The notes beneath the pieces are model-generated. The model worked only from the letters and a program-made list of their open reading frames with translations. It was not told the DNA's origin and ran no database searches. From Candidatus Spongiihabitans sp. (GTDB lineage: Bacteria; Pseudomonadota; Gammaproteobacteria; Arenicellales; Poriferihabitantaceae): 64,000 nt of DNA. The stretch spans positions 724,414-788,413 of the forward strand of contig NZ_OZ252047.1 of NCBI RefSeq assembly GCF_965247905.1. The letters run 5' to 3'. This document shows, one piece after another, positions 1-64,000 of this stretch. Each line of letters starts with the position of its first letter. Positions within the stretch are counted from its first letter, which is position 1. The position numbers and the translations under genes are program-made.

Positions 1-569
1 TCCTGGCGGACATGAGCATGACGCAACGCGCTGGGGCGCGCGCCATATACTTTATGAAAGGCATCATTGAACTGGCGCACGCTGCTGAACCCCGCCTTAT
101 GCGCGACCGTGGTCATTGAATCGGCGCTGTCTGCAATCAATCGCTTGGCCAACAATACCCGCCTTGAACGCGCCACGGCGCTTGGGCTCGCACCGACATG
201 CCTGGAAAATAATCGTCTCAGATAGCGCTCGCTTATCCCTAATCGTTCGGCCAGTTCACTCACGGCATGGTGGTCCAACGCCCCTTGATCAATCAGCGTT
301 AGCGCTCTTTTTACGGTTGTTTTGACGCCATTCCAGGCCGGGCTGTTCGGCGCTGATTCCGGCCGACAGCGCAAGCATGGCCGATACCCCGCGTGCATGG
401 CCGCAGCGGATGAGGGATAAAATTCACAATTCTCGGGCTTAGGCGTCACCGCGGGACAAACCGGGCGGCAGAATATCCCGGTGCTGCTCACTCCGGTAAA
501 AAATACGCCGTCATATCGAGCATCCCGATTTTTAACGGCGTCATAACAAGTTTCAAAATCAAGTAACAT
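1..569 (-). CDS. Ada-type zinc-finger / AraC-HTH regulatory protein (AdaA/AlkA-like), N-terminal part; 3' end outside window
   Basis: Own translation of the minus strand from ATG at 569: MLLDFETCYDAVKNRDARYDGVFFTGVSSTGIFCRPVCPA...GYRPCLRCRPE (Ada Cys4 Zn motif), then ELAERLGISERYLRRLFSRHVG...AGFSSVRQFNDAFHKVYG (AraC HTH). Absent from the ORF track because it has no stop inside the window. Confidence 0.75.
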   Translation of the reverse strand, partial: MLLDFETCYDAVKNRDARYDGVFFTGVSSTGIFCRPVCPAVTPKPENCEFYPSSAAAMHAGYRPCLRCRPESAPNSPAWNGVKTTVKRALTLIDQGALDHHAVSELAERLGISERYLRRLFSRHVGASPSAVARSRRVLLAKRLIADSADSMTTVAHKAGFSSVRQFNDAFHKVYGARPSALRHAHVRQ

Positions 570-688
570 GCCGACAAGTATACCTATTTAGCGGCCAGCC
601 GCTGGCGAAAATCGGCCCTGAACGTCGCCTGATTTTTCCGCCGCGAGAGTTGTTTCCGCGCAAGCGCGCCGCTTCATCGCCAACGCAA

Positions 689-740
689 GTGATCCTACAA
701 AGCGATCCTACAAAGTGATCCTAGAAAGTAATCCTGAGGG
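689..740. repeat. 13-bp tandem repeat x4 (gtgatcctacaaa / gcgatcctacaaa / gtgatcctagaaa / gtaatcctgaggg)
   Basis: Read directly; lies just downstream of the glyA stop (753). Confidence 0.9.
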
Positions 741-752
741 CCATCAACGCCC

Positions 753-2015
753 TTATGCCGACCTTTCATATACGGGAAACCTGCCGCACAGTTCGACCAC
801 TTTTTCCTTTACGGCTTGAATCACCGAATCGTCCTCCAAGTTTTCCAGCACATCACAAATCCAGCCGGTGATGTCCCGCGCCTCGCCGACGCCAAATCCG
901 CGCGTGGTCATGGCCGGAGTGCCCAGCCTCAGGCCGCTAGTCACAAACGGCGATCTCGGATCATTGGGCACGGCGTTTTTGTTCGCCGTGATATTCGCCC
1001 GCCCCAATGCGGCGTCGGCATCTTTGCCGGTGATGTTCTTGTCAATCAAGTCCAGCAGAAACAGGTGATTGTCGGTGCCGCCGGAAACAATGTTGTAGCC
1101 GCGCTTCTGGAATACCTCAACCATTGCTTTGGCGTTGTCCACCACGCTCTGCTGATAGTCTTTGAAAGAAGGTTGCATAGCCTCCTTGAACGCAACCGCT
1201 TTGGCGGCAATGACATGCATCAACGGCCCGCCCTGGGTGCCCGGAAAAACCAATGAGTTTAATTTTTTGGTGATGGCTTCATTCTCCCGCGCCAGGATCA
1301 TGCCGCCTCTGGGGCCGCGCAAGGTTTTATGGGTGGTGGTGGTGGTCACATCGGCGATCGGCACCGGGTTAGGATAATGACCGGTCACCACCAACCCGGC
1401 AACATGCGCCATATCCACAAACAAGTAGGCGCCCGTCGCGTCCGCGATGGCGCGAAATCGCTGCCAATCCATGATGCGTGAATAAGCGGAAAATCCCGCC
1501 ACGATCATCTTCGGCTTATGCGTCTTTGCCAGCGTCTCCACTTCGTCGTAGTCCACCTCGCCGGTGGCGTCGTCCAATCCATACTGAACCGCATTATAGA
1601 TTTTCCCCGAAAAACTGACCGAAGCACCGTGGGTCAAATGTCCGCCATGCGCCAGGCTCATGCCGAGAATGGTGTCGCCCGGTTCAACCAACGCCATATA
1701 CACCGCTAAATTCGCTGAAGATCCAGAATGAGGCTGGACATTGGCATAGTCCGCATCAAACAGTTTTTTCGCGCGCTCAATGGCCAGGGCTTCGGCGATA
1801 TCAACGAATTCGCAGCCGCCGTAATAGCGTTTGCCGGGATAGCCTTCCGCGTACTTGTTGGTCAGCGCCGACCCTTGCGCCGCCAACACTCGAGGACTGG
1901 TGAAGTTCTCCGAAGCGATGAGTTCTATGTGCTGTTCCTGGCGTTGTTCCTCTTTGACCATGGCGGCCCACAATTCGGCATCCAGATCAGCGATGGTTTC
2001 ATTTTTTTTAAACAT
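753..2015 (-). CDS. glyA: serine hydroxymethyltransferase
   Basis: [69 protein letters not shown] is near-collinear with E. coli GlyA. ATG at 2015 with GGAG 8 nt upstream; the track start at 2027 is a TTG extension. Confidence 0.95.
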
Positions 2016-2078
2016 GTTCGGCTCCAAATGAATTAGTCGGCAAAACTTACGGCAGTCGCCGTGAATTGTAGCATGCCG

Positions 2079-4275
<2,197 letters not shown>

Positions 4276-4381
4276 GTTGTAGTGCAAGTTGATGCTTACT
4301 GATTTTATTGGCTGATTTTATCGCCCGATTTTATTGAACATTTGATACGAAGGGTTATTTCTTTTCAGTGAGCGCGCCCCG

Positions 4382-4437
4382 CCCATCTCGGACGTGGGAC
4401 TTTAGTCCCGCCATTTGCAATGGCTTGGCGAGGCTGA
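4382..4437 (+). repeat. 56-bp dispersed repeat, copy A (contains hairpin GGGAC-TTTA-GTCCC)
   Basis: cccatctcggaCgtgggactttagtcccgccatttgcaatggcttggcgaggctga recurs at 5233-5288 (1 mismatch). A partial copy is at 5305-5327. Confidence 0.9.
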
Positions 4438-4461
4438 TGAGTGCCGTAACCACCCAGGCCC

Positions 4462-4540
4462 GTCATTCCAACGAAAGAACGTCACCCCTGTGAAAACAGG
4501 GGTTGGAATCCAGTTAAATATGCGTCCCGCGCAGCGGGAC
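4462..4540 (+). repeat. Two-hairpin repeat module (GTCATT-stem-loop-stem-AATCCAGTTAAATAT + GTCCCGC-GCA-GCGGGAC)
   Basis: Member of the GTCATT...AATCCAG family also seen at 12690, 14552, 14617, 21209-21790, 29035-29600 and 62714. Confidence 0.85.
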
Positions 4541-4681
4541 ACGACCGCCATGGATGGCGGAAGTGCCGATTTTGCAGGAGCAAAAATCTGCCAAAACCGC
4601 AAGCCGCTGACCTTTCCAAAGGTGGTGGACCAATACAAAATGTTGCATATCAGGTAAAAACCCGTTATGTTTCGGCGGTGT

Positions 4682-4768
4682 GCCGGGGTGGCGAAATTGG
4701 TAGACGCGCCAGATTCAAAATCTGGTTGGGGCAACTCAGTGTCGGTTCGAGTCCGACCCTCGGTACCA
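4682..4768 (+). tRNA. tRNA-Leu (anticodon CAA), class II with long variable arm, CCA encoded
   Basis: Hand fold: acceptor GCCGGGG/CCTCGGT (two G-U pairs). D arm GCG-AAATTGGTAGA-CGC. Anticodon arm CCAGA-TTCAAAA-TCTGG. T arm GTCGG-TTCGAGT-CCGAC, then ACCA. Confidence 0.9.
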
Positions 4769-4962
4769 TTTCCTTTTGAACTTTTTTGGGTAATAAGTCC
4801 ATGGAAACACCTAAATCTCCCCATAATGGCGCCCATAAAAAAATCAAGCCAAGAAACAAAATCGCCCTATCCCCTTTGTTAAAAAAAGATCATGCCCACC
4901 AATCCAACAAGGATTACAACCGGCAAAAAGAGAAGGACAAGCTAAAAGCCGCTTTGTCTCAT

Positions 4963-5098
4963 GATGACAAATAGCAGGGGATGACAAATAGCAGGGGATG
5001 ACAAAGGGCAGGGGATGACAAATAGCAGGGGATGGCAAAGGGCAGGGGATGGCAAAGGGCAGGGGATGACAAATAGCAGGGGATGGCAAAGGGCAGGC
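4963..5098. repeat. 17-bp minisatellite x8 (gatgRcaaaKRgcaggg)
   Basis: Eight head-to-tail units in two sequence variants (gatgacaaatagcaggg / gatggcaaagggcaggg), read directly. Confidence 0.95.
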
Positions 5099-5232
5099 AA
5101 ACAATGTATGTTCGGGCTCAGACACATAAGAGACTGTTAACCTGGCCCGGCTAGTGCGCTTAAAGCAGGTCAGGCCGGCGGCGTTTGATGGCAGGGTGGG
5201 TCAAGGAGTTCAAGGCAACCAGTCCGGTCACC

Positions 5233-5288
5233 CCCATCTCGGAAGTGGGACTTTAGTCCCGCCATTTGCAATGGCTTGGCGAGGCTGA
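5233..5288 (+). repeat. 56-bp dispersed repeat, copy B
   Basis: 55/56 identical to 4382-4437, same orientation; the two copies flank tRNA-Leu. Confidence 0.9.
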
Positions 5289-5628
5289 AGCCTCACTTCC
5301 GGTCGAACGTGGGACTTTAGTCCTGCCGCCCAACCAGCCTAAATGGAAGGGTTGCGTCGAGCCAATGCAGTCGTTATGCGTTCCGCCCGCTGTATGAAGG
5401 GCCGTTGACGGTGACCGCGATCAACCAGGAACGGGTCCATTACCAGTGGACCTATAATCATGCCGACCACACGATAGTTTGGATTTAATGATGCCAATGG
5501 CGTATTATCGGCAACTCACCCTGGCTGCCTGATTTTGTCTCATATGTGGTGAACCCGGACAATGTATAGCGAATTATTCGAGGACGCGTTAGACTATCGA
5601 CTGGAAAATCAGACAAGAGCGTTACAAA

Positions 5629-6075
5629 ATGAACGAAGACACAGAAAAAGATCGCCCGCCAAAAAACGCTAAAGCCATCGTTGGAAAGTCGATAGTGATT
5701 GTCGGGGATGTCAGTGGCGAAGAAGACCTGGTCATCAATGGTGCTATCGAGGGCGACATCAATTTCAGGGAAAACAGTGTTATTATCGGTAAAACCGGGC
5801 AAGTCAAAGCCAATGTGACCGCAAAAAATATTGTTATTGGAGGGGATATGAAAGGAGAACTGCGGGCAAGCGAACAGGTGACTATAAAACCCTCAGGCCG
5901 GGTGGTCGGTAATATTCATGCCTCGCATGTTGTTTTAGATGAGGGCTGCCAGTTCAAAGGTTCGGTTGATATGGAAGACATGAATACCGCCTCAGACAGC
6001 AAGACACCAAAGCTTCGACTGCCTAAAAATACCCCCTCCCAGCACATCCAATCAAGGCCGCTGAAAAGCCGATAA
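5629..6075 (+). CDS. bactofilin-family cytoskeletal protein
   Basis: Repetitive beta-helix pattern IVGKSIVIVGDVSGEEDLVINGAIEGDINF...VIIGKTGQVKANVTAKNIVIGGDMKGELRASEQVTIKPSGRVVGNIHASHVVLDEGCQFKGSVDM, typical of DUF583/bactofilin. Confidence 0.8.
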   Translation: MNEDTEKDRPPKNAKAIVGKSIVIVGDVSGEEDLVINGAIEGDINFRENSVIIGKTGQVKANVTAKNIVIGGDMKGELRASEQVTIKPSGRVVGNIHASHVVLDEGCQFKGSVDMEDMNTASDSKTPKLRLPKNTPSQHIQSRPLKSR

Positions 6076-6291
6076 TTCGCTTAGGCGATGGCCTCCCCGC
6101 AACCCCAAAGAGACGGATATAACGCATAGTTCTCTTGGTCTCTTTGGCGGCTCAATAAAGCAGGCTGCACGGTTACGTGCTACGTCGCGCCGCGATAGCG
6201 CAATTCCCGGCGCGCTCGCTTTCCTTAGGCACACGCACTTAATGCGGCATCTTTACTCAATACGCAATGTAAGTCTTGTGACGGGCAGTTG

Positions 6292-7002
6292 ATGAAGCAC
6301 CTGGCATTTATTATCGTTTCCGTAACGATGCAATCGTTGACCTTTGGATACGTCTCTTCCAGATATTCGTATTCCGAAAGCTTGCAATTTACCTTTATGG
6401 CATTTGTTTTATGCAGCGTTTTTTATTATCTGCGGACAACTGCCAATAATATGAAGGCAACAGACAACGAAGTTAAATCTTTGTTGTTTTTGAATGTTTA
6501 TACCGCAATGGCTTTTGTAGGTTTTTTTATCGCTATTTCATTGATTCCCGCATCCATTGCCGGGCTGGTGGAAGCTGCTTCCGGCCCTTTATGGGCATTG
6601 CCTTTTTCGGTGTTTATTTTGAACAAGAAAGTGCGGTTAAACGAGATTTTTATTGGCGCGTTTTTCTTGTTGATTGCGCTTTTTGTTTCTTTTTCAGTCA
6701 TTTCGAAAATAAACAAAAATGTAATATCAGGATTGCTGTTAGCATTTGCAGGAATAGTGCTGCCGTTATATTTCCTGCAATTAGGCATGGCAAAATCAGA
6801 GCCTCTACAGACCATGCTTTGTTTGGCGGCAATACCCTCCATTACCTGTGTTTTTGAATGGTATTTTGGTCGCGAGTTCGACCTGACCGCTTTCTTTTTA
6901 ATAGGTTCGGTAGTCGGGTTATCCGTAATTTATATGATTTTTGAGTCCAAACGAAAGGCGTTGAGGAAAAGAGATCTGGCTCAGTCTGATTCTGCGCGCT
7001 AA
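6292..7002 (+). CDS. hypothetical multi-pass membrane protein (AT-rich gene)
   Basis: 236 aa with about 7 hydrophobic segments and no recognisable catalytic motif. GC is visibly lower than the neighbours. Confidence 0.55.
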   Translation: MKHLAFIIVSVTMQSLTFGYVSSRYSYSESLQFTFMAFVLCSVFYYLRTTANNMKATDNEVKSLLFLNVYTAMAFVGFFIAISLIPASIAGLVEAASGPLWALPFSVFILNKKVRLNEIFIGAFFLLIALFVSFSVISKINKNVISGLLLAFAGIVLPLYFLQLGMAKSEPLQTMLCLAAIPSITCVFEWYFGREFDLTAFFLIGSVVGLSVIYMIFESKRKALRKRDLAQSDSAR

Positions 7003-7011
7003 TTCTCCCCA

Positions 7012-7101
7012 ATCTAACTAGTCATGATCTAACTAGCCATGATCTAACTAGCCATGATCTAACTAGCCATGATCTAACTAGCCATGATCTAACTAGCCGC
7101 G
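7012..7101. repeat. 15-bp tandem repeat x6 overlapping the glmM stop codon
   Basis: atctaactagYcRYg units. On the minus strand each unit reads I-(M/A)-(A/T)-S-stop in the glmM frame. Confidence 0.95.
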
Positions 7102-8468
7102 ATCTGCTCTATGGTTGCCGCGATTTGCCGGGTCAGGTTTTGCACCTGATGCAAATTGTCGCCTTCGATCATTACCCGAAACACCGGCTCTGTCCCGGAA
7201 GGTCGCAGCACCACTCGGCCGCTGCGTCCCAAACTGCCTTCGGCGTCGGCCACCGCTGCGCGAACCTGTTTATGGCTTGCCAGTTTTTTGCCGCTTGAAT
7301 TGCCGATGGGCACATTGATCATGTGTTGCGGGTAAATTTCCATTCCCTTCACCAAGTCCGCCACCGGCTTGCCGGTCTCAAGCATCGCTTCCAGCACCTC
7401 AAGGGCGGCGACGATGCCGTCGCCGGTCGTGGTTTTATCCAGGCAGATGATATGCCCGGACGCTTCGCCGCCCAGGTTCCAATGGTTTTTTGTCAGCGCT
7501 TCGTGGACATAGCGGTCGCCGACCTTGACGCGTTGAAACGGAATGGACATTTTCTTGAGCGCCAGTTCCAGCCCCAAGTTAGTCATCAGCGTGCCGACAA
7601 CGCCGCCATTGCTGTCATTGTCATTGTTGCTATTGTCATGGAGTCGATTCTGCGATTTTCGATGACGCGCGAGAATGTAGAGTATCTGATCGCCGTTAAT
7701 TTCGTTGCTCTGTCGATCGATAAGCAAAACCCGATCCGCATCGCCATCCAGAGCAATGCCAATATCCGCGTCGGCTTTTTTCACGCGCATCTTCAGCGCT
7801 TTCAAATCCGTGGAGCCGCAGCGCTGATTGATATTGAACCCATCGGGCTGATCCGCGATAGCGATGACATCCGCGCCCAACTCGGCAAAGACTTTGGGCG
7901 CGACATTATAGGCTGCGCCATTGGCGCAATCGATAACGATTTTTATGCCCGATAGTGTTTTTGTTTCGCTAAAGGTGCTTTTGCAATGCTCGATATAGCG
8001 CCCATAGGCATCGGGAAAACGCCTGGCCTTGCCCAGATGCGCCGAACAGACGCATTGCAAGGGCTGTTGCATCATCGCATCGATTTCGCTGACCAGGCCA
8101 TCTTGCAGTTTGGTTCCGGCCGCTGAAAATATTTTTATGCCGTTGTCGTAGTAGGGGTTGTGCGAAGCGCTGATCACCACCCCGGCGCAGGCCCTGGCCG
8201 TTCGCGTCAAGTAGGCAATGCCCGGCGAGGGCATCGGTCCAAGCAGGGAAATATTCACCCCGGCGGCGGAAAATCCGGCCTCCAAAGCGGACTCCAGCAT
8301 GTACCCCGAAACCCGCGTGTCCTTTCCGATCAGCACCGTGTCGCCGCGTCCTGCTTTTGCGAAAACACAGCCGGCGGCCCAACCCAGCTTTAGTACAGTC
8401 TCTGGCGTAATCGGCGCTTCGCCAACCTTGCCTCTTACCCCATCAGTGCCAAATAGTGAATCCGGCAT
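7089..8468 (-). CDS. glmM: phosphoglucosamine mutase
   Basis: MPDSLFGTDGVRGKVGE...VVISASHNPYYDNGIKIF (active-site Ser motif)...GEASGH. The ATG at 8468 lies just after the ftsH stop; the track's N-terminal extension overlaps ftsH. Confidence 0.93.
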   Translation of the reverse strand: MPDSLFGTDGVRGKVGEAPITPETVLKLGWAAGCVFAKAGRGDTVLIGKDTRVSGYMLESALEAGFSAAGVNISLLGPMPSPGIAYLTRTARACAGVVISASHNPYYDNGIKIFSAAGTKLQDGLVSEIDAMMQQPLQCVCSAHLGKARRFPDAYGRYIEHCKSTFSETKTLSGIKIVIDCANGAAYNVAPKVFAELGADVIAIADQPDGFNINQRCGSTDLKALKMRVKKADADIGIALDGDADRVLLIDRQSNEINGDQILYILARHRKSQNRLHDNSNNDNDSNGGVVGTLMTNLGLELALKKMSIPFQRVKVGDRYVHEALTKNHWNLGGEASGHIICLDKTTTGDGIVAALEVLEAMLETGKPVADLVKGMEIYPQHMINVPIGNSSGKKLASHKQVRAAVADAEGSLGRSGRVVLRPSGTEPVFRVMIEGDNLHQVQNLTRQIAATIEQIAAS

Positions 8469-8475
8469 TGCAGGT

Positions 8476-10416
8476 TTAACCCAACTTGGCAGGGTCGGGC
8501 AAGTCCAAGTCTGATTCATCCAGGGCGGGCGCATCATCCGCATCGGATTCCGCCGATGCGCCGCGCTTGCCGCCTTTCGACTTGGTGTTCTGGTCATTGG
8601 ATGGCGGCGGCGGGGTCGGCTGTTTGCCCGCCATAATTTCGTCAACTTGAGCGGCATCCAGGGTTTCCCATTCAAGCAAGGCTTTGGCCATGGCTTCAAC
8701 TTTGTCACGGTTTTGTTCAATTATTTTTCGCGCCCGATCATATTCATGCTCAATGATCCGGCTCACTTCCTGTTCCACTTTTTCCGCGGTCTCCGGGCTG
8801 ACGTTGCGGTGGGTTGACATTTCCCGTCCAAGAAAAATCTCGCTTTGATTATCGCCATAAACCCGCGGCCCCAATGAATCACTCATACCCCATCGCGACA
8901 CCATGTTTTGTGACAATTGCGTCGCTTGCTCAAAATCGTTGGAGGCGCCGGTAGTCATTTGATTCATGAACACTTCCTCGGCGATCCGGCCGCCCATCAA
9001 CACGGCAATTCTTGCCAGCAAATAATCGCGGTTATGGCTGTAGCGGTCTGTTTCCGGTAATTGCACCGTCACCCCCAAGGCCTTGCCGCGGGGAATAATC
9101 GTCACTTTATGCACCGGATCGGTAAGATCCGATAAAACCTTAGCCACCACAGTATGTCCTGATTCGTGATACGCGGTATTTCTTCGCTCTTGTTCAGGCA
9201 TAACGATGGAGCGTCTTTCAACGCCCATTAACACTTTGTCCTTGGCTTGCTCGAACTGAAGCATGCTGACCACTTTCTTGTTTTTTCGGGCCGCAAACAA
9301 GGCCGCTTCGTTGATCATGTTGGCAAGATCCGCGCCAGAAAATCCGGGCGTGCCGCGGGCGATAATCGCAGGATCGATATCGTCATCCAACGGCACTTTT
9401 TTCATGTGCACTTTTAATATCGCCTCGCGACCGCGAATATCCGGCAACGGCACGGTGACCTGGCGATCAAAGCGACCGGGGCGCAGTAATGCGGGATCAA
9501 GAATGTCGGGGCGGTTGGTGGCGGCAATGACGATGACACCTTCGCTGGCATCGAAGCCATCCATCTCGACCAGCAATTGGTTCAAGGTCTGCTCGCGTTC
9601 GTCGTGACCGCCGCCGAGGCCGGCGCCGCGTTGTCGGCCGACGGCATCAATTTCGTCAATAAAGATAATGCAAGGCGCATGCTTTTTCGCTTGATCGAAC
9701 ATATCCCTGACCCGGGATGCGCCGACCCCGACAAACATCTCCACAAAGTCGGAGCCGGAAATGGTGAAGAACGGCACTTTGGCTTCCCCGGCGATGGCTT
9801 TTGCCAACAGCGTTTTGCCGGTGCCTGGACTGCCAGTCATTAACACGCCGCGCGGAATGCGCCCGCCCAACTTGCGAAAACGCGATGGATCTTCTAAAAA
9901 CTCGACTAATTCCGCGACTTCCTCCTTGGCCTCATCAACACCAGCCACGTCTGCAAAGGTGATCTGGTTTTTGTCCTCGGTCAACATGCGCGCCTTGCTC
10001 TTGCCGAAGCTCAGCGCGCCGCCGCGCCCGCCGCCCTGCATTTGCCGCATGAAAAATATCCAAACCCCGATTAACAACAGTATCGGGAATGAACTGATGA
10101 ACAGGTGCACCAGCAGCGAGGTCTCCTCTTCTTTTTTCGCTTTTATATCAACCTGATTGCTCACCAGGTCGTCAATCAACTTAGGGTCGTTCGGGGCATA
10201 AGTGACAAACGCCACGCCGCCATGGGTGACGCCACGAATGACTTCATCGTCAATTTCCACCGCTGAAATATTCCCTTGCCGCACTTGCTTCAGGAAGGTC
10301 GAATAATCAATTTCGTTATTCGAGTCGCCGGTGGAACTGGTGAAATTGTTGAACACCGACATGAGCACCATGGCAATGACAAGCCAGAGCAAAATATTTT
10401 TGGTCAAATTAGGCAA
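8476..10416 (-). CDS. ftsH: ATP-dependent zinc metalloprotease FtsH
   Basis: Walker [19 protein letters not shown], Walker [12 protein letters not shown], Zn site HESGHTVV. The apparent start is TTG with GGAG 7 nt upstream. Confidence 0.95.
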
Positions 10417-10519
10417 AGCAAACGCTCCAAATGAAAACTATTAAAAAATTCTTGGCCAATAAAAATAACATGAAAGGCTGATTATACGGCATCCACCAAA
10501 AAACTTCCGTTCATCGACT

Positions 10520-11215
10520 TCAGTCCGGCCGACTGGAATCCGGCCGGCTTGAATCCAACTTGAAACCACGCGCCAACAGATACACTTCTCTTGATTCGGC
10601 TCGAGAGGCATCAGGTTTAACCATTTGCACTTGATCAAAATGTTCGATAAATCTTGTTCGGACGAAGCCGACAGACTCGCCTTCAAACAGCTTGGTTAGC
10701 ACCCTGCCGCGCGCCTTTAACGCGTGTCGGCAAAAAGCCAATATCGCATCCTGCAATTGCGCGGCATTGGCTTGATCGGTGCTGCGAATACCGGTGATAT
10801 TGGGGGCCATATCCGATAAAACAAGGTCAATTTTACTATCCCCGAAACAATCCCCGAAATGATCCATGGCCCGCCGCTGGGTATCGCGGTCGCAGAAATC
10901 ACCTTGAATGAACCGCACCTTCGCGATTTCCTTCATCGGCAACAAGTCCACGCCGACAATTTGATTGCTGCCGACCACTTTGGAAGCCGCATACTGCGAC
11001 CAGCTGCCCGGCGCCGAACCCAGATCAACTATTTTTGAGTTTGGTTTGATCAAGTGATGCTTTCGATCGATTTGTTCGAGTTTAAAAACAGACCGCGCGC
11101 GCAATCCCTGGCTGCGCGCCTGCCTGACAAACGGGTCTCGATTTTGCTTGGCCGCCCACTGGGACTTTTTATTGCCGGACGTTTTATGACTTGTATGGGG
11201 ACGGCTGCTCGGCAT
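10520..11215 (-). CDS. rlmE: 23S rRNA (uridine2552-2'-O)-methyltransferase RlmE/FtsJ
   Basis: RDPFVRQARSQGLRARSVFKLEQID...VDLGSAPGSWSQ...VLSDMAPN. Conserved rlmE-ftsH-glmM order. The C-terminus carries the duplicated DSSRP-DSSRP. Confidence 0.9.
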   Translation of the reverse strand: MPSSRPHTSHKTSGNKKSQWAAKQNRDPFVRQARSQGLRARSVFKLEQIDRKHHLIKPNSKIVDLGSAPGSWSQYAASKVVGSNQIVGVDLLPMKEIAKVRFIQGDFCDRDTQRRAMDHFGDCFGDSKIDLVLSDMAPNITGIRSTDQANAAQLQDAILAFCRHALKARGRVLTKLFEGESVGFVRTRFIEHFDQVQMVKPDASRAESREVYLLARGFKLDSSRPDSSRPD

Positions 11216-11236
11216 TATTCATAACTTCCACTAGCG

Positions 11237-12430
11237 CTATCGTGCCGCGTCAGCGCGCGACGGCAGTCTGACTTCATTGCCGTAATCTGGTTCATTGGGC
11301 ACCATCAGGCACAGCGCTAAAGATGCCGCGGCGATGCCGGCGCCGGTTAAAAATACCGCGGCCGGGGAAGTCAGCCATAATATGCCGAGCGCGGCCGGTA
11401 ATATGACGGCGGCGATGTGATTGATGGTGAAGGACACTCCGGCAGTAGACGCGATATCCGCTTGATCGGCGATTTTTTGAAAATAAGTTTGAATCGCAAT
11501 CGCCAACGCAAAGAATAAATGATCAAGGATATAAAGCGCCGCCGCAACATTTTCGTTTTGCACAAACGCATAACCGACAAAAATTATTATTAAACCGGCA
11601 TACTCGAAGACGAGCGCCTTGCGCTCACCCCAATTGGCGATTAATTTTCCGATTAGCGGCGCCAGCCAAATGTTAATCGTGCAGTTGATTAAAAATAACA
11701 GGGTTAACGAAGCCGCGCTGTAGCCAAACTTTTCAACCATCATGAATCCGGCAAACACCACGAAAATCTGTCGCCGCGCGCCGGATAAAAAAACCAGGGC
11801 ATAATAAAGCCAGTAGCGCTTTCTCAGCACCAGTTTTTTGTGCTGAACGGCATTGCCGGAGTAGTGCGGATAACAACTCCAGGCGATGATGGTGACCGCC
11901 GCGGTCAGGCCTCCGGCGATGGCGAAAACCCAGTAATATTCGAGACCAAACGCCTTCAATCCTAAAAATATCAGCAGGTATGCAACCAGCGAAGTGAACG
12001 ACCCGACGGCGATCAATTTGCCCAATACATAGGGCGTGCGCGATTTTTCGATCCATTGCAGGGAAAGGGAATTCTGGATGGTTTGGTAGTAGTGAAAGCC
12101 CAGCGACATCAACCACGTGGTGCAGAACAGGCCGACCAGCGTAGGGAAATAGCCGGTAATTGCGGTGCCGACGCCCAACATTAATAACGAAACAATGGCG
12201 ATGCTTTGCTCGCGAAAATAGATCAGCAGGAAGATCACTAAAAACGCAAGAAACCCGGGAATCTCGCGGATACTTTGCAGCATGCCGAATTGCGCGCCGT
12301 CAAATGCCGCTTGTTCAATCGCGAAGTTATTGATTAACGCCGACCAACTGGCGAACGACAGCGGCACCGCCGCCGCCATCAGCATCAACAGCATTTCAGG
12401 ATTGCGCCATTTTGAGTGGTGTTTTTTCAT
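11237..12430 (-). CDS. MFS-like 12-TM transporter
   Basis: About 398 aa from the internal ATG (MKKHHSKWRNPEMLLMLMAAAV...). Hydrophobic throughout with a central basic loop HKKLVLRKRYW. Confidence 0.55.
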   Translation of the reverse strand: MKKHHSKWRNPEMLLMLMAAAVPLSFASWSALINNFAIEQAAFDGAQFGMLQSIREIPGFLAFLVIFLLIYFREQSIAIVSLLMLGVGTAITGYFPTLVGLFCTTWLMSLGFHYYQTIQNSLSLQWIEKSRTPYVLGKLIAVGSFTSLVAYLLIFLGLKAFGLEYYWVFAIAGGLTAAVTIIAWSCYPHYSGNAVQHKKLVLRKRYWLYYALVFLSGARRQIFVVFAGFMMVEKFGYSAASLTLLFLINCTINIWLAPLIGKLIANWGERKALVFEYAGLIIIFVGYAFVQNENVAAALYILDHLFFALAIAIQTYFQKIADQADIASTAGVSFTINHIAAVILPAALGILWLTSPAAVFLTGAGIAAASLALCLMVPNEPDYGNEVRLPSRADAAR

Positions 12431-12565
12431 GCTGGCAATTGGAATGATCGACCTGATTTTACCGCAAATGGTATCGCGTATTCTGATCTTGAGGGTGGTG
12501 GCGGAAGAATGGATGCGCGGGAGTTTAGTCAACCCGCCGGCCTATTGCTGGATTGTGCGCATCAT

Positions 12566-12661
12566 CGGCTTTGGCTTCCTCGGCTTTGGCTTCCTGCGTC
12601 GCTCTACCGCCACCATCCTTGGCGGCGTGCGTCGCTCTACCTCCGCCATCCGTGGCGTCGT
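12566..12661. repeat. Tandem duplications: 15 bp x2 (cggctttggcttcct), then 33 bp x2
   Basis: Read directly in the MFS/CBS intergenic region. Confidence 0.85.
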
Positions 12662-12689
12662 CCCTGATACGCACCCGCCCCCCCGGCCC

Positions 12690-12722
12690 GTCATTATCGG
12701 GCTTGACCCGATAATCCAGTGG
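12690..12722 (+). repeat. Hairpin repeat GTCATT-ATCGGG-CTTGA-CCCGAT-AATCCAGTG
   Basis: An identical copy is at 14617-14648. Confidence 0.9.
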
Positions 12723-12933
12723 AAAAACACAGCGGCAACGGCCGCTGACCTTAGCATAGAAACTTCATCGCGCCCCCGGGACAGTCGCGGAATAGTCCCA
12801 GGATAGTCCCAGGATAGTAATGCGTTTGCGCTCCCGGGTTCGTGGTTACGGTCACGGGTCAAACGGTTAGTGATAAACCAGGTTGAGTTTGCTATGATGC
12901 AGTCGAATGTGCCACAATCGCGGGGAAACGAGC

Positions 12934-13362
12934 ATGAGCAAAGTAGCGGATATTCTAACAGGCAGAAGCGGCGATATCTGGAGCGTGCAGTCTGACCAGT
13001 CGGTGCTTGCCGCCATCAAGTTGATGGCTGAGAAAGGGGTGGGCGCGTTGTTGGTCATCGACGACAATCGCCTGTCGGGAATACTCAGCGAGCGCGATTA
13101 TGCGCGCAAGGTGATTCTGGAAAACCGATCATCCAGCGATACCCGGGTCAAGGATATCATGACCCGCAACCCGGTCACCACTGCGCGCGAGAGCAGCGTG
13201 GCGGAATGTATGTCGATGATGACCGATAACGATTTCCGGCATTTGCCCGTGGTCGAGGGCGAGCGGGTGATCGGCATGATCTCCATCGGCGATCTGGTAA
13301 AAGCGGTCATCAAGGAACAACAATTCACCATCAGTCAACTGCAGCAATATATCGCCGGGTAA
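12934..13362 (+). CDS. CBS-domain pair protein
   Basis: MSKVADILTGRSGDIWSV...GALLVIDDNRLSGILSERDY...VKDIMTRNPVTT...FRHLPVVEGERVIGMISIGDL (two CBS motifs). Confidence 0.8.
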   Translation: MSKVADILTGRSGDIWSVQSDQSVLAAIKLMAEKGVGALLVIDDNRLSGILSERDYARKVILENRSSSDTRVKDIMTRNPVTTARESSVAECMSMMTDNDFRHLPVVEGERVIGMISIGDLVKAVIKEQQFTISQLQQYIAG

Positions 13363-13417
13363 ATATTGTCTGCAATATATCCAGATTATGGCGCCAAATC
13401 AGGGCGCCGGATTATTG

Positions 13418-14440
13418 TCATTGGCCCCCCAACAAAAACCCGTGGGCATAAGGGTCTCTGGTATCGACGATGATATTGTTATGGCCGGTTACCTGGGCCC
13501 AGCCGGTAATGGTCGGGATAATTGCCGGATAATCCCCGACTTGAGTTTGTTTAATGGCGCATCCTGTGAACAGACTGCCGATGATGCTTTCGTGGACAAA
13601 TTTTTGGCCAATGTCCAAGTCTCCGCGACTGACTAACTGAGCAATTCTTGCCGAAGTGCCAGTGCCGCAAGGAGAGCGATCTATTCCGCGCTCGCCATAA
13701 AACACCGCATTGCGCGCGCGCATGTTTTCATCCTTGGCGTTTTCATCCCTGGCCTTATCGGTCCACATTATGTGACTGACATTTTTTATGGTTTCATTTT
13801 CAGGATGGACAACCGTTATTATTTTGTTGATTTCGTTTCTGACCACCGAGCTGACCGCCCTGATTTGATCGACGCTGATATGCTCCAGGCCCTGGTAATT
13901 TTTCTGCGGTTCGATGATGGCGTAGAAATTGCCGCCGTAACTTATATCAATAATCAGTTCACCGATTTCAGGCACAGTCACTGTTACCTCAGTCGAGTGC
14001 AGAAATGAGGGAACATTGGTGAGCGTCACCGAATCCACATAACCGTCGGTGATTTCATATCGCGCCTCGATCAATCCTGCGGGGGTGTCCATTTTCAGCA
14101 AGCCGGGCGTGTTTGGGGTCACCAGATTTTGTTCGAGGGCTATGGTCGCGGTGCCGATGGCGCCGTGCCCGCACATCGGCAGGCAGCCACTGACCTCGAT
14201 AAATAACACGCCCAGATCGCTGTCCGGTGCTATGGGCGGATAAAGAATGGAGCCGGACATAGCGTCATGACCTCTCGGCTCGAACATCAGGCTGGTTCGT
14301 ATCCAATCGTACTCCCGAATAAAATGCTGACGCTTTTCGCTCATAGACTGGCCGGTCAAATCAGGGCCGTTGGCGGTAACCACCCGCACCGGGTTGCCGC
14401 AAGTATGGGCATCGACGCATTTGAATACGGTTCTGGTCAT
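13418..14440 (-). CDS. proline racemase family protein (probable 4-hydroxyproline 2-epimerase / proline racemase)
   Basis: FKCVDAHTCGNPVRVV..., with both catalytic Cys contexts present (SGCLPMCGHGAIG and DRSPCGTGTSARIAQL). Confidence 0.8.
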   Translation of the reverse strand: MTRTVFKCVDAHTCGNPVRVVTANGPDLTGQSMSEKRQHFIREYDWIRTSLMFEPRGHDAMSGSILYPPIAPDSDLGVLFIEVSGCLPMCGHGAIGTATIALEQNLVTPNTPGLLKMDTPAGLIEARYEITDGYVDSVTLTNVPSFLHSTEVTVTVPEIGELIIDISYGGNFYAIIEPQKNYQGLEHISVDQIRAVSSVVRNEINKIITVVHPENETIKNVSHIMWTDKARDENAKDENMRARNAVFYGERGIDRSPCGTGTSARIAQLVSRGDLDIGQKFVHESIIGSLFTGCAIKQTQVGDYPAIIPTITGWAQVTGHNNIIVDTRDPYAHGFLLGGQ

Positions 14441-14551
14441 GATTGAATCGATTTATGTGAACAGGGGTCAAGTCAACAGCAGCGGGTTGACGACTCACCG
14501 TACATCGACATTATATTGAATTCCCCGCGTTAAAGCGCGGCATCAATGTTG

Positions 14552-14648
14552 CACTGGATTCCAGCTTGCGCTGGAATGACAAAGCAGGGCGGGAATTGAC
14601 GACCTTTACTTAGATCGTCATTATCGGGCTTGACCCGATAATCCAGTG
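14552..14648. repeat. Two hairpin repeats of the GTCATT...AATCCAG family (14552-14580 minus orientation; 14617-14648 plus)
   Basis: Reverse complement of 14552-14580 is GTCATT-CCAGC-GCAA-GCTGG-AATCCAGTG. 14617-14648 is GTCATT-ATCGGG-CTTGA-CCCGAT-AATCCAGTG. Confidence 0.9.
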
Positions 14649-14752
14649 AAACACGCGCGGCGAAGCCGCATCCTCATCCCCCAAACTTGCAATTGATGGC
14701 GCCATAAACTTACAATTGTCGAATATAACAAAAACCAGTTGCCCACGCCATA

Positions 14753-15622
14753 TTGAGCCGCGTTTGCGGGAATGGCGGATTCCCGGACTTTATTTCACCT
14801 CAGGCAAAATCACCATTGATAACAATAACCGAGCAGCATATTTCCGATTTCAAGCGCGATGGCGCGATCTGCATTCGTGGATTGTTCGAACCGCACTGGC
14901 TGGATTCTCTGGCCGATGGCGTAGTCAGGAATTTTGAAAATCCTGGACCCTATTCAACGGTTTATACCAAACCGGGAGAGCCGGGTGGTTTTTATGACGA
15001 CTATTGCAATTGGCAGCAGATCGATCAATACAGGCAGTTTTTGCAGCAATCTCCGGCCGCGGAAATCGCCGGCAAATTGATGGGCTCGAAAACAGCGCGT
15101 ATTTACCATGAGCATGTCCTGATCAAAGAGCCGGGGACCAGGCAAGCAACGCCCTGGCACCACGACCTGCCTTATTATGGCGTTGACGGCGACCAAGCCA
15201 TTTCCCTGTGGCTGCCTTTGGACCCAGTGCCGCAGGATGCCTGCCCGGAATTTATAGTGGGCAGTCATCATTGTGCAAAGATGTATTACCCGAAACTATT
15301 TCTGACCCGTAAAAACTACGGCGATGACATTGCAGGATTTGAAACGATACCCGATATTGATGCCAACCGGGAGGCATATAAAATTTTGTCCTGGAAATTG
15401 AATCCGGGTGACTGCATCGCCTTTCATATGCGCACTATTCATGGTGCGCCACCCACAACCCATATAAAAACCCGCAGACGCGGGTTTTCCACCCGATGGA
15501 TAGGCGATGATGCCCGTTTCGCTGTGCGTCCGTGGGCGACTTCGCCGCCTTTTCCAGAAGTGAAATTGGCGCACGGCGATCGTATGGAACATCCGAGTTT
15601 TCCGGTGCTTTGGTCGGCATGA
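14753..15622 (+). CDS. phytanoyl-CoA dioxygenase (PhyH) family Fe(II)/2-oxoglutarate oxygenase
   Basis: ITEQHISDFKRDGAICIRGLF...WHHDLPYY...AISLWLPLDPV...HGAP. The start is uncertain (TTG at 14753 or 14816; no early ATG). Confidence 0.7.
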   Translation: MSRVCGNGGFPDFISPQAKSPLITITEQHISDFKRDGAICIRGLFEPHWLDSLADGVVRNFENPGPYSTVYTKPGEPGGFYDDYCNWQQIDQYRQFLQQSPAAEIAGKLMGSKTARIYHEHVLIKEPGTRQATPWHHDLPYYGVDGDQAISLWLPLDPVPQDACPEFIVGSHHCAKMYYPKLFLTRKNYGDDIAGFETIPDIDANREAYKILSWKLNPGDCIAFHMRTIHGAPPTTHIKTRRRGFSTRWIGDDARFAVRPWATSPPFPEVKLAHGDRMEHPSFPVLWSA

Positions 15623-16017
15623 GCTCCACTAAACAAATAGTCGATAATTACTATGCCTGCCTAAAACAGCGGGATCGTGAAAATCTTCTTGGATTATTGT
15701 CGCCCGATATTGTGGTCACCTATCACGCCCAAGCCGGTCAATTCCCCTGGGCCGGAAAATTTTATGGCATAGCAGGATTCGACCAATTCTTTTCCATCAT
15801 CAAAGACCATCTTGACATCCTCGAGGTCACGATTATCGACAGCATCGTCGCCGACAATAAAATGGTCAATCAATGCCAAGGCCGCTGGCAATACAAAGCC
15901 ACCGGGCATATCGTCGAAGGCGGCATGGTCAACGTATTCACCGTGGAAGGAGACAAGATCACAGGCTACGATGTCTATGCCGACACCGCCGCATTTGCGG
16001 CCGGATTGCCCACATAA
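15619..16017 (+). CDS. SnoaL/NTF2-like small protein
   Basis: MSSTKQIVDNYYACLKQRDRENLLGLLSPDIVV...; 132 aa. Its ATG overlaps the PhyH stop (ATGA at 15619-15622). Confidence 0.6.
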   Translation: MSSTKQIVDNYYACLKQRDRENLLGLLSPDIVVTYHAQAGQFPWAGKFYGIAGFDQFFSIIKDHLDILEVTIIDSIVADNKMVNQCQGRWQYKATGHIVEGGMVNVFTVEGDKITGYDVYADTAAFAAGLPT

Positions 16018-16040
16018 TCGGCCACTGCTGGCGTAGAATA

Positions 16041-18950
16041 ATGAGTATGTTAAACGAGTTGATACAACGAAGAAAAGACGAATGGTTATTGAAGCCGACC
16101 GCTGTACACGGGCTTTTGTCGCATATAAAAAGCCAATCTTGCCTACGCGACACGCAAATAGAAGCGATTGAAACTTATCTGTATTTGAAAATCGCCGGCG
16201 ACAACAAACCGCTGTGGCAATTATTTAGCGAAGGCTTTTTTACCGACGACATCGATCTCAATCAATTAAACATCAACAAAACCCCAAGGGAATTTCTTGA
16301 AAGCCGCCCTGCGGCGAAAGCGTTGTATGAATTTGCCATTCGCAAAGATACGGATGGAAAAGAATCCTTGCCGGAAATTGCCCAGCAAATTTTGGAAAAT
16401 CCGCGCGATTTGGATTATGAGAAAATCATCCAAGCCATTTTCTACGGTGTAAATTATCCCGATTATTTGATGAGTCTGCCGATGGGCGCGGGCAAAACAT
16501 TTTTAATGGCGGCAATCATTTATTTGGATTTGTATTTCGCCAATCAAGATTCCAACGACCGTAATTTCGCGCACAATTTTTTGGTGTTGATTCCGTCCGG
16601 ATTGAAATCGTCCATCGCGCCGAGTTTGAGAACCATCGAGAATTTCGACCCGTCCTGGGTTGTTCCTGAACCAACTGCGAGCAGCCTTAAACGGCAATTG
16701 TCGTTTCATATTTTGGATCAACAGAAAACATCAAAGAGCAGCAACAAGGTCAGAAACCCGAACGCGCAAAAAGTCAGCAGATGCTTTCCCAATCCTTTCG
16801 CAACGGTGTTTGTCGTGAACGCCGAGAAAGTCATTCTCGACCGAATAGATGTAGTGGAAAAAAGCGGACAACAACAAGTGATTGAAAAAACCGCCGATGA
16901 ACGCGACCGCCAAGCCAACGAATTACGCAACCTGATTGGCAAAATCCCCAATCTCTCGATCTTGATTGACGAAGTGCATCACGCCGCCAGCGACGATATA
17001 AAACTGCGCCAAGTAGTGAACCAGTGGCAACGCGGCGGCAACATCGCCAGCGTACTCGGCTTTTCCGGCACGCCGTATTTAGCCTCGTCCGATTCGCTGA
17101 ATATCGGCGGCAATACCACACTCAAATTTCCCCAGATCACCAACACCGTTTATTACTATCCGCTACTCAAGGCGATTAACCTGTTTCTGAAAAAACCGCA
17201 AGTAAAAATCGCCTTGGGCAATGCAGATCGTTTGCAAATCATCACGCAAGGCATAAACGATTTCCGCGAACAATACGCCGACAAAATTTACGCCGATGGC
17301 GCCATTGCCAAAATCGCGATTTTTTGCAGCAACATCGAAACTTTGGAGCAACAAGTTTATCCGCATCTACTCGGCGAGTTGGGCATTGCCGCGCATGAAA
17401 TACTGAAATTTCACAAAGGCAACGCAAAATATCCTCAACCGCAAGGTGCCGAACTTGCGTTTCGCTCGTTGGACTTGAGCGCCTCCAGCAAACGCTACAT
17501 TTTGCTGGTGCAAATCGGCAAGGAAGGTTGGGATTGCCGCAGTCTGACCGGCGTGATTCTGTCGCAACAGGGCGATTGTCCGCAAAACATGGTGTTGCAA
17601 ACCAGTTGTCGCTGCTTGCGTCAAGTCGACGCCAAGCCGGCGGAAAAAGAAACCGCGTTAATCTGGCTGAACGACGGCAATGCGAAAACATTAAACCAGC
17701 AACTCAAAAAACAACAGCACACATCCATTGATGAAATCAATCGCCCGATTACGGACGCGACGCAAACCGGGTTGCAACAGCACTCCAGAATGCAGCATCT
17801 GCAAATTCCCGAACTGGAATTCTGCCAACTCCGAGTCAATTATCAATCGCTAACGGTTGAAGCCGAAGCGCAAACCCGCGTTAAACTGCAAAACCTTTGC
17901 CGTGAAATAGAAGAGCATTCCTCGCCGTCGCTCATCATCACCACCAACTTCGAAGACATGGAAAACTTTTCTACTCAAATCAGCGAAGCGAGCGGCGATG
18001 AAGCGCCGTATTGCAAACGTTGGTTATATGCGATTGCAAAAAGCGGCTGTCATACGCCAAGTTATGCGGAGTTGCTGGAATTCTTCGACCAACTGCAAAA
18101 AATCTACGCCAGGATAACCATCGCCAGAACGGATGCGACTTATTGGAACAATTTTTACAACCGCGACACCATTGAATGTTGCATCCGGTTGGCGTTTCAT
18201 GCCGAACGCAGATTGCAAACCGAACAGGAAATTATTCCAGAATCGGCACAATTGCTGCGCGTGGAAGGCTTGCGGCAAGTGGACGCGCACGACAAGTTGT
18301 ATCCGACGCCAGAAGACAGCGAGAAGATTCGACGTTACGACCATCAACCGCCGACGCTGAAAACGCCACAAGACAAAATGCAAATTCAAACAATGATTCA
18401 ACAACTTGACGAGAAAAACATGGATACAACGGACCTAAAACGACAACTTGACGAAGATGGCAACCAAGATTCCACTGAGGTGCAACGCCGTGCGCAAAGT
18501 TTTCACTACTTGCCATATGATTTCATTCAAAGCGGATTTGAATTGGAGATATTGAAACAAATCCTGTCATTCGAATTGTTCAAAGAATTGCGCTTGGAGA
18601 TTTATTATAACGGCCAGCGCAGCACAACCGGTTTTGTAATCCATTGCTTTGAGAAAAAGCACTCACATTGGCGCAACATTGGCAGATACACCACCGATTT
18701 TTTAATCATTCAACGCGATGAGAACAAGGATAAAATCCACAAAGTCTTGATGTTGGAAACCAAGGGCATGGGCTATGCAAACGACCCTGTTTTTCAAAGA
18801 AAAAAGTCATTTGTTGAAACCGAGTTTTTGCAGAAAAACCGCGCCCACTTCGGTTATGAAAAATTTGATTTCTTGTATCTGCAAGATGATGACAGTATGC
18901 AATTAAACCTCAACAAATTCAGCGAAAAAGTCAACAACTTTTTCCATTAA
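16041..18950 (+). CDS. Type III restriction Res-like protein: SF2 helicase with C-terminal PD-(D/E)xK nuclease
   Basis: Motif I LPMGAGKTFLMAAI, motif II LIDEVHHAAS, helicase-C region LLVQIGKEGWDCRSLTGVIL...QTSCRCLRQ. C-terminal nuclease signature YTTDFLIIQRD...VLMLETKG. 969 aa from ATG 16041; the track's upstream extension overlaps the SnoaL gene. Confidence 0.75.
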   Translation: MSMLNELIQRRKDEWLLKPTAVHGLLSHIKSQSCLRDTQIEAIETYLYLKIAGDNKPLWQLFSEGFFTDDIDLNQLNINKTPREFLESRPAAKALYEFAIRKDTDGKESLPEIAQQILENPRDLDYEKIIQAIFYGVNYPDYLMSLPMGAGKTFLMAAIIYLDLYFANQDSNDRNFAHNFLVLIPSGLKSSIAPSLRTIENFDPSWVVPEPTASSLKRQLSFHILDQQKTSKSSNKVRNPNAQKVSRCFPNPFATVFVVNAEKVILDRIDVVEKSGQQQVIEKTADERDRQANELRNLIGKIPNLSILIDEVHHAASDDIKLRQVVNQWQRGGNIASVLGFSGTPYLASSDSLNIGGNTTLKFPQITNTVYYYPLLKAINLFLKKPQVKIALGNADRLQIITQGINDFREQYADKIYADGAIAKIAIFCSNIETLEQQVYPHLLGELGIAAHEILKFHKGNAKYPQPQGAELAFRSLDLSASSKRYILLVQIGKEGWDCRSLTGVILSQQGDCPQNMVLQTSCRCLRQVDAKPAEKETALIWLNDGNAKTLNQQLKKQQHTSIDEINRPITDATQTGLQQHSRMQHLQIPELEFCQLRVNYQSLTVEAEAQTRVKLQNLCREIEEHSSPSLIITTNFEDMENFSTQISEASGDEAPYCKRWLYAIAKSGCHTPSYAELLEFFDQLQKIYARITIARTDATYWNNFYNRDTIECCIRLAFHAERRLQTEQEIIPESAQLLRVEGLRQVDAHDKLYPTPEDSEKIRRYDHQPPTLKTPQDKMQIQTMIQQLDEKNMDTTDLKRQLDEDGNQDSTEVQRRAQSFHYLPYDFIQSGFELEILKQILSFELFKELRLEIYYNGQRSTTGFVIHCFEKKHSHWRNIGRYTTDFLIIQRDENKDKIHKVLMLETKGMGYANDPVFQRKKSFVETEFLQKNRAHFGYEKFDFLYLQDDDSMQLNLNKFSEKVNNFFH

Positions 18951-18972
18951 ACAATAACTTTGGATACGCGCC

Positions 18973-20901
18973 ATGCCGATTAAATACATTCCCTACGCGC
19001 CTGAGCCGATTCAAGGGCAGGCGGTATTGAACAATATCGCGCGTGCGCAACGCGTGTTGAGTTATCGCGACAACGACAAGGTGTTCGAAAAAATACAACG
19101 CGGCTTGCCGTCTTATGAGATTGAGGAGGTTGAACAAGTCGGCAAGAAAAACAAGGATTGGAACAACCTGATGTTGCGCGGCGAATGTTTGGCGGCTTGC
19201 GCCTATCTGAAGGAGCGCGGCATAAAAGTGGATTTAGTCTATATCGACCCGCCGTTTGCCAGCGGCGCCAACTACGCCAAACAAGTTTTTATTCGCCGCA
19301 ATCCGAAACTTGCGGCGGAAATCGAACATGCCGAACAAAAAATGGAACTTGCGGAATTGCAATCGTTTGAAGAAACCATGTATGGCGATATATGGCGGAA
19401 AGAGGATTATTTGAATTGGATGTATGAAAACTTGACGGCGATTCAAAGCGTGATGTCGGACAGCGCCAGCATCTATGTTCATCTCGATCATCATATCGGG
19501 CATTATGTGAAAATTTTGTTGGATGAGATTTTTGGCGAGGAAAATTTCAGGAATGAAATATCTTATGGTTACAGAATTCAAGGAATAAACCAAAAATGTT
19601 GGCCGAGAAAACACGATCTTATATTCTATTACACAAAAAATAATGACTACATATTTAATCCTGAAAAAGAAAAGAATATTTATGAAAAGCCATTCATCGA
19701 TACCAAAAAAGAAGAAGCAAACTTGCGACTGTTAAAGGAGAAAGAAAAACATGAAATAATTAAATGTCTAAATGCAAATAAGCCAATCCCCGATAAGTAT
19801 AAAAATAAAATCTTCAACAAGTATTATTCTGAAGTATTTGTCAGGGATATTTGGGATTGTGACTACACGAAACCTATCATAAGCGGTTCAAGTGAATATA
19901 CTTATTACGCAACACAAAAATCAGAAGGTTTGTTAACACGCATTATCAAAGCCAGCAGTGACGAAGACATGATTGTCGCCGACTTCTTCGGCGGCAGCGG
20001 CGTCGCCGCCAAAGTCGCGCACGATTTGAATCGCAAATTTATCCATTGCGATGTCGGCGTGAATAGTCTGCAAATCAGCCGCGACCGCTTGCAACAAGCC
20101 GACGCGGCTTTTCAAATTCTGGAAGTCAGGGACGGTGTGCATTTATTTCGCAACCCGCAACAAACTATGGACAAACTCGCCAAACTGATTCCCGGTTTAG
20201 TGCAAGGCATCGAAGGCGTTGGTGATTTTTGGTTTGGCGCAATCCAGGATAAAAAACTCGGTGTCATTCCCGTCTATGCGCCGAATTTAATCGACAGCGG
20301 CGAAAAGGTGTTGGACCAAACGATTGTCAACCAAATCATCAACGAGCAACTACAAATACTGGAACAGAAATGGGAAGAATTTCCGGCTAAAGCCATCGTC
20401 TATTATGTCGATATCGACGACGAGGAAGAATTAAAAAAATTCATTAGAGACATCAATCCGACCACGACCGAAATCGAACTGCGCGACCTGAAGTTATTGC
20501 TGCACGATTTGATTGACAACGATAATTTTGAATACGCAATCAGCAACAACGATCTGAACGGCTACTGCGTCAAAATCACGCAGTTTCACAGCGACCGCCT
20601 GCAACAAAAAATCAACGAATACAATGCGAAAAGAGCATTGAAAAATAATCCGATAACACAAATCAAAATCAGCGAAAATGGTTTGGAGCTGATTGAATGG
20701 CTGTCGCTGGATTGCAAAAACGCCAGCGGTGCATGGCGCAGTAGCAATGAAATCAAAATCGATAAAAAAGGCCGCATAATCATCGACGGCAACCAAACCA
20801 AGGAATTTTGGAACGGCAAAATCAACTCGCCCGAAAAACCGCTAAGAATAAAAATCCGCAATATTGCCGGCGATGAAACCATCAAACAACTGGCAGAATA
20901 A
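18973..20901 (+). CDS. beta-class (N6-adenine/N4-cytosine) DNA methyltransferase, Type III Mod-like
   Basis: Motif IV VDLVYIDPPFASGANY comes before motif I MIVADFFGGSGVAAKVA. A non-conserved AT-rich insert lies between them and there is a long C-terminal region. 642 aa, 22 nt after res. Confidence 0.8.
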   Translation: MPIKYIPYAPEPIQGQAVLNNIARAQRVLSYRDNDKVFEKIQRGLPSYEIEEVEQVGKKNKDWNNLMLRGECLAACAYLKERGIKVDLVYIDPPFASGANYAKQVFIRRNPKLAAEIEHAEQKMELAELQSFEETMYGDIWRKEDYLNWMYENLTAIQSVMSDSASIYVHLDHHIGHYVKILLDEIFGEENFRNEISYGYRIQGINQKCWPRKHDLIFYYTKNNDYIFNPEKEKNIYEKPFIDTKKEEANLRLLKEKEKHEIIKCLNANKPIPDKYKNKIFNKYYSEVFVRDIWDCDYTKPIISGSSEYTYYATQKSEGLLTRIIKASSDEDMIVADFFGGSGVAAKVAHDLNRKFIHCDVGVNSLQISRDRLQQADAAFQILEVRDGVHLFRNPQQTMDKLAKLIPGLVQGIEGVGDFWFGAIQDKKLGVIPVYAPNLIDSGEKVLDQTIVNQIINEQLQILEQKWEEFPAKAIVYYVDIDDEEELKKFIRDINPTTTEIELRDLKLLLHDLIDNDNFEYAISNNDLNGYCVKITQFHSDRLQQKINEYNAKRALKNNPITQIKISENGLELIEWLSLDCKNASGAWRSSNEIKIDKKGRIIIDGNQTKEFWNGKINSPEKPLRIKIRNIAGDETIKQLAE

Positions 20902-20909
20902 ATTGAAAG

Positions 20910-21891
20910 GGTTCAAGATACTTTAAGGTATAGTGAAATGGTCATACCTAATTGTTCTATAAATGAAAAACAAGTATGTCATCGTTGCCGAATTTCGGAG
21001 AATAAATTCAGGGCGATTCCACGGCTGTTTTGCCTTGATATCGAGGCTTGCAAAGTCGCTCGAATCACTGGCGTCTCTGGCCCGGCGACCAGCCGATTGT
21101 ATACTCAAATCAGACAACGCATCGCCGGGCAATGCGAGCGTATGTGTTCACTGATTCATTGCCCGTTTTGTTCCTTTCCAGCGGTGTTTTAGCACCGCCC
21201 TCTCGGCCGTCATTCTCGCGCAGGCGGAAAAAACCGCCCTCCCTGCCGTCATTCTCGCCGCAGGCGGGAATCCAGTTAAATATCTGTCACGCGTAGCGTG
21301 ACTCCTTTTGGCATCCGGCTTTGCCAGACACAAACCGGCGGCTACGCCGCAAAGGAGTCCGGCTACGCCGGACGGCATATTCCACTGGATTGCCCGGCCA
21401 ATAATAATATGGGCCGGGCAATGACGACCCTTATTTGTCATTCTCGCCGGCAGGCGGAAAAAACCGCCCTCCCTGCCGTCATTCTCGCCGGCAGGCGGGA
21501 ATCCAGTTAAATATCTGTCACGCGTAGCGTGACTCCTTTTGGCATCCGGCTTTGCCAGACACAAACCGGCGGCTACGCCGCAAATGAGTCCGGCTACGCT
21601 GGACGGCATATTCCACTGGATTGCCCGGCCAATAATAATAATATGGGCCGGGCAATGACGGATTATAGGTAATGGAGCACGTTTTAGTGTCACGCTTTGC
21701 ATGACAATTATTTACCATTGTCTCCCCAACCCGTCATTCTCGCCGCAGGCGGGAATCCAGTTAAATATGTCGTCCGGCGTAGCCGGACTCCTTTGAAAGA
21801 GTGTGAGTTTCGCTTCAATATGCGCCACGAAAATAGGTGTCAATATCTGCTGAAATCTATCCGAAATCGACCGCTTAAAGTATCTTGAACC
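20910..21891 (+). mobile_element. Non-autonomous IS1595/IS1016-like element (transposase ends retained, catalytic core replaced by hairpin-repeat modules)
   Basis: Perfect 18-bp terminal inverted repeats ggttcaagatactttaag (20910-20927 / 21874-21891). Flanking 8-bp direct repeat attgaaaG / attgaaaA. N-terminal HTH-like remnant RLFCLDIEACKVARITGVSGPATSRLYTQIRQRI and C-terminal remnant LKECEFRFNMRHE. The interior is a ~235-bp unit x2 of nested hairpins. Confidence 0.7.
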
Positions 21892-22020
21892 ATTGAAAAT
21901 TACGGCAATGACCAAAAATCGCGGTTGCGGAAATGGCGGCACGATCAATTGCACACGATCAATTGCAATGGCGCGGATTAAAGTATAATCGATCCATTGT
22001 AATTATTCATAGGTGACACC

Positions 22021-22452
22021 ATGCTGGGGTTAGCAACATTCTTTTCATCGATATTGCTCGGATCCATGCTGTTTTTCGCGAGTATCGTCGCGCCGTCGAT
22101 ATTCAAAAGCCTTGAGGACGATGAGGCGCTTAAATTCACCCGTTATGTGTTTCCAAAATACTACTTATGGGGAATCGCGTTATCCGCGCTGGCCACCGTG
22201 CTTGCGCTCGCCGCCCGGTCCTACACCTGCATACTGTTATCGATTATCTTTTTAGGGTTTGTGTACGGTCGCCAGATTCTGATACCTAAAATGACCAGCG
22301 CCAAAGACCAATGGCTTGCCAGCGACACAGCGCAGGATAAATCACGCTATAAATCCTTGCACAAGCGAAGCGTGATCATTAACGCCACACAGATGGCACT
22401 GCTTCTCATTATTGTCGTCGCTACTCAGATCTTGCACCTCCACCAACCTTAG
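22021..22452 (+). CDS. small 4-TM membrane protein (DUF4149/TMEM205-like, tentative)
   Basis: MLGLATFFSSILLGSMLFFASIVAPSIFKSL...FPKYYLWGIALSALA; family assignment is from memory only. Confidence 0.45.
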   Translation: MLGLATFFSSILLGSMLFFASIVAPSIFKSLEDDEALKFTRYVFPKYYLWGIALSALATVLALAARSYTCILLSIIFLGFVYGRQILIPKMTSAKDQWLASDTAQDKSRYKSLHKRSVIINATQMALLLIIVVATQILHLHQP

Positions 22453-22520
22453 CGTTTGCCCGAATATCCGCGGTTGTTGAAAACAGGTTTGTTGAAAACG
22501 AGACGCACCCGCTTATTATT

Positions 22521-22772
22521 ATGACGGAGTCAAGGCCACGACGAAAATCAAATCGACGCAGAGGTGCGCACCAACATCCCAGGCTCGATACCACCGTGCC
22601 ATCGCCCTGTTTATCGGTATGCCGCTTCGACGGCGAACCTTTTTGCAGAGGATGTTATCGAAATGCCGATGAGATTCGTGAATGGATCATCATGTCCAGC
22701 GAGCAAAAGCGGGCAGTTTTGGCGCTTATTGCGGCGCGGCGCGAACAGGAAACCGGCGAACAAATTTGGTAG
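22521..22772 (+). CDS. DUF1289-family small Cys-rich protein
   Basis: SPCLSVCRFDGEPFCRGCYRNADEIREWIIMSSEQKRAVL matches the DUF1289 CxxC...CxGC pattern. Confidence 0.6.
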   Translation: MTESRPRRKSNRRRGAHQHPRLDTTVPSPCLSVCRFDGEPFCRGCYRNADEIREWIIMSSEQKRAVLALIAARREQETGEQIW

Positions 22773-22861
22773 CCGCAGGACGATTACGGCAGGACGATCA
22801 CGGGCGAGCGCGGCCTATTCTCGTGGGCGAATTGACTTATCGAACGTTGCTTGCGCCGTAT

Positions 22862-24394
22862 TCAACCGATCAACTGAAGAAGCCTATCCGACCCGACCGC
22901 ATCGACTATTTCCCCGCCTTCAACCAGACGCGCCGCGGCGTTTATGTCGGTTGCCATAAATCGATCATGGTCGAGTCGAGCAACTTTATTCCTCAGCACG
23001 GCAATGACAATTTGCAATGGCTCGCTGGTCTTGATCGGCGCTCGAAATTGCACGCCCTGGGACCCGGTAAGCAGTTCGATGGCGACGATATTGGCGAGAT
23101 TCCGGTTCATGCCCATCAGCCGATATGCGCCATGGCAGGCCATGGACACGTGATCTTCCTGATTCGCGCTGGTTGGCGTTGAATCAATCGAGCAGGGCGC
23201 CGCTGTTTGCTTGTTTTCGGACATCAATGCCGCCGCCGTTACTTCCGCGACCATAAAACCACAGTTCAGCCCGGGCTGCGGCGATAAAAATGCGGGCAAT
23301 CCATAATTCAGCGCAGGATCAACCACGGTGGCGATGCGCCGTTCCGTAATCGACCCGATTTCCGCAATCACCAAAGCGCATTGATCGGCAGCGAAGGCAA
23401 TCGGCTCGGCGTGGAAATTACCCCCGGAAAGAATTTCGTTGCTGTCGGCGATCACCAACGGATTATCAGTCACCGCATTGGCTTCGATTGCCAAGGTATT
23501 TGCGACCTGGCGGAGTTGATCAACACAAGCCCCCATAACCTGAGGCTGGCAGCGCAAACAATAGGGGTCCTGCACCCGCTCGTCATGCTCACGATGAGAT
23601 TCCCGAATAGCCGATCCATGTAGCAGTGCGCGCAAGGATTCGGCAACATCGAGTTGACCGCGGTGGCCTCTGAGCGCGTGAATTTCCGGCCTGAACGGTG
23701 CGGTGGACGCCATCATCGCGTCGCCGGACATTGCACCAGTGACCAATGCGGATTGGCAATAACGCCAGGTATCAAATAATCCGGCCAAAGCCAGCGCAGT
23801 GGATACCTGAGTGCCATTAATCATTCCCAGACCTTCTTTTGGCCCGAGTTCCAACGGCCTTAGCCCGCATTTTTTCAAAGCCATATCGGCGTTGCGCGTC
23901 TGCCCCTGATAATTTATCTGACCTTCTCCAATCATCGCGGCAGTCATATGCGCCAACGGTGCCAGATCCCCGGATGCACCTACCGAGCCTTTGGCGGGAA
24001 TGACTGGAATCAAGTCTTTATTTAGCATGGCTTCCAGTTGCTCGATCACCTGCCAGCCCACGCCGGACGCACCGCGCCCAAGCGAAGCCATCTTCAACAG
24101 CATAACCAGGCGCACTACGCCATCAGGCAGATTCGGTCCAACACCACAACAATGGGAAAGGATTAGATTTCGTTGAAGCCGGGTGGTTTGCTGCACGGCA
24201 ATTCGCGTATTGGCCAGTTTGCCGAAGCCAGTGTTGATACCATAAACCGCATCGTCGCCCTGTACGGCGGCGCGAACAATGTCAGCCGCACGATCAACGG
24301 CGGCTTTGCAGCCACGCTCGATTAGAAGTTCGCCGGGTTTGCGGTAAACAGACTCCAATTGTTTCAGGGTTAACTGGCCAGCGGTTATTTTCAT
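22862..24394 (-). CDS. hutH: histidine ammonia-lyase
   Basis: 510 aa. MIO-forming [15 protein letters not shown] motif and the GINTGFG motif. Confidence 0.93.
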
Positions 24395-24416
24395 GGTTTA
24401 ATTTTCATGGCGGTTA

Positions 24417-25832
24417 TCACGATTTGGCAAGCTCATCAATGGCACGCTTGAATGCGCGCGCAATTTTTTCCTGATGGACATGCTGGCCATGGTCGATCAC
24501 CTTGACCCCGCCGACATAGACGTCCTGAATCAAGTTTTCATTGCCAGAGAACAACCAACTGTCCATCAAGTCCTGTTCGGTTCTATGGTACAGGCGCGGA
24601 TGTTGGTTATCGAGAACGATGAAGTCTGCGCGTTGTCCGGCGGCTATGCTGCCAATTTTTGCGCCGCTGCTTTGACGCCCACCGGCCAGCGCGGAACAAT
24701 ACAATGCCATGCCGGTATTCAGGTTTTGCTTGTCAGCCATGACATTGCGTTGTTGATGCAACAACCGCTGGCCATATTCCAGCCAGCGCAACTCTTCCAC
24801 CGGGCTTACCGAAATATGGCTGTCCGAGCCAATCGCCCACACGCCGCCTTGATTAACATAGTCGATCAAGTTGAAAAAACCATCGCCCAGATTGGCTTCG
24901 GTGGTCGGGCATAATCCAGCGACCGCGCCGCTTTGCGCCAAGCGCGCGGTTTCCTGATCATTCATATGGGTGGCGTGAATCAGGCACCATTGTTGATCCA
25001 CATCGAATCGATTGAGCAACCACTGCAACGGGCGTTCGCCGCACCACGCCATGCACTCATCGACTTCCCTGATTTGCTCGGCCACATGCATATGAATTGC
25101 CGCAAGTTGCGTTTTGGGGAGCGCATCAATGACTTCGTTGAGCAGTGGTTCTGTGATCGCCCTCAGCGAGTGCGGCGCGATGCCCACGGCGCAATTGCGG
25201 TGTTCTGAATTTCTTGCCGCGTCAAACAAACTATGAACAATTTCACAAAACGGCTCGACATTATTCAAAAACCGTTGCTGTCCGGCGAGCGCGTCTTGTC
25301 CGCCAAATCCGCCGTAGCGATAGAGCACCGGTAGCGCGGTAAAACCGATACCAAGATCACTGGCTGCCTGCATACACTGCAAAGTCATCTCCGCTTTGTT
25401 GGCATAGGCATCGCCCTTTTGATCGTGATGAAGATATTGGAACTCCCCGACATGGGTGTATCCCGCTTTCAACATCTCCAGATATAACTGCTGTGCAATA
25501 GCGTACAGGTGCTGGGGTTGAATGCGCTCAAGATAGTGATACATCGCCACGCGCCAGGTCCAAAAACTGTCTATGGCTTTATGCTCATTTTCGGTATCCC
25601 AACCGGCTTTTTCCCCCAGACCGGCCAGGCCACGTTGATGGGCATGGGAATGGCAGTTCGGCATCCCCGGAATGATGCATCCAGCCACGATTTGGTATTC
25701 GGTGCTATTCTTTGGCCTGAGTCGTTGTGCGTCAACAAAATCGCCATTCGGGTTGATTTCCACTGCGACATTTGTGGCCCAGCCATCGGCCAATAAAACG
25801 GATTCAAATAGTAGTTTCGAGCTTGATGTCAA
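24417..25832 (-). CDS. hutF: formimidoylglutamate deiminase
   Basis: PGMPNCHSHAHQRGLAGLGE...DSFWTWR...LYLEMLKAGYTHVGEFQYLHH...GSDSHISVSPVEELRWLEYGQRL, collinear with Pseudomonas HutF as I recall it. Confidence 0.85.
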   Translation of the reverse strand: MTSSSKLLFESVLLADGWATNVAVEINPNGDFVDAQRLRPKNSTEYQIVAGCIIPGMPNCHSHAHQRGLAGLGEKAGWDTENEHKAIDSFWTWRVAMYHYLERIQPQHLYAIAQQLYLEMLKAGYTHVGEFQYLHHDQKGDAYANKAEMTLQCMQAASDLGIGFTALPVLYRYGGFGGQDALAGQQRFLNNVEPFCEIVHSLFDAARNSEHRNCAVGIAPHSLRAITEPLLNEVIDALPKTQLAAIHMHVAEQIREVDECMAWCGERPLQWLLNRFDVDQQWCLIHATHMNDQETARLAQSGAVAGLCPTTEANLGDGFFNLIDYVNQGGVWAIGSDSHISVSPVEELRWLEYGQRLLHQQRNVMADKQNLNTGMALYCSALAGGRQSSGAKIGSIAAGQRADFIVLDNQHPRLYHRTEQDLMDSWLFSGNENLIQDVYVGGVKVIDHGQHVHQEKIARAFKRAIDELAKS

Positions 25833-25908
25833 ATTGCACCTCTACCATCGCAGAAACGCTGGCGTTAAAGTCAATGTTGTTGTGCCATGATAAAGTATGA
25901 CCTTCCAA

Positions 25909-25966
25909 ATGACAATCACAGACAGGATAATCACAACATGACAATCACAGACAGGATAATCACAAC
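25909..25966 (+). repeat. 29-bp perfect tandem duplication x2 immediately upstream of, and partly homologous to, the hutI start
   Basis: atgacaatcacagacaggataatcacaac x2, followed by atgataatca (the hutI start). Confidence 0.95.
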
Positions 25967-27184
25967 ATGATAATCAAAGATGCATGTCTTGCCACCATGA
26001 GCGAAGACGGGCGCTATGGTCTGATTGCCGATGGCGCGATCAGCATCCGCGATGGACGAATTCAATGGGTTGGAGCGCGCCAGACTGTGCCGGAAGATAT
26101 CATGGAAGATATCGCGGACGGTGCTGATGTGCATGATTGCGGCGGCAGGTTGGTCACCCCCGGGCTGATTGACTGCCATACCCATATTGTCTATGCCGGG
26201 GATCGGGCCGCCGAGTTTGAGAAACGTCTGCAGGGTGTCAGTTATCAGGCAATCGCCAAAGCGGGCGGTGGGATTGCGGCTACGGTCAGCGCAACCCGAG
26301 CGGCGACCAAGGATGATCTGATTGCCCAATCCTTGCCGCGTCTCAGGCGCTTGATGACAGAGGGTGTCACCACGATTGAGATCAAATCCGGTTACGGACT
26401 CGATACTGAAAACGAAATTAAAATGCTCGGTGCCGCCGATGGGCTGGCCGAGAGCGCGGGTATTCGGGTTCAAAAAACATTTCTGGGCGCTCATGCTGTG
26501 CCACCAGAATATGCCGGGCGTCAACACGACTACATCAATCTGGTGTGCCAAGAGATGCTGCCCGCAGCTTACGCAGCGCGCCTGGTTGATGCCGTGGATG
26601 CCTTCGCTGAAGGCATTGCTTTTTCGGTCGAACAAGTTGAGCGGGTATTTGATGCCGCAAAAAAACTCGGCCTGCCGATTAAGCTGCATGCTGAACAGTT
26701 AAGTCATTTGGGCGGTGCGAAAATGGCGGCTGGCAAAGGCGCACTTTCCGTCGATCACCTTGAGTATTTACCGCCCGAAGAGGTTGCGGATTTGGCCAAA
26801 GCTGGCACGGTCGCCGTATTACTGCCGGGCGCTTTTTATTTTTTAAAAGAAACAAAATTGCCCCCGATCCATGCGCTTAGAGAAAATCAGGTGCCGATTG
26901 CCATTGCCACGGATTGCAATCCTGGAAGCTCGCCGGTAACTTCCCTGCTATTGACCATGAACATGGCGTGCACATTTTTTTCCCTGACCCCGGCCGAGTC
27001 GCTGAGAGCGGTTACGCTCAATGCGGCAAAGGCATTGGGGTTGCAAGATGAAATCGGTAGCCTAGAAGTGGGCAAGCACGCGGACCTGGTAATATGGGAT
27101 ACCAACAATCCAGCCGATTTGGCGTACAATATCGGGTTGAATCCGTGCCACAGGATTATGGTCGGCGGAAAATGGCAGGCGTGA
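25967..27184 (+). CDS. hutI: imidazolonepropionase
   Basis: [26 protein letters not shown]...KLHAEQLS...[10 protein letters not shown]. Confidence 0.92.
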
Positions 27185-27241
27185 AAATGACACGCTCGGC
27201 AAACTAATTTTCAGCACCGCAATTTAATCCGGTAAAACAAA

Positions 27242-28914
27242 ATGTTACTTGGGCGAATAGACAAAACCCGATCGATTAAATCGCCCACTGGAACGAAACT
27301 CAGTTGCAAGAGCTGGCTGACCGAAGCCGCATTTCGCATGATCCAGAACAATCTGGATGCGGAAGTGGCAGAAAAACCCGAGGAATTGATTGTCTATGGC
27401 GGCATTGGTCGCGCCGCTCGGGATTGGCAAAGTTTTGACAAAATTCTGGAATGCCTTTCGCAACTGGAAGATGATGAAAGTTTGCTGGTGCAATCAGGCA
27501 AGCCGGTCGGCGTATTCAAAACGCATGCCGACGCGCCTCGGGTATTGATTGCAAATTCCAATCTGGTGCCGGCCTGGGCTAACTGGGATCATTTCAACGA
27601 GCTCGACCGCAAAGGCTTGATGATGTACGGGCAAATGACCGCCGGATCGTGGATATATATCGGCAGTCAGGGGATTATCCAGGGCACCTATGAAACATTC
27701 GTAGAAGCCGGGCGCCAACATTTTGATGGCGACACCAAGGGAAAATGGATTTTCACTTGCGGGCTTGGTGGCATGGGCGGCGCACAACCATTGGCAGCGA
27801 CTATGGCGGGTTATTGCATACTTTGCGTGGAATGTGATGCCACCCGTATCGACTTTAGACTACAAACTAAATACCTTGGCCACAAAGCAAAACATCTGGA
27901 TCAGGCTTTAGCCATGATCCAGCGTGCCTGCGCGAAAGGGGAAGCTATTTCTGTCGGCCTGCTTGGCAACGGTGCTGAAGTTATTGCTGAGTTGGTCAAA
28001 CGCAATATCAAACCTGACCTGGTTACCGATCAGACTTCGGCTCATGATCCTGTGAACGGTTATTTGCCGATCGGCTGGAGCATGGAGAAGTGGCAACGGG
28101 AAAGAAAAAATAATCCTCAAAAAGTTGCCGAACAAGCACGAAAATCCATGGCCTATCATGTCAAGGCTATGCTGGCGTTTCATAAACAAGGCGTGCCTAC
28201 GGTCGATTATGGCAATAATATTCGCCAGGAAGCGCTGAATTATGGGTCGAAAATGCATTTGATTTCCCGGGATTTGTGCCTGCTTACATTCGTCCGCTAT
28301 TTTGCCGTGGGGTCGGGCCGTTTAGATGGGTGGCACTGTCCGGCGATGCGCAAGACATTTATAAAACCGATGCCAAGGTGAAGGCGTTGATTGCGGATGA
28401 TCCGCATTTGCACAATTGGCTGGATATGGCTCGGGAAAAAATCCGTTTTCAGGGACTGCCGGCCAGAATTTGTTGGGTCGGTCTGGGCCACAGACACCGG
28501 ATCGGTTTGGCGTTTAATGAGATGGTGCGCAACGGTGAATTAAAGGCGCCGATTGTTATCGGCCGGGATCATCTCGATGCCGGGTCTGTGGCCAGCCCGA
28601 ACCGAGAAACCGAATCCATGCTTGATGGCTCCGATGCGGTTTCTGATTGGCCATTGTTAAATGCCTTGCTGAGCACGGCTGGCGGTGCGACCTGGGTTTC
28701 ATTGCATCATGGTGGTGGCGTCGGTATGGGTTTTTCTCAACATGCCGGGCTGGTGATCGTGGCTGATGGCACCAAAGCTGCCGATAAACGCCTGGCTCGG
28801 GTGCTGTGGAACGATCCCGCCGCCGGCGTGATGCGACATGCTGATGCCGGATATAAACAGGCCAGGCAATGCGCGCGGGAGAACAATCTGAACCTCGGCG
28901 CCATTAAAATTTAA
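27242..28914 (+). pseudogene. hutU: urocanate hydratase, interrupted by a -1-nt frameshift near 28244-28250
   Basis: ORF 27242..28381 carries the N-terminal 2/3 ([19 protein letters not shown]...[10 protein letters not shown]...[10 protein letters not shown]). ORF 28276..28914 carries the rest in another frame ([24 protein letters not shown]...HHGGGVGMG). Confidence 0.85.
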
Positions 28915-29880
28915 GGTTCAAGATACTATAAAGGATGATTTCGGATAGATTTTAGCAGATATTGACACCCATTTTCGTGGCGCATATTGAAGCGAAACTC
29001 ACACTCTTTCATAAGGAGTCCGGCTACGCCGGACGACATATTTTAACTGGATTCCCGCCTGCGGCGAGAATGACGGGCTGGGGGGACAATGGCGAATCGG
29101 AAGGCGATGAGTCCTTTTGAGAAGACAATGGTAAATAATTGTCTCGCAAAGCGTGACACTAAAACGCGCTCTGGCGTAGCCGGACATTTTCTCTCGTGTG
29201 CTTTGGCATCTCAACTCGCCTTTGCCCTCTCAATTCACCATTACCTATCATTTGTCATTGCCCGGCCCATATTATTATTGGCCGGGCAATCCAGTTATTA
29301 AACCGTTCGGCGTAGCCGAACTCCTTTGCGGCGAGGCCGCCGGTTTGTGTCTGGCAAAGCCGGATGCCAAAAGGAGTCACGCTACGCGTGACAGATATTT
29401 AACTGGATTCCCGCCTTCGGCGAGAATGACGGCAGGGAGGGCGGTTTTTTCCGCCTGCCGGCGAGAATGACAAATAAGGGTCGTCATTGCCCGGCTTGTT
29501 CCGGGCAATCCAGTGGAATATGCCGTCCGGCGTAGCCGGACTCCTTTGCTTTGATGCCGCGCCGTTCGATGCGAGAATGACGGCCGAGAGGGCGGTGCTA
29601 AAACACCGCTGGAAAGGAACCAAACGGGCAATGAATTAGTGAACACATATGCTCGCATTGCCCGGCGATGTGTTGTCTGATTTGAGTATACAATCGGCTG
29701 GTCCCTGGGCCAGAGATGCCGGTGATTTGTGCGACTTTGCAAGCCTCGATATCAAGGCAAAACAGCCGCGGAATCGCCCTGAATTTATTCCCCGAAATTC
29801 GGCAACGAATGACATGCTTGTTTTCATTTATAGAACCATTAGGTATGACCATTTCACTATACCTTAAAGTATCTTGAACC
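28915..29880 (-). mobile_element. Second non-autonomous IS1595/IS1016-like element, inverted relative to 20910-21891
   Basis: Ends ggttcaagatactataaag (28915-) and ctttaaagtatcttgaacc-type (-29880). Same N- and C-terminal transposase remnants on the minus strand, and the same kind of hairpin-module interior. Flanks are aaatttaa / aaaattaa. Confidence 0.7.
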
Positions 29881-29963
29881 AAAATTAATGGTGCAGAAGC
29901 TCAGCGCCCATAGGGAAGGCTTAACTTCCTAGGACCCTGTATTATTATTTGCCATGCAATACG

Positions 29964-30884
29964 CTATAAAGACAGCAGCACTTCTTTGTTAACCGCGATG
30001 TAGCCATTGGAAATTATACTGATGTGCGGTTTTAGCAACCTATGCGCATCGGGCAATTGATGAAACGGAATCGCCGGATAAGCGTGATGCTCAACATGAA
30101 ACGACATGTTCCAACAAACCCACCGCATCAGTTTATTGGTTAACGTAGTGCGCGTGTTTCGCAACATATCCGGCACTAATGGGCATAACGCATGTTCAGC
30201 GAGCAAAAATGCTCTCAAGAAAGGCTGCCCAATCAACATCGGTAGCACCCAATACTTCCAGAGCACCGCAGACTCGCCGAGCAGGCTAAGCGACAACAAT
30301 AAAAGATAAATCACCAGAAATATCCGCGCTTCCCTAACAATTCCAGTTTGTTTAACGTCGCTAACAAAGTGGGTGTGATGATTGCCCATCGCAAACAAAA
30401 CCAGGGCTTTTACCTGCCCAATCCAATAATCCACGCCAGAAAGATTGCGCAGATATTGCCCGGTTGTTTTTGGCTTTTCAGAATCCAGCCCAAAATCCAG
30501 CCCAAAATCCAGCTCAGGGTCTTTGCCTGGAATTTGCGTATAGCGATGGTGCGCCAGATGAAATGCCTGAAAATATTTTGGCGGCAATACCAACACCAAC
30601 CCGCTGATCCACCCAACCACTGCATTTAGCCGCGGTGATTTAAACGCTGTTTTGTGTATCGTTTCGTGTAGCGGGGCAAATAAAAAAGTCAGCAGCCCGC
30701 CAAGCACAATAATAGTCAATCCTTGCATTATCCAATTGTCGAAACTTGAAAGCAGTATAACCGCGACCAGGATGACCATGCCGTGCTGAAATATTTTAAC
30801 CAACCCCAGCGCGTCGCTTCTCTTCATCAAGCATCGTAGTTGATCTTTATCTAACGGCGATGACGCGGATTCTGATTTGGACAT
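29964..30884 (-). CDS. membrane fatty-acid desaturase family protein
   Basis: Three His boxes: HETIHK, HLAHHRYTQ, HVEHHAYPAIPF. Confidence 0.8.
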   Translation of the reverse strand: MSKSESASSPLDKDQLRCLMKRSDALGLVKIFQHGMVILVAVILLSSFDNWIMQGLTIIVLGGLLTFLFAPLHETIHKTAFKSPRLNAVVGWISGLVLVLPPKYFQAFHLAHHRYTQIPGKDPELDFGLDFGLDSEKPKTTGQYLRNLSGVDYWIGQVKALVLFAMGNHHTHFVSDVKQTGIVREARIFLVIYLLLLSLSLLGESAVLWKYWVLPMLIGQPFLRAFLLAEHALCPLVPDMLRNTRTTLTNKLMRWVCWNMSFHVEHHAYPAIPFHQLPDAHRLLKPHISIISNGYIAVNKEVLLSL

Positions 30885-30967
30885 TTTTTATAAAAACTTT
30901 GCATAGCCAATGTTGTTTTGCGCTTCATTGAGGTACGCTTAGGATACCATAAACCAGCAATTTATCT

Positions 30968-31828
30968 ATGTTCACCTACCTCAATCCCGATATTCGGCAA
31001 CAGCTTATTGATACCGGAAAATTGCTACGCATTGATCGTGATGGGACGCCTGTCAACGGTGAAACTACGATGCTTGCGGATGCCGCCGCGCCGCGTGCTG
31101 ATGCCACCGCGCCGCGTGCTGATGAAGGGGTCATCAATCTTTTAGGCCCCATTCCGCTGCCGTTAAAAATGGGCGGGCAATCTTATCAGGCAGACTGGTA
31201 TGCCGCGGTGCGTAGCGCCGAGCTGCAGAAAGTTGAAGAACTCGCCGCCACGCTGCGGGAAAGCGGTGGTCAAAACCGGTTTGCGACGCTGGCCACATCC
31301 ATGGCGGTAAATAGTGTGCTGTTGATTGGCGATGCCGGAAATGCTGACAACCCGTTAGTGCGGGTACATTCAAATTGCCTGACCGGGGATGTTTTTGGTT
31401 CTGAACGTTGCGAATGCGGGCCGCAGCTCGAATCCGCGCTCGGTCGAATTTCAAATGACCCCGATGGCGGCATGATTGTGTACATGGCTGGGCACGAAGG
31501 GCGTGGCATCGGCTTATGGGCGAAAGCCGCGACCTATCTTTTGCAGGACGCGGGAGAAAACACCTATCAAGCCAATCAATCTTTGGGGCTGCCAACCGAT
31601 TCCAGGGATTTCACCGATGCCGCTGCGCTAATTTTGTTTTTTCTCGGCGACAGGCCTATGCGCTTATTGACCAACAATCCAAAGAAAATTGAAGACCTGT
31701 CCGCTGCCGGACTGACCCAAATGACGATTGAGAAGCATGTGGTTGGCGTGAGCAAATGGAATAAACGGTATTTATCTGCCAAACAAAGCTGGGGCCATAA
31801 AATTGGTGATTCGGATATTGCAAAGTGA
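30968..31828 (+). CDS. ribA: GTP cyclohydrolase II domain protein with ~100-aa N-terminal extension
   Basis: VRVHSNCLTGDVFGSERCECGPQLESAL...GHEGRGIGLWAKAATYLLQD...TNNPKK. The N-terminus contains the duplicated APRADA-TAPRADE. Confidence 0.7.
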   Translation: MFTYLNPDIRQQLIDTGKLLRIDRDGTPVNGETTMLADAAAPRADATAPRADEGVINLLGPIPLPLKMGGQSYQADWYAAVRSAELQKVEELAATLRESGGQNRFATLATSMAVNSVLLIGDAGNADNPLVRVHSNCLTGDVFGSERCECGPQLESALGRISNDPDGGMIVYMAGHEGRGIGLWAKAATYLLQDAGENTYQANQSLGLPTDSRDFTDAAALILFFLGDRPMRLLTNNPKKIEDLSAAGLTQMTIEKHVVGVSKWNKRYLSAKQSWGHKIGDSDIAK

Positions 31829-31874
31829 CGCTTGCTGGTCGCTGCGATTGCCGACTTTAGGGATACTCATGCGG

Positions 31875-33083
31875 TTATGCGAACTTGGCAATGAGTGCTT
31901 GCTTAACAGACTTGTGCGATACTGCGTTCACGATCAGTTGGTTGCACTCGTTAAACCGCATAAAATTGCCCAACTCTTTTGCTAACGCATTGGTGAATTC
32001 ATCAAATCGGTTCACGGTTGGCTCCAGCACCAGATTATGGATAATCAACGAATTGGTTTTCCGCTCCGCTTTGCAATCCATTCGCGCCGCCAACGCCGCA
32101 TTCCACATAATGGGCAAACAAAAATAACCGTATTTTCGTTTTGCTTCCGGCACATAACACTCAATCTGGTAGTCGAACCCGAACAACTTGCCAATCCGCT
32201 TGCGTTGAATAACCAGGTTATCAAATGGCGAAAGGATTTTTAAGCGCGCTCGGGCAAGCGGTTTTGAAAGCAACTCCAGCATCCGCGGAAACACATAATA
32301 GCGATCGTTATCGCGATGGTTGTTGATGATGTTCATGCGAATCAACTCGCCGTGTTCCAGCATGTTGTCCAGCTCGACTCGCACATCCCCTTTAATGCCT
32401 TTTCTTAAATAGGAAATTTCACTGGCCTGCCCCAGCCCATTTGCTTCAAGATATCTCCGAATTAGAAAACGATGCCACGCACTGGTTGACGGCATGGCGG
32501 TATTCACCGTTTCGGGTAAAACCCGAGAGGTTAAATCATAGACCTTTTGGAAGCCTTGCCGCCTGACTACCATTAGTTTGCCTTCCATGAATAGTTGTTC
32601 CAGTGCATATTTGGCAGGCTTCCTTTCCCACATCGCCAGTTTGCCTGTTTCCTGGCGTTCAAAATCTCTTGCCTGAACCGGGCCTTCATCAACAATGCGT
32701 TTGAGGACTTGGCGTTTTAATTTAGGGTCACATTCATACCAGTGCTTTCGACCTTTGGCGATAGCCGCCATATCAGGCAAGTAAAATCGATAGTCGCGCA
32801 TCGGCAGATAGGCCGCGGCATGAGACCAGTATTCAAAGACCTTGCCTTGTTGCACCAGCGCATCCAGATGGCGATGGTTATAGCGCGGATTGCGGTTCCA
32901 CAACGTATGATGATGCGCGCGCTGGACGACCGAGAGGGTGTCGATTTGGACATAGCCCAGATGTTCGATCGCGCCCAAGGTGGCCTCAATCGCTGTTCCG
33001 GTTTTTTGCGCGGTCAACACTCGCTGGCTTTGCAGCGCCAGTTTTCGGGCTTCCTCGACGGAAAGCGAACTTGAATTTTTCAC
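31875..33083 (-). CDS. YcaQ/AlkZ-like winged-helix protein (DUF1006; DNA interstrand-crosslink glycosylase family)
   Basis: EEARKLALQSQRVL...AIEHLGYVQIDTLSVVQRAHHHTLWNR...; 402 aa. Family call is from memory. Confidence 0.65.
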   Translation of the reverse strand: MKNSSSLSVEEARKLALQSQRVLTAQKTGTAIEATLGAIEHLGYVQIDTLSVVQRAHHHTLWNRNPRYNHRHLDALVQQGKVFEYWSHAAAYLPMRDYRFYLPDMAAIAKGRKHWYECDPKLKRQVLKRIVDEGPVQARDFERQETGKLAMWERKPAKYALEQLFMEGKLMVVRRQGFQKVYDLTSRVLPETVNTAMPSTSAWHRFLIRRYLEANGLGQASEISYLRKGIKGDVRVELDNMLEHGELIRMNIINNHRDNDRYYVFPRMLELLSKPLARARLKILSPFDNLVIQRKRIGKLFGFDYQIECYVPEAKRKYGYFCLPIMWNAALAARMDCKAERKTNSLIIHNLVLEPTVNRFDEFTNALAKELGNFMRFNECNQLIVNAVSHKSVKQALIAKFA

Positions 33084-33976
33084 ATGCGCGAGTGCAAGCG
33101 AGATTTCAAGGTTGCCAATACCGCTTCCAATTCGCGTCTCTCCTCATCATTGAGTTCAAGCAAAGGTTTCCGCACCGGCCCGGCCGGCAGTCCGGCTATT
33201 CGGCAAGCGTGTTTCACGCTTTGAATCAGTTTGCCGCCGCGCTCAAGAATGGCCATGAACGGCATCAATGCCGACATGATGCGGCGCCCTTTTTCAATAT
33301 CGTTTTCGAGCACCACCGCTTGGTACAGCGCGATATGCTCTTTGGGCAGGCAGTTGCCGCCGGCGCAAACCCAACCGCGCGCGCCCCAGGCGAAAAATTC
33401 CAGCGCCTGATCGTCCATGCCGCATAACAGCGCAAGGCGCGGATAGTCCAGCGCCAACTTATGCAACTGGTTGATATCGCCGGTTGACTCCTTGATCGCG
33501 CTGAAATTCGGGCTGCGCCCGACGAGATTGAAAAACTCATCGCGCATGGCGGTGCCGGTCCTGCCGGGATGGTTGTAAAGCATGATCGGCAGATTGACTT
33601 CACGATCAATCGCCAATGCATGATTCGCCAACTCGGTCTGGGTCGGGGCTGCGTAATAAGGCGCGCTCAGCAAAATCGCATCGGCGCCGTTTTCTTTCGC
33701 CAGCACACCATACTCGATACAGTCTTCGGTGCGAATCGCGCCGACGCCGATAATCAGCGGCACTCTGTTTTTAATGACTTGTTTGGCGAGCGCCATTAAC
33801 TCGACTCTTTCTTGTTTGGTCTGCGCATAGTATTCGCCGGTGCTGCCGCCGACGATAATGCCGTGCACTCCGGACTGCAGCAGATGCTCGATCATGCGCA
33901 CGAAACCCGCTTTGTCGATATCACCGTTGTCGTGATGCGGCGTGATGACCGGCGGGTAGATGCCTTCAAATTTCAT
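33080..33976 (-). CDS. dihydrodipicolinate synthase (DapA) family lyase
   Basis: ITPHHDNGDIDKAGFVRMIEHLLQSGVHGIIVGGSTGEYYAQT...; its stop overlaps the downstream YcaQ-like start (ATGA). Confidence 0.75.
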   Translation of the reverse strand: MKFEGIYPPVITPHHDNGDIDKAGFVRMIEHLLQSGVHGIIVGGSTGEYYAQTKQERVELMALAKQVIKNRVPLIIGVGAIRTEDCIEYGVLAKENGADAILLSAPYYAAPTQTELANHALAIDREVNLPIMLYNHPGRTGTAMRDEFFNLVGRSPNFSAIKESTGDINQLHKLALDYPRLALLCGMDDQALEFFAWGARGWVCAGGNCLPKEHIALYQAVVLENDIEKGRRIMSALMPFMAILERGGKLIQSVKHACRIAGLPAGPVRKPLLELNDEERRELEAVLATLKSRLHSRM

Positions 33977-34017
33977 GGTTATTCTGCAAAAATATTGGAC
34001 GCCTGATCAGCGCCGTA

Positions 34018-34989
34018 TTAAGATGCGGATTCCTTCCATTTTCGTTTCCTTTCGCATTTCCTTTCGCGTTTCCTTTTCAGGGCCCGTTTGGCTCGCTCCT
34101 CGCCAGCCAAGTGAACCTCGATTAATTCCTGCCGCATCATCGCGGGCGTTTCCAGGGTAAATCGGCCCAATCTGCCGGCGCGCGCATCCGCCAGCAACGC
34201 TTTCGCCGCACGATCCATATCGACCTGCCCGCCTTTAACCAGGCAACCCATTCTTCTGCCTGCTTGCTCAAGCAGCGCCGCGCTGTTGTCGGGCAGTTTC
34301 TCCAGATGATAACGCTCCATTAATCTGTGCGGATGCATGCGCATAAAATAGTCCGCGGCGAATTCAGCAATGTCCCGATGGGAAATCGCGGTATCCCGAA
34401 TTGCGCCAGTGACCGCCAAACGATAACCGCTATTCCTGTTTTCCACTTTTGGCCACAACATCCCCGGGGTGTCCAGCAACACAAATCCCGGTTCAATTTC
34501 AATCACCTGCTGGACTTTGGTCAGCGCAGGCTGGTCGCCGGTTTTGGCGACGTTGCTGCCGGCCAAGCCATTTATCAGCGTGGATTTGCCCACATTGGGA
34601 ATGCCCATGACCATTGCCGTGATGATGGATTTTGAACCCGCATTTTCATTGTAAAGTTGCCAACACCGGGCCGGTATCCGAGAAATGGCTTGAGCTTTGC
34701 GGATATCCGCGACCAGCACTTTTGTTTGTTGGTCGGATTCATAATGCTGTTGCCACAGGGTATTCAATTGCGCATCCGCCAGATCGCTTTTTGACAACAC
34801 TTTCAGGCACGGCTTGCGCCCGCGCAACGATGCCAACATCGGGTTTTCACTGCTAAATGGAATGCGCGCATCCAGCAATTCAATGCAGACATCCACTTTC
34901 TTCAGCATCGTCGTGATGTCCTTGCCGGCTTTGTGCATGTGTCCCGGATACCACTGAATTTGATGGGTTGCCATTTTGCTCATCGTCAA
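34018..34989 (-). CDS. rbgA: ribosome biogenesis GTPase RbgA/YlqF
   Basis: IQWYPGHMHKAGKDI..., circularly permuted G motifs (LSKSDL ... GIPNVGKSTLIN ... DTPG). Lys/Arg-rich repetitive tail. Confidence 0.85.
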   Translation of the reverse strand: MTMSKMATHQIQWYPGHMHKAGKDITTMLKKVDVCIELLDARIPFSSENPMLASLRGRKPCLKVLSKSDLADAQLNTLWQQHYESDQQTKVLVADIRKAQAISRIPARCWQLYNENAGSKSIITAMVMGIPNVGKSTLINGLAGSNVAKTGDQPALTKVQQVIEIEPGFVLLDTPGMLWPKVENRNSGYRLAVTGAIRDTAISHRDIAEFAADYFMRMHPHRLMERYHLEKLPDNSAALLEQAGRRMGCLVKGGQVDMDRAAKALLADARAGRLGRFTLETPAMMRQELIEVHLAGEERAKRALKRKRERKCERKRKWKESAS

Positions 34990-35095
34990 TCGGCCTGCTT
35001 AAAAAGTTATGCCCTAAAAGTCATGGCCCAAAGGTTATTGTCTTATTCTAACGCGCAGGTACACTGTACACTAAAAGCGGAGATTCAATTTTCGT

Positions 35096-35923
35096 ATGTG
35101 CATACTTTTTCTGGCCATTAACCAGCATCCCGATTATCCGTTGATTGTGGCGGCCAACCGCGATGAAAGCTTTGCGCGGTCGTCTCAGTCGATGCACTAC
35201 TGGCCGGATCATCCTGAAATTTTAGCCGGCCGGGATGCCTTGCAAGGCGGCAGTTGGCTGGGGGTTAACTCGGCCGGACGATTTTGCGCGGTGACCAACT
35301 TCAGCACCGGCGCTGCCACGAATAGGCGGGCAAAAAGCCGCGGCTGGCTGGTGCAACGCTATTTGGCCCATGAAGAAACCGATAAGCGTTTCATTGCCAG
35401 TCTCCAAAAAACACACCGCGAATACAATCCGTTTAATCTGGTATTCGGCACGCCAGAGAATATCAGCCTGTTTTGCAGCGAGAATTCGTCGCTGCATTGC
35501 TTGACGGAGGGGTTTCATAGTTTATCGAACGGTTTTGTCGACCAGCGTTGGCCTAAAATGTCCTATGGCGTGCAACGGCTGACGGAATTGATCAGCGGCA
35601 ATGCGATGATCGAAATAAGCCAGCTCAATGCACTTATGCGCGATCAGAGCAAAGCCGGCGAGCATGACCTGCCGGGCGCCAGCGCCGGCATCGACCCGGG
35701 CATCAACCCGGGCATGAACATGAGTCAAGCCATGGAAAAACAACGGTCATCCATTTTCATTCGCGCCAGCGACCATGGTGGCCATGGCGACCATGTCGAT
35801 TACGGAACGCGCACCACCTCTTATGTGTTGTACTCGCATGAGAATATCAGCGTCTATGAATTCAACTATGACAAGGATGCTCGGGTCACTGACCAGCAGG
35901 CGTTTACATTGCCCCGCGGTTAA
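35096..35923 (+). CDS. NRDE-family protein (DUF833)
   Basis: MCILFLAINQHPDYPLIVAANRDESFARSS. Confidence 0.8.
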   Translation: MCILFLAINQHPDYPLIVAANRDESFARSSQSMHYWPDHPEILAGRDALQGGSWLGVNSAGRFCAVTNFSTGAATNRRAKSRGWLVQRYLAHEETDKRFIASLQKTHREYNPFNLVFGTPENISLFCSENSSLHCLTEGFHSLSNGFVDQRWPKMSYGVQRLTELISGNAMIEISQLNALMRDQSKAGEHDLPGASAGIDPGINPGMNMSQAMEKQRSSIFIRASDHGGHGDHVDYGTRTTSYVLYSHENISVYEFNYDKDARVTDQQAFTLPRG

Positions 35924-35954
35924 GCTTTCCTGTCGCAGGATTTTCCGGCCATGA

Positions 35955-36902
35955 CTACGGTCGAAAATACTTGGCGCAATCCGGCTTTATTCGTTGCCAG
36001 CCGCGATCCAGAATTGCCACGATGTCATCCGCTAATTTGCCGCCGTCGACATGCGCCAGGTTTTGTTGCAACTGGGATAACTTGCTGGCGCCGAGAATGA
36101 TGCCGTCGCCGTCTTTGGCTGACAATTGCGAATGATGAACAAGCCAGCGCAACGCGGCATTCGCGGGCGTCACGCCATGTTTCGCGCAAGCCGCTGTCAA
36201 GGTCGCAAGCACATCGAAATAATCCGCTTTCCAATAGCGGGTGGTATATTGGTTGTTTGACAAAAACCGGCCGTACTCAGGCGCTTGCTCGAAGTTTGTG
36301 TGTTTTCCGGTGAGCAACCCGCCTGCCAGAGGGTTATAAGCGTAAAAGCGGATGCCGTAGTTACGCAAACAAGGCAACAATTCCCGCTCCACATCGCGGG
36401 TCAGGGCGTTGTACATTCCTTGATAGACCGTCGGCGTCATCCAGCCTCGAGCGCGGCAAGTCTCGACCACTTCGGCGACCTGCCAGGCCGAAAAGTTACT
36501 CAGCCCAAATCGCCGAAATGCGCCCTGCTGGTAAAACTCCCAGCATTTTGCCAAGGTATCCGCAATCGGCGTATCCAGATCCGGCGAATGCAGATACAGC
36601 AAATCGACCGCGGCTGCCCGCAATCGCTCAAGGCTTTCCGTAAGTTGCGTTGCAACCTGCTCGGGCTTTAATCCATCGTCATTCCATGGATTCACCTTGG
36701 TTGCCATCTTGAACTTCAACCCGGGATTTTCGGTTAGCAACCGGCCCAGCAGCGCCTCGGTTTTTCCGTCGTTGTATTGGTGCGCGGTATCCAGTTCATG
36801 GCCGTTTTTGCCCTGAAACAATTCAAGCATTCGCAGAGACGTGGCCGCATCAGCCTGGTTGGAAAAGGTCAGTGTTCCTAAAATAATTTTCAACATGCTC
36901 AT
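35955..36902 (-). CDS. aldo/keto reductase
   Basis: LGTLTF...LDTAHQYNDGKTEALLG...LYLHSPD...GLSNF. Confidence 0.85.
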   Translation of the reverse strand: MSMLKIILGTLTFSNQADAATSLRMLELFQGKNGHELDTAHQYNDGKTEALLGRLLTENPGLKFKMATKVNPWNDDGLKPEQVATQLTESLERLRAAAVDLLYLHSPDLDTPIADTLAKCWEFYQQGAFRRFGLSNFSAWQVAEVVETCRARGWMTPTVYQGMYNALTRDVERELLPCLRNYGIRFYAYNPLAGGLLTGKHTNFEQAPEYGRFLSNNQYTTRYWKADYFDVLATLTAACAKHGVTPANAALRWLVHHSQLSAKDGDGIILGASKLSQLQQNLAHVDGGKLADDIVAILDRGWQRIKPDCAKYFRP

Positions 36903-36906
36903 ATCA

Positions 36907-36973
36907 TTTAAGTATGGGTCGTTTAAGTATGGGTCGTTTAAGTATGGGTCGTTTAAGTATGGGTCATTTAAGT
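36907..36973. repeat. 15-bp tandem repeat x4.5 (tttaagtatgggtcg) in the 5' leader of the aldo/keto reductase gene
   Basis: Read directly; begins 5 nt upstream of the ATG (36902, minus strand). Confidence 0.95.
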
Positions 36974-37044
36974 CGTGAATATTCGGTTATTTTATTCTAT
37001 ATTGCGAGCCTCTTACGCGCGCGCAAAAATGCGATTGCAAGTTC

Positions 37045-37767
37045 ATGAACACACTCGATGACACACTCGATGACATTGGCCGTTTGGCGGGGGAATATGG
37101 TTTAGTGCTGCGTGGCCGGTTTTGCGTCAATGCAGATGACCATGTGCCGGAAATCGCCGCGGGCGTTACCGCATCAACGCTGATTTTATTCGGTAATGCG
37201 GGCTCTTCGTTTTGGGAATGTTTTTCAGGCTCGAGAGAGGTTGCCGACGGTCGGGCCGACCCATTGAATCGGTGGAGTCAAAGAGTTGGCGAAATCATCG
37301 CTAGCAAATTAACCGGCCGGGCGTTGTTTCCGTTCGGCGGGCCGCCCTACCAACCCTTTATAAACTGGGCTAAAAAAGCGGAATCATTGCAGTCATCCAG
37401 GCTTGGAATGTTGATTCACCCTCAATATGGCTTATGGCATGCCTATCGGTTTGCCATCGCGCTGTCCGACTCGCCGATCGAACCAGCGGCTTTGCAACCG
37501 CAAACAGTTGATCATGACATCTGCCAACGTTGCATTGAGCAGCCCTGTTTAAGCGCCTGTCCGGTAGGCGCTTTTTCGGATTCCGGCTATGACGTCGAAG
37601 CCTGTTATGGCTTTCTAAAACAAAATGCGGAATCATCCTGCCGTACCGAAACCTGCCAGGCTCGGCGGGCCTGCCCGCAAGGACATGCTTTTCGCTATCA
37701 GGCTGAGCACGCCCGATTTCATATGGATGCGTTCTTTCACAACGCCGCCAATCGCCCGGATGAATGA
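37045..37767 (+). CDS. putative Fe-S (ferredoxin-like Cys cluster) protein
   Basis: CQRCIEQPCLSACPVGAF...C...CRTETCQARRACPQG; the remainder is unassigned. Confidence 0.5.
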   Translation: MNTLDDTLDDIGRLAGEYGLVLRGRFCVNADDHVPEIAAGVTASTLILFGNAGSSFWECFSGSREVADGRADPLNRWSQRVGEIIASKLTGRALFPFGGPPYQPFINWAKKAESLQSSRLGMLIHPQYGLWHAYRFAIALSDSPIEPAALQPQTVDHDICQRCIEQPCLSACPVGAFSDSGYDVEACYGFLKQNAESSCRTETCQARRACPQGHAFRYQAEHARFHMDAFFHNAANRPDE

Positions 37768-37831
37768 GCGGATGAATGGCCGGATAAATGAGCGGATGAA
37801 TGGCCGGATAAATGAGCGGATAAATGGCCGG
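37755..37831 (+). repeat. 24-bp tandem repeat (x2.7) seeded by the last codons and stop of the preceding gene
   Basis: ...ccggatgaatga | gcggatgaatggccggataaatga x2 | gcggataaatggccgg. Each full unit ends in an in-frame TGA. Confidence 0.9.
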
Positions 37832-37957
37832 GCATTTGGCAAAAATTATCGCTTAAAAAGACGCCGGCTGGATATTTCAAAGTCAATGTTACCTTAGAAT
37901 CCAGCCTTTCCTGTTCATCAGGACTGAATTTCAAATTACCATAGCCGCGCAAAAACC

Positions 37958-39964
37958 ATGTCTTATCAACTGGGTATTGATACCGGGGGCACCTACACCG
38001 ACGCGGTTATCGTCGATGAGCGACAAACGGCAGTCGCGAAAAACAAGAGCCTGACCACGAGTTTTGATCTGACCATCGGCATCGGCAATGCGATTTCCAG
38101 TCTGCCTCAGGCGTTACTGGAAGAAGTCAATCTGGTGGCGTTGTCGACCACGCTGTCGACCAACTCCGTGGTCGAGGGGCGCGGCGCGCCGGTCGCCATT
38201 CTGCTGCCGGGCTACAACGACAGCCAAGTCGCCAAGAGCGGGTTGTTGGAAATCCTGGAAAAGGAATACATCACCCTGTTGGACGGCGGGCATGACGCAA
38301 CCGGCGCTCAATTAATGTCTTTGGATTCGGACCTGGCGCGGAAAAAAATTCTTGAACAAAACGACCGCGTCTCCGCGTTTGCGGTCTCGGCCATGTTTGG
38401 CACGCGCAATTCCAGCCATGAAAAACAACTGCGGGATATGGTCAAGGCATTGACCGGCAAGCCGGTGGTCTGCGGCCATGAGTTGGCGTCCAGCCTGGGC
38501 GCGCCGCGGCGGGCGTTAACGGTGGCGCTGAATGCGCGCATGATTCTTTATATTCAAGCGTTGATCAATTCCGTGGAGTCGATTCTGCAAGAAAAAAATA
38601 TTACCGCGCCGTTAATGATCGTAAAGGGCGATGGCTCGTTGGTGAACGCCGCAACCGCGTTATTGCAGCCGGTGACCACGGTGCTGTCGGGGCCTGCGGC
38701 CAGCGTCATCGGCGCTTGCGCGCTGAGCGGATTGCAAGAGGCTATCGTTGTCGATATCGGCGGCACCACCACCGACATCGCCATCGTCACCGAGGGCAAG
38801 CCGCAGTTGTGCGAGGATGGCGCGCGCATCGGAAATTGGCAGCCCATGGTGGAGGCGATCCGGGTTTTTTCCATTGGCTTGGGCGGCGACAGCGAGGTTC
38901 GATTCAAGGCTAAACTGGATATTTCCCAGCGCCGGGTTGTGCCAATGAGTTTGCTGGCGCATCAATTTCCGCAGGTGATGACCGCCATCGAACGTCAATA
39001 TAGCGGTTCTCCCAGCCCCCGAAACAACAAATTCGCCTTGCCCTTGCAGAACAATGAAGTGTTACTGCGTCATCTAAACGAGGCTGAGCTTGCGGCTTGG
39101 GAGAGATTGCTGCAAGGCCCGGTTGAACTCGAATCTCTGGTGGATACCAATCGACCGATGATGCGCGCCATCGCCAGAATGGAGCGCCTGGGTTTGGTGA
39201 TATACAGCGGCTTTACCCCCTCCGATGCGACCCATGTGTTGGGCATGAGCGATCATTGGAATATTCAGGCCGCGGAACTGGGCGCGAAAATTTGGGCGCG
39301 ACAGATGCGGCACTTGTATGGCTGCGGCAACTGGGAAGCGGGAGATGCGATTGCGCCGTGCCAGGCAGTATTCGATTTGGTGACTCAAGAGATCAGCCAA
39401 AAATTAATAGAGGCCGGCTTGAACCAGCATGGCAAACTGGCGGATTCCCAGTCGCAAAACTTGACCCGGTTGCTGGTGGATATTGTGCTTAAGCGTGGCC
39501 AGGCGGGTCGTGTCAAACCATTGTTCAACTTGCAGTTTGCCGCCGATTATCCCATTGTTGCAGTCGGCGGCCCGGCCGCGGATTTCTTTCCTGAGGTGGC
39601 CCGGCTATTGGCGGTTGATTTGCATATACCGACTCATGCGGATACCGCCAATGCCATCGGCGCGGTCCTGGGGGCGGTGGTGCAGATTGTGCATATCACC
39701 GTCAATCAGCCGGAATTTGGCGTGTTCATTTTATTTCACAAGGATGAGCCGATCAAGTTTGAAAAACTGGATATCGCCATTGAGCATGCGATCGAAATGG
39801 CCAAAAAAGAAGCTTACGACCTGGCCGAAAAGGCCGGCGCAATGTCGATTGAGACGACAATCAAGCAGCACGCGAATCACATCAAGCATGACATCGATGG
39901 CGAGCTGTTTGTCAGCACCACGATAACCGCAGTCGCGTCCGGCCGCCCGAACTGCTTGGTTTAA
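37958..39964 (+). CDS. hydantoinase/oxoprolinase (HyuA-like) family protein
   Basis: MSYQLGIDTGGTYTDAVIVDE... and VVDIGGTTTDIAIV (ASKHA-fold phosphate motifs). Confidence 0.75.
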   Translation: MSYQLGIDTGGTYTDAVIVDERQTAVAKNKSLTTSFDLTIGIGNAISSLPQALLEEVNLVALSTTLSTNSVVEGRGAPVAILLPGYNDSQVAKSGLLEILEKEYITLLDGGHDATGAQLMSLDSDLARKKILEQNDRVSAFAVSAMFGTRNSSHEKQLRDMVKALTGKPVVCGHELASSLGAPRRALTVALNARMILYIQALINSVESILQEKNITAPLMIVKGDGSLVNAATALLQPVTTVLSGPAASVIGACALSGLQEAIVVDIGGTTTDIAIVTEGKPQLCEDGARIGNWQPMVEAIRVFSIGLGGDSEVRFKAKLDISQRRVVPMSLLAHQFPQVMTAIERQYSGSPSPRNNKFALPLQNNEVLLRHLNEAELAAWERLLQGPVELESLVDTNRPMMRAIARMERLGLVIYSGFTPSDATHVLGMSDHWNIQAAELGAKIWARQMRHLYGCGNWEAGDAIAPCQAVFDLVTQEISQKLIEAGLNQHGKLADSQSQNLTRLLVDIVLKRGQAGRVKPLFNLQFAADYPIVAVGGPAADFFPEVARLLAVDLHIPTHADTANAIGAVLGAVVQIVHITVNQPEFGVFILFHKDEPIKFEKLDIAIEHAIEMAKKEAYDLAEKAGAMSIETTIKQHANHIKHDIDGELFVSTTITAVASGRPNCLV

Positions 39965-40474
39965 ACTGAACAACCGAAGAGCATCCCTCGGAGGGTTACA
40001 AGTTTCAATCTACTATTTCGGATGTTGACTTGTTGCGTGTAAATGCTAAACTAACTTATCCGACCGATGAATACCATGGGCTATTAGATGAGCGATGAGA
40101 CAACCCCAAGTGTAGAGCTTGCGCGGCTTATCAGGCGAATCACAGACCGAATTTTGCCCGATACGTCCAAGCGAAGCAGCAATTCATCCCCTTTTGTAAG
40201 ATACGCCGTAGCGTTCCTTGGAGCATGCACTGGGCTCCTTTTGCGATGTTCTTCGCACTTACCAAACGTCCAGCTATAAGTGACAACGCTTCCATCTTTG
40301 TGGACTATGCGGATTCTTGGTGGACATTTTTACTCATTCCTACCATTTTGTTGTCGGTTATGTTCTCGCTTTTAATCGGAGCAAGCGTTAGACGTAGCAC
40401 GCCGTTGAATTTCTATCTTTGGGTCTGACCGTCCCCGTGCTGGTTACCAACATGCTGAAGTTCACATTTTGATA

Positions 40475-41044
40475 ATGAACAAGCAGACGATAAAAACATT
40501 AATCTTGTCGGTGGCCCTTGGTTGGGCAATGCAGAGCATTTCTCAGGATGATGTTTCCGAGACAAATATCCCCGCAATCTATTTCGTTGGCGACCCGATC
40601 AAAACATACCCCGCAACCCCTTTGAAAAAAATTCTTTGGGGAGGTGTCGCACTGATCAATCCCAGCGACCAGTATACACCGGTCCCCTTATATGGCTATT
40701 CGGTTGATGGGCTGTGGGACACCGTCTACGAGAAGGCGTTAATCGAGGCAGCGAAGGGCAATGTTCATATTGCGATGGTGAAGTGGGATCGCCCAAGCGC
40801 GGGCGTCTATACCATACAAGGTGTTCGCGTCAATCCTATGGCTGAAGAGAAATTCAAATCATCGTGGAATCAATTCCGTAAAGACAACATCAAAGATGAC
40901 AGCGGGACTAACTGGTTGATAGCATTTACCCGTCCGCTTAAGTTTGACGATAAAAATGTCGTAAAAGAAACAGAATTCATCGTTTCCCCGGGTCTCTGGT
41001 GGAGCTCGCCAAAAGATCGGGGAGGAGATAATTGGGTTCCGTAA
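40475..41044 (+). CDS. hypothetical secreted protein
   Basis: Signal-peptide-like MNKQTIKTLILSVALGWAMQSISQ. No recognisable domain; AT-rich. Confidence 0.5.
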   Translation: MNKQTIKTLILSVALGWAMQSISQDDVSETNIPAIYFVGDPIKTYPATPLKKILWGGVALINPSDQYTPVPLYGYSVDGLWDTVYEKALIEAAKGNVHIAMVKWDRPSAGVYTIQGVRVNPMAEEKFKSSWNQFRKDNIKDDSGTNWLIAFTRPLKFDDKNVVKETEFIVSPGLWWSSPKDRGGDNWVP

Positions 41045-41064
41045 CTTAGCGATGCGGCGCGAAA

Positions 41065-43134
41065 TTATATTTCTACATACTCGCGCTTGAACGGCACCGC
41101 GTCGGCATCAACATCGCAGTCAAATTCTCGTGCGAATCGGTGTCCGTGATAAACCGCGGCGGCGATGGTCGATGGTGCGAGACAGTCTCCGATTCGGGTT
41201 ACGGATTTGATTCCGGCATGGTCCAGGGACTCAGCATCGTTATCGAGGTCAAAATACAATGAGGATAGCGGACGCCGAGCAGTCACCAATACCAGATATT
41301 GGGCGTTTATGGTTTGATTTTTAGCGCTCACGATATGCTCCAGAATAATTTGATTGCTGTTTACGCGCTGGACTTGATGTTTTTCAACAATGGCAATGCC
41401 CAAATCCCCTAAGCGTTTTTCGATATGAATCTGCTCAAGGGTGTTGTGAGTCCAAGCCGAGACATCTGCAGCAGGAGTGACTAAAGTCACTTTGGCACCG
41501 GCATTTACCAGGCATTCGGCGATCACGCCGCCCATGTAATAGTGATCATCATCGTACACCACGACATGCCCGCTAATCTGCTTCCCGGCCATGACATCAT
41601 CCGGGGTCAGGATATGCACACTCTTATCGCGGGGTATGGGTTGGCGGTGGACTCTGCCAATACCATCGCGGTCCCATTTTGACCCGGTGGCGACAACCAC
41701 ATGCTGGATATTCAATTGTTTGGCAAATTCCAGTACCTGCTGCTTGTTTATCTCGCTGTGCAGAAAAACCTGAACATTATCCAGTTTGTCGATTTGCCCC
41801 AACCGATAATCAACCACTCGTCTCCAGGCGGATAATCCGGGCAGTTGGCTTTCACAATGCACCCGTCCGCCCGCATGATCATTTGCCTCTGCCACGGTGA
41901 CGTTATATCCCCGCCGGCCTAAAGACATCGCAGATTCCAGTCCGCTTGGGCCGGCGCCAACGATTAAAATCGCGTCGCTGGAGGCGCCCTTTTCAATTTT
42001 CTCGGGATGCCATCCGCGCCGAAATTCTTCCCCCATAGTTGGGTTTTGGGTGCATCGAATCGGTGCGATGATCATATCGCCAGAGACGCAGATATTGCAG
42101 CCGATGCATTCGCGAATATCCTCGACCTGGCCGCTTTCAATTTTACTGGGCAGAAATGGATCGGCAATAGACGGGCGCGCCGCGCCAATCATGTCGAGAA
42201 TGCCTCGTTTGATCTGGGAAACCATGGCGTCCGGCGAGGTGAACCGACCGACGCCCACCACCGGTTTGGTGGTGAGTTTGTTCACGAACGCAGTATATTT
42301 TTCCTGGAATCCTTGTTCGGCGAACCGCGATGTCGCCGAATCATTAGACCAGTCGCTGATGTTCACGTCCCAAATATCTGGATGTTCAGCAAGCATTTCC
42401 ACGACCTCACGGCCTTCATTTTCGGCAACCATGCCGCGCGCTCCGATTAACTGGTCAACCGTAAAACGCAGCGCAATGCCGCAGGTATCTCCCACTGCGT
42501 CTTTGGTATCTTCAAGCAACTCCCGCAAGAACCGCACCCGGTTTTCCAGACTGCCGCCGTATTCATCGGTGCGCTGGTTTCGCTGGGGGGAAATAAAATG
42601 AAAAGGTAACGCAAGGTCATGGGCGGCATAAACATAAACGATGTCGAAGCCCATTTGTTTGGAGCGCAACGCCGCCTTTCGATGCCAGCGCCGCACGTCG
42701 GCAATGTCTCGTTTGCTCATGGCATAGGCTTGCGCCGGGTGATAACTGTCAATCATCATTTCCGATACCCCCATCGCCGGCAGCCTGCTGTAATGATTGG
42801 CGGAGGCGTGTCCGTTATGCGTGATTTCAATGGCGGCAAGCGCGCCGTGTTCGTGGATGGCATCGGCAGTCATCCGCAATCTCTTCATGTCGCCTTCATC
42901 CCATAACCTGCCTTCGATGTACGGCGACCACTCTGAGCCAGGGTGAATTTCAACTTCCTGAGTGGACACAACCGCCCAGCCGCCTTGCGCTTTCATGCCG
43001 CGCATCGCCGCTTCCGCTTTCGGATAAGCATGACCCATGCCATTGCAATGGGGCACCTGATAGAAACGGTTGTGTGCGGTTACCGGCCCGATCTTGACTG
43101 GCTCAAATAAAATATCGTATCGTGGGTCTCGCAT
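41065..43134 (-). CDS. trimethylamine/dimethylamine dehydrogenase-like flavoprotein (OYE-like FMN domain + 4Fe-4S + ADP-binding domains)
   Basis: N-terminus RDPRYDILFEPVKIGPVTAHNRFYQVPHCNGMG parallels TMADH, including the FMN-linking Cys. Also CIGCNICVS...C (4Fe-4S) and VGAGPSGLE. Confidence 0.75.
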   Translation of the reverse strand: MRDPRYDILFEPVKIGPVTAHNRFYQVPHCNGMGHAYPKAEAAMRGMKAQGGWAVVSTQEVEIHPGSEWSPYIEGRLWDEGDMKRLRMTADAIHEHGALAAIEITHNGHASANHYSRLPAMGVSEMMIDSYHPAQAYAMSKRDIADVRRWHRKAALRSKQMGFDIVYVYAAHDLALPFHFISPQRNQRTDEYGGSLENRVRFLRELLEDTKDAVGDTCGIALRFTVDQLIGARGMVAENEGREVVEMLAEHPDIWDVNISDWSNDSATSRFAEQGFQEKYTAFVNKLTTKPVVGVGRFTSPDAMVSQIKRGILDMIGAARPSIADPFLPSKIESGQVEDIRECIGCNICVSGDMIIAPIRCTQNPTMGEEFRRGWHPEKIEKGASSDAILIVGAGPSGLESAMSLGRRGYNVTVAEANDHAGGRVHCESQLPGLSAWRRVVDYRLGQIDKLDNVQVFLHSEINKQQVLEFAKQLNIQHVVVATGSKWDRDGIGRVHRQPIPRDKSVHILTPDDVMAGKQISGHVVVYDDDHYYMGGVIAECLVNAGAKVTLVTPAADVSAWTHNTLEQIHIEKRLGDLGIAIVEKHQVQRVNSNQIILEHIVSAKNQTINAQYLVLVTARRPLSSLYFDLDNDAESLDHAGIKSVTRIGDCLAPSTIAAAVYHGHRFAREFDCDVDADAVPFKREYVEI

Positions 43135-43188
43135 TTAGCACTCGCATTTTAGTCGGCGTTTTATGAAAATTACCGCTCCCATAGAAAA

Positions 43189-44352
43189 TCAAAACACTCT
43201 TTTCAGTGATTGCTTTGATTGATGATTTTCTATGGCGAGTTCAATTAATCGGTCGAGTAATTCTGGATAGGGGATGCCGCTGGCGGCCCATAGTTTAGGG
43301 TACATGCTAATCGGCGTGAATCCGGGCAAGGTGTTTAGTTCGTTTAATATGACCTCGTGGGAATCCTGGTGAACGAAAAAATCCACTCTGGCCAACCCTC
43401 TGCCATCGATGGCTTTGAACGCTTTGATGGCAAGTTGTTGCACGCGCGCGGTGGTTTTGGCGTCCAGCGGCGCGGGAATGACCGAGCGGGATTTATCGTC
43501 AATGTATTTGGTTTCATAGTTGTAGAACTCGGCGCCGGGAATAATTTCACCCGGTACCGAAGCCTTAGGCCCTGCATTACCGAGATGGGCATTGCCTAGA
43601 ATGGCGCACTCGATTTCGTGGCAGTTTTCCATGGCCTGTTCAATCAGGATTTTGTTGTCAAACTCAAAGGCGTGTTCAATAGCGACGGCCAACTGGTCCC
43701 GCTTCCTGGCTTTGCTGATGCCGACGCTGGAGCCCATATTTGCGGGCTTGACAAACAGCGCATAATCGAGCTCACTTTCAATTTTGTCGATGACACGATT
43801 TTTGTGTTTTTGCCATTGCCAAACCGTGCACACCACATACCGGACTTGGGGTATGTTGGCGCACTCAAATACCTTTTTCGCCAAGGCTTTGTCCATAGCC
43901 AGGGCCGAGGCGGCCACGCCGCAGCCAACATAAGGCAATCCGGCCATTTCCAAAACGCCTTGTAACGTGCCGTCTTCTCCAAAGGGGCCGTGCAGAACCG
44001 GAAACACGATATCCACGGCGGGAATGTGGCTACCCGAAAAATCCGAAATTACCGAATCAGAAATCAATGACTCAGGAAGCCGGATCAGGTTGCCCTGATT
44101 ATGCAGACTCAGCGAGACCGTTGTGGTTGAAACGCTATCAGCGGCTTCGATTTTTTCAACACAACCGGTGGACGCCAGCGCTTCAATATCGTCGCTTAAA
44201 TGCCAGTGGCCTGATTTATCGATGCCGATTAGATGAACGTTATACTTATTTCGGTGCAGCGCTTTCAGGATTGAGCGCGCCGAGGTGACCGATACTTCGT
44301 GTTCGCATGATCGACCGCCAAACAATATGCCGATATGAAGCCCGTCTTTCAT
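43189..44352 (-). CDS. ddl: D-alanine--D-alanine ligase
   Basis: IGILFGGRSCEHEVSVTSA...HGPFGEDGTLQG...EINTLPGFT-like ELNTLPGFTPISMY. Confidence 0.9.
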   Translation of the reverse strand: MKDGLHIGILFGGRSCEHEVSVTSARSILKALHRNKYNVHLIGIDKSGHWHLSDDIEALASTGCVEKIEAADSVSTTTVSLSLHNQGNLIRLPESLISDSVISDFSGSHIPAVDIVFPVLHGPFGEDGTLQGVLEMAGLPYVGCGVAASALAMDKALAKKVFECANIPQVRYVVCTVWQWQKHKNRVIDKIESELDYALFVKPANMGSSVGISKARKRDQLAVAIEHAFEFDNKILIEQAMENCHEIECAILGNAHLGNAGPKASVPGEIIPGAEFYNYETKYIDDKSRSVIPAPLDAKTTARVQQLAIKAFKAIDGRGLARVDFFVHQDSHEVILNELNTLPGFTPISMYPKLWAASGIPYPELLDRLIELAIENHQSKQSLKRVF

Positions 44353-44394
44353 TACTCAGATAAATTAATCAGATAAATCAACCAAGCAAATTAA

Positions 44395-45861
44395 TTAATA
44401 GGCGAATTGTTTGATCGCCTGATTGCATAGCGTAATCAAGGCTCCGATCCAGGGCAGGATTGCAATGATTATGATGACGTTAATCGCCAGCACAATTTTA
44501 CGGTCGGATTGCACCGCGATAGGCGCGTCGGCCTCGGGCATCGTCTGCGGCGCATCAAAGTAAACCAGTTTGATGATGCGCAAGTAGTAGTAGGCGCCAA
44601 TCACCGCCAACACCACCGCGACAATAGCAACCCATTGCAGATTGGCGTCAATGAGCGCCTGAATAACCGATAGTTTTGCGAAGAAACCGGCGGTCGGCGG
44701 AACCCCCGCCATGGAAAACATCAATATCAGGAACAGTAGCGCGATGAACGGACTACGCTTGCTCAAGCCTTTGAGATCGTTGAGCTGGTCGGATTCAAAA
44801 TCCTTGGTGGATAAATACAATATCAATCCAAATGCCGCGCAACTCATGGTCGCGTAAATGAGGATATAAAACAAGGATGCGCTATAGCCTGCTACACTGC
44901 CCGCGAGTATGCCGAACAGGAAAAATCCCATGTGAGAAATTGTCGAGTACGCCAGCATTCGCTTCAAATTGTTCTGGGCAATGGCGATAACATTTCCGAC
45001 TGCCACCGACAAAAGCGCCAGGATTATCAGCATCTGCTGCCACTGCCCATGTAAGTCTTCCAGCCCGCCCACCAAAAGACGCATTATCAGGGCAAACGCG
45101 GCAATCTTGGGCGCCGCGCCAATAAAGGCAGTGGTCGATGTGGCAGCACCGTGATACACATCAGGAATCCACATATGAAAAGGAACCGCACCAATTTTGA
45201 ATGCCAGTGCGACCACAATAAAAACAACGGCAAGGGCAAGCGCCAGATTATCCTGGCCCATGTTGGCTGCAACCGAGCTAATCACGGCAAGTTCGAGGGC
45301 GCCGGTCAATCCGTAAAGCAACGACATGCCGTAAAGCAAGACACTGGATGCCAGCGCGCCGAGCACGAAGTATTTCATTGCCGCTTCAACCGCCAGTTTG
45401 TCATCTCGAAAAAAGGCAATCATTGAATACAGACACAACGACATCAATTCCAGGCCCAGGTACAACGTCAACAAGTGATTAGCCGATGCCATCACCATCA
45501 TCCCACAAACCGCAAACAGCCCCAAAACATAATATTCGTTCTTAAAGATATTTCGATCCTGATTGTATTGTCGACCATAGATAAAGATCGTGGCGGACAA
45601 CAAACAAATAGCCACTTTCAGCAGATCGCCCATCGGGTCGTCAACAAACAGGCCGTTAAAGGCAAATGCGGGTTGGGTAGCAAAATCACTGACGATCAAT
45701 ACGCAGGCGGCGAGCAAGGTGAAAACGCTCAACCAAAAGCAAACGATGTCGTTACGCTCCTTGTTAATAAACAACCCCATAATCAAAATTGCCGATGCCA
45801 TTGAAGCGACAAAAATCTCCGGCAACGCCAATGCGGTTTGTAGTGATTGCAGGGTCATCAT
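44395..45861 (-). CDS. nuoN: NADH-quinone oxidoreductase subunit N
   Basis: 488-aa polytopic antiporter-like subunit; last gene of the nuo series. Confidence 0.9.
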   Translation of the reverse strand: MMTLQSLQTALALPEIFVASMASAILIMGLFINKERNDIVCFWLSVFTLLAACVLIVSDFATQPAFAFNGLFVDDPMGDLLKVAICLLSATIFIYGRQYNQDRNIFKNEYYVLGLFAVCGMMVMASANHLLTLYLGLELMSLCLYSMIAFFRDDKLAVEAAMKYFVLGALASSVLLYGMSLLYGLTGALELAVISSVAANMGQDNLALALAVVFIVVALAFKIGAVPFHMWIPDVYHGAATSTTAFIGAAPKIAAFALIMRLLVGGLEDLHGQWQQMLIILALLSVAVGNVIAIAQNNLKRMLAYSTISHMGFFLFGILAGSVAGYSASLFYILIYATMSCAAFGLILYLSTKDFESDQLNDLKGLSKRSPFIALLFLILMFSMAGVPPTAGFFAKLSVIQALIDANLQWVAIVAVVLAVIGAYYYLRIIKLVYFDAPQTMPEADAPIAVQSDRKIVLAINVIIIIAILPWIGALITLCNQAIKQFAY

Positions 45862-45929
45862 CGTGATTTGCTTGGCGTAATTTGCTTGGCGTGGTTTAGT
45901 CGGCGAGTCGCGCTAATCAATCGGGCGCG

Positions 45930-47264
45930 CTAATCAATCAGCCCGAGTTTTTTCAGTTTCGCGAGCAACTGCGCTTGCGTGCCGACGCCTTTGGTGGAGT
46001 TGCACGCGCCGCATAAAAGCTGCAGGTTGGCGAGATGATCCGAGCCGCCGTGATCTTGCGGGACTATGTGATCCACGGTGAAGTTGCGGAACGGGAACGA
46101 ATGTCCGCAGCCGTTGCAGCGGCCTTCCTGCTTGCCGAACAATTCATGCTGGTGCGTCCGGTAATTGACCGGCTCGCCGCGCAAGTCGGTGCGCCGCGGC
46201 AGGTCGTGGCGGTGAATCAAATCGAAGCGGTCGATCAGGTCGGCTTCGTGCGCCATGCGAAGTTTGACCAGGTCGGCGGCTTTGCTCGACAGGTCAATGC
46301 CGAGCCAACGGCGTTTTAGTTTCTCGGCGGCGATCAGGGTGGTCGCGCAACCGCAAAACGGGTCAAGGATGAGATCGCCCTCATCGCTGCTCGCTTTGAT
46401 GATGCGGTCTAACAACGCCAACGGCTTTTGCGTGGGATAGCCGACGCGTTCTTTGCTGGAGTTGTTAATTTTGTCAATCGCCCAAACACTGGCGACCGGC
46501 GCGCCATATTCCATGGCATCTCCCAAATAGCGCTTGACCCGCTTCCCGTCGCCCGCGTCCGACAACACATACTTGCGCCCGTGCTCGTCTTCGTGGACTT
46601 TTTGTCTTCGTTTTGCAATATATTCCTGCTCGCTCTCCCATGGATCGCTGTAGCTATTGAAACGGTTGGTTTTTCCTTTGGCGTAAAAATAAACCACATC
46701 GTGACGGCTCTCAAATTTATGCTTGAGTCGTTTGTTCCAGCCGCTATAACTCCAGATAATTTCATTCCTAAAATTCGTCCTGCCAAACACTGCGTCCATC
46801 AGAATTTTCAGGTAATGCGACGCGGTCGGGTCGCAGTGCAGATAAATGGACGCGGTCGGTTTCATCAGCCGCTTCATCTCCATTAAGCGCACCGCCATCA
46901 TGATCAAATACGATTTCATGCCTCTGCCGTATGCCAACTCGCTGGCGGCGATCGCGCTATAAATCGCGGGGTCTTTGTCGGCGATTTCGCCGTGCCACGC
47001 ATTGTCCACATCGTTCAAAGTCCAAGTATCCTTGAACGCCGCGCCGGCCGCCTTTGAGCCAACCGGCGCGGCGTAGTCGCGGTTGGAATTGAACGGCGGG
47101 TCAAGGTAGATGAGGTCGACGGTGCGCGAGTTGAGGCCACGCATGATTTCCAGATTGTCGCGCGTCCACAGCGTGCCGGACTTGAAGTTCTCTTTCGGCT
47201 TCGCCTTCGTTTTCGTGATCACTTGTTTTGCCATGTTGGTCTCTGTTTTCATTTTCATTTTCAT
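45930..47264 (-). CDS. beta-class DNA methyltransferase fused to a C-terminal HNH endonuclease domain
   Basis: DLIYLDPPFNSNRDY (motif IV), YPTQKPLALLDRII, DLILDPFCGCATT (motif I). C-terminus RCNGCGHSF...VDHIVPQDHGGSDHLANLQLLCGACNSTKG (HNH). Start is uncertain (ATGs at 47264/47258/47252/47234; the 47330 extension overlaps nuoM). Confidence 0.8.
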   Translation of the reverse strand: MKMKMKTETNMAKQVITKTKAKPKENFKSGTLWTRDNLEIMRGLNSRTVDLIYLDPPFNSNRDYAAPVGSKAAGAAFKDTWTLNDVDNAWHGEIADKDPAIYSAIAASELAYGRGMKSYLIMMAVRLMEMKRLMKPTASIYLHCDPTASHYLKILMDAVFGRTNFRNEIIWSYSGWNKRLKHKFESRHDVVYFYAKGKTNRFNSYSDPWESEQEYIAKRRQKVHEDEHGRKYVLSDAGDGKRVKRYLGDAMEYGAPVASVWAIDKINNSSKERVGYPTQKPLALLDRIIKASSDEGDLILDPFCGCATTLIAAEKLKRRWLGIDLSSKAADLVKLRMAHEADLIDRFDLIHRHDLPRRTDLRGEPVNYRTHQHELFGKQEGRCNGCGHSFPFRNFTVDHIVPQDHGGSDHLANLQLLCGACNSTKGVGTQAQLLAKLKKLGLID

Positions 47265-47292
47265 TTTCGTGACGCCGTCTATTTTATCGCGA

Positions 47293-48783
47293 TCATCGGC
47301 AGAGCACCGGGCATTTTGAAATATCCACATGCCGCAATAAGTTTTCGATGGAAGTATGCATCACCTCGAGCACCGGATTGGGCCAAATTCCAACCACCAG
47401 AACCAGTGCGGCAAGAATCCCAAGCATTAAAATTTCACGGCTGTTGACATCTTCCAAAGCGGCAACATCCTGATTGACAACTTTGCCGTAAATGACGCGT
47501 TTCACCATCCACAAGGTGTAGGCCGCGCCAAAAATCAGGGTTAGCGCGGCAATGATGGCAAACCAGGGATTGGCTTGGAAGGCACCGAGAATGACTAAAA
47601 ATTCACCGACAAAGCCAGAAGTGCCGGGCAGGCCGGTATTGGCCATGGCGAACAGCACAAACAATGCGGCGAAAACCGGCATAGGCGTAGCAATGCCGCC
47701 GTAGGTGTCGATCATGCGCGAATGCGTTCGGTCATACAGCACGCCGACGCATAAAAACAAGGCCCCGGAAATAAACCCATGCGAGATCATTTGCATCAGC
47801 GCGCCTTCGGCGCCCTGAGCGTTAAAAATAAACAAGCCCAAAGTAACGAAGCCCATGTGAGAAATCGAAGAGTAGGCGATCAGTTTTTTCATATCCTGCT
47901 GAACCAACGCCACCAGAGCGATATACACCACCGCAATCAGCGAAAGCGTAATCATCAACCAGGCAAGTTCATGGCTGGCATCAGGCGTGATCGGCAGGCT
48001 CAACCGAATGAACCCGTAGCCACCCATCTTCAGCATCACCGCGGCCAAGATGACCGAGCCGCCGGTCGGGGCTTCGACATGGGCATCGGGCAGCCAGGTA
48101 TGCACCGGGAACATCGGCACTTTTACTGCGAATGCGCTGAACAATGCCAGGAAAATCAGGATTTGCGCCTTGAGCGTCAAGGGCAGGGCATGGTAATCCA
48201 GTATGCTGAAACTGCCGCTGGCGTTGTAGAGATACAGCAACGCCACCAACATCAGCAAGGAGCCCAACAAGGTATAAAGGAAGAACTTGATAGTCGCGTA
48301 AATTCGGTTGGGGCCGCCCCAAATACCGATAATCAGGAACATCGGAATGAGCATGGTTTCCCAGAACACATAGAACAACACCGCGTCCAATGCCGAAAAA
48401 ACGCCGATCATGACCCCTTCCATAATCAAAAACGCGGCCATGTATTGGGCGACGCGCTCGGTGATGACTTGCCAGCCGGCAATAATCACAACCACGGTTA
48501 ATAAGGTGGTCAGCAAGATTAACGGCATGGAAATGCCGTCCACGCCAATTGAATAGTAAATATTGAAGGCACTGATCCAGCTATGATGCTCTGTAAACTG
48601 CATATTGGCGGTGCCGGCATCAAATCCGCTATACAGCGAAATACTGAGCAAGAATATAATCACGGAAAAACCGAGCGCCAGTTTGCGCGCAATGGCGGCG
48701 CGTTGATCATTGCCAGTGGCCAGCACCAGCACGCCGGCGACAATGGGCAGCCAGATGAGCGCACTGAGCAGTTTATTTTCCAT
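47293..48783 (-). CDS. nuoM: NADH-quinone oxidoreductase subunit M
   Basis: 496-aa antiporter-like subunit, in position between nuoL and nuoN. Confidence 0.92.
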   Translation of the reverse strand: MENKLLSALIWLPIVAGVLVLATGNDQRAAIARKLALGFSVIIFLLSISLYSGFDAGTANMQFTEHHSWISAFNIYYSIGVDGISMPLILLTTLLTVVVIIAGWQVITERVAQYMAAFLIMEGVMIGVFSALDAVLFYVFWETMLIPMFLIIGIWGGPNRIYATIKFFLYTLLGSLLMLVALLYLYNASGSFSILDYHALPLTLKAQILIFLALFSAFAVKVPMFPVHTWLPDAHVEAPTGGSVILAAVMLKMGGYGFIRLSLPITPDASHELAWLMITLSLIAVVYIALVALVQQDMKKLIAYSSISHMGFVTLGLFIFNAQGAEGALMQMISHGFISGALFLCVGVLYDRTHSRMIDTYGGIATPMPVFAALFVLFAMANTGLPGTSGFVGEFLVILGAFQANPWFAIIAALTLIFGAAYTLWMVKRVIYGKVVNQDVAALEDVNSREILMLGILAALVLVVGIWPNPVLEVMHTSIENLLRHVDISKCPVLCR

Positions 48784-48810
48784 GTCGTTTATTTCTCAGG
48801 GCCTGCCAGG

Positions 48811-50772
48811 TTATAACCAGACGAAAACGGTGATCAACCCAAACAGCCCAAGGATCATGGCGAAGGCATAATGGTAGGTATAGCCGGTTTGAATATGGCG
48901 CAGGATGGCTGAAAAACCGCTGATGGTGTTCGCCGTGCCGTTGACCAGCGCGCCGTCGATCAAGCCCGCATCGACATGCTGGCTGAGCAGTTTGCCGACA
49001 ACAACGGCGCCTTTGGCAAACACCGCCTGGTAGAACTCGTCAAAGCCATATTTGTTCACGAGCAGGCGGTAAAACGGCGCCGATGCGCGGGCGATTTTTG
49101 CGGGCAAGGCGGTGTTTTTGCAGTAGCAATACCACGCCGCGAGTATCCCGGACGCCGCCAGCCAAAAGGGCCAGGCCAGCACGCCGTGCCAAATTGCCGC
49201 CAGCGCCAAGGCGAATCCGGTGTTGCCGCTAAAACCCTCGGCAATTTCCTGGGCGACATCATGATGACGCAGAATGAAAATGGAATCGCCAAAGTAATCG
49301 CCGACCACGACCGGGCCAAAGAACATGAATCCCGCGAACACCGAGGGTATGGCCAAAGCGACCAGCGGCAGAATGACCACGTTGGGCGATTCGTGCGCCT
49401 GGCGGATGACGCTGGCGCTGGAGCGGTTGCGGCCGTGAAAGGTCATGAATAATAATCGGAATGAATAAAATGCGGTCACAAACACCGTGAGCAACACCGC
49501 GATGTGGGCATATTGCGCGCCCCAAATGTCGCTGTGATGCACCGCTTCGATGATGGCGTCCTTGGAGAAAAACCCGGCGAACGGCGGAATGCCGGCCAGC
49601 GCCAGCGCGCCCACCGCGCACGTGATGTAGGTAATCGGCATGATGGCTCTCAGGCCGCCCATCTTGCGCATGTCCTGCTCGTGGCGCATGGCGATAATCA
49701 CCGAGCCGGCGGCCAGGAACAGCAAGGCCTTGAAGAAGGCGTGGGTGCCAAGGTGGAACATGGCGATTTCGTAAGCGGACGCGCCCAGCGCAACGGTCAT
49801 GTAGCCTAACTGCGATAATGTCGAGTAGGCGATCACGCGCTTGATGTCGTTTTGCACCAAGCCGATCAGCGCCATGAATATCGCCGTTGTGGCGCCGATG
49901 ACCAATACCACGGATAAGGCGGTTTCAGAAAACTCAAACAGCGGCGACATGCGCGCCACCATAAAAATCCCGGCGGTCACCATGGTCGCGGCATGGATCA
50001 ATGCGGAAATTGGCGTTGGGCCCTCCATGGAATCCGGCAGCCAGACATGCAATGGCACTTGGGCGGATTTGCCCATGGCGCCGACAAACAACAGCAAGCA
50101 AATAACGGTCATCCACTGCCACTCTCCAAACGCAGAGATAACGGTGGCCTCTTGTATAAAGGGCGCGCTGGCGAATACCGTCGCATAATCCACCGAGCCG
50201 AACACATAAAGTATGGCGGCGATGCCGAGCAGAAAGCCGAAGTCGCCGATGCGGTTGACCAGGAACGCCTTCATGTTGGCAAAAATGGCGCTGTCGCGCT
50301 CAAACCAAAACCCGATCAACAGATAGGACACTAATCCGACCGCTTCCCAGCCGAAGAACAACTGCAGGAAGTTGTTGGACATGACCAGCATCAACATGGA
50401 AAAAGTGAACAATGAGATGTAGCAGAAGAAGCGCTGGTAGCCGGGATCTTCCGCCATATAGCCGATGGTATAAATATGCACCATCAACGACACGAAGGTA
50501 ACGATGACCATCATGGTCGCGGAGAGTTGATCGATCAAAAATCCGATTTGAAATGGAATGCCGCCGCTAAGCGCCCAGGTATATACCGTGTGGTTGGCGA
50601 GGTTGCCGCTGCGCACGTCGGCGTAAACCACCAGCGAAAGCGCGCAAGCCAGGGTTACCCCGGCAATCGTTATCGAATGGGCGCCGCGACGACCGATTGC
50701 CTTGCCAAATAATCCGCAAATGATGGATGCGGCCAGGCAAACCAGCGGAATGGCGAGGTAGATATTTTTCAT
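48811..50772 (-). CDS. nuoL: NADH-quinone oxidoreductase subunit L
   Basis: 653 aa, in order after nuoK. Confidence 0.92.
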   Translation of the reverse strand: MKNIYLAIPLVCLAASIICGLFGKAIGRRGAHSITIAGVTLACALSLVVYADVRSGNLANHTVYTWALSGGIPFQIGFLIDQLSATMMVIVTFVSLMVHIYTIGYMAEDPGYQRFFCYISLFTFSMLMLVMSNNFLQLFFGWEAVGLVSYLLIGFWFERDSAIFANMKAFLVNRIGDFGFLLGIAAILYVFGSVDYATVFASAPFIQEATVISAFGEWQWMTVICLLLFVGAMGKSAQVPLHVWLPDSMEGPTPISALIHAATMVTAGIFMVARMSPLFEFSETALSVVLVIGATTAIFMALIGLVQNDIKRVIAYSTLSQLGYMTVALGASAYEIAMFHLGTHAFFKALLFLAAGSVIIAMRHEQDMRKMGGLRAIMPITYITCAVGALALAGIPPFAGFFSKDAIIEAVHHSDIWGAQYAHIAVLLTVFVTAFYSFRLLFMTFHGRNRSSASVIRQAHESPNVVILPLVALAIPSVFAGFMFFGPVVVGDYFGDSIFILRHHDVAQEIAEGFSGNTGFALALAAIWHGVLAWPFWLAASGILAAWYCYCKNTALPAKIARASAPFYRLLVNKYGFDEFYQAVFAKGAVVVGKLLSQHVDAGLIDGALVNGTANTISGFSAILRHIQTGYTYHYAFAMILGLFGLITVFVWL

Positions 50773-50791
50773 CCGCTGTTCATCCGCGTGT

Positions 50792-51097
50792 TCAGCCTTT
50801 GAGCGAATCCAGTTGGTCGACGTTGATGGTGTGGCGCGCGCGAAACAGCACGATCAGAATGGCCAGGCCAATCGCGATTTCCGCGGCGGCAACGGTCAAA
50901 ATGAAAAACACGAACACCTGGCCGGCGATATCTGCAAGATAATGGGAGAAAGCGATGAAGTTAATATTAACCGCCAACAGCAGTAATTCAATCGACATCA
51001 ACAAGATCACCAGGTTTTTTCGATTCAGGAAAATGCCCACCACGCCGATGGAGAACAATACTGCGCCCAGGATTAAATAATGCGACAAGGGAATCAT
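50792..51097 (-). CDS. nuoK: NADH-quinone oxidoreductase subunit K
   Basis: 101 aa: [28 protein letters not shown]...[11 protein letters not shown]. Confidence 0.92.
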
Positions 51098-51756
51098 GAT
51101 TCGACCTCTTCAGGGGTGGATTCAGTCGGCGCGGCTTCAGTTAAAAATTCCGTTGCGCTGGGAGGGGCCGAGTCCATACTCACGATTCTTAGGCGATCCT
51201 CTCGATTGACCTGCACCTGAGAAGCGGGATTGTTGTATTTGGTGTTCGGCCGCCGGCGCATGGTCAACGCGATGGCGGCGATGATGGCGACTAGTAAAAT
51301 CAGCGCCGCGATTTCGAAGGCATAAACATACTGCGTGTAAATCCGGGCGCCCAAGGCTTTTGTATTGCTGTATTCAACCCCATATGCAGCCGGATTATTG
51401 TATTCACTAACATCAAAAGAGCCATACATTACCAAGGCAATTTCCAAAACCAGTAATACCGCGACCAAACCCCCAATTGGTAGATAACGGGTAAATCCAG
51501 CGCGTAATTTGGCCAGGTCAATATCCAGCATCATCACCACAAACAGAAACAGCACCATGACCGCGCCGACATAAACCAGCACCAGCACGATGGCCAGGAA
51601 CTCGGCTTGCAGCGTAATCCATACGCAAGCGGCGCTGAAAAACGCAAGCACCAGAAACAACGCTGATTTCACCGGATTGCGGATGGTCACCACCATGCCC
51701 GCGGCAAAAACCAGCGTTGCGCTGAAAGCGTAAAATGCGAATTGGAGAAAAGTCAT
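51094..51756 (-). CDS. nuoJ: NADH-quinone oxidoreductase subunit J
   Basis: [17 protein letters not shown]... from ATG 51756; stop overlaps the nuoK start. Confidence 0.88.
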
Positions 51757-52094
51757 GATGAGTGGACGGTTAACCACGATTGATTAAACTTAACCCATCG
51801 CAACACGCCGTTGAAATCCAACATTGGCGGTCGGCGGATTTCATATTTTACCGCCGAGGCTGGGACGGGTTTGATGATGGTGAATTGCCCGCCGTGCGGT
51901 TGCCAAGTAAAACAATGGGAGTCGCTTGCGGCATCGTGTCCCTGGAAATTTCTCCGCGTGTTTAGTTCCCAGCGATAATCATCTGGCACGAAGCGCGTTA
52001 TTTCTGATTCAAACATAGTGAATTGCAATTGATTCATATTTCGCACTAGCACGAGCAAGCGGTAGTCCTCGTATTCGCTCAGTGAACAAAGCAC
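51753..52094 (-). CDS. hypothetical protein (113 aa), last gene of the nuoI-nuoJ insert
   Basis: No recognisable motif. Its stop TGA (51755-51753) overlaps the nuoJ ATG (51756-51754). Start is GTG 52094 or ATG 52037. Confidence 0.5.
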   Translation of the reverse strand: MLCSLSEYEDYRLLVLVRNMNQLQFTMFESEITRFVPDDYRWELNTRRNFQGHDAASDSHCFTWQPHGGQFTIIKPVPASAVKYEIRRPPMLDFNGVLRWVKFNQSWLTVHSS

Positions 52095-52322
52095 TCATAA
52101 GTCCATACATTCATCAACAACCTCATTGGCTTTCGCGAGCAACGCATCAGGCATAACACGCCGCCCGTTTGACTGAAGCAAAAACGCTTCGGTCACTATC
52201 GCCATTGCGCGCGTGACCTGTTGATCTTCACCGCGCAAGTCCAACTCTGCCAGAGCGGCGGTGATGGAGGTGAAAAGTTTGGCGGTGTTTTTCGTGTCGG
52301 CATTCATACTGTTGCGCGCCAC
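52095..52322 (-). CDS. hypothetical protein (75 aa)
   Basis: Predicted helical, acidic C-terminus, no motif. Abuts the next ORF with no gap and overlaps the upstream DUF3883 gene by 19 nt. Confidence 0.45.
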   Translation of the reverse strand: MARNSMNADTKNTAKLFTSITAALAELDLRGEDQQVTRAMAIVTEAFLLQSNGRRVMPDALLAKANEVVDECMDL

Positions 52323-53041
52323 GATATTTGAATAAACTTTCTTTTTTCTTGCTTAAATGTCAAGCCAGTGTTGATGGGGTTGCGTATCGTTATGGCGAAA
52401 GGATCCTCATTGAAATTTTTGACCACATAAATGAAATAATCGTTTCTCAATCTATCGGCGACATCATACTCCTTGCTAGTGAGAACAATGTTGCCGGAAA
52501 TCGTGGCCAGCCCCTTGACTTCAACAGCAACAAAACTGTCTTGGGACGTTAATCGATGGAGCCGGAAATCGTAGCCACAACCTGTGTGGGTAACATCCTC
52601 TGCTCTTGTATCGAAAAATTCGCGTTCTGCTTGATAGTTTTGCGAGAAAAAGTTTTCCGCCGCTCGGCCGGTCAGAAGCCTCTTGGCGAAAGACTTGATT
52701 TCTTGTTCTGAGGTCTGGTCAGATATATTTATCGTGCCACCGGTGATGCGAATAATGAGCGAAAGCAACTCATCAATATCTCGGTCTTTGAATCTTTCAT
52801 AAATACACTTGCAGTGATCTCGCACGGGTCTGCCTCGCCAGCCTTTCCGCGCATTTGGAAATAATGGATCAAGCTCATCGCGATAGTTTTTTATGGACGT
52901 CGGTTTGGCGCCGATGGACAACCCCAAGACATTGTATGCCTCGTTGAATGAATCGAACCCCATGAGATCTAACCCTTGCTTGTCATGTTGAGCAAGATAT
53001 AAGCCGCACAAAATTGCTTTCTCGCGCACGCTTAACTTCAT
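52304..53041 (-). CDS. DUF3883-type (PD-(D/E)xK-like) restriction-endonuclease-like protein
   Basis: C-terminal GCGYDFRL...FVAVEVKGLATISGNIVLTSKEYDVADRLRNDYFIYVVKNF fits the DUF3883 pattern (GYD...EVK...S..E...A....Y.LY.V). The N-terminal ~100 aa are unassigned. Confidence 0.65.
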   Translation of the reverse strand: MKLSVREKAILCGLYLAQHDKQGLDLMGFDSFNEAYNVLGLSIGAKPTSIKNYRDELDPLFPNARKGWRGRPVRDHCKCIYERFKDRDIDELLSLIIRITGGTINISDQTSEQEIKSFAKRLLTGRAAENFFSQNYQAEREFFDTRAEDVTHTGCGYDFRLHRLTSQDSFVAVEVKGLATISGNIVLTSKEYDVADRLRNDYFIYVVKNFNEDPFAITIRNPINTGLTFKQEKRKFIQISWRATV

Positions 53042-53493
53042 AAGGCATGCCCGCCGCTGTGGGAAGCCAACTGCCGAACATTCTCCAGCACCGCCGCTTG
53101 CGGTTTCTTTTTTTCAAGTATTCGCACAATGTCAAAAAACAGCGTCCCGCGAATATCGTCAAAGCCACGTCGCTTGCCGATGATGCTAAATGGCTGGCAG
53201 GGAAACCCGGCGCACATTAGATCGTGGTTTGGAACGTCCTCGGCGGCAATCCGCTTTATATCGCCGTGTGGCCACATTCCAAAGTTTTCGGCATAGGTCG
53301 CGCGCGCAGGTTCATCAATATCCGAAGCGAACACGCATTGCATACCGTTTGCAACGGCAGCCAGGTGAAAACCGCCGATGCCGCAGAATAGATCGACAAA
53401 GGTTTTCACGCGCAACCTCGACGAAAGCCAACTGCGCAGTGGTTGTCGGCAAAAAGCGTGCGGTCGTGAATTTCCGATTGCATAACTAGTCAA
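53038..53493 (-). pseudogene. DNA (cytosine-5) methyltransferase, N-terminal fragment only (motifs I-VI)
   Basis: FVDLFCGIGGF (motif I), GFPCQPFS (motif IV), AVLENVRQLASHSGG (motif VI). It ends after 151 aa with the stop overlapping the next ATG. No TRD or motifs VIII-X. Confidence 0.75.
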
Positions 53494-53503
53494 GACCTAT
53501 TTT

Positions 53504-55018
53504 CTATTTATCCAACAAACTTTTAGGCATCAATTCTTCCTGAAACGCCTCCCCGGTGCGCGGATGCGCGAGCGGCGGCATTATCGGCTCAATGTTCTGA
53601 AAATGCTCGTCAATGGTGTACATGATCAAGCGGTTATATTCCTTCGCGCCCACTTGCAGTGTTCCCGCTTGGGCGATACATTTTCTGACTGATGGCGTAT
53701 CCCATTTTTCCAAAGTAATGAACACACCAATCGCCGCTTTGCCGCTGGCGAGCATGCCGAAAAAAGCGCGCAAAGAATCGATGCTCGGCTTGCCGCCTTT
53801 CACTTGCGCGATACACAAATTCTGTTCTTTCCCCGCGCCATAAATCAGCGCGCGCCCATCGATGCCGCCATCGCCGCGTTGCACTGCGTTCGGCGCAAAG
53901 CCGGGGATGCGCGTGACCGCCCACTTCTCGAAATCAAACGGGTTTCTCTCGGCAAAATCGACCGCCCCTTTCAAGTCTTTTGACACTCCCGCTAAATCGA
54001 TGCGCAAATCTTTCATGCGCTCGCGCCGCACCACTTCAATAGCATATGCGGAAATATCGATGCCAATCCAATCGCGTTTCAATAGATGCGCGGCTTCAAT
54101 CGTGGTGCCGCACCCGCAAAATGGATCCAATACCAGATCGCCTTCGTTGCTACTCGCCATAACAATTCGTTTCAGCAAGGCAAGCGGCTTTTGCGTTGGG
54201 TAGCCGAGACGTTCTTTATTTGTAGGCCCTCCTAAAATTTTAATATCAGACCACCAATCCGTCATAGACGGATTCCCTCCCTTGAATTCTTGAGGTGAAA
54301 GTCCCGAGGGAATCTTGCCCGTATTGACTGCGCGGTTATACTTTTCCCAGTCAAAAACAGTGACCATGTTCTTTGATAGGTTTGCGTTATAGCCTTTGCG
54401 CAGCCCGCTATCAAATGTCTTTTTTGAGCCTTCCGTAGGTTTGCCTAATTGAACGTTGAATTTAGCCTTGGGCGATTTAAAATAAAATAAAATAACATCA
54501 TGTTTTTGTTGCCATTTACTCGCCTTTGAAGGCATCCCCCTATAACACCAAATAATTTCATTCCTGAAATTCCCTTTGCCAAACACCTCATCCATAATGA
54601 GTTTTAAATAGTGCGACGCAGTCGGGTCGCAATGCAAATACATGCTACCGGTATTCTTCAACAAGCGATGCATCGCGGCAATCCGTTCGGCCATATACGA
54701 AAGATACGAAAGCATGCCGCTGCCGTCCGGATAGATTTCGCTGAATGCGCGAATGGCGCGATGCGCCGGGTGGGCAATCGCGCTGTTTATCAAATCGACG
54801 CGCCGCTCGGCATCGATGTCCCATTCCCAAGTGTCGGTGAATGCGGTCAGTTGGGCGAGGTCGTTTTTATCGCCGCCATTCCTTTGCGTGCCGAAAAGAA
54901 TGTTGTAGTTCGCCTTGCTGTTGAACGGCGGGTCCAGGTAAATCAAGTCAACAGAGTTGTCGTCCCATTTGCCCATTACCTCCAAACAATCGCCGTAGTA
55001 AAGCGTGTTTTTTTTCAT
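53504..55018 (-). CDS. beta-class DNA methyltransferase fused to a C-terminal Mrr-like (PD-(D/E)xK) restriction endonuclease domain
   Basis: VDLIYLDPPFNSKANY, YPTQKPLALLKRIV, DLVLDPFCGCGTT. C-terminus QRGDGGIDGRALIYG...CIAQVKGGKPSIDSLRAFFGML...IGVFITLEKW (Mrr_cat-like D...QxK). Confidence 0.8.
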   Translation of the reverse strand: MKKNTLYYGDCLEVMGKWDDNSVDLIYLDPPFNSKANYNILFGTQRNGGDKNDLAQLTAFTDTWEWDIDAERRVDLINSAIAHPAHRAIRAFSEIYPDGSGMLSYLSYMAERIAAMHRLLKNTGSMYLHCDPTASHYLKLIMDEVFGKGNFRNEIIWCYRGMPSKASKWQQKHDVILFYFKSPKAKFNVQLGKPTEGSKKTFDSGLRKGYNANLSKNMVTVFDWEKYNRAVNTGKIPSGLSPQEFKGGNPSMTDWWSDIKILGGPTNKERLGYPTQKPLALLKRIVMASSNEGDLVLDPFCGCGTTIEAAHLLKRDWIGIDISAYAIEVVRRERMKDLRIDLAGVSKDLKGAVDFAERNPFDFEKWAVTRIPGFAPNAVQRGDGGIDGRALIYGAGKEQNLCIAQVKGGKPSIDSLRAFFGMLASGKAAIGVFITLEKWDTPSVRKCIAQAGTLQVGAKEYNRLIMYTIDEHFQNIEPIMPPLAHPRTGEAFQEELMPKSLLDK

Positions 55019-55058
55019 GTCTGTAATTTCTCTGATGCAGTTTGCATTTGCGGCGCGT

Positions 55059-55565
55059 TCACCGATACGGCGCGTCCTGTTTGCGCGCCGCGGCGATTTC
55101 CTGTTCGTGTTTGTCGCCGATTTCCAGCAAGCCTTGTTTGTCGATTATGCACTCGCTATTTTTCTCCATGTGAAATTCGTGGATGTCGGTCATGACGATG
55201 GCATCCACCGGACACGCTTCCTCGCAAAAACCGCAATAAACGCATTTGAATAAGTCTATGTCATATCTGGTGGTGCGGCGCGTGCCGTCTTCACGCTCTT
55301 CGGAGTCGATGGTAATTGCCAAAGCAGGGCAGACGGCTTCACACAATTTACAGGCAATGCAGCGTTCTTCACCATTGGCATAACGTCGCAATGCATGCAG
55401 CCCGCGAAATCTCGGCGATTTCGGGGTTTTTTCTTCGGGATACATGATGGTGGTTTTCTTGCGAAACAATTGTCGACCGGTCACCCCGAGCCCGGCTCGC
55501 AACTCTTGCAGTGAAAAAGTTTTGTACCACTGTTTGCACGCGTTTATTATTTGTGGCAGCCGCAT
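55059..55565 (-). CDS. nuoI: NADH-quinone oxidoreductase subunit I
   Basis: Two CxxCxxCxxxCP ferredoxin motifs ([24 protein letters not shown]). Confidence 0.93.
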
Positions 55566-55615
55566 AATTTGTGCCTATATTGATGAATGTGATTCACTTG
55601 TCGAACATGATTGCG

Positions 55616-56662
55616 TTATTGGAAGATATACCCAAATGGGGTGTAAAACTTGCCTAGCCCAATGACCGCAATCCAAACCAGCGTCACCGGAATCAAGACT
55701 TTCCAGCCCAACCGCATAATCTGATCGTAGCGATAGCGAGGGAAAGTCGCTCTGAACCACAAAAAGAAAAATGCGACAAAGGCAGTTTTGATGCCAAACC
55801 AAAATAGCGGTGGCATCCAGGTAAAAGGCGCGACCTCAACCGGCGGCAGCCAACCACCCAGGAACATCAGCACGGCCAGGGCGGCAATCAGAAGCATGTT
55901 GGCATATTCGGCTAAAAAGAATACCGCAAAAGCCATGCCCGAATATTCAACATGAAAACCGGCGACGATTTCTGATTCGCCCTCGGCAACATCAAACGGC
56001 GCGCGGTTGGTTTCCGCCACACCAGAAATAAAGTACACAATAAACAATGGAAACAAAGGCAAAAAGTACCATTGCCAGAACCCGCCGGATTGATGCAGCA
56101 CAATTTCCCGCAAGTTGAGGCTGCCAGCCACCATTAAAACCCCGACCAGCGCGAAACCCATGGCGATTTCATAAGCCACGATTTGTGCCGCCGAGCGCAT
56201 GGCGCCCAGAAAAGCGTACTTGGAATTTGAAGCCCAACCGGCGATGATGACCCCGTAGACGCCCATGGAAGTGAGGGCAAGCACATACAACAAACTGGCA
56301 TCGATATTCGCTAACACCAGAAAATCTGTAAAGGGCATCACCGCCCAGGCGGCCAGCGCCGGCGCCAGAGACAGAATCGGGGCAATCAAAAACAGAAATT
56401 TATTTGATTTGGCGGGAATGATGATTTCCTTCATCAACAATTTCAGGGCATCGGCAATCGGCTGAAGCCAGCCTTTGGGCCCGACACGATTTGGCCCCAC
56501 CCGCGTTTGCATATAGCCAATCACCTTGCGCTCGGCGAAGGTGAAATAGGCGACGCTGAGCATCAATGGCAACAGAATCGCCATAATCTTGATGACGACC
56601 CAGGAGGTTGTTTGGATTGCTTCGGGCAGCCACCCGGTCCAGGCGAGATAAACCTCGTGCAT
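55616..56662 (-). CDS. nuoH: NADH-quinone oxidoreductase subunit H
   Basis: [11 protein letters not shown]...[19 protein letters not shown]...; ATG 56662 follows the nuoG stop. The track's extension overlaps nuoG. Confidence 0.92.
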
Positions 56663-56667
56663 CGCGC

Positions 56668-59136
56668 TCACGCCCGCTTCGCCTTGCTGACGGCCTTGAC
56701 GGCGACCACGCCGTGCGCGCCGAGCGCGGTCGTCTCCGAAAATCCCGCCGGCACATAAACGCAATCAGGCGGAATGCGCTCGTCCGCCTGCAACGGCAAG
56801 GTGGCGCTGCCGCCAAAGTCGTCGCCGTTTCGCACCACCACTTGCTCGACGGCGGCGAGGCCGAGGCGGTCGATCATGGCGCGGTTCATGCGCGCCGCAG
56901 GCGGCGGGTTGTCGGCGGTTTTTTGTAGCGCCGCCGCGTTACGCACGGTTTGGTCGCCGCGATACATCGGCATATCCAGCAACCTGCGCAGGTCGCCGTT
57001 GCCGCGCTTGGCGCGCCGCGGCACGGGTATCTTCCAGGCCGCGGGCGCGGCGATGTCGCCGCCCGCATCAAGCTCCGCGCTCACCTGCGCCAGCGAGACA
57101 AAATCAAAGCCGGGCAGGTCGAGGAAGTTGCCCAGCACGCGCAGGATTTTCCAGGCCGGGCGAGATTCCCGCGGTGGAGCAGTGGCCGCTGCGGCGTGCT
57201 GCACCCGGCCTTCGCAGTTGACGAAGGCGCCGGCGGTTTCGGTGAAGGCCGCCATCGGCAGCAGCACATCGGCGTAGTCCAACGCGCCCGCGTTTTGGTA
57301 GGCGGTGATGGACACCACGAACTTCGCGGCGCTGAGCGCGGCGGCGGCGGCGCGGCCGTCCAGGGCATCGAGTTCGGGCTCGCTGGCAAGCAACAGGTAA
57401 GCGCGGCGCGGTTGGGCGAACATCGCGGCGGCGTTGTGTCCGGCCCGCGCCACCGCGGCTCCGCCCGGGCCGCGGTGCGGCAGGCAGCCGGCCCGCCAGG
57501 CCGCCACGCTGTTGCCCGGCGCGAGCGTCGCCAAGCGGTTGCCGGTGGCGTCGCAAATCCATCTCGCGATGGCTCTCAGTACGCTGGCGTCTTGGTGCTG
57601 CTGCGCCAACGCACCGAGGATGACCACGCCGTCGGCGGCCGATTCCACCAAGGCCTGAGCAATGACCTGAGCGATGGCGCCGGGCTCAAATCGGCGCATT
57701 GCCACGCCTTGCTCAGGTCCTTGCTTAGGGGAGTAGAACCGTTTTTTGCGGCGCGCCTCACCGGACCAGCGCGCGATTTCACCGGGTAATGCGCCGCCGC
57801 TGGCCTTGGCGACTTCCACGGCCACGGCCGCAAAGCAGGCCGCCATATGCTCGCCGACCGGGGTCTGCGATTCCACTGCAAAATTTTGCGGGTATTGGAT
57901 CGGGTTGATGCAGTGTATGCGCGCGCCGTCGCCATGATTGGATTTGCGCGTGGCGGCGCGCAACCTCAGGGCCAGCAACGGCTGCTCCTTGCGGATATTG
58001 GAGCCGACCAGCAACGCGGCGCGCACCGCGTCGAATTGCGCAATCGGCAACTCCGAGACCGGGGGTGGCGCATGTGCGTCATCGCGGAAATCGCACTGCT
58101 GCACGCGATGATCAACATTATTGCAACCATACGCGCGCGCGAGTTTTTGCAGCAGGTAATACTCTTCCATGGTGGAGGTGTAACCGGCCAGCGCACCGAG
58201 CTGGTCGCCGTCGCCGGCGATGGCCGCGCGCATGCCGTCGGCGGTATGTTGCAGCGCCGTCTCCCAGTCCACTTCACGCCATTTGCCGCGAGATTTGATC
58301 ATCGGCGCGCCCAGCCGCCGCGCGCTGTTGACCGCTTCATAACTATATCGGTCGCGGTCGGCCAGCCAGCAGTCATTGACTTGCGGGTTGTCGCGCGGTA
58401 GCACGCGCTCGACCCGGCCGCGCAAGGTTTGAATATTAATATTGGCGCCGACGCAGTCGTGCGGACTAATGCCTGGGTGGTTTTGCAACTCCCACGGGCG
58501 CGCGGCGAAGCGATACGGTTTTGATGTTAATGCCCCGACCGGACACAGATCAATCATGTTGCCGGACACTTCCGAGTCCACCGAGCGGTTCAAGAAGGTG
58601 CCGATGTAAGCCGATTCGCCGCGCCCCGGCATGCCCATTTCCATCACCCCGGCGACTTCCTCGCCAAACCGCACACAGCGGGTGCAGTGAATACATCGGG
58701 TCATTTCCGTGGCAACCAGCGGGCCGATGTCGTGGCTTGGCACGGCGCGTTTTTTCTCCAGGAATCTGGAGTCATCGTTGCCATAGCCCATGGCTTGGTC
58801 TTGCAACGGACATTCGCCGCCTTGGTCGCACACCGGGCAATCCAAAGGATGATTGATCAGCAAAAATTCCATCGTGCCCCGCTGCGCCGCCTGCGCGTAT
58901 TTTGATTGGGTAAACACTTTCATGCCGTCCATCACCGGCGTCGCGCAGGCCGGCAGTGGCTTGGGCGCGCCCGCCACTTCCACCAGGCACATTCTGCAGT
59001 TGGCGGCGATGGACAATTTTTCGTGGTAGCAAAACCGAGGGATATAAATGTCGTTTCTGTCGGTGACACAAATCAGCATTTCACCGGCCTGAGCCGGCAG
59101 GGATTTGCCGTCCACTTCTATAGTTACTGTGGTCAT
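56668..59136 (-). CDS. nuoG: NADH-quinone oxidoreductase subunit G
   Basis: N-terminal 2Fe-2S/4Fe-4S Cys clusters ([15 protein letters not shown]...C; [14 protein letters not shown]; [10 protein letters not shown]). The C-terminal ~550 aa are Ala/Arg/Gly-rich. Confidence 0.92.
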
Positions 59137-60494
59137 GCGGCGTTGGCGGGGTTGGCTGCCGCTCCTGCGCGTCCTGCGCTCGCGGCATACAGGCCATCCG
59201 TGGCCATAACTTTCGCTTCAAACTCGTGGCCGAAATGCTTCAGGAAACTTTGCACCGGCCAGGCCGCGGCGTCGCCCAAGGCGCAAATGGTGCGGCCCTC
59301 AATGCGGTTGGCGACATCCAGCAGGGTGTCCAGGTCTGACATCACGCCCCGGCCATTGTTTATGCGCTTGATAATGCGATATAGCCAGCCGGTGCCTTCG
59401 CGGCATGGCGTGCACTGGCCGCAGGATTCCTCAAAGTAAAAATAAGCGATCCGTTCCAGCACTTTGACCATATCGGTGGTTTCATCCATGATAATGACCG
59501 AACCGGCGCCGACCGCCGAGCCGTGTTGCTGCAGCGAATCGTAGTCCATGTTCGCTTGCATAATATTTATCGCCGGCATCACCGGCACCGACGAGCCGCC
59601 GGGAATCACCGCTTTCAATTTCCGCCCTTTCCAAACGCCGCCGGCCATTTTCAAAAGTTCGCTAAACGGCGTGCCCATTTTAATTTCATAGTTGCCCGGT
59701 AGTTCGACATGACCGGTCACCGAGAACACTTTCACGCCGCCGGCGTTTTCCACGCCCAGATTCTTGAACCATTGGCTATCCATCCATTTGCCGTTGCCGC
59801 GCAAAATCGCCGGCACCGAGGCGAACGATTCGGTGTTGTTGATCGTGGTCGGTTTGCCATATAACCCGAATGCGGCGGGGAATGGCGGCTTGAAGCGCGG
59901 CTCGCCTTTGAAGCCTTCCAAGGAATTGAGCAAGGCGGTTTCTTCGCCGCAAATATAAGCGCCCGCGCCTAAATGGCTGTACAGGTTGAAATCGAAACTG
60001 GAGTCCAGCACATTGCGCCCCAGATACCCGGCTTGGCCGGCTTCTTTCATGGCCCGTTCCATGGCCTCATAGGGCTGCCAAAATTCGCCGCGAATATAGT
60101 TGTATCCAACAGTCGCACCCATCACATAGCCGCCGATGACCATGCCTTCGATCAACGCATGCGGGTTGAATCGGAGAATATCCCGATCCTTGCAGGTGCC
60201 CGGCTCGCCTTCGTCGGAGTTGCAAATCACATATTTTTGACCGTCGGCGTCGCGCGGCATAAAGCCCCACTTCACCCCCACCGGAAAGCCGGCGCCGCCG
60301 CGCCCGCGCAGGTTTGACGCTTTCAAGGCTTCGATGATTTCGCCCGCCGGCGTTTGCTCGCGCAGGATTTTTTCCAGGGCCTGATAGCCGCCGTTCGCTT
60401 GATAGCTTTTCAGGGTCCAGGGCTGGTCTATGGACGAATCCGGCAAACACACGTTGTATGCCTTACGCACCGTATTAAATTCAATTTCGATCAC
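59133..60494 (-). CDS. nuoF: NADH-quinone oxidoreductase subunit F
   Basis: [13 protein letters not shown] (FMN site) and [12 protein letters not shown] (4Fe-4S). Confidence 0.95.
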
Positions 60495-60976
60495 GTCAAC
60501 GCCTGCAAGATTGTGTCGATTTTTTCCGGGCTCAGATTTTCATAGTAATCGCGGCCGATTTGCATCATCGGCGCGCCGGCGCAGGCCGCCAGACATTCCA
60601 CTTCCTTTAAAGTGAATCTGCCGTCGTCGGTGGTTTCGCCGAAGCCAATACCCAATTTATCCTGCAAATGATCGACGATTTGGTCGCAGCCGCGCAACAT
60701 GCACGAGATGTTGGTGCACACGCTGATCTTATGCTCGCCGACCGGTTTTAGATCGTACATCGAATAAAATGTTGCCACCTCGTAGGCGCGCACCGGCGGC
60801 ACGCCGATGACCTCGGCGACATGTTCAATCATCTCATCCGACAGCCAACCGTGTTCCTCCTGCGCGATTCGCAACGCCGCCATCAACGCTGACTGCCGCC
60901 GATCTGGCGGGTATTTAGCAAGTTCATTATCGATTTCCCGCAATGAAGCGTCGGAGAGCAATGCTTTGTCTAGCAT
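60491..60976 (-). CDS. nuoE: NADH-quinone oxidoreductase subunit E
   Basis: [11 protein letters not shown]...[12 protein letters not shown] (2Fe-2S). Confidence 0.93.
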
Positions 60977-60995
60977 AATATTATCGGTCTATACA

Positions 60996-62249
<1,254 letters not shown>

Positions 62250-62270
62250 GATCGTGTTGGTATTATTTTG

Positions 62271-62660
62271 TTATTTAGTTTTTTTGCATTTTGTACGAAG
62301 CGATGGTGCTACGAAGTCCTCGCTTCCGTAGTAGTAATACAGCCCATCGCCGTCTGGCTTGATAACGAAGGCAGATTTATATACGTAATTATCCAGATCC
62401 AAGTCAAAGTTCCAGCGATGCGAGATTCCCTGCTGATAGTAAGATGCTTCTTTGCGGATTCCGTTGGCTTCGATTCTTCCGGCATCAGGTTCGCCGTTTG
62501 GGTTTTTATAAACCCATGTTTTTATAATAGGAACATTTGAATCCGATAAGAATTCAAAACAATCCCAACGTGCCGCAATGGTTGGCTCTTGCGCGCTACT
62601 TAAAACACTTGCGCTAAATAAAAACAAAAACGACGCGATACGATATTGGTGTTTATTCAT
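62271..62660 (-). CDS. hypothetical secreted protein (129 aa) inserted between nuoC and nuoD
   Basis: Signal-peptide-like MNKHQYRIASFLFLFSASVLSSAQE. GAGGA RBS upstream. AT-rich; no known motif. Confidence 0.55.
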   Translation of the reverse strand: MNKHQYRIASFLFLFSASVLSSAQEPTIAARWDCFEFLSDSNVPIIKTWVYKNPNGEPDAGRIEANGIRKEASYYQQGISHRWNFDLDLDNYVYKSAFVIKPDGDGLYYYYGSEDFVAPSLRTKCKKTK

Positions 62661-62713
62661 GAAATTTTTTCCTCACTATTAATGACAAGGGCTATTGCCC
62701 TTGGGTTTAATAG

Positions 62714-62741
62714 CTGGATTCCCGCCTGCGGCGAGAATGAC
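62714..62741 (-). repeat. Hairpin repeat of the GTCATT-CTCGCC-GCAG-GCGGG-AATCCAG type
   Basis: ctggattcccgcctgcggcgagaatgac, same core as 21248, 21733 and 29040. Confidence 0.9.
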
Positions 62742-62856
62742 GGAAGTTTTGTTTTTCGTCATTACGAAACACAAGTAAGCGCAGGATATTTTTCGTTAGG
62801 CAAGGCGCGCAACACGGCATAACGGAAAATAGGCAAGCGTGAACGACAAGACATCA

Positions 62857-63492
62857 TCATCGGATGATGCGCGGCACCAGGACCCGCTCTTCAATGGTCA
62901 CCGGTTGATAAATCACGCGTCCTTGCTGTTCGTCGTAGCGCACCTCAACGTGCCCGGACAACGGAAAATCCTTGCGGAACGGATGGCCGATGAAGCCGTA
63001 ATCGGTCAGCAAACGCCGCAGGTCCGGGTGGCCGGTAAATATAATGCCGAGCAAATCGAAGGCTTCCCGTTCAAACCAATTGGCCGCGGGCCAAACATCA
63101 ATCACCGATTCAATGGTCGGTGGCTCGTTGTCCAGTTCGGCGCGCAACCGCAAGCGGAAGTTGTGATTCAAGGACAGCAGGTGATACACCACCGCATAGC
63201 GACTGCCGGGCCATGAGGTTCTATTTTGTGACGTTGCATTTTGTGTCCCGTTTCCCGGGGGAGCGTCCTCTGCCTCACCGTAACTCGAATAATCCACGCC
63301 GCATAAATCAATCAGTTGATCGAACTGGGCGGTTTTATCATCCCGAAGTTTTTGACAAACTGTTTTGATGTCCTGGCCGGCTATTTCGCAGGTCAGTTCG
63401 CCAAATTCCACGCGCTCGGACAACAGCGCATCGCCGAGCAGGGTTGGCAGGTATTCTCTTAATTGCGACAAACTCATCAGCGCCGTTGCCAT
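62857..63492 (-). CDS. nuoC: NADH-quinone oxidoreductase subunit C
   Basis: [15 protein letters not shown]...[10 protein letters not shown]...[32 protein letters not shown] 63492; the track's extension overlaps nuoB. Confidence 0.9.
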
Positions 63493-63539
63493 GGTCACAA
63501 AGCAGTATGGATGGATTGGAAGCTCATTGCGCCCGTGGC

Positions 63540-64000
63540 TTACCTGAGCGGTTGTCGGTCGGGCATGCCGGGCGCCGGCCGCGCAATAGTATTGGTCTTT
63601 TTGATCTTCTTTTGCAGTTGCAGGATGCCGTAAATCAGCGCTTCGGCGGTGGGCGGGCAGCCCGGAACATACACATCCACCGGCACGATGCGATCGCAAC
63701 CGCGCACCACCGAGTAGGAATAGTGGTAGTAGCCGCCGCCGTTGGCGCATGAGCCCATGGAGATGACCCAGCGCGGTTCCGCCATTTGGTCGTACACCTT
63801 GCGCAAGGCCGGGGCCATTTTATTGGTCAGCGTGCCGGCCACGATCATGACATCGGATTGTCTGGGGCTGGGGCGAAATATAATGCCAAATCGATCGAGG
63901 TCATAACGCGCCGCGCCGGCTTGCATCATTTCCACCGCGCAACAGGCCAAACCAAAGGTCATCGGCCACATCGAACCGGTGCGCGCCCAGTTAATCAGAT
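63540..64000 (-). CDS. nuoB: NADH-quinone oxidoreductase subunit B (5' end outside window)
   Basis: [25 protein letters not shown]...[14 protein letters not shown]...VPGCPP. Confidence 0.93.

Follow-up and report, generated by a model that had tools for sequence, protein, structure and literature searches.

Derivatives of an IS1595-family insertion sequence with an array of NTS/SRM-like hairpin repeats between their ends in a sponge symbiont

In this work we have analysed a stretch of 64,000 nucleotides from the sponge symbiont Candidatus Spongiihabitans sp. (Gammaproteobacteria, Arenicellales, Ca. Poriferihabitaceae; contig NZ_OZ252047.1, positions 724,414 to 788,413; hereafter the window), which contains two copies, A and B, of an element bounded by the ends of a small insertion sequence (IS). 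The arms of both copies are of IS1595-family origin, their terminal repeats and target duplications recur in relatives elsewhere, the junctions between IS and non-IS sequence are shared among copies, and the modules between the arms form an independent repeat family whose core hairpin matches the NTS/SRM type. Our preferred reading, to which we give a probability of about 0.8, is that the transposase core of an IS1595 element was exchanged once for a hairpin array of the host, and that this derivative spread and then diversified internally. The initial annotation had likewise proposed a non-autonomous ancestor that dispersed before its interior changed, and shared junctions, separate target duplications and insertions or deletions within the arrays agree with that proposal. 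Non-autonomous IS derivatives are common; the novelty here is the cargo, a hairpin array of the NTS/SRM type, and not the type of system.

Structure of the element and its parent insertion sequence

Copy A is 982 bp long (20910-21891) and its 18-bp terminal inverted repeats are perfect, as initially annotated: GGTTCAAGATACTTTAAG occurs at 20910-20927 on the plus strand and at 21874-21891 on the minus strand, with no mismatches in either place. The same sequence bounds copy B, at 29863-29880 on the minus strand without a mismatch and at 28915-28932 on the plus strand with two, and these four matches in the window compare with 0.02 expected from shuffled sequences. The near-perfect 8-bp duplication reported at the flanks of copy A was found as well. 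The features of copy A and the position of copy B are as follows.

20902..20909, no strand: left target duplication of copy A, ATTGAAAG, matching 21892-21899 at 7 of 8 positions
20910..21140, plus strand: left arm, IS-derived, 89.6% identical to nt 1-231 of the IS at locus L001
21141..21208, plus strand: module M0, TATGTGTTCAC...CACCGCCCTCTCGGCC, which adjoins the left junction and is the first module not derived from the IS
21209..21660, plus strand: two copies of a 231-bp composite unit (Tandem Repeats Finder: period 231, 2.0 copies, 96% matches)
21247..21275, plus strand: NTS/SRM-type hairpin CGTCATTCTCGCCGCAGGCGGGAATCCAG, which fits the SRM pattern as published and lies no more than 3 edits from the NTS consensus
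21661..21731, plus strand: remnant of a long module, GATTATAGGTAATGG...CCCCAACC, with two internal deletions (67 and 39 bp) relative to copy B
21732..21793, plus strand: terminal basic unit, made of an NTS-like hairpin, AATCCAGTTAAATATG and a GTCCGGC-GTA-GCCGGAC hairpin, adjoining the right junction
21794..21891, plus strand: right arm, IS-derived, with 93.8% identity to the final 97 nt of the IS at L001
21892..21899, no strand: right target duplication of copy A, ATTGAAAA
28915..29880, minus strand: copy B, 966 bp, inverted relative to copy A, recognized by its terminal repeats and its alignment to A

The left arm of copy A comprises the 18-bp repeat (20910-20927), a leader and about 60 N-terminal codons from the HTH region of a transposase, while the right arm holds the final 30 codons (KECEFRFN...RPLKVS), a stop codon and the other repeat (21874-21891). 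Both ends of the gene are kept, as had been noted, with somewhat fewer codons than the estimated 70 and 35. A 1-nt deletion has put the native ATG (20963) out of frame, and the annotated ORF of this arm runs from 20938 to 21192. The retained arms (231 and 98 nt) share 88-94% DNA identity with full-length elements at loci L001 and L113, which carry the identical 18-bp repeat, so the ends are continuous with those of a bona fide IS1595 member. IS nt 232-640, about 409 bp that include the entire catalytic core, are absent from copy A, and 653 bp of modules stand in their place. We also considered that the middle of copy A might be a diverged IS core, and rejected this, as the modules show no similarity to IS nt 232-640.

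None of the four remnant ORFs matched a Pfam or NCBIfam family, because they are too short and the core is deleted. The only long ORF inside copy A, of 184 aa on the minus strand (21148-21702), runs across the repeats; it had no significant family match and does not qualify as the passenger gene of a mobile insertion cassette. A blastn comparison of the element with a plasmid collection gave no match, and the only Rfam hit was a tRNA at 4682-4765 (window at gathering thresholds, element at E-value thresholds).

When the fused remnants were used as a protein query, longer relatives with an IS1595 DDE domain were found. At these loci lie complete elements with exactly the 18-bp ends of copy A, 730-740 bp long and with transposases of 224-227 aa, which are listed here by locus.

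L001, 4948-5685: 738 bp, transposase gene with two frameshifts
L006, 947-1686: 740 bp, intact 227-aa ORF
L113, 3948-4687: 740 bp, intact
L112, 2949-3678: 730 bp, intact 224-aa ORF, in another Spongiihabitans genome

Elements of the IS1016 subgroup measure about 700-745 bp, and the 738-740 bp of the parents fall within this range. The L001 transposase, reconstructed over its two frameshifts, matched the IS1595 model NF033547 with 164 bits (cut-off 75) and PF12762 with 93 bits, which, together with the 88-94% identity of the arms, bears out the IS1595/IS1016-like identity first suggested for the element. The transposases of the relatives contain ...HINGIENF...LKECEFRFN, the signature of IS1016-subgroup elements (PMC12561309); L006 and the protein P0015 have ELDES(D/Y)FG, HINGIENF and LKECEFRFN at spacings one or two residues off the pattern of ISApl4, a 712-bp member of the subgroup that makes AT-rich 8-bp duplications (PMC12561309). 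In its short perfect repeats, its AT-rich 8-bp duplications and its HINGIENF...KECEFRFN signature the parent resembles IS1016 and ISApl4 as described there. The closest annotated relative in the plasmid collection has only 54% protein identity, so the parent IS is probably still unnamed. The remnants in the window do not themselves match the IS1595 model. Since their core is deleted and the full-length L001 element with the same repeats does match IS1595, the window copies are derivatives of a member of this family and not autonomous members; unlike IS1595 elements, they have lost the catalytic core entirely and are incapable of moving by themselves.

Target duplications point in the same direction. 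AT-rich duplications of 8 bp, within the 7-9 bp expected of the family (PMC12561309), match at seven of eight positions for A and B and are perfect in the seven relatives listed below, in agreement with the initial statement that 8 bp is the duplication size of the IS1595 family and with its expectation that repeats and duplications recur at other copies.

L002: TAAAATAA
L006: TTTACTAA
L013: AATAAAAA
L091: TAAAACAA
L112: TATTTTAA
L113: TAGATCAA
L116: TTATTATA

Copy B consists of a right arm (about 28915-29010), a module array (about 29011-29650) and a left arm (about 29651-29880), and its arms are 94.2% and 91.8% identical to those of A. It had been described as a second copy with the same deletion architecture and other modules, and the alignment confirms that both IS/module junctions are common to A and B and that they differ in module insertions or deletions. 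The flanks of copy B are AAATTTAA (28907-28914) and AAAATTAA (29881-29888), with a 7/8 match. The hut region of Ca. S. thiooxidans is collinear with window positions 21983-28914 at 94.4% identity and has no element at site A or site B. After the hutU stop codon that genome reads AAAATTTAA followed by TGG, and the window reads AAATTTAA, copy B and AAAATTAA followed by TGG. Only site B can be aligned across the insertion point, with only 3 nt of homology past it; site A cannot be aligned and the homology at site B is short because both copies lie at breaks of synteny. We rejected the idea that A and B form a composite transposon around the hut genes, since A and B are each flanked by a separate duplication and their outer flanks differ. 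The hutU gene carries a 1-nt homopolymer frameshift.

The hairpin modules and the NTS/SRM repeats

The modules are an independent, genome-wide family of NTS/SRM-like hairpin repeats and are not derived from the IS, since they are missing from the IS core and present outside IS arms. The initial annotation had missed this. Outside IS arms we found modules at loci L001 (where the long module of copy B lies in a repeat field next to the IS), L021 (as arrays) and L055, and at five sites of the window (4462, 12690, 14580 on the minus strand, 14617, and 62741 on the minus strand). Module M0 occurs without any IS arm at about 978-1055 of L055 and in another context in L021, and the full form of the long module, of which copy A has a remnant, is also present at 5751-5990 of L001 and 1-150 of L020. 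The 39-bp deletion in copy A lies between CCATTGTC direct repeats.

The basic unit has the form GTCATT-stem-loop-stem-AATCCAG, followed by 9-13 nt and a second hairpin. Its stems vary yet stay complementary (CTCGCC/GGCGGG, GCCCGG/CCGGGC, CCAAC/GTTGG, ATCGGG/CCCGAT, CCAGC/GCTGG). Pairing in the stems reaches 95.8% and six of nine pairs are changed on both sides, in a set pre-selected for pairing and so biased towards structure; the fairer control is the number of framework hairpins outside both elements, five against 0.015 expected. The other 9 of the 14 framework hairpins in the window lie inside the two copies. The units of the window that stand apart from any IS are:

4462..4545, plus strand: solo basic unit, GTCATT-CCAAC...GTTGG-AATCCAGTTAAATATG with a CCCGC-GCA-GCGGG hairpin; no IS
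12689..12760, plus strand: solo basic unit, GTCATT-ATCGGG-CTTGA-CCCGAT-AATCCAG with a GCGGC hairpin; no IS
14510..14680, no strand: intergenic inverted pair of basic units, whose minus-strand TGTCATTCCAGCGCAAGCTGGAATCCAG fits the SRM pattern
62680..62743, minus strand: solo NTS/SRM-type hairpin of the same sequence as the ones within the elements, also with a second hairpin

Within copy A the small hairpins named at the outset are all present. The tandem duplication reported as a unit of about 235 bp at 21205-21660 is real, with a unit of 231 bp and a start at 21209. Each 231-bp unit contains one NTS-like hairpin that is split by an inserted A6 hairpin, a complete NTS/SRM-like hairpin, a palindrome of about 120 nt (two inverted basic units round a centre) and, on the opposite strand, a GCCCGGCC hairpin. 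Compared with shuffled sequences, one such unit folds with z = -6.4 as DNA and with -8.3 and -7.2 as RNA of the two strands. Further copies of CGTCATTCTCGCCGCAGGCGGGAATCCAG lie at 21477-21506, with one additional loop base, and at 21732-21760, identical.

The published systems to which these hairpins bear the closest likeness are those of Neisseria. NTS, the Neisseria Transformation Sequence CGTCATTCCCGCGMAVGCGGGAATCYRG, is a longer, oriented version of dRS3, a repeat found in NIMEs, and the GIY-YIG enzyme SsnA of Neisseria cleaves single-stranded DNA at this sequence; SRM, a degenerate motif related to Ssn, is enriched in animal and plant symbionts (PMC11893778, 2025). NIMEs consist of dRS3 hairpins separated by repeat families of 50-150 bp, in arrays (PMC1797815). 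The SRM pattern matched eight times in the window, compared with 0.25 in shuffled sequences and 0 in 732 kb of unrelated loci; four of these matches lie within the two elements, and the NTS consensus within 3 edits was found at seven sites of the window. The window hairpin CGTCATTCTCGCCGCAGGCGGGAATCCAG is itself within 3 edits of CGTCATTCCCGCGMAVGCGGGAATCYRG and fits the SRM pattern (PMC11893778), so the motif is present as an oriented hairpin, and a sponge symbiont is a fitting host for it, given that SRM has been described as enriched in symbionts of animals. Just as dRS3 and RS elements alternate in NIMEs (PMC1797815), so do modules of 40-200 bp here with hairpins whose flanks are conserved and oriented and whose stems vary and covary, a mosaic likeness that describes architecture and not common descent. 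Since the modules also stand free in intergenic DNA and the core hairpin matches NTS/SRM, the cassette can be regarded as a transposable NIME-like array, judging from its sequence.

There are also differences. The host is a gammaproteobacterium (Arenicellales), unlike Neisseria, and the array lies within transposon ends, whereas ISs in NIMEs have been described only as opportunistic insertions into arrays. Neither the window nor about 190 kb of sequence from related loci gave a match to an Ssn gene (GIY-YIG, cd10448), which is typically flanked by the motif, with GIY-YIG probes that did detect a homologue in the unrelated locus L045. An Ssn nuclease may interact with these hairpins. If one is present, each insertion of the cassette would plant new sites of single-strand cleavage, altering local recombination or DNA uptake.

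REP/BIME repeats are likewise short extragenic hairpins that occur singly, as inverted pairs and as mosaics, a comparison also drawn in PMC11893778. The conserved flank here is GTCATT...AATCCAG and not the GTAG-type tetranucleotide of the REP/BIME and RAYT systems, so we take this as a resemblance only.

Copies, junctions and the spread of the cassette

At least 27 different remnant ORFs are annotated on the source chromosome, a contig of 3,034,563 bp, which accords with the spread first proposed, and about 20 of the 27 end in ...QCE(R/H)MCSLIHCPFCSFPAVF, that is, at the identical IS/module junction. Four others (the P0006 group) have an alternative junction, QCERRSPATPDG..., consistent with an internal deletion within the array. 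A third complete module-bearing copy, 637 bp long and with a perfect 8-bp duplication, lies at 2973-3609 of L116, where a deletion joins two GTCCGGC hairpins. The L116 sequence seems to come from the source genome or a near-identical one, as the source contig has an ORF identical to P0134 of L116. The right junction of copy A is found in copy B, L020 and L116, and the left junction (in L114) and the right junction (in L020) recur in a different Poriferihabitaceae genome. A scan of a genome collection with a 17-nt terminal-repeat pattern, which is short, gave mainly chance hits among the matches listed, which did not include the source genome, and a metagenome scan with the 18-mer gave single matches only, apparently by chance.

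Could the element be no unit at all, but two unrelated IS fragments that came by chance to surround an ordinary repeat field, or an artefact of assembly? One-ended fragments do exist (in L021, at about 5080-5573 of L116 and in L114), the assembly is metagenome-derived, and the homopolymer frameshift in hutU could be counted on the same side. This explanation is nevertheless most improbable: in three complete copies the ends are paired in the correct inverted orientation, the junctions agree and each copy has a duplication of its own; a single contig has 27 annotated ORF variants, and the architecture is repeated in independent assemblies.

The elements share with MITEs the repeats of an IS, a target duplication, the absence of a transposase and many copies. 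The initial description as a large MITE-like derivative holds in these respects, but the module-bearing form is not of miniature size (usually below about 300-500 bp): its copies measure 637, 966 and 982 bp, mostly longer than the 738-bp parent, and what lies inside them is no collapsed IS. The parent IS does have genuine short MITEs as well, of 230 bp in L013, about 155 bp in L031 and about 270 bp in L115. Compared with mobile insertion cassettes, the passenger here is a structured non-coding array and not a set of genes.

In the sequence of events that we propose, the parent would have been an element of the IS1016 size class, of 738-740 bp, with a 227-aa DDE transposase, 18-bp repeats and an AT-rich 8-bp duplication. 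In a single ancestor, IS nt 232-640 would have been replaced by an array of the intergenic mosaic repeats of the host lineage itself, probably by illegitimate recombination or by a deletion beside a repeat field. Other loci suggest how this might occur. In L001 an IS of intact length directly adjoins a module field, in L055 modules are attached to an IS that breaks off at nt 474, and, on direct reading, the IS at the left junction shares an 11-nt match, GCCGGGCAATG, with the GCCCGGCC hairpin module; taken together, this adjacency, joint and match suggest that an IS copy recombined with a neighbouring array, either illegitimately or through short homology. The joint at nt 474 in L055, an inverted M0 beside a right end in L021 and the alternative junction of the P0006 group are junctions other than those of copies A and B, so the association of modules with IS fragments did not arise in one single event.

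The same loci could be taken to mean that the modules are the active partner, with a nuclease or recombinase directed at NTS/SRM, or recombination among the modules, repeatedly invading ISs and deleting their cores. Such a process predicts many independent invasions and not the transposition of one ancestral cassette. It would be in keeping with the several junctions (nt 231/641, nt 474 in L055, the inverted M0 in L021 and QCERRSPATPDG... in four ORFs) and with the L001 IS of intact length beside a module field, and the 11-nt GCCGGGCAATG match could seed the recombination. We consider it unlikely, since about 20 ORFs on one chromosome and the copies in a second genome share the exact left and right junctions, the copies lie at unrelated sites with their own 8-bp duplications, and a deletion inside the array accounts for the alternative junction.

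According to the single-replacement reading, a cognate transposase acting in trans would then have moved the cassette as a unit, giving at least 27 copies. Such mobilisation is possible because both terminal repeats and the subterminal sequence have survived. The search for a cognate transposase, which the initial annotation had recommended, succeeded in part: intact ones are present on many large contigs of congeneric and other sponge-symbiont assemblies, and none was found on the source contig among the members of the closest protein clusters. We therefore infer that the cassette was mobilised in trans, and it may no longer be mobile. The arms have diverged by 5-8% between copies, and the duplications in the window match at seven of eight positions, which indicates old and not ongoing activity, and the family may now be stranded on the source chromosome, a possibility consistent with this divergence and with the decayed duplications. 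After dispersal the arrays would have changed by tandem duplication, by deletion between short direct repeats and by recombination between near-palindromic hairpins, leading to the copies of 637, 966 and 982 bp. Such changes can be read directly from the copies, in the near-identical 231-bp duplication and the 39-bp deletion of copy A and in the joined GTCCGGC hairpins of L116.

Is it possible that the cassette has been kept for a function of the host? The HTH peptide (76-84 aa) might act as a repeat-binding regulator or inhibitor, and the array as a terminator, an insulator or a site of recombination control. The HTH-region ORF is open in nearly all of the 27 copies, with an upstream ATG replacing the start lost to the 1-nt deletion, several module hairpins resemble terminators (8 compared with 1.9 in shuffled sequences), and both window copies are intergenic and directly follow gene ends. 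However, pN/pS among the derivatives is 0.4-1.2, with 9-12 substitutions per pair, which gives no clear sign of purifying selection; a promoter scan was negative, the ORF continues into module sequence, and an intergenic location is typical of tolerated insertions. Domestication of this kind is in our view quite unlikely, and we keep to the reading of a dispersed IS1595 derivative.

A further question is whether the cassette, bounded by its terminal repeats, has served as a vehicle for SRM hairpin arrays, scattered dozens-fold by an IS1595 transposase in trans. We put this forward only tentatively and rather doubt it. If it were true, it would account for a large share of the SRM repeats of this genome and would be the first concrete mechanism for the multiplication of NTS/SRM repeats. 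In any case, an IS derivative with such an array in place of its transposase core joins two subjects that have been studied separately, the biology of ISs and MITEs and the expansion, so far without explanation, of Ssn-related hairpin repeats in symbionts and pathogens, and it offers a testable route for the spread of such repeats, namely hitch-hiking between transposon ends. The copies also provide a natural set of dated insertions from which gain, loss and conversion in the arrays could be reconstructed. Lastly, the relatives collected here show that a single small IS, its ends identical throughout, is present in sponge-associated Gammaproteobacteria of three orders.

Synteny around copies A and B and the enclosed hut block

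Copies A and B, the two non-autonomous IS1595-family derivatives with hairpin-module arrays, are placed exactly at the synteny breaks between the window and the hut region of Ca. S. thiooxidans (window 20902-21982 and 28915-30892 versus locus L117), and the collinearity of the two sequences (94.4%) is confined to 21983-28914. To the left of this collinear block the window carries a gene for a 642-aa N6/N4 DNA methylase in the place taken by PhyH and SnoaL genes in L117. On the right side, copy B and a fatty-acid desaturase gene occupy the window, and L117 has a four-gene cluster in which two products are N6_N4 DNA methylases and one is restriction-endonuclease-like (RE_NgoFVII). Also beside the hut genes of L117 is a 628-aa ORF (1547-3433) with Pfam matches to the REC1 and second domains of Cas12a (Cpf1); this ORF is missing from the window.

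The two copies, in opposite orientations, enclose a 7-kb block (window 20910-29880) with genes for DUF4149, hutH, a 471-aa amidohydrolase-family protein, hutI and hutU. Could A, the hut genes and B have moved together as a composite transposon? We rejected this because the outer flanks form no common duplication. The inverted arrangement of the copies could still allow inversion of the hut block.

Within the block, hutU (urocanase; 27242-28914) is read as two overlapping ORFs because a G run near 28243 has lost 1 nt. In Ca. S. thiooxidans the ortholog (L117 10276-11949) is unbroken and encodes 557 aa, and the broken window copy is either a pseudogene or the result of a homopolymer sequencing error.

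Host range and possible recombination of the parent IS

The parent IS is present, its 18-bp terminal repeat unchanged, in three gammaproteobacterial orders, and this suggests that it has passed horizontally among co-resident symbionts. The genomes of those orders which bear it are mostly MAGs whose names suggest sponge association.

Loci carrying the IS with the identical terminal repeat
L006, L012, L063: Ca. Oxydemutatoraceae, Chromatiales
L013, L044: Ca. Azotimanducaceae, Pseudomonadales
L036: Ca. Azophilus

The hairpin modules were found in Poriferihabitaceae loci only. In two loci of this family the flank CATTTATTAA is shared, lying beside the left IS end in L001 (4938-4947) and beside the right IS end in L055 (6258-6267), and L001 has no duplication matching it. 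It looks as if two IS copies recombined in the Poriferihabitaceae MAG, for example as the end point of an inversion or deletion.

Small repeats and a repeat-derived ORF

On the minus strand an ORF of 184 aa (21148-21702) runs straight through the repeat modules and yields peptides like LTGFPPAGENDG. It had no significant family match; almost certainly it is an artefact created by the repeats, of a type that gets annotated as a hypothetical protein. Some 135 bp separate a solo hairpin unit (4462-4545) from the tRNA gene downstream of it (4682-4765; Rfam 57 bits; window 4440-4765). Three short tandem repeats were also observed.

Tandem repeats in the window
21940-21967: CACGATCAATTGCA, two units, immediately right of copy A
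25909-25980: 14/29-bp repeat, ATGATAATCACAGAC-like, between divergent genes, upstream of hutI
30482-30513: perfect 12-bp repeat, 2.7 units, within the desaturase gene

What the first reader, a model, noticed from the sequence alone, without database searches (positions are those of the whole stretch)
45930..47264. MTase-HNH fusion between nuoM and nuoN is a paralogue of the MTase-Mrr gene with a swapped nuclease domain
The two nuo-embedded MTases share long collinear stretches. Examples: S(I/M)YLHCDPTASHYLK(I/L)(L/I)MD(A/E)VFG..NFRNEIIW.Y, and R(V/L)GYPTQKPLALL.RI(I/V).ASS(D/N)EGDL(I/V)LDPFCGC. There are also ~85% identical nucleotide patches, e.g. 46818-46852 vs 54612-54646. After the MTase core, one carries an HNH domain (DHIVP...N..LLC..CN) and the other a Mrr-type PD-(D/E)xK domain. 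My inference is a modular family of single-chain MTase+nuclease genes colonising intergenic sites of the same conserved operon. An HNH nuclease next to a conserved junction recalls free-standing homing endonucleases. The fused MTase could protect the host target while the nuclease drives invasion of empty alleles.
Basis: partly seen in the sequence, partly recalled or inferred. Interest (0 to 1): 0.75.

Follow-up and report, generated by a model that had tools for sequence, protein, structure and literature searches.

The report
Methylase-nuclease gene inside respiratory operon
A sponge-symbiont bacterium carries an intact gene fusing a DNA methylase to an HNH nuclease, wedged between two genes of its respiratory complex I operon; it is most likely a one-protein restriction-modification enzyme sitting in a spot where related bacteria hold other such defence genes, not a homing element.

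Summary
Window 45930-47264 (-) encodes an intact beta-class DNA methyltransferase (PF01555) fused to a zinc-ribbon HNH nuclease, exactly between nuoM and nuoN. Its methylase core is 43% identical (E 7e-74) to the methylase-Mrr gene between nuoI and nuoJ.

The 'paralogue with a swapped nuclease' is an ancient family split, not a local event. Each fusion has many full-length homologues, and the two sets of cores cluster apart.

The host is Candidatus Spongiihabitans. The HNH fusion occurs in sponge-symbiont genomes of many phyla.

Among seven related lineages the nuoM/N junction holds this gene, two tandem copies, a 9-kb Type III island, or nothing. The nuoI/J junction holds two different cargoes or nothing. 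None of 70 environmental nuo operons is occupied. These junctions are lineage-specific restriction-modification hotspots.

Family-wide there is no nuo preference. About a fifth of copies lie next to an IS1595 transposase, and some sit inside complete transposons.

Genes in tandem arrays share near-identical ends but have unrelated central target-recognition cassettes.

Best reading: a self-contained single-chain restriction-modification enzyme. Homing is not supported.

The parts
47293..48783 (-). nuoM (complex I subunit M). Its C-terminal ISKCPxxCR tail and stop codon are kept in empty-site relatives, so the insert begins after the stop.
   Evidence: Pfam Proton_antipo_M + Oxidored_q5_N; junction sequences of L087, L089, L092 and L091
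45930..47264 (-). Methylase-HNH fusion gene. Start codons are possible at 47264 or 47234; the stop is at 45930-45932.
   Evidence: P0001 is 100% identical and 434 aa
46752..47234 (-). N-terminal methylase lobe with motif IV (DPPFNS) through YLHCDPTASHYLK / FRNEIIW. It is 80-91% nt identical to the positional orthologue in L002.
   Evidence: Invariant columns in A1; sliding identity
46425..46784 (-). Variable central block, the presumed target-recognition domain (approximate limits). It is unrelated between positional orthologues and between tandem copies.
   Evidence: No invariant columns between W161 and G244; 33-46% nt identity to L003 g1 here against 80-91% on either side; low pLDDT at residues 156-189
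46245..46505 (-). C-terminal methylase lobe: GYPTQKPLALL and motif I, DPFCGCATT (AdoMet binding). Similarity to the methylase-Mrr gene ends at ~46263.
45987..46118 (-). Zinc-ribbon HNH nuclease domain: CNGC...DH...N...CGACN.
   Evidence: Pfam HNH/HNH_5; invariant C373 C376 D388 H389 C408 C411 N412; fold matches to Cas9 HNH and the Gme HNH nicking enzyme
45862..45929 (-). Spacer between the methylase-HNH stop and the nuoN start. Two strain-specific tandem duplications (17 nt and 14 nt) lie in or abut it. The 17-nt one runs to 45939, across the methylase stop codon.
   Evidence: the repeat finder D8 and D9; both are absent from sister strain L001
44395..45861 (-). nuoN (complex I subunit N)
   Evidence: Pfam; named NuoN of Candidatus Spongiihabitans sp. 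by NCBI
53504..55018 (-). Methylase-Mrr fusion gene between nuoI and nuoJ. The Mrr-type domain is at about 53690-53911.
   Evidence: Pfam; family invariants E364 D383 D387 Q405 K407, a D...QxK motif
52304..53493 (-). Rest of the nuoI/J island: a truncated C5 cytosine methylase (151 aa, 53038-53493) and a NOV_C-domain protein (52304-53041).
   Evidence: Pfam; in strain L001 the C5 methylase is 311 aa and the 52082-53071 segment is replaced
55059..55565 (-). nuoI, upstream border of the second island
   Evidence: Pfam 4Fe-4S domains; synteny
51094..51777 (-). nuoJ, downstream border of the second island
   Evidence: Pfam Oxidored_q3

Best explanation
The gene encodes a self-contained, single-polypeptide restriction-modification enzyme.

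How it is built: a beta-class (Type III-Mod-like) N6A/N4C DNA methyltransferase whose single central target-recognition domain (TRD) sets the sequence specificity, fused to a C-terminal zinc-ribbon HNH nuclease.

How it would work (inferred): the methylase marks host sites, and the HNH domain cuts or nicks DNA that carries the same site unmethylated. Swapping the TRD then changes restriction and modification together.

What is shown:
- It belongs to a very large, uncharacterised family found across sponge-symbiont phyla.
- The family moves as cargo of IS1595-type transposons and of other islands.
- The family diversifies by exchange of TRD cassettes between conserved gene ends, often in tandem arrays.
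- In this genome it has no mobility gene. It sits co-oriented in the nuoM/nuoN spacer. That spacer and the nuoI/nuoJ spacer act as lineage-specific hotspots, where related Poriferihabitaceae carry different restriction-modification cargo or nothing.

Also inferred: it is co-transcribed with nuo, and cargo turnover occurs by recombination in the flanking nuo genes.

The methylase-Mrr gene is the sister architecture (same core subfamily, PD-(D/E)xK-type nuclease). The two separated long ago.
For: Architecture and intact catalytic residues.

Family:
- All 120 best hits are full-length relatives; 118 of them are annotated with both the methylase and HNH domains.
- The 80 best species-representative loci are almost all MAGs of typical sponge-symbiont taxa from many phyla.
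- They are mostly solitary, with no recurrent partner nuclease gene.

TRD exchange:
- Tandem copies in L003, L061 and L076 are 88-100% identical over most of the ~420 nt at the 5' end and ~500 nt at the 3' end. The centre is 8-60% identical.
- The window gene against L003 g1 is 80-91% identical over most of the flanking parts and 33-46% in the centre.
- L008 and L072 come from different orders. Their 2.2-kb transposon copies are 98-100% identical over most of their length, apart from a ~300-nt TRD.

Hotspot:
- nuoM/N is occupied in 3 of 7 related lineages, by one methylase-HNH, two methylase-HNH, or a 9.2-kb Type III island.
- nuoI/J is occupied in 2 of the 6 lineages where it could be measured, with different cargo.
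- Empty sites exist in close relatives.
- Controls: 0 of 70 environmental operons occupied at nuoM/N and 0 of about 27 at nuoI/J. Fisher p is about 5e-4 by my own arithmetic.

Vehicle:
- A 3130-bp unit with perfect 19-bp terminal inverted repeats and an IS1595 transposase occurs in 3 copies.
- An IS1595 transposase lies next to the gene in about 16 of 80 loci.

Co-transcription: no excess of promoter or terminator signals inside the insert.

Background: sponge symbionts are enriched in restriction-modification genes (PMC5649159, PMC5099237). Allelic substitution and TRD diversity at restriction-modification loci are established (PMC2853133).
Against: - No enzyme of this architecture has been characterised. 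No curated family exists in NCBIfam, PADLOC matches only its methylase models, and no full-length solved structure was found.
- Neither methylation nor cleavage was observed here, and the recognition site is unknown.
- An HNH domain could act as a nickase or serve another role.
- The known single-chain enzymes (MmeI-like) have a different layout: an N-terminal PD-(D/E)xK nuclease and a gamma-class methylase.
- Four-fold-site identity between the window and L002 is higher in the C-terminal third of the gene (76%) than in the nuo genes (48-58%). So some horizontal exchange into the same site is not excluded.
Confidence: 0.6

Rival explanations
1. Homing-type selfish element. The HNH nuclease cleaves the insert-free nuoM/nuoN junction, repair copies the gene into it, and the fused methylase protects the occupied allele.
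For: - The same junction is occupied by family members in two lineages whose nuoM and nuoN are only ~75% nt identical, while the closest relative L087 is empty.
- The C-terminal third of the gene is more alike at four-fold sites (76%) than the flanking genes (48-58%).
- A Poribacteria genome has a family member between nuoD and nuoE.
- Tandem copies insert precisely, each with a repeated 15-nt spacer.
Against: - None of the 80 best family loci is at nuoM/N.
- One nuo hit in 80 is what chance gives; about 0.26 are expected by my estimate.
- The same junction holds a Type III island without an HNH domain. The other junction holds unrelated cargo.
- The N-terminal part of the gene is as diverged as the flanks, 59% at four-fold sites.
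- Another methylase-Mrr paralogue is also positionally conserved between the two lineages. This points to vertical descent with losses.
- The documented vehicle is an IS1595 transposon.
- Specificity sits in a freely swapped TRD. That does not fit a fixed homing site.
Confidence: 0.1
2. Orphan regulatory methylase. The gene mainly sets an epigenetic mark. The HNH domain is a DNA-binding or nicking accessory, for example in repair, replication or transposon movement, and is not a restriction nuclease.
For: - There is no separate nuclease partner, and sources annotate it only as a DNA methyltransferase.
- Phage and other relatives carry the core alone.
- Its place inside a housekeeping operon suggests constitutive, domesticated expression.
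Against: - HNH catalytic and zinc-binding residues are invariant across the 25 diverse family members aligned.
- Rapid TRD turnover and multi-specificity tandem arrays are typical of defence specificity genes, not of conserved regulatory methylases.
- The gene alternates at the same locus with bona fide restriction-modification systems.
Confidence: 0.2
3. Decaying remnant: a formerly mobile gene stranded in the operon and no longer functional.
For: - The neighbouring island contains a truncated C5 methylase.
- No mobility gene or terminal repeats remain in the window.
Against: - The ORF is full length, all family-invariant residues are present, and it is 100% identical in protein to the copy in a sister strain whose flanks differ by 1-2%.
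- The positional orthologue is kept intact at ~75% flank divergence.
Confidence: 0.04

Closest known systems
Single-chain Type IIG/IIC restriction-modification enzymes (MmeI family)
   Same: Nuclease, methylase and one TRD lie in one polypeptide. Specificity changes by TRD substitution while the rest of the gene stays conserved. Allelic TRD diversity in a Type IIG gene is described in PMC2853133; the MmeI details are from my own knowledge.
   Different: The layout is reversed and made of different parts. Here the methylase is beta-class (PF01555, motif IV before motif I), is N-terminal, and is followed by a C-terminal HNH. In MmeI-type enzymes the nuclease is an N-terminal PD-(D/E)xK domain and the methylase is gamma-class. 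No activity data exist for the family found here.
Type III Mod subunits (EcoP15I-like)
   Same: Same methylase subfamily and a central variable TRD. Identity is 33% over 364 aa to the Mod protein of the island at the same junction in L091. PADLOC Type III methylase models hit.
   Different: There is no Res helicase-nuclease partner. The nuclease is fused and is of HNH type.
Chromosomal defence hotspots bounded by core genes, with allelic substitution of restriction-modification systems (E. coli immigration control region; Kobayashi-type substitutions)
   Same: Related genomes carry different restriction-modification cargo or nothing at the same site. No integrase is present (concept in PMC12707154 and PMC2853133).
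   Different: The sites are short intergenic spacers inside the essential 14-gene nuo operon. The cargo is co-oriented with the operon, and two junctions of one operon are used.
IS1595-family transposons with passenger genes
   Same: Relatives of the gene lie between IS1595-type terminal inverted repeats together with the transposase, and have 8-bp flank duplicates.
   Different: The window copy has no transposase or terminal repeats. I found no paper describing this passenger.
Free-standing HNH homing endonucleases of phages
   Same: An HNH nuclease gene sits in an intergenic spacer between conserved genes.
   Different: The gene is fused to a full methylase with a swappable TRD. There is no family-wide site fidelity, and no evidence of cleavage of the empty allele.

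Membership tests
Beta-class N6A/N4C DNA methyltransferase (Pfam PF01555) | Profile match above the curated cut-off | tested here: met
   158.9 bits against a cut-off of 26.7
Beta-class N6A/N4C DNA methyltransferase (Pfam PF01555) | Permuted motif order: catalytic (D/S)PP(Y/F) before the AdoMet-binding FxGxG, with the TRD between them | tested here: met
   DPPFNS lies near the N-terminus, DPFCGCATT near residue 292, and the variable block between them. Fold matches to M.RsrI, M.MboIIA, CcrM and M.BceJIV.
HNH nuclease (PF01844) | Catalytic His in DH, conserved Asn residues and two CxxC zinc-binding pairs | tested here: met
   C373 C376 D388 H389 N403 C408 C411 N412 are invariant or nearly so in 25 family members. 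Pfam E 6e-13.
Single-chain (Type IIC/IIG-like) restriction-modification enzyme | Nuclease and methylase in one polypeptide with a single specificity domain | tested here: met
   One ORF with one variable block
Single-chain (Type IIC/IIG-like) restriction-modification enzyme | Cleavage of DNA carrying the unmethylated recognition site, and protection by its own methylation | not testable with these tools
   Needs enzyme assays or methylome data
MmeI-like Type IIG family | N-terminal PD-(D/E)xK nuclease plus gamma-class methylase (N6_Mtase / MmeI_Mtase / Eco57I domains) | tested here: not met
   Pfam shows PF01555 plus a C-terminal HNH only. True MmeI-like genes occur elsewhere, in L001 and L257.
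Type III restriction-modification system | Mod methylase with an adjacent Res (ResIII helicase-nuclease) gene | tested here: not met
   The neighbours are nuoM and nuoN. A real Type III pair sits at window 15873-20901 and another in L091.
Free-standing homing endonuclease | Family members recur at one specific conserved target site across genomes | tested here: not met
   None of 80 species-representative loci is at nuoM/N. Neighbours are diverse housekeeping genes or transposases. Recurrence is seen only within Poriferihabitaceae.
Free-standing homing endonuclease | The nuclease cleaves the insert-free allele near the insertion point | not testable with these tools
IS1595-family transposon passenger | Gene enclosed with a DDE_Tnp_IS1595 transposase between terminal inverted repeats | tested here: not met
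   Not met in the window: no transposase and no terminal repeats. Met for relatives L004-L006, L008 and L072.
Core-gene-bounded defence hotspot | The same locus holds different defence cargo or is empty in related genomes, more often than in outgroups | tested here: met
   3 of 7 lineages at nuoM/N and 2 of 6 at nuoJ/I carry four cargo types. Controls: 0 of 70 and 0 of about 27.
Mrr-type PD-(D/E)xK nuclease (PF04471), for the compared gene | Profile match and a conserved D...(Q/E)xK motif | tested here: met
   25.8 bits against a cut-off of 21. E364 D383 D387 Q405 K407 are invariant in 24 homologues.

The most novel reading that the evidence does not exclude
The methylase-HNH genes are semi-autonomous specificity cassettes. 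Their near-identical 5' and 3' gene ends act as homology arms. Breaks made by the HNH nuclease stimulate the insertion or exchange of whole genes or TRD cassettes next to resident copies and at permissive operon junctions. The family would then drive its own spread and diversification across phyla within the sponge holobiont. This would be a new kind of nuclease-assisted 'cassette homing' of restriction-modification genes, with essential operons such as nuo used as deletion-proof landing sites.
Probability: 0.12. Interest if true: 0.85.

Novelty: new variant of a known kind. Interest (0 to 1): 0.55.

Why it matters
Three things would follow if the best reading is right.

1. It adds an uncharacterised architecture to the single-chain restriction enzymes: a beta-class methylase with a central TRD and a C-terminal HNH, plus an Mrr-fused sister. 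TRD cassettes are naturally interchangeable in this family. That makes it a ready source of new specificities and a simple system for studying how recognition is coupled to cutting.

2. One gene family has spread through many phyla of sponge symbionts, partly on IS1595 transposons. This gives a concrete molecular handle on the known enrichment of restriction-modification genes in sponge microbiomes, and on gene flow within that community.

3. Short spacers inside an essential, co-transcribed respiratory operon can serve as recurrent landing sites for defence genes. This bears on how selfish or defence genes secure expression and resist deletion.

Tried and rejected
- An exact look-up of the 444-aa product found nothing, because public gene callers start at 47234. 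It was solved through P0001.
- The metagenome-contig scan with NuoN returned only distant relatives (47-59% identity) and no close empty sites. I used it as the outgroup control instead.
- My greedy ORF neighbour analysis was noisy, with spurious 70-120-aa ORFs. I repeated it with ORFs of at least 120 aa and Pfam.
- Orientation is not enriched: both neighbours are co-oriented in 27 of 70 loci, so there is no family-wide operon embedding.
- Terminal inverted repeats or target duplications flanking the window insert: none found. The two short direct repeats in the 3' spacer turned out to be strain-specific tandem duplications absent from L001, not target-site duplications.
- The promoter/terminator scan shows nothing above shuffled expectation.
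- I considered a recent duplication of the two window methylases and rejected it.
- I considered the L087 nuoI/J methylase as a third member of the same subfamily and rejected it. It shows only motif-level similarity and has an SPPY motif.
- Literature searches found no description of the fusion family, of its IS1595 association, or of a nuo hotspot.
- I did not use the search of protein representatives, because counts would be dominated by methylase-only proteins.
Full report
**What is at the coordinates**

The minus strand of window 41-60 kb is a complete nuo (complex I) operon followed by ddl. Between nuoM (47293-48783) and nuoN (44395-45861) lies an intact ORF, 45930-47264. Pfam assigns it N6_N4_Mtase (E 2.4e-46) followed by HNH and HNH_5 (E 6e-13 and 7e-12).

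Between nuoI and nuoJ lies a 3.3-kb island (gap estimated in strain L001). Its first gene (53504-55018) is N6_N4_Mtase plus Mrr_cat. It is followed by a truncated C5 methylase and a NOV_C-domain protein.

The two PF01555 proteins align at 43% identity over 333 aa (E 7e-74). The alignment ends where the methylase core ends, and the C-terminal nuclease domains do not align.

The quoted nucleotide patch is 2 nt out of register: 9/35 as given, about 84% when shifted by my count, and the best blastn segment is 78.7% over 108 nt. The quoted peptide stretches are family-wide invariants.

**How the two genes are related**

Each fusion is a large family of its own.
- The HNH fusion has at least 120 listed relatives at 50-67% identity. 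All but two of them carry both the methylase and HNH domain annotations.
- The Mrr fusion has at least 120 full-length homologues at 49-78% identity.
- In both searches all 8000 scored candidates were significant.
- Methylase cores of 40 members of each family cluster cleanly into two groups. Mean identity is 61% and 57% within the groups and 45% between them.
- Phage contigs mostly carry the same core without any nuclease, at 36-57% identity.
- A Type III Mod protein shares 33% identity, including the 'diagnostic' motifs.

So 'paralogue with a swapped nuclease domain' is true as a statement about modular architecture. The swap is old and did not happen in this genome.

Both nuclease domains keep their catalytic residues across their families. 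For HNH these are CxxC, DH, N, CxxC-N. For Mrr they are E364, D383, D387 and Q405-x-K407.

An AlphaFold model has mean pLDDT 72. It shows a beta-class methylase fold (M.RsrI, M.MboIIA, CcrM, M.BceJIV) and a Cas9/Gme-type HNH domain, and it is least confident in the central variable block. No curated family or solved structure covers the fusion.

**Host and distribution**

A NuoN protein 100% identical to the window's is named by NCBI as from Candidatus Spongiihabitans sp.. This genus belongs to Arenicellales, Ca. Poriferihabitaceae, and is a known sponge symbiont (PMC12988363).

The 80 best species-representative genomic loci for the HNH fusion are almost all MAGs of typical sponge-symbiont taxa. 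They include Poribacteria, Dehalococcoidia, Caldilineaceae, Acidobacteriota, Binatia, Latescibacterota, Porisulfidus, Poriferihabitaceae and alpha- and gammaproteobacteria. Their sponge origin is inferred from the taxon names and record types.

Sponge symbionts are known to be enriched in restriction-modification genes (PMC5649159, PMC5099237). I found no paper describing this fusion family.

**Is there a junction preference?**

Family-wide, no.
- None of the 80 loci is between nuoM and nuoN.
- Immediate neighbours are diverse housekeeping genes.
- The gene is co-oriented with both neighbours in only 27 of 70 loci.
- One Poribacteria genome (L036) has a family member between nuoD and nuoE. One such case in 80 is within chance by my estimate.

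Within the window's own lineage, yes, but not for this gene alone. I sampled relatives by NuoN identity, given in brackets.
- L087 (93%): nuoM/N empty with a 36-nt spacer. nuoI/J holds an unrelated SPPY methylase plus a separate His-Me/Endonuclease-VII nuclease.
- L089 (83%), L092 (79%) and L093 (75%): both junctions empty.
- L091 (79%): nuoM/N holds a 9.2-kb co-oriented Type III-like island with Mod, an SMC/AAA protein, an SLFN/AlbA_2 protein and Res.
- L002 and L003 (77%): nuoM/N holds one or two methylase-HNH genes.

In 70 environmental nuo operons (NuoN 47-59% identical) the nuoM/N gap never exceeds 93 nt. In about 27 of them the nuoI/J gap never exceeds 183 nt. Three of seven lineages against none of 70 gives p of about 5e-4 (Fisher, my arithmetic).

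The insertions lie strictly between the nuoM stop and the nuoN start. The unusual NuoM tail ISKCPxxCR is kept in empty sites.

These two spacers therefore behave as restriction-modification hotspots with allelic substitution. That phenomenon is established for such loci (PMC2853133) and for core-gene-bounded defence islands (PMC12707154). Here it occurs inside an essential operon.

**Old resident or recent invader?**

The window gene and L002/L003 gene 1 are positional orthologues. Their nt identity is 80-91% over most of the outer parts of the gene but 33-46% in the central ~360 nt.

Four-fold-site identity between the window and L002:

| Region | Identity at four-fold sites |
|---|---|
| Flanking nuo genes | 48-58% |
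| N-terminal third of the methylase-HNH gene | 59% |
| C-terminal third of the methylase-HNH gene | 76% (n = 59) |

The N-terminal part thus fits vertical descent. The C-terminal part looks younger, by gene conversion or transfer.

A second methylase-Mrr paralogue (P0242/P0243) is also syntenic in both lineages, between an ABC transporter and malic enzyme. This favours long residence with losses. The empty site in the nearest relative L087 still shows a gain or loss within about 7% nt divergence.

The sister strain L001 is 98.4-99.4% identical over the region. It differs precisely in defence content: a replaced segment in the nuoI/J island, an extra 3.4-kb Eco57I-like plus ThsB-TIR island, and two small spacer duplications.

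**How the family moves and diversifies**

- In one 1.39-Mb contig the closest non-nuo homologue (P0003, 67%) occurs three times inside an identical 3130-bp unit. The unit is bounded by perfect 19-bp inverted repeats (GGTAATTATATACTTGACA). It contains a 233-aa ORF, the methylase-HNH gene and an IS1595 transposase. Its flanks indicate 8-bp target duplications.
- An IS1595-type transposase lies next to the gene in about 16 of the 80 loci.
- A 2.2-kb transposase plus methylase-HNH element is 98-100% identical over most of its length between a Poriferihabitaceae MAG and a Halioglobus MAG. The exception is a ~300-nt central block.
- Another close homologue (P0004, 65%) sits in an island with serine recombinases, a reverse transcriptase and an MmeI-like enzyme.
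- Tandem arrays occur in three unrelated lineages: L003 with 2 copies, L061 with 3 and L076 with 4. Copies share 88-100% identical 5' (~420 nt) and 3' (~500 nt) parts, while the central cassettes are unrelated at 8-60%. In L003 the extra copy brings its own 15-nt spacer.

This is the signature of TRD swapping between conserved frames, as known for Type I, Type III and Type IIG specificity genes (PMC2853133).

**Mechanism**

Shown:
- an intact methylase and HNH in one chain;
- a single hypervariable TRD;
- strong conservation of the nuclease residues;
- a solitary gene organisation;
- alternation with bona fide restriction-modification systems at one locus;
- carriage on transposons.

Inferred:
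- The protein is an autonomous restriction-modification enzyme in which one TRD directs both activities, so that TRD exchange creates new, self-compatible specificities.
- The window copy has no promoter or terminator signal of its own above chance and is read through with nuo.
- Hotspot turnover occurs by recombination in the conserved nuo flanks.

I put this at about 0.6. The homing reading gets about 0.1. The junction is shared by cargo without an HNH domain, the family has no site fidelity, specificity lies in a swappable TRD, and a transposase vehicle is documented. It stays open because cleavage of the empty junction is untested and because of the young-looking C-terminal part. An orphan methylase with an accessory HNH gets about 0.2, and a dead remnant is unlikely.

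**Novelty**

Mobile restriction-modification genes, allelic substitution and TRD exchange are all known. What I did not find described:
- this domain architecture as a very large family shared across sponge-symbiont phyla;
- its tandem multi-TRD arrays;
- its carriage by IS1595 transposons;
- the use of two intergenic spacers of the nuo operon as recurrent landing sites.

I class it as a new variant of a known kind, of moderate interest.

Noticed in passing
window 15873-20901 (+): A Type III restriction-modification pair sits in a low-GC patch (41-45% against about 52% elsewhere). It comprises a 1025-aa ResIII protein and a 642-aa PF01555 Mod, the latter 29% identical to the two nuo-embedded methylases. 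It is another acquired restriction-modification module in the same 64 kb.
   Followed up: partly
window 52082-53071 (nuoI/J island), versus L001 4182-5144: The C5 cytosine methylase is truncated to 151 aa in the window but is 311 aa in the sister strain L001. A ~990-nt segment that encodes the NOV_C domain in the window replaces an unalignable ~960-nt segment in L001. The rest of the region is 98-99% identical.
   Followed up: partly
window ~41120-41206, versus L001 16084-19538: Sister strain L001 carries a 3.4-kb insertion here that the window lacks. It encodes an Eco57I/N6_Mtase protein, two unknown ORFs and a Thoeris ThsB-like TIR protein. This is strain-level defence-island polymorphism downstream of the OYE-family oxidoreductase gene.
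   Followed up: partly
window 45862-45939; L087 9960-10000; L092 9936-10000: Short tandem duplications pile up in nuoM/N-junction spacers. In the window a 17-nt unit spans the methylase stop codon and a 14-nt unit lies next to the nuoN start; both are absent from L001. The empty junctions of L087 and L092 consist of 3-5 degenerate tandem copies of the last nuoM codons plus the stop. The cause is unknown: slippage, or scars of insertion and excision.
   Followed up: partly
L003 6028-8751; L061 27-3738; L076 8427-14347: Tandem arrays of 2, 3 and 4 methylase-HNH genes occur in a gammaproteobacterium and two Bacteroidota MAGs. The gene ends are near-identical and the central cassettes unrelated. 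In L076 the 126-128-nt spacers are also near-identical, and copies 3 and 4 are near-identical throughout.
   Followed up: yes
L004/L005/L006 5225-8354; L008 and L072 ~9007-11250: These are complete IS1595-family transposons carrying a methylase-HNH gene as passenger. One is 3130 bp with perfect 19-bp terminal inverted repeats and is present in three copies in one contig. Another is 2.2 kb and 98-100% identical over most of its length between two gammaproteobacterial orders, apart from the TRD.
   Followed up: yes
L036 8651-12537 (Candidatus Poribacteria): A methylase-HNH gene lies between nuoD and nuoE, co-oriented with them. This is a third nuo junction, in a different phylum. One such case among 80 loci is compatible with chance.
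   Followed up: partly
L254 6001-7404; L255/L256 6001-7422: A second methylase-Mrr paralogue (73-78% identical to the window's) occupies the same position in the sister strain of the window (the L001 contig) and in the L003 genome. It lies after an ABC-transporter ATPase gene and convergent with malic enzyme. A further paralogue (P0358, 49%) lies on the same 1.05-Mb contig.
   Followed up: partly
window 47247-47264: The 5' end of the ORF is a triple ATGAAA repeat (MKMKMK) upstream of the ATG at 47234 that public gene callers use. The true start codon is uncertain. The repeat is in frame, so it is not an on/off switch.
   Followed up: no
L091 1071-9744: The Type III-like island at nuoM/N carries two extra genes between Mod and Res: an 885-aa SMC_N/AAA_21 protein and a 404-aa SLFN_AlbA_2 plus HATPase_c_4 protein. 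This is an unusual four-gene arrangement that I did not examine further.
   Followed up: no
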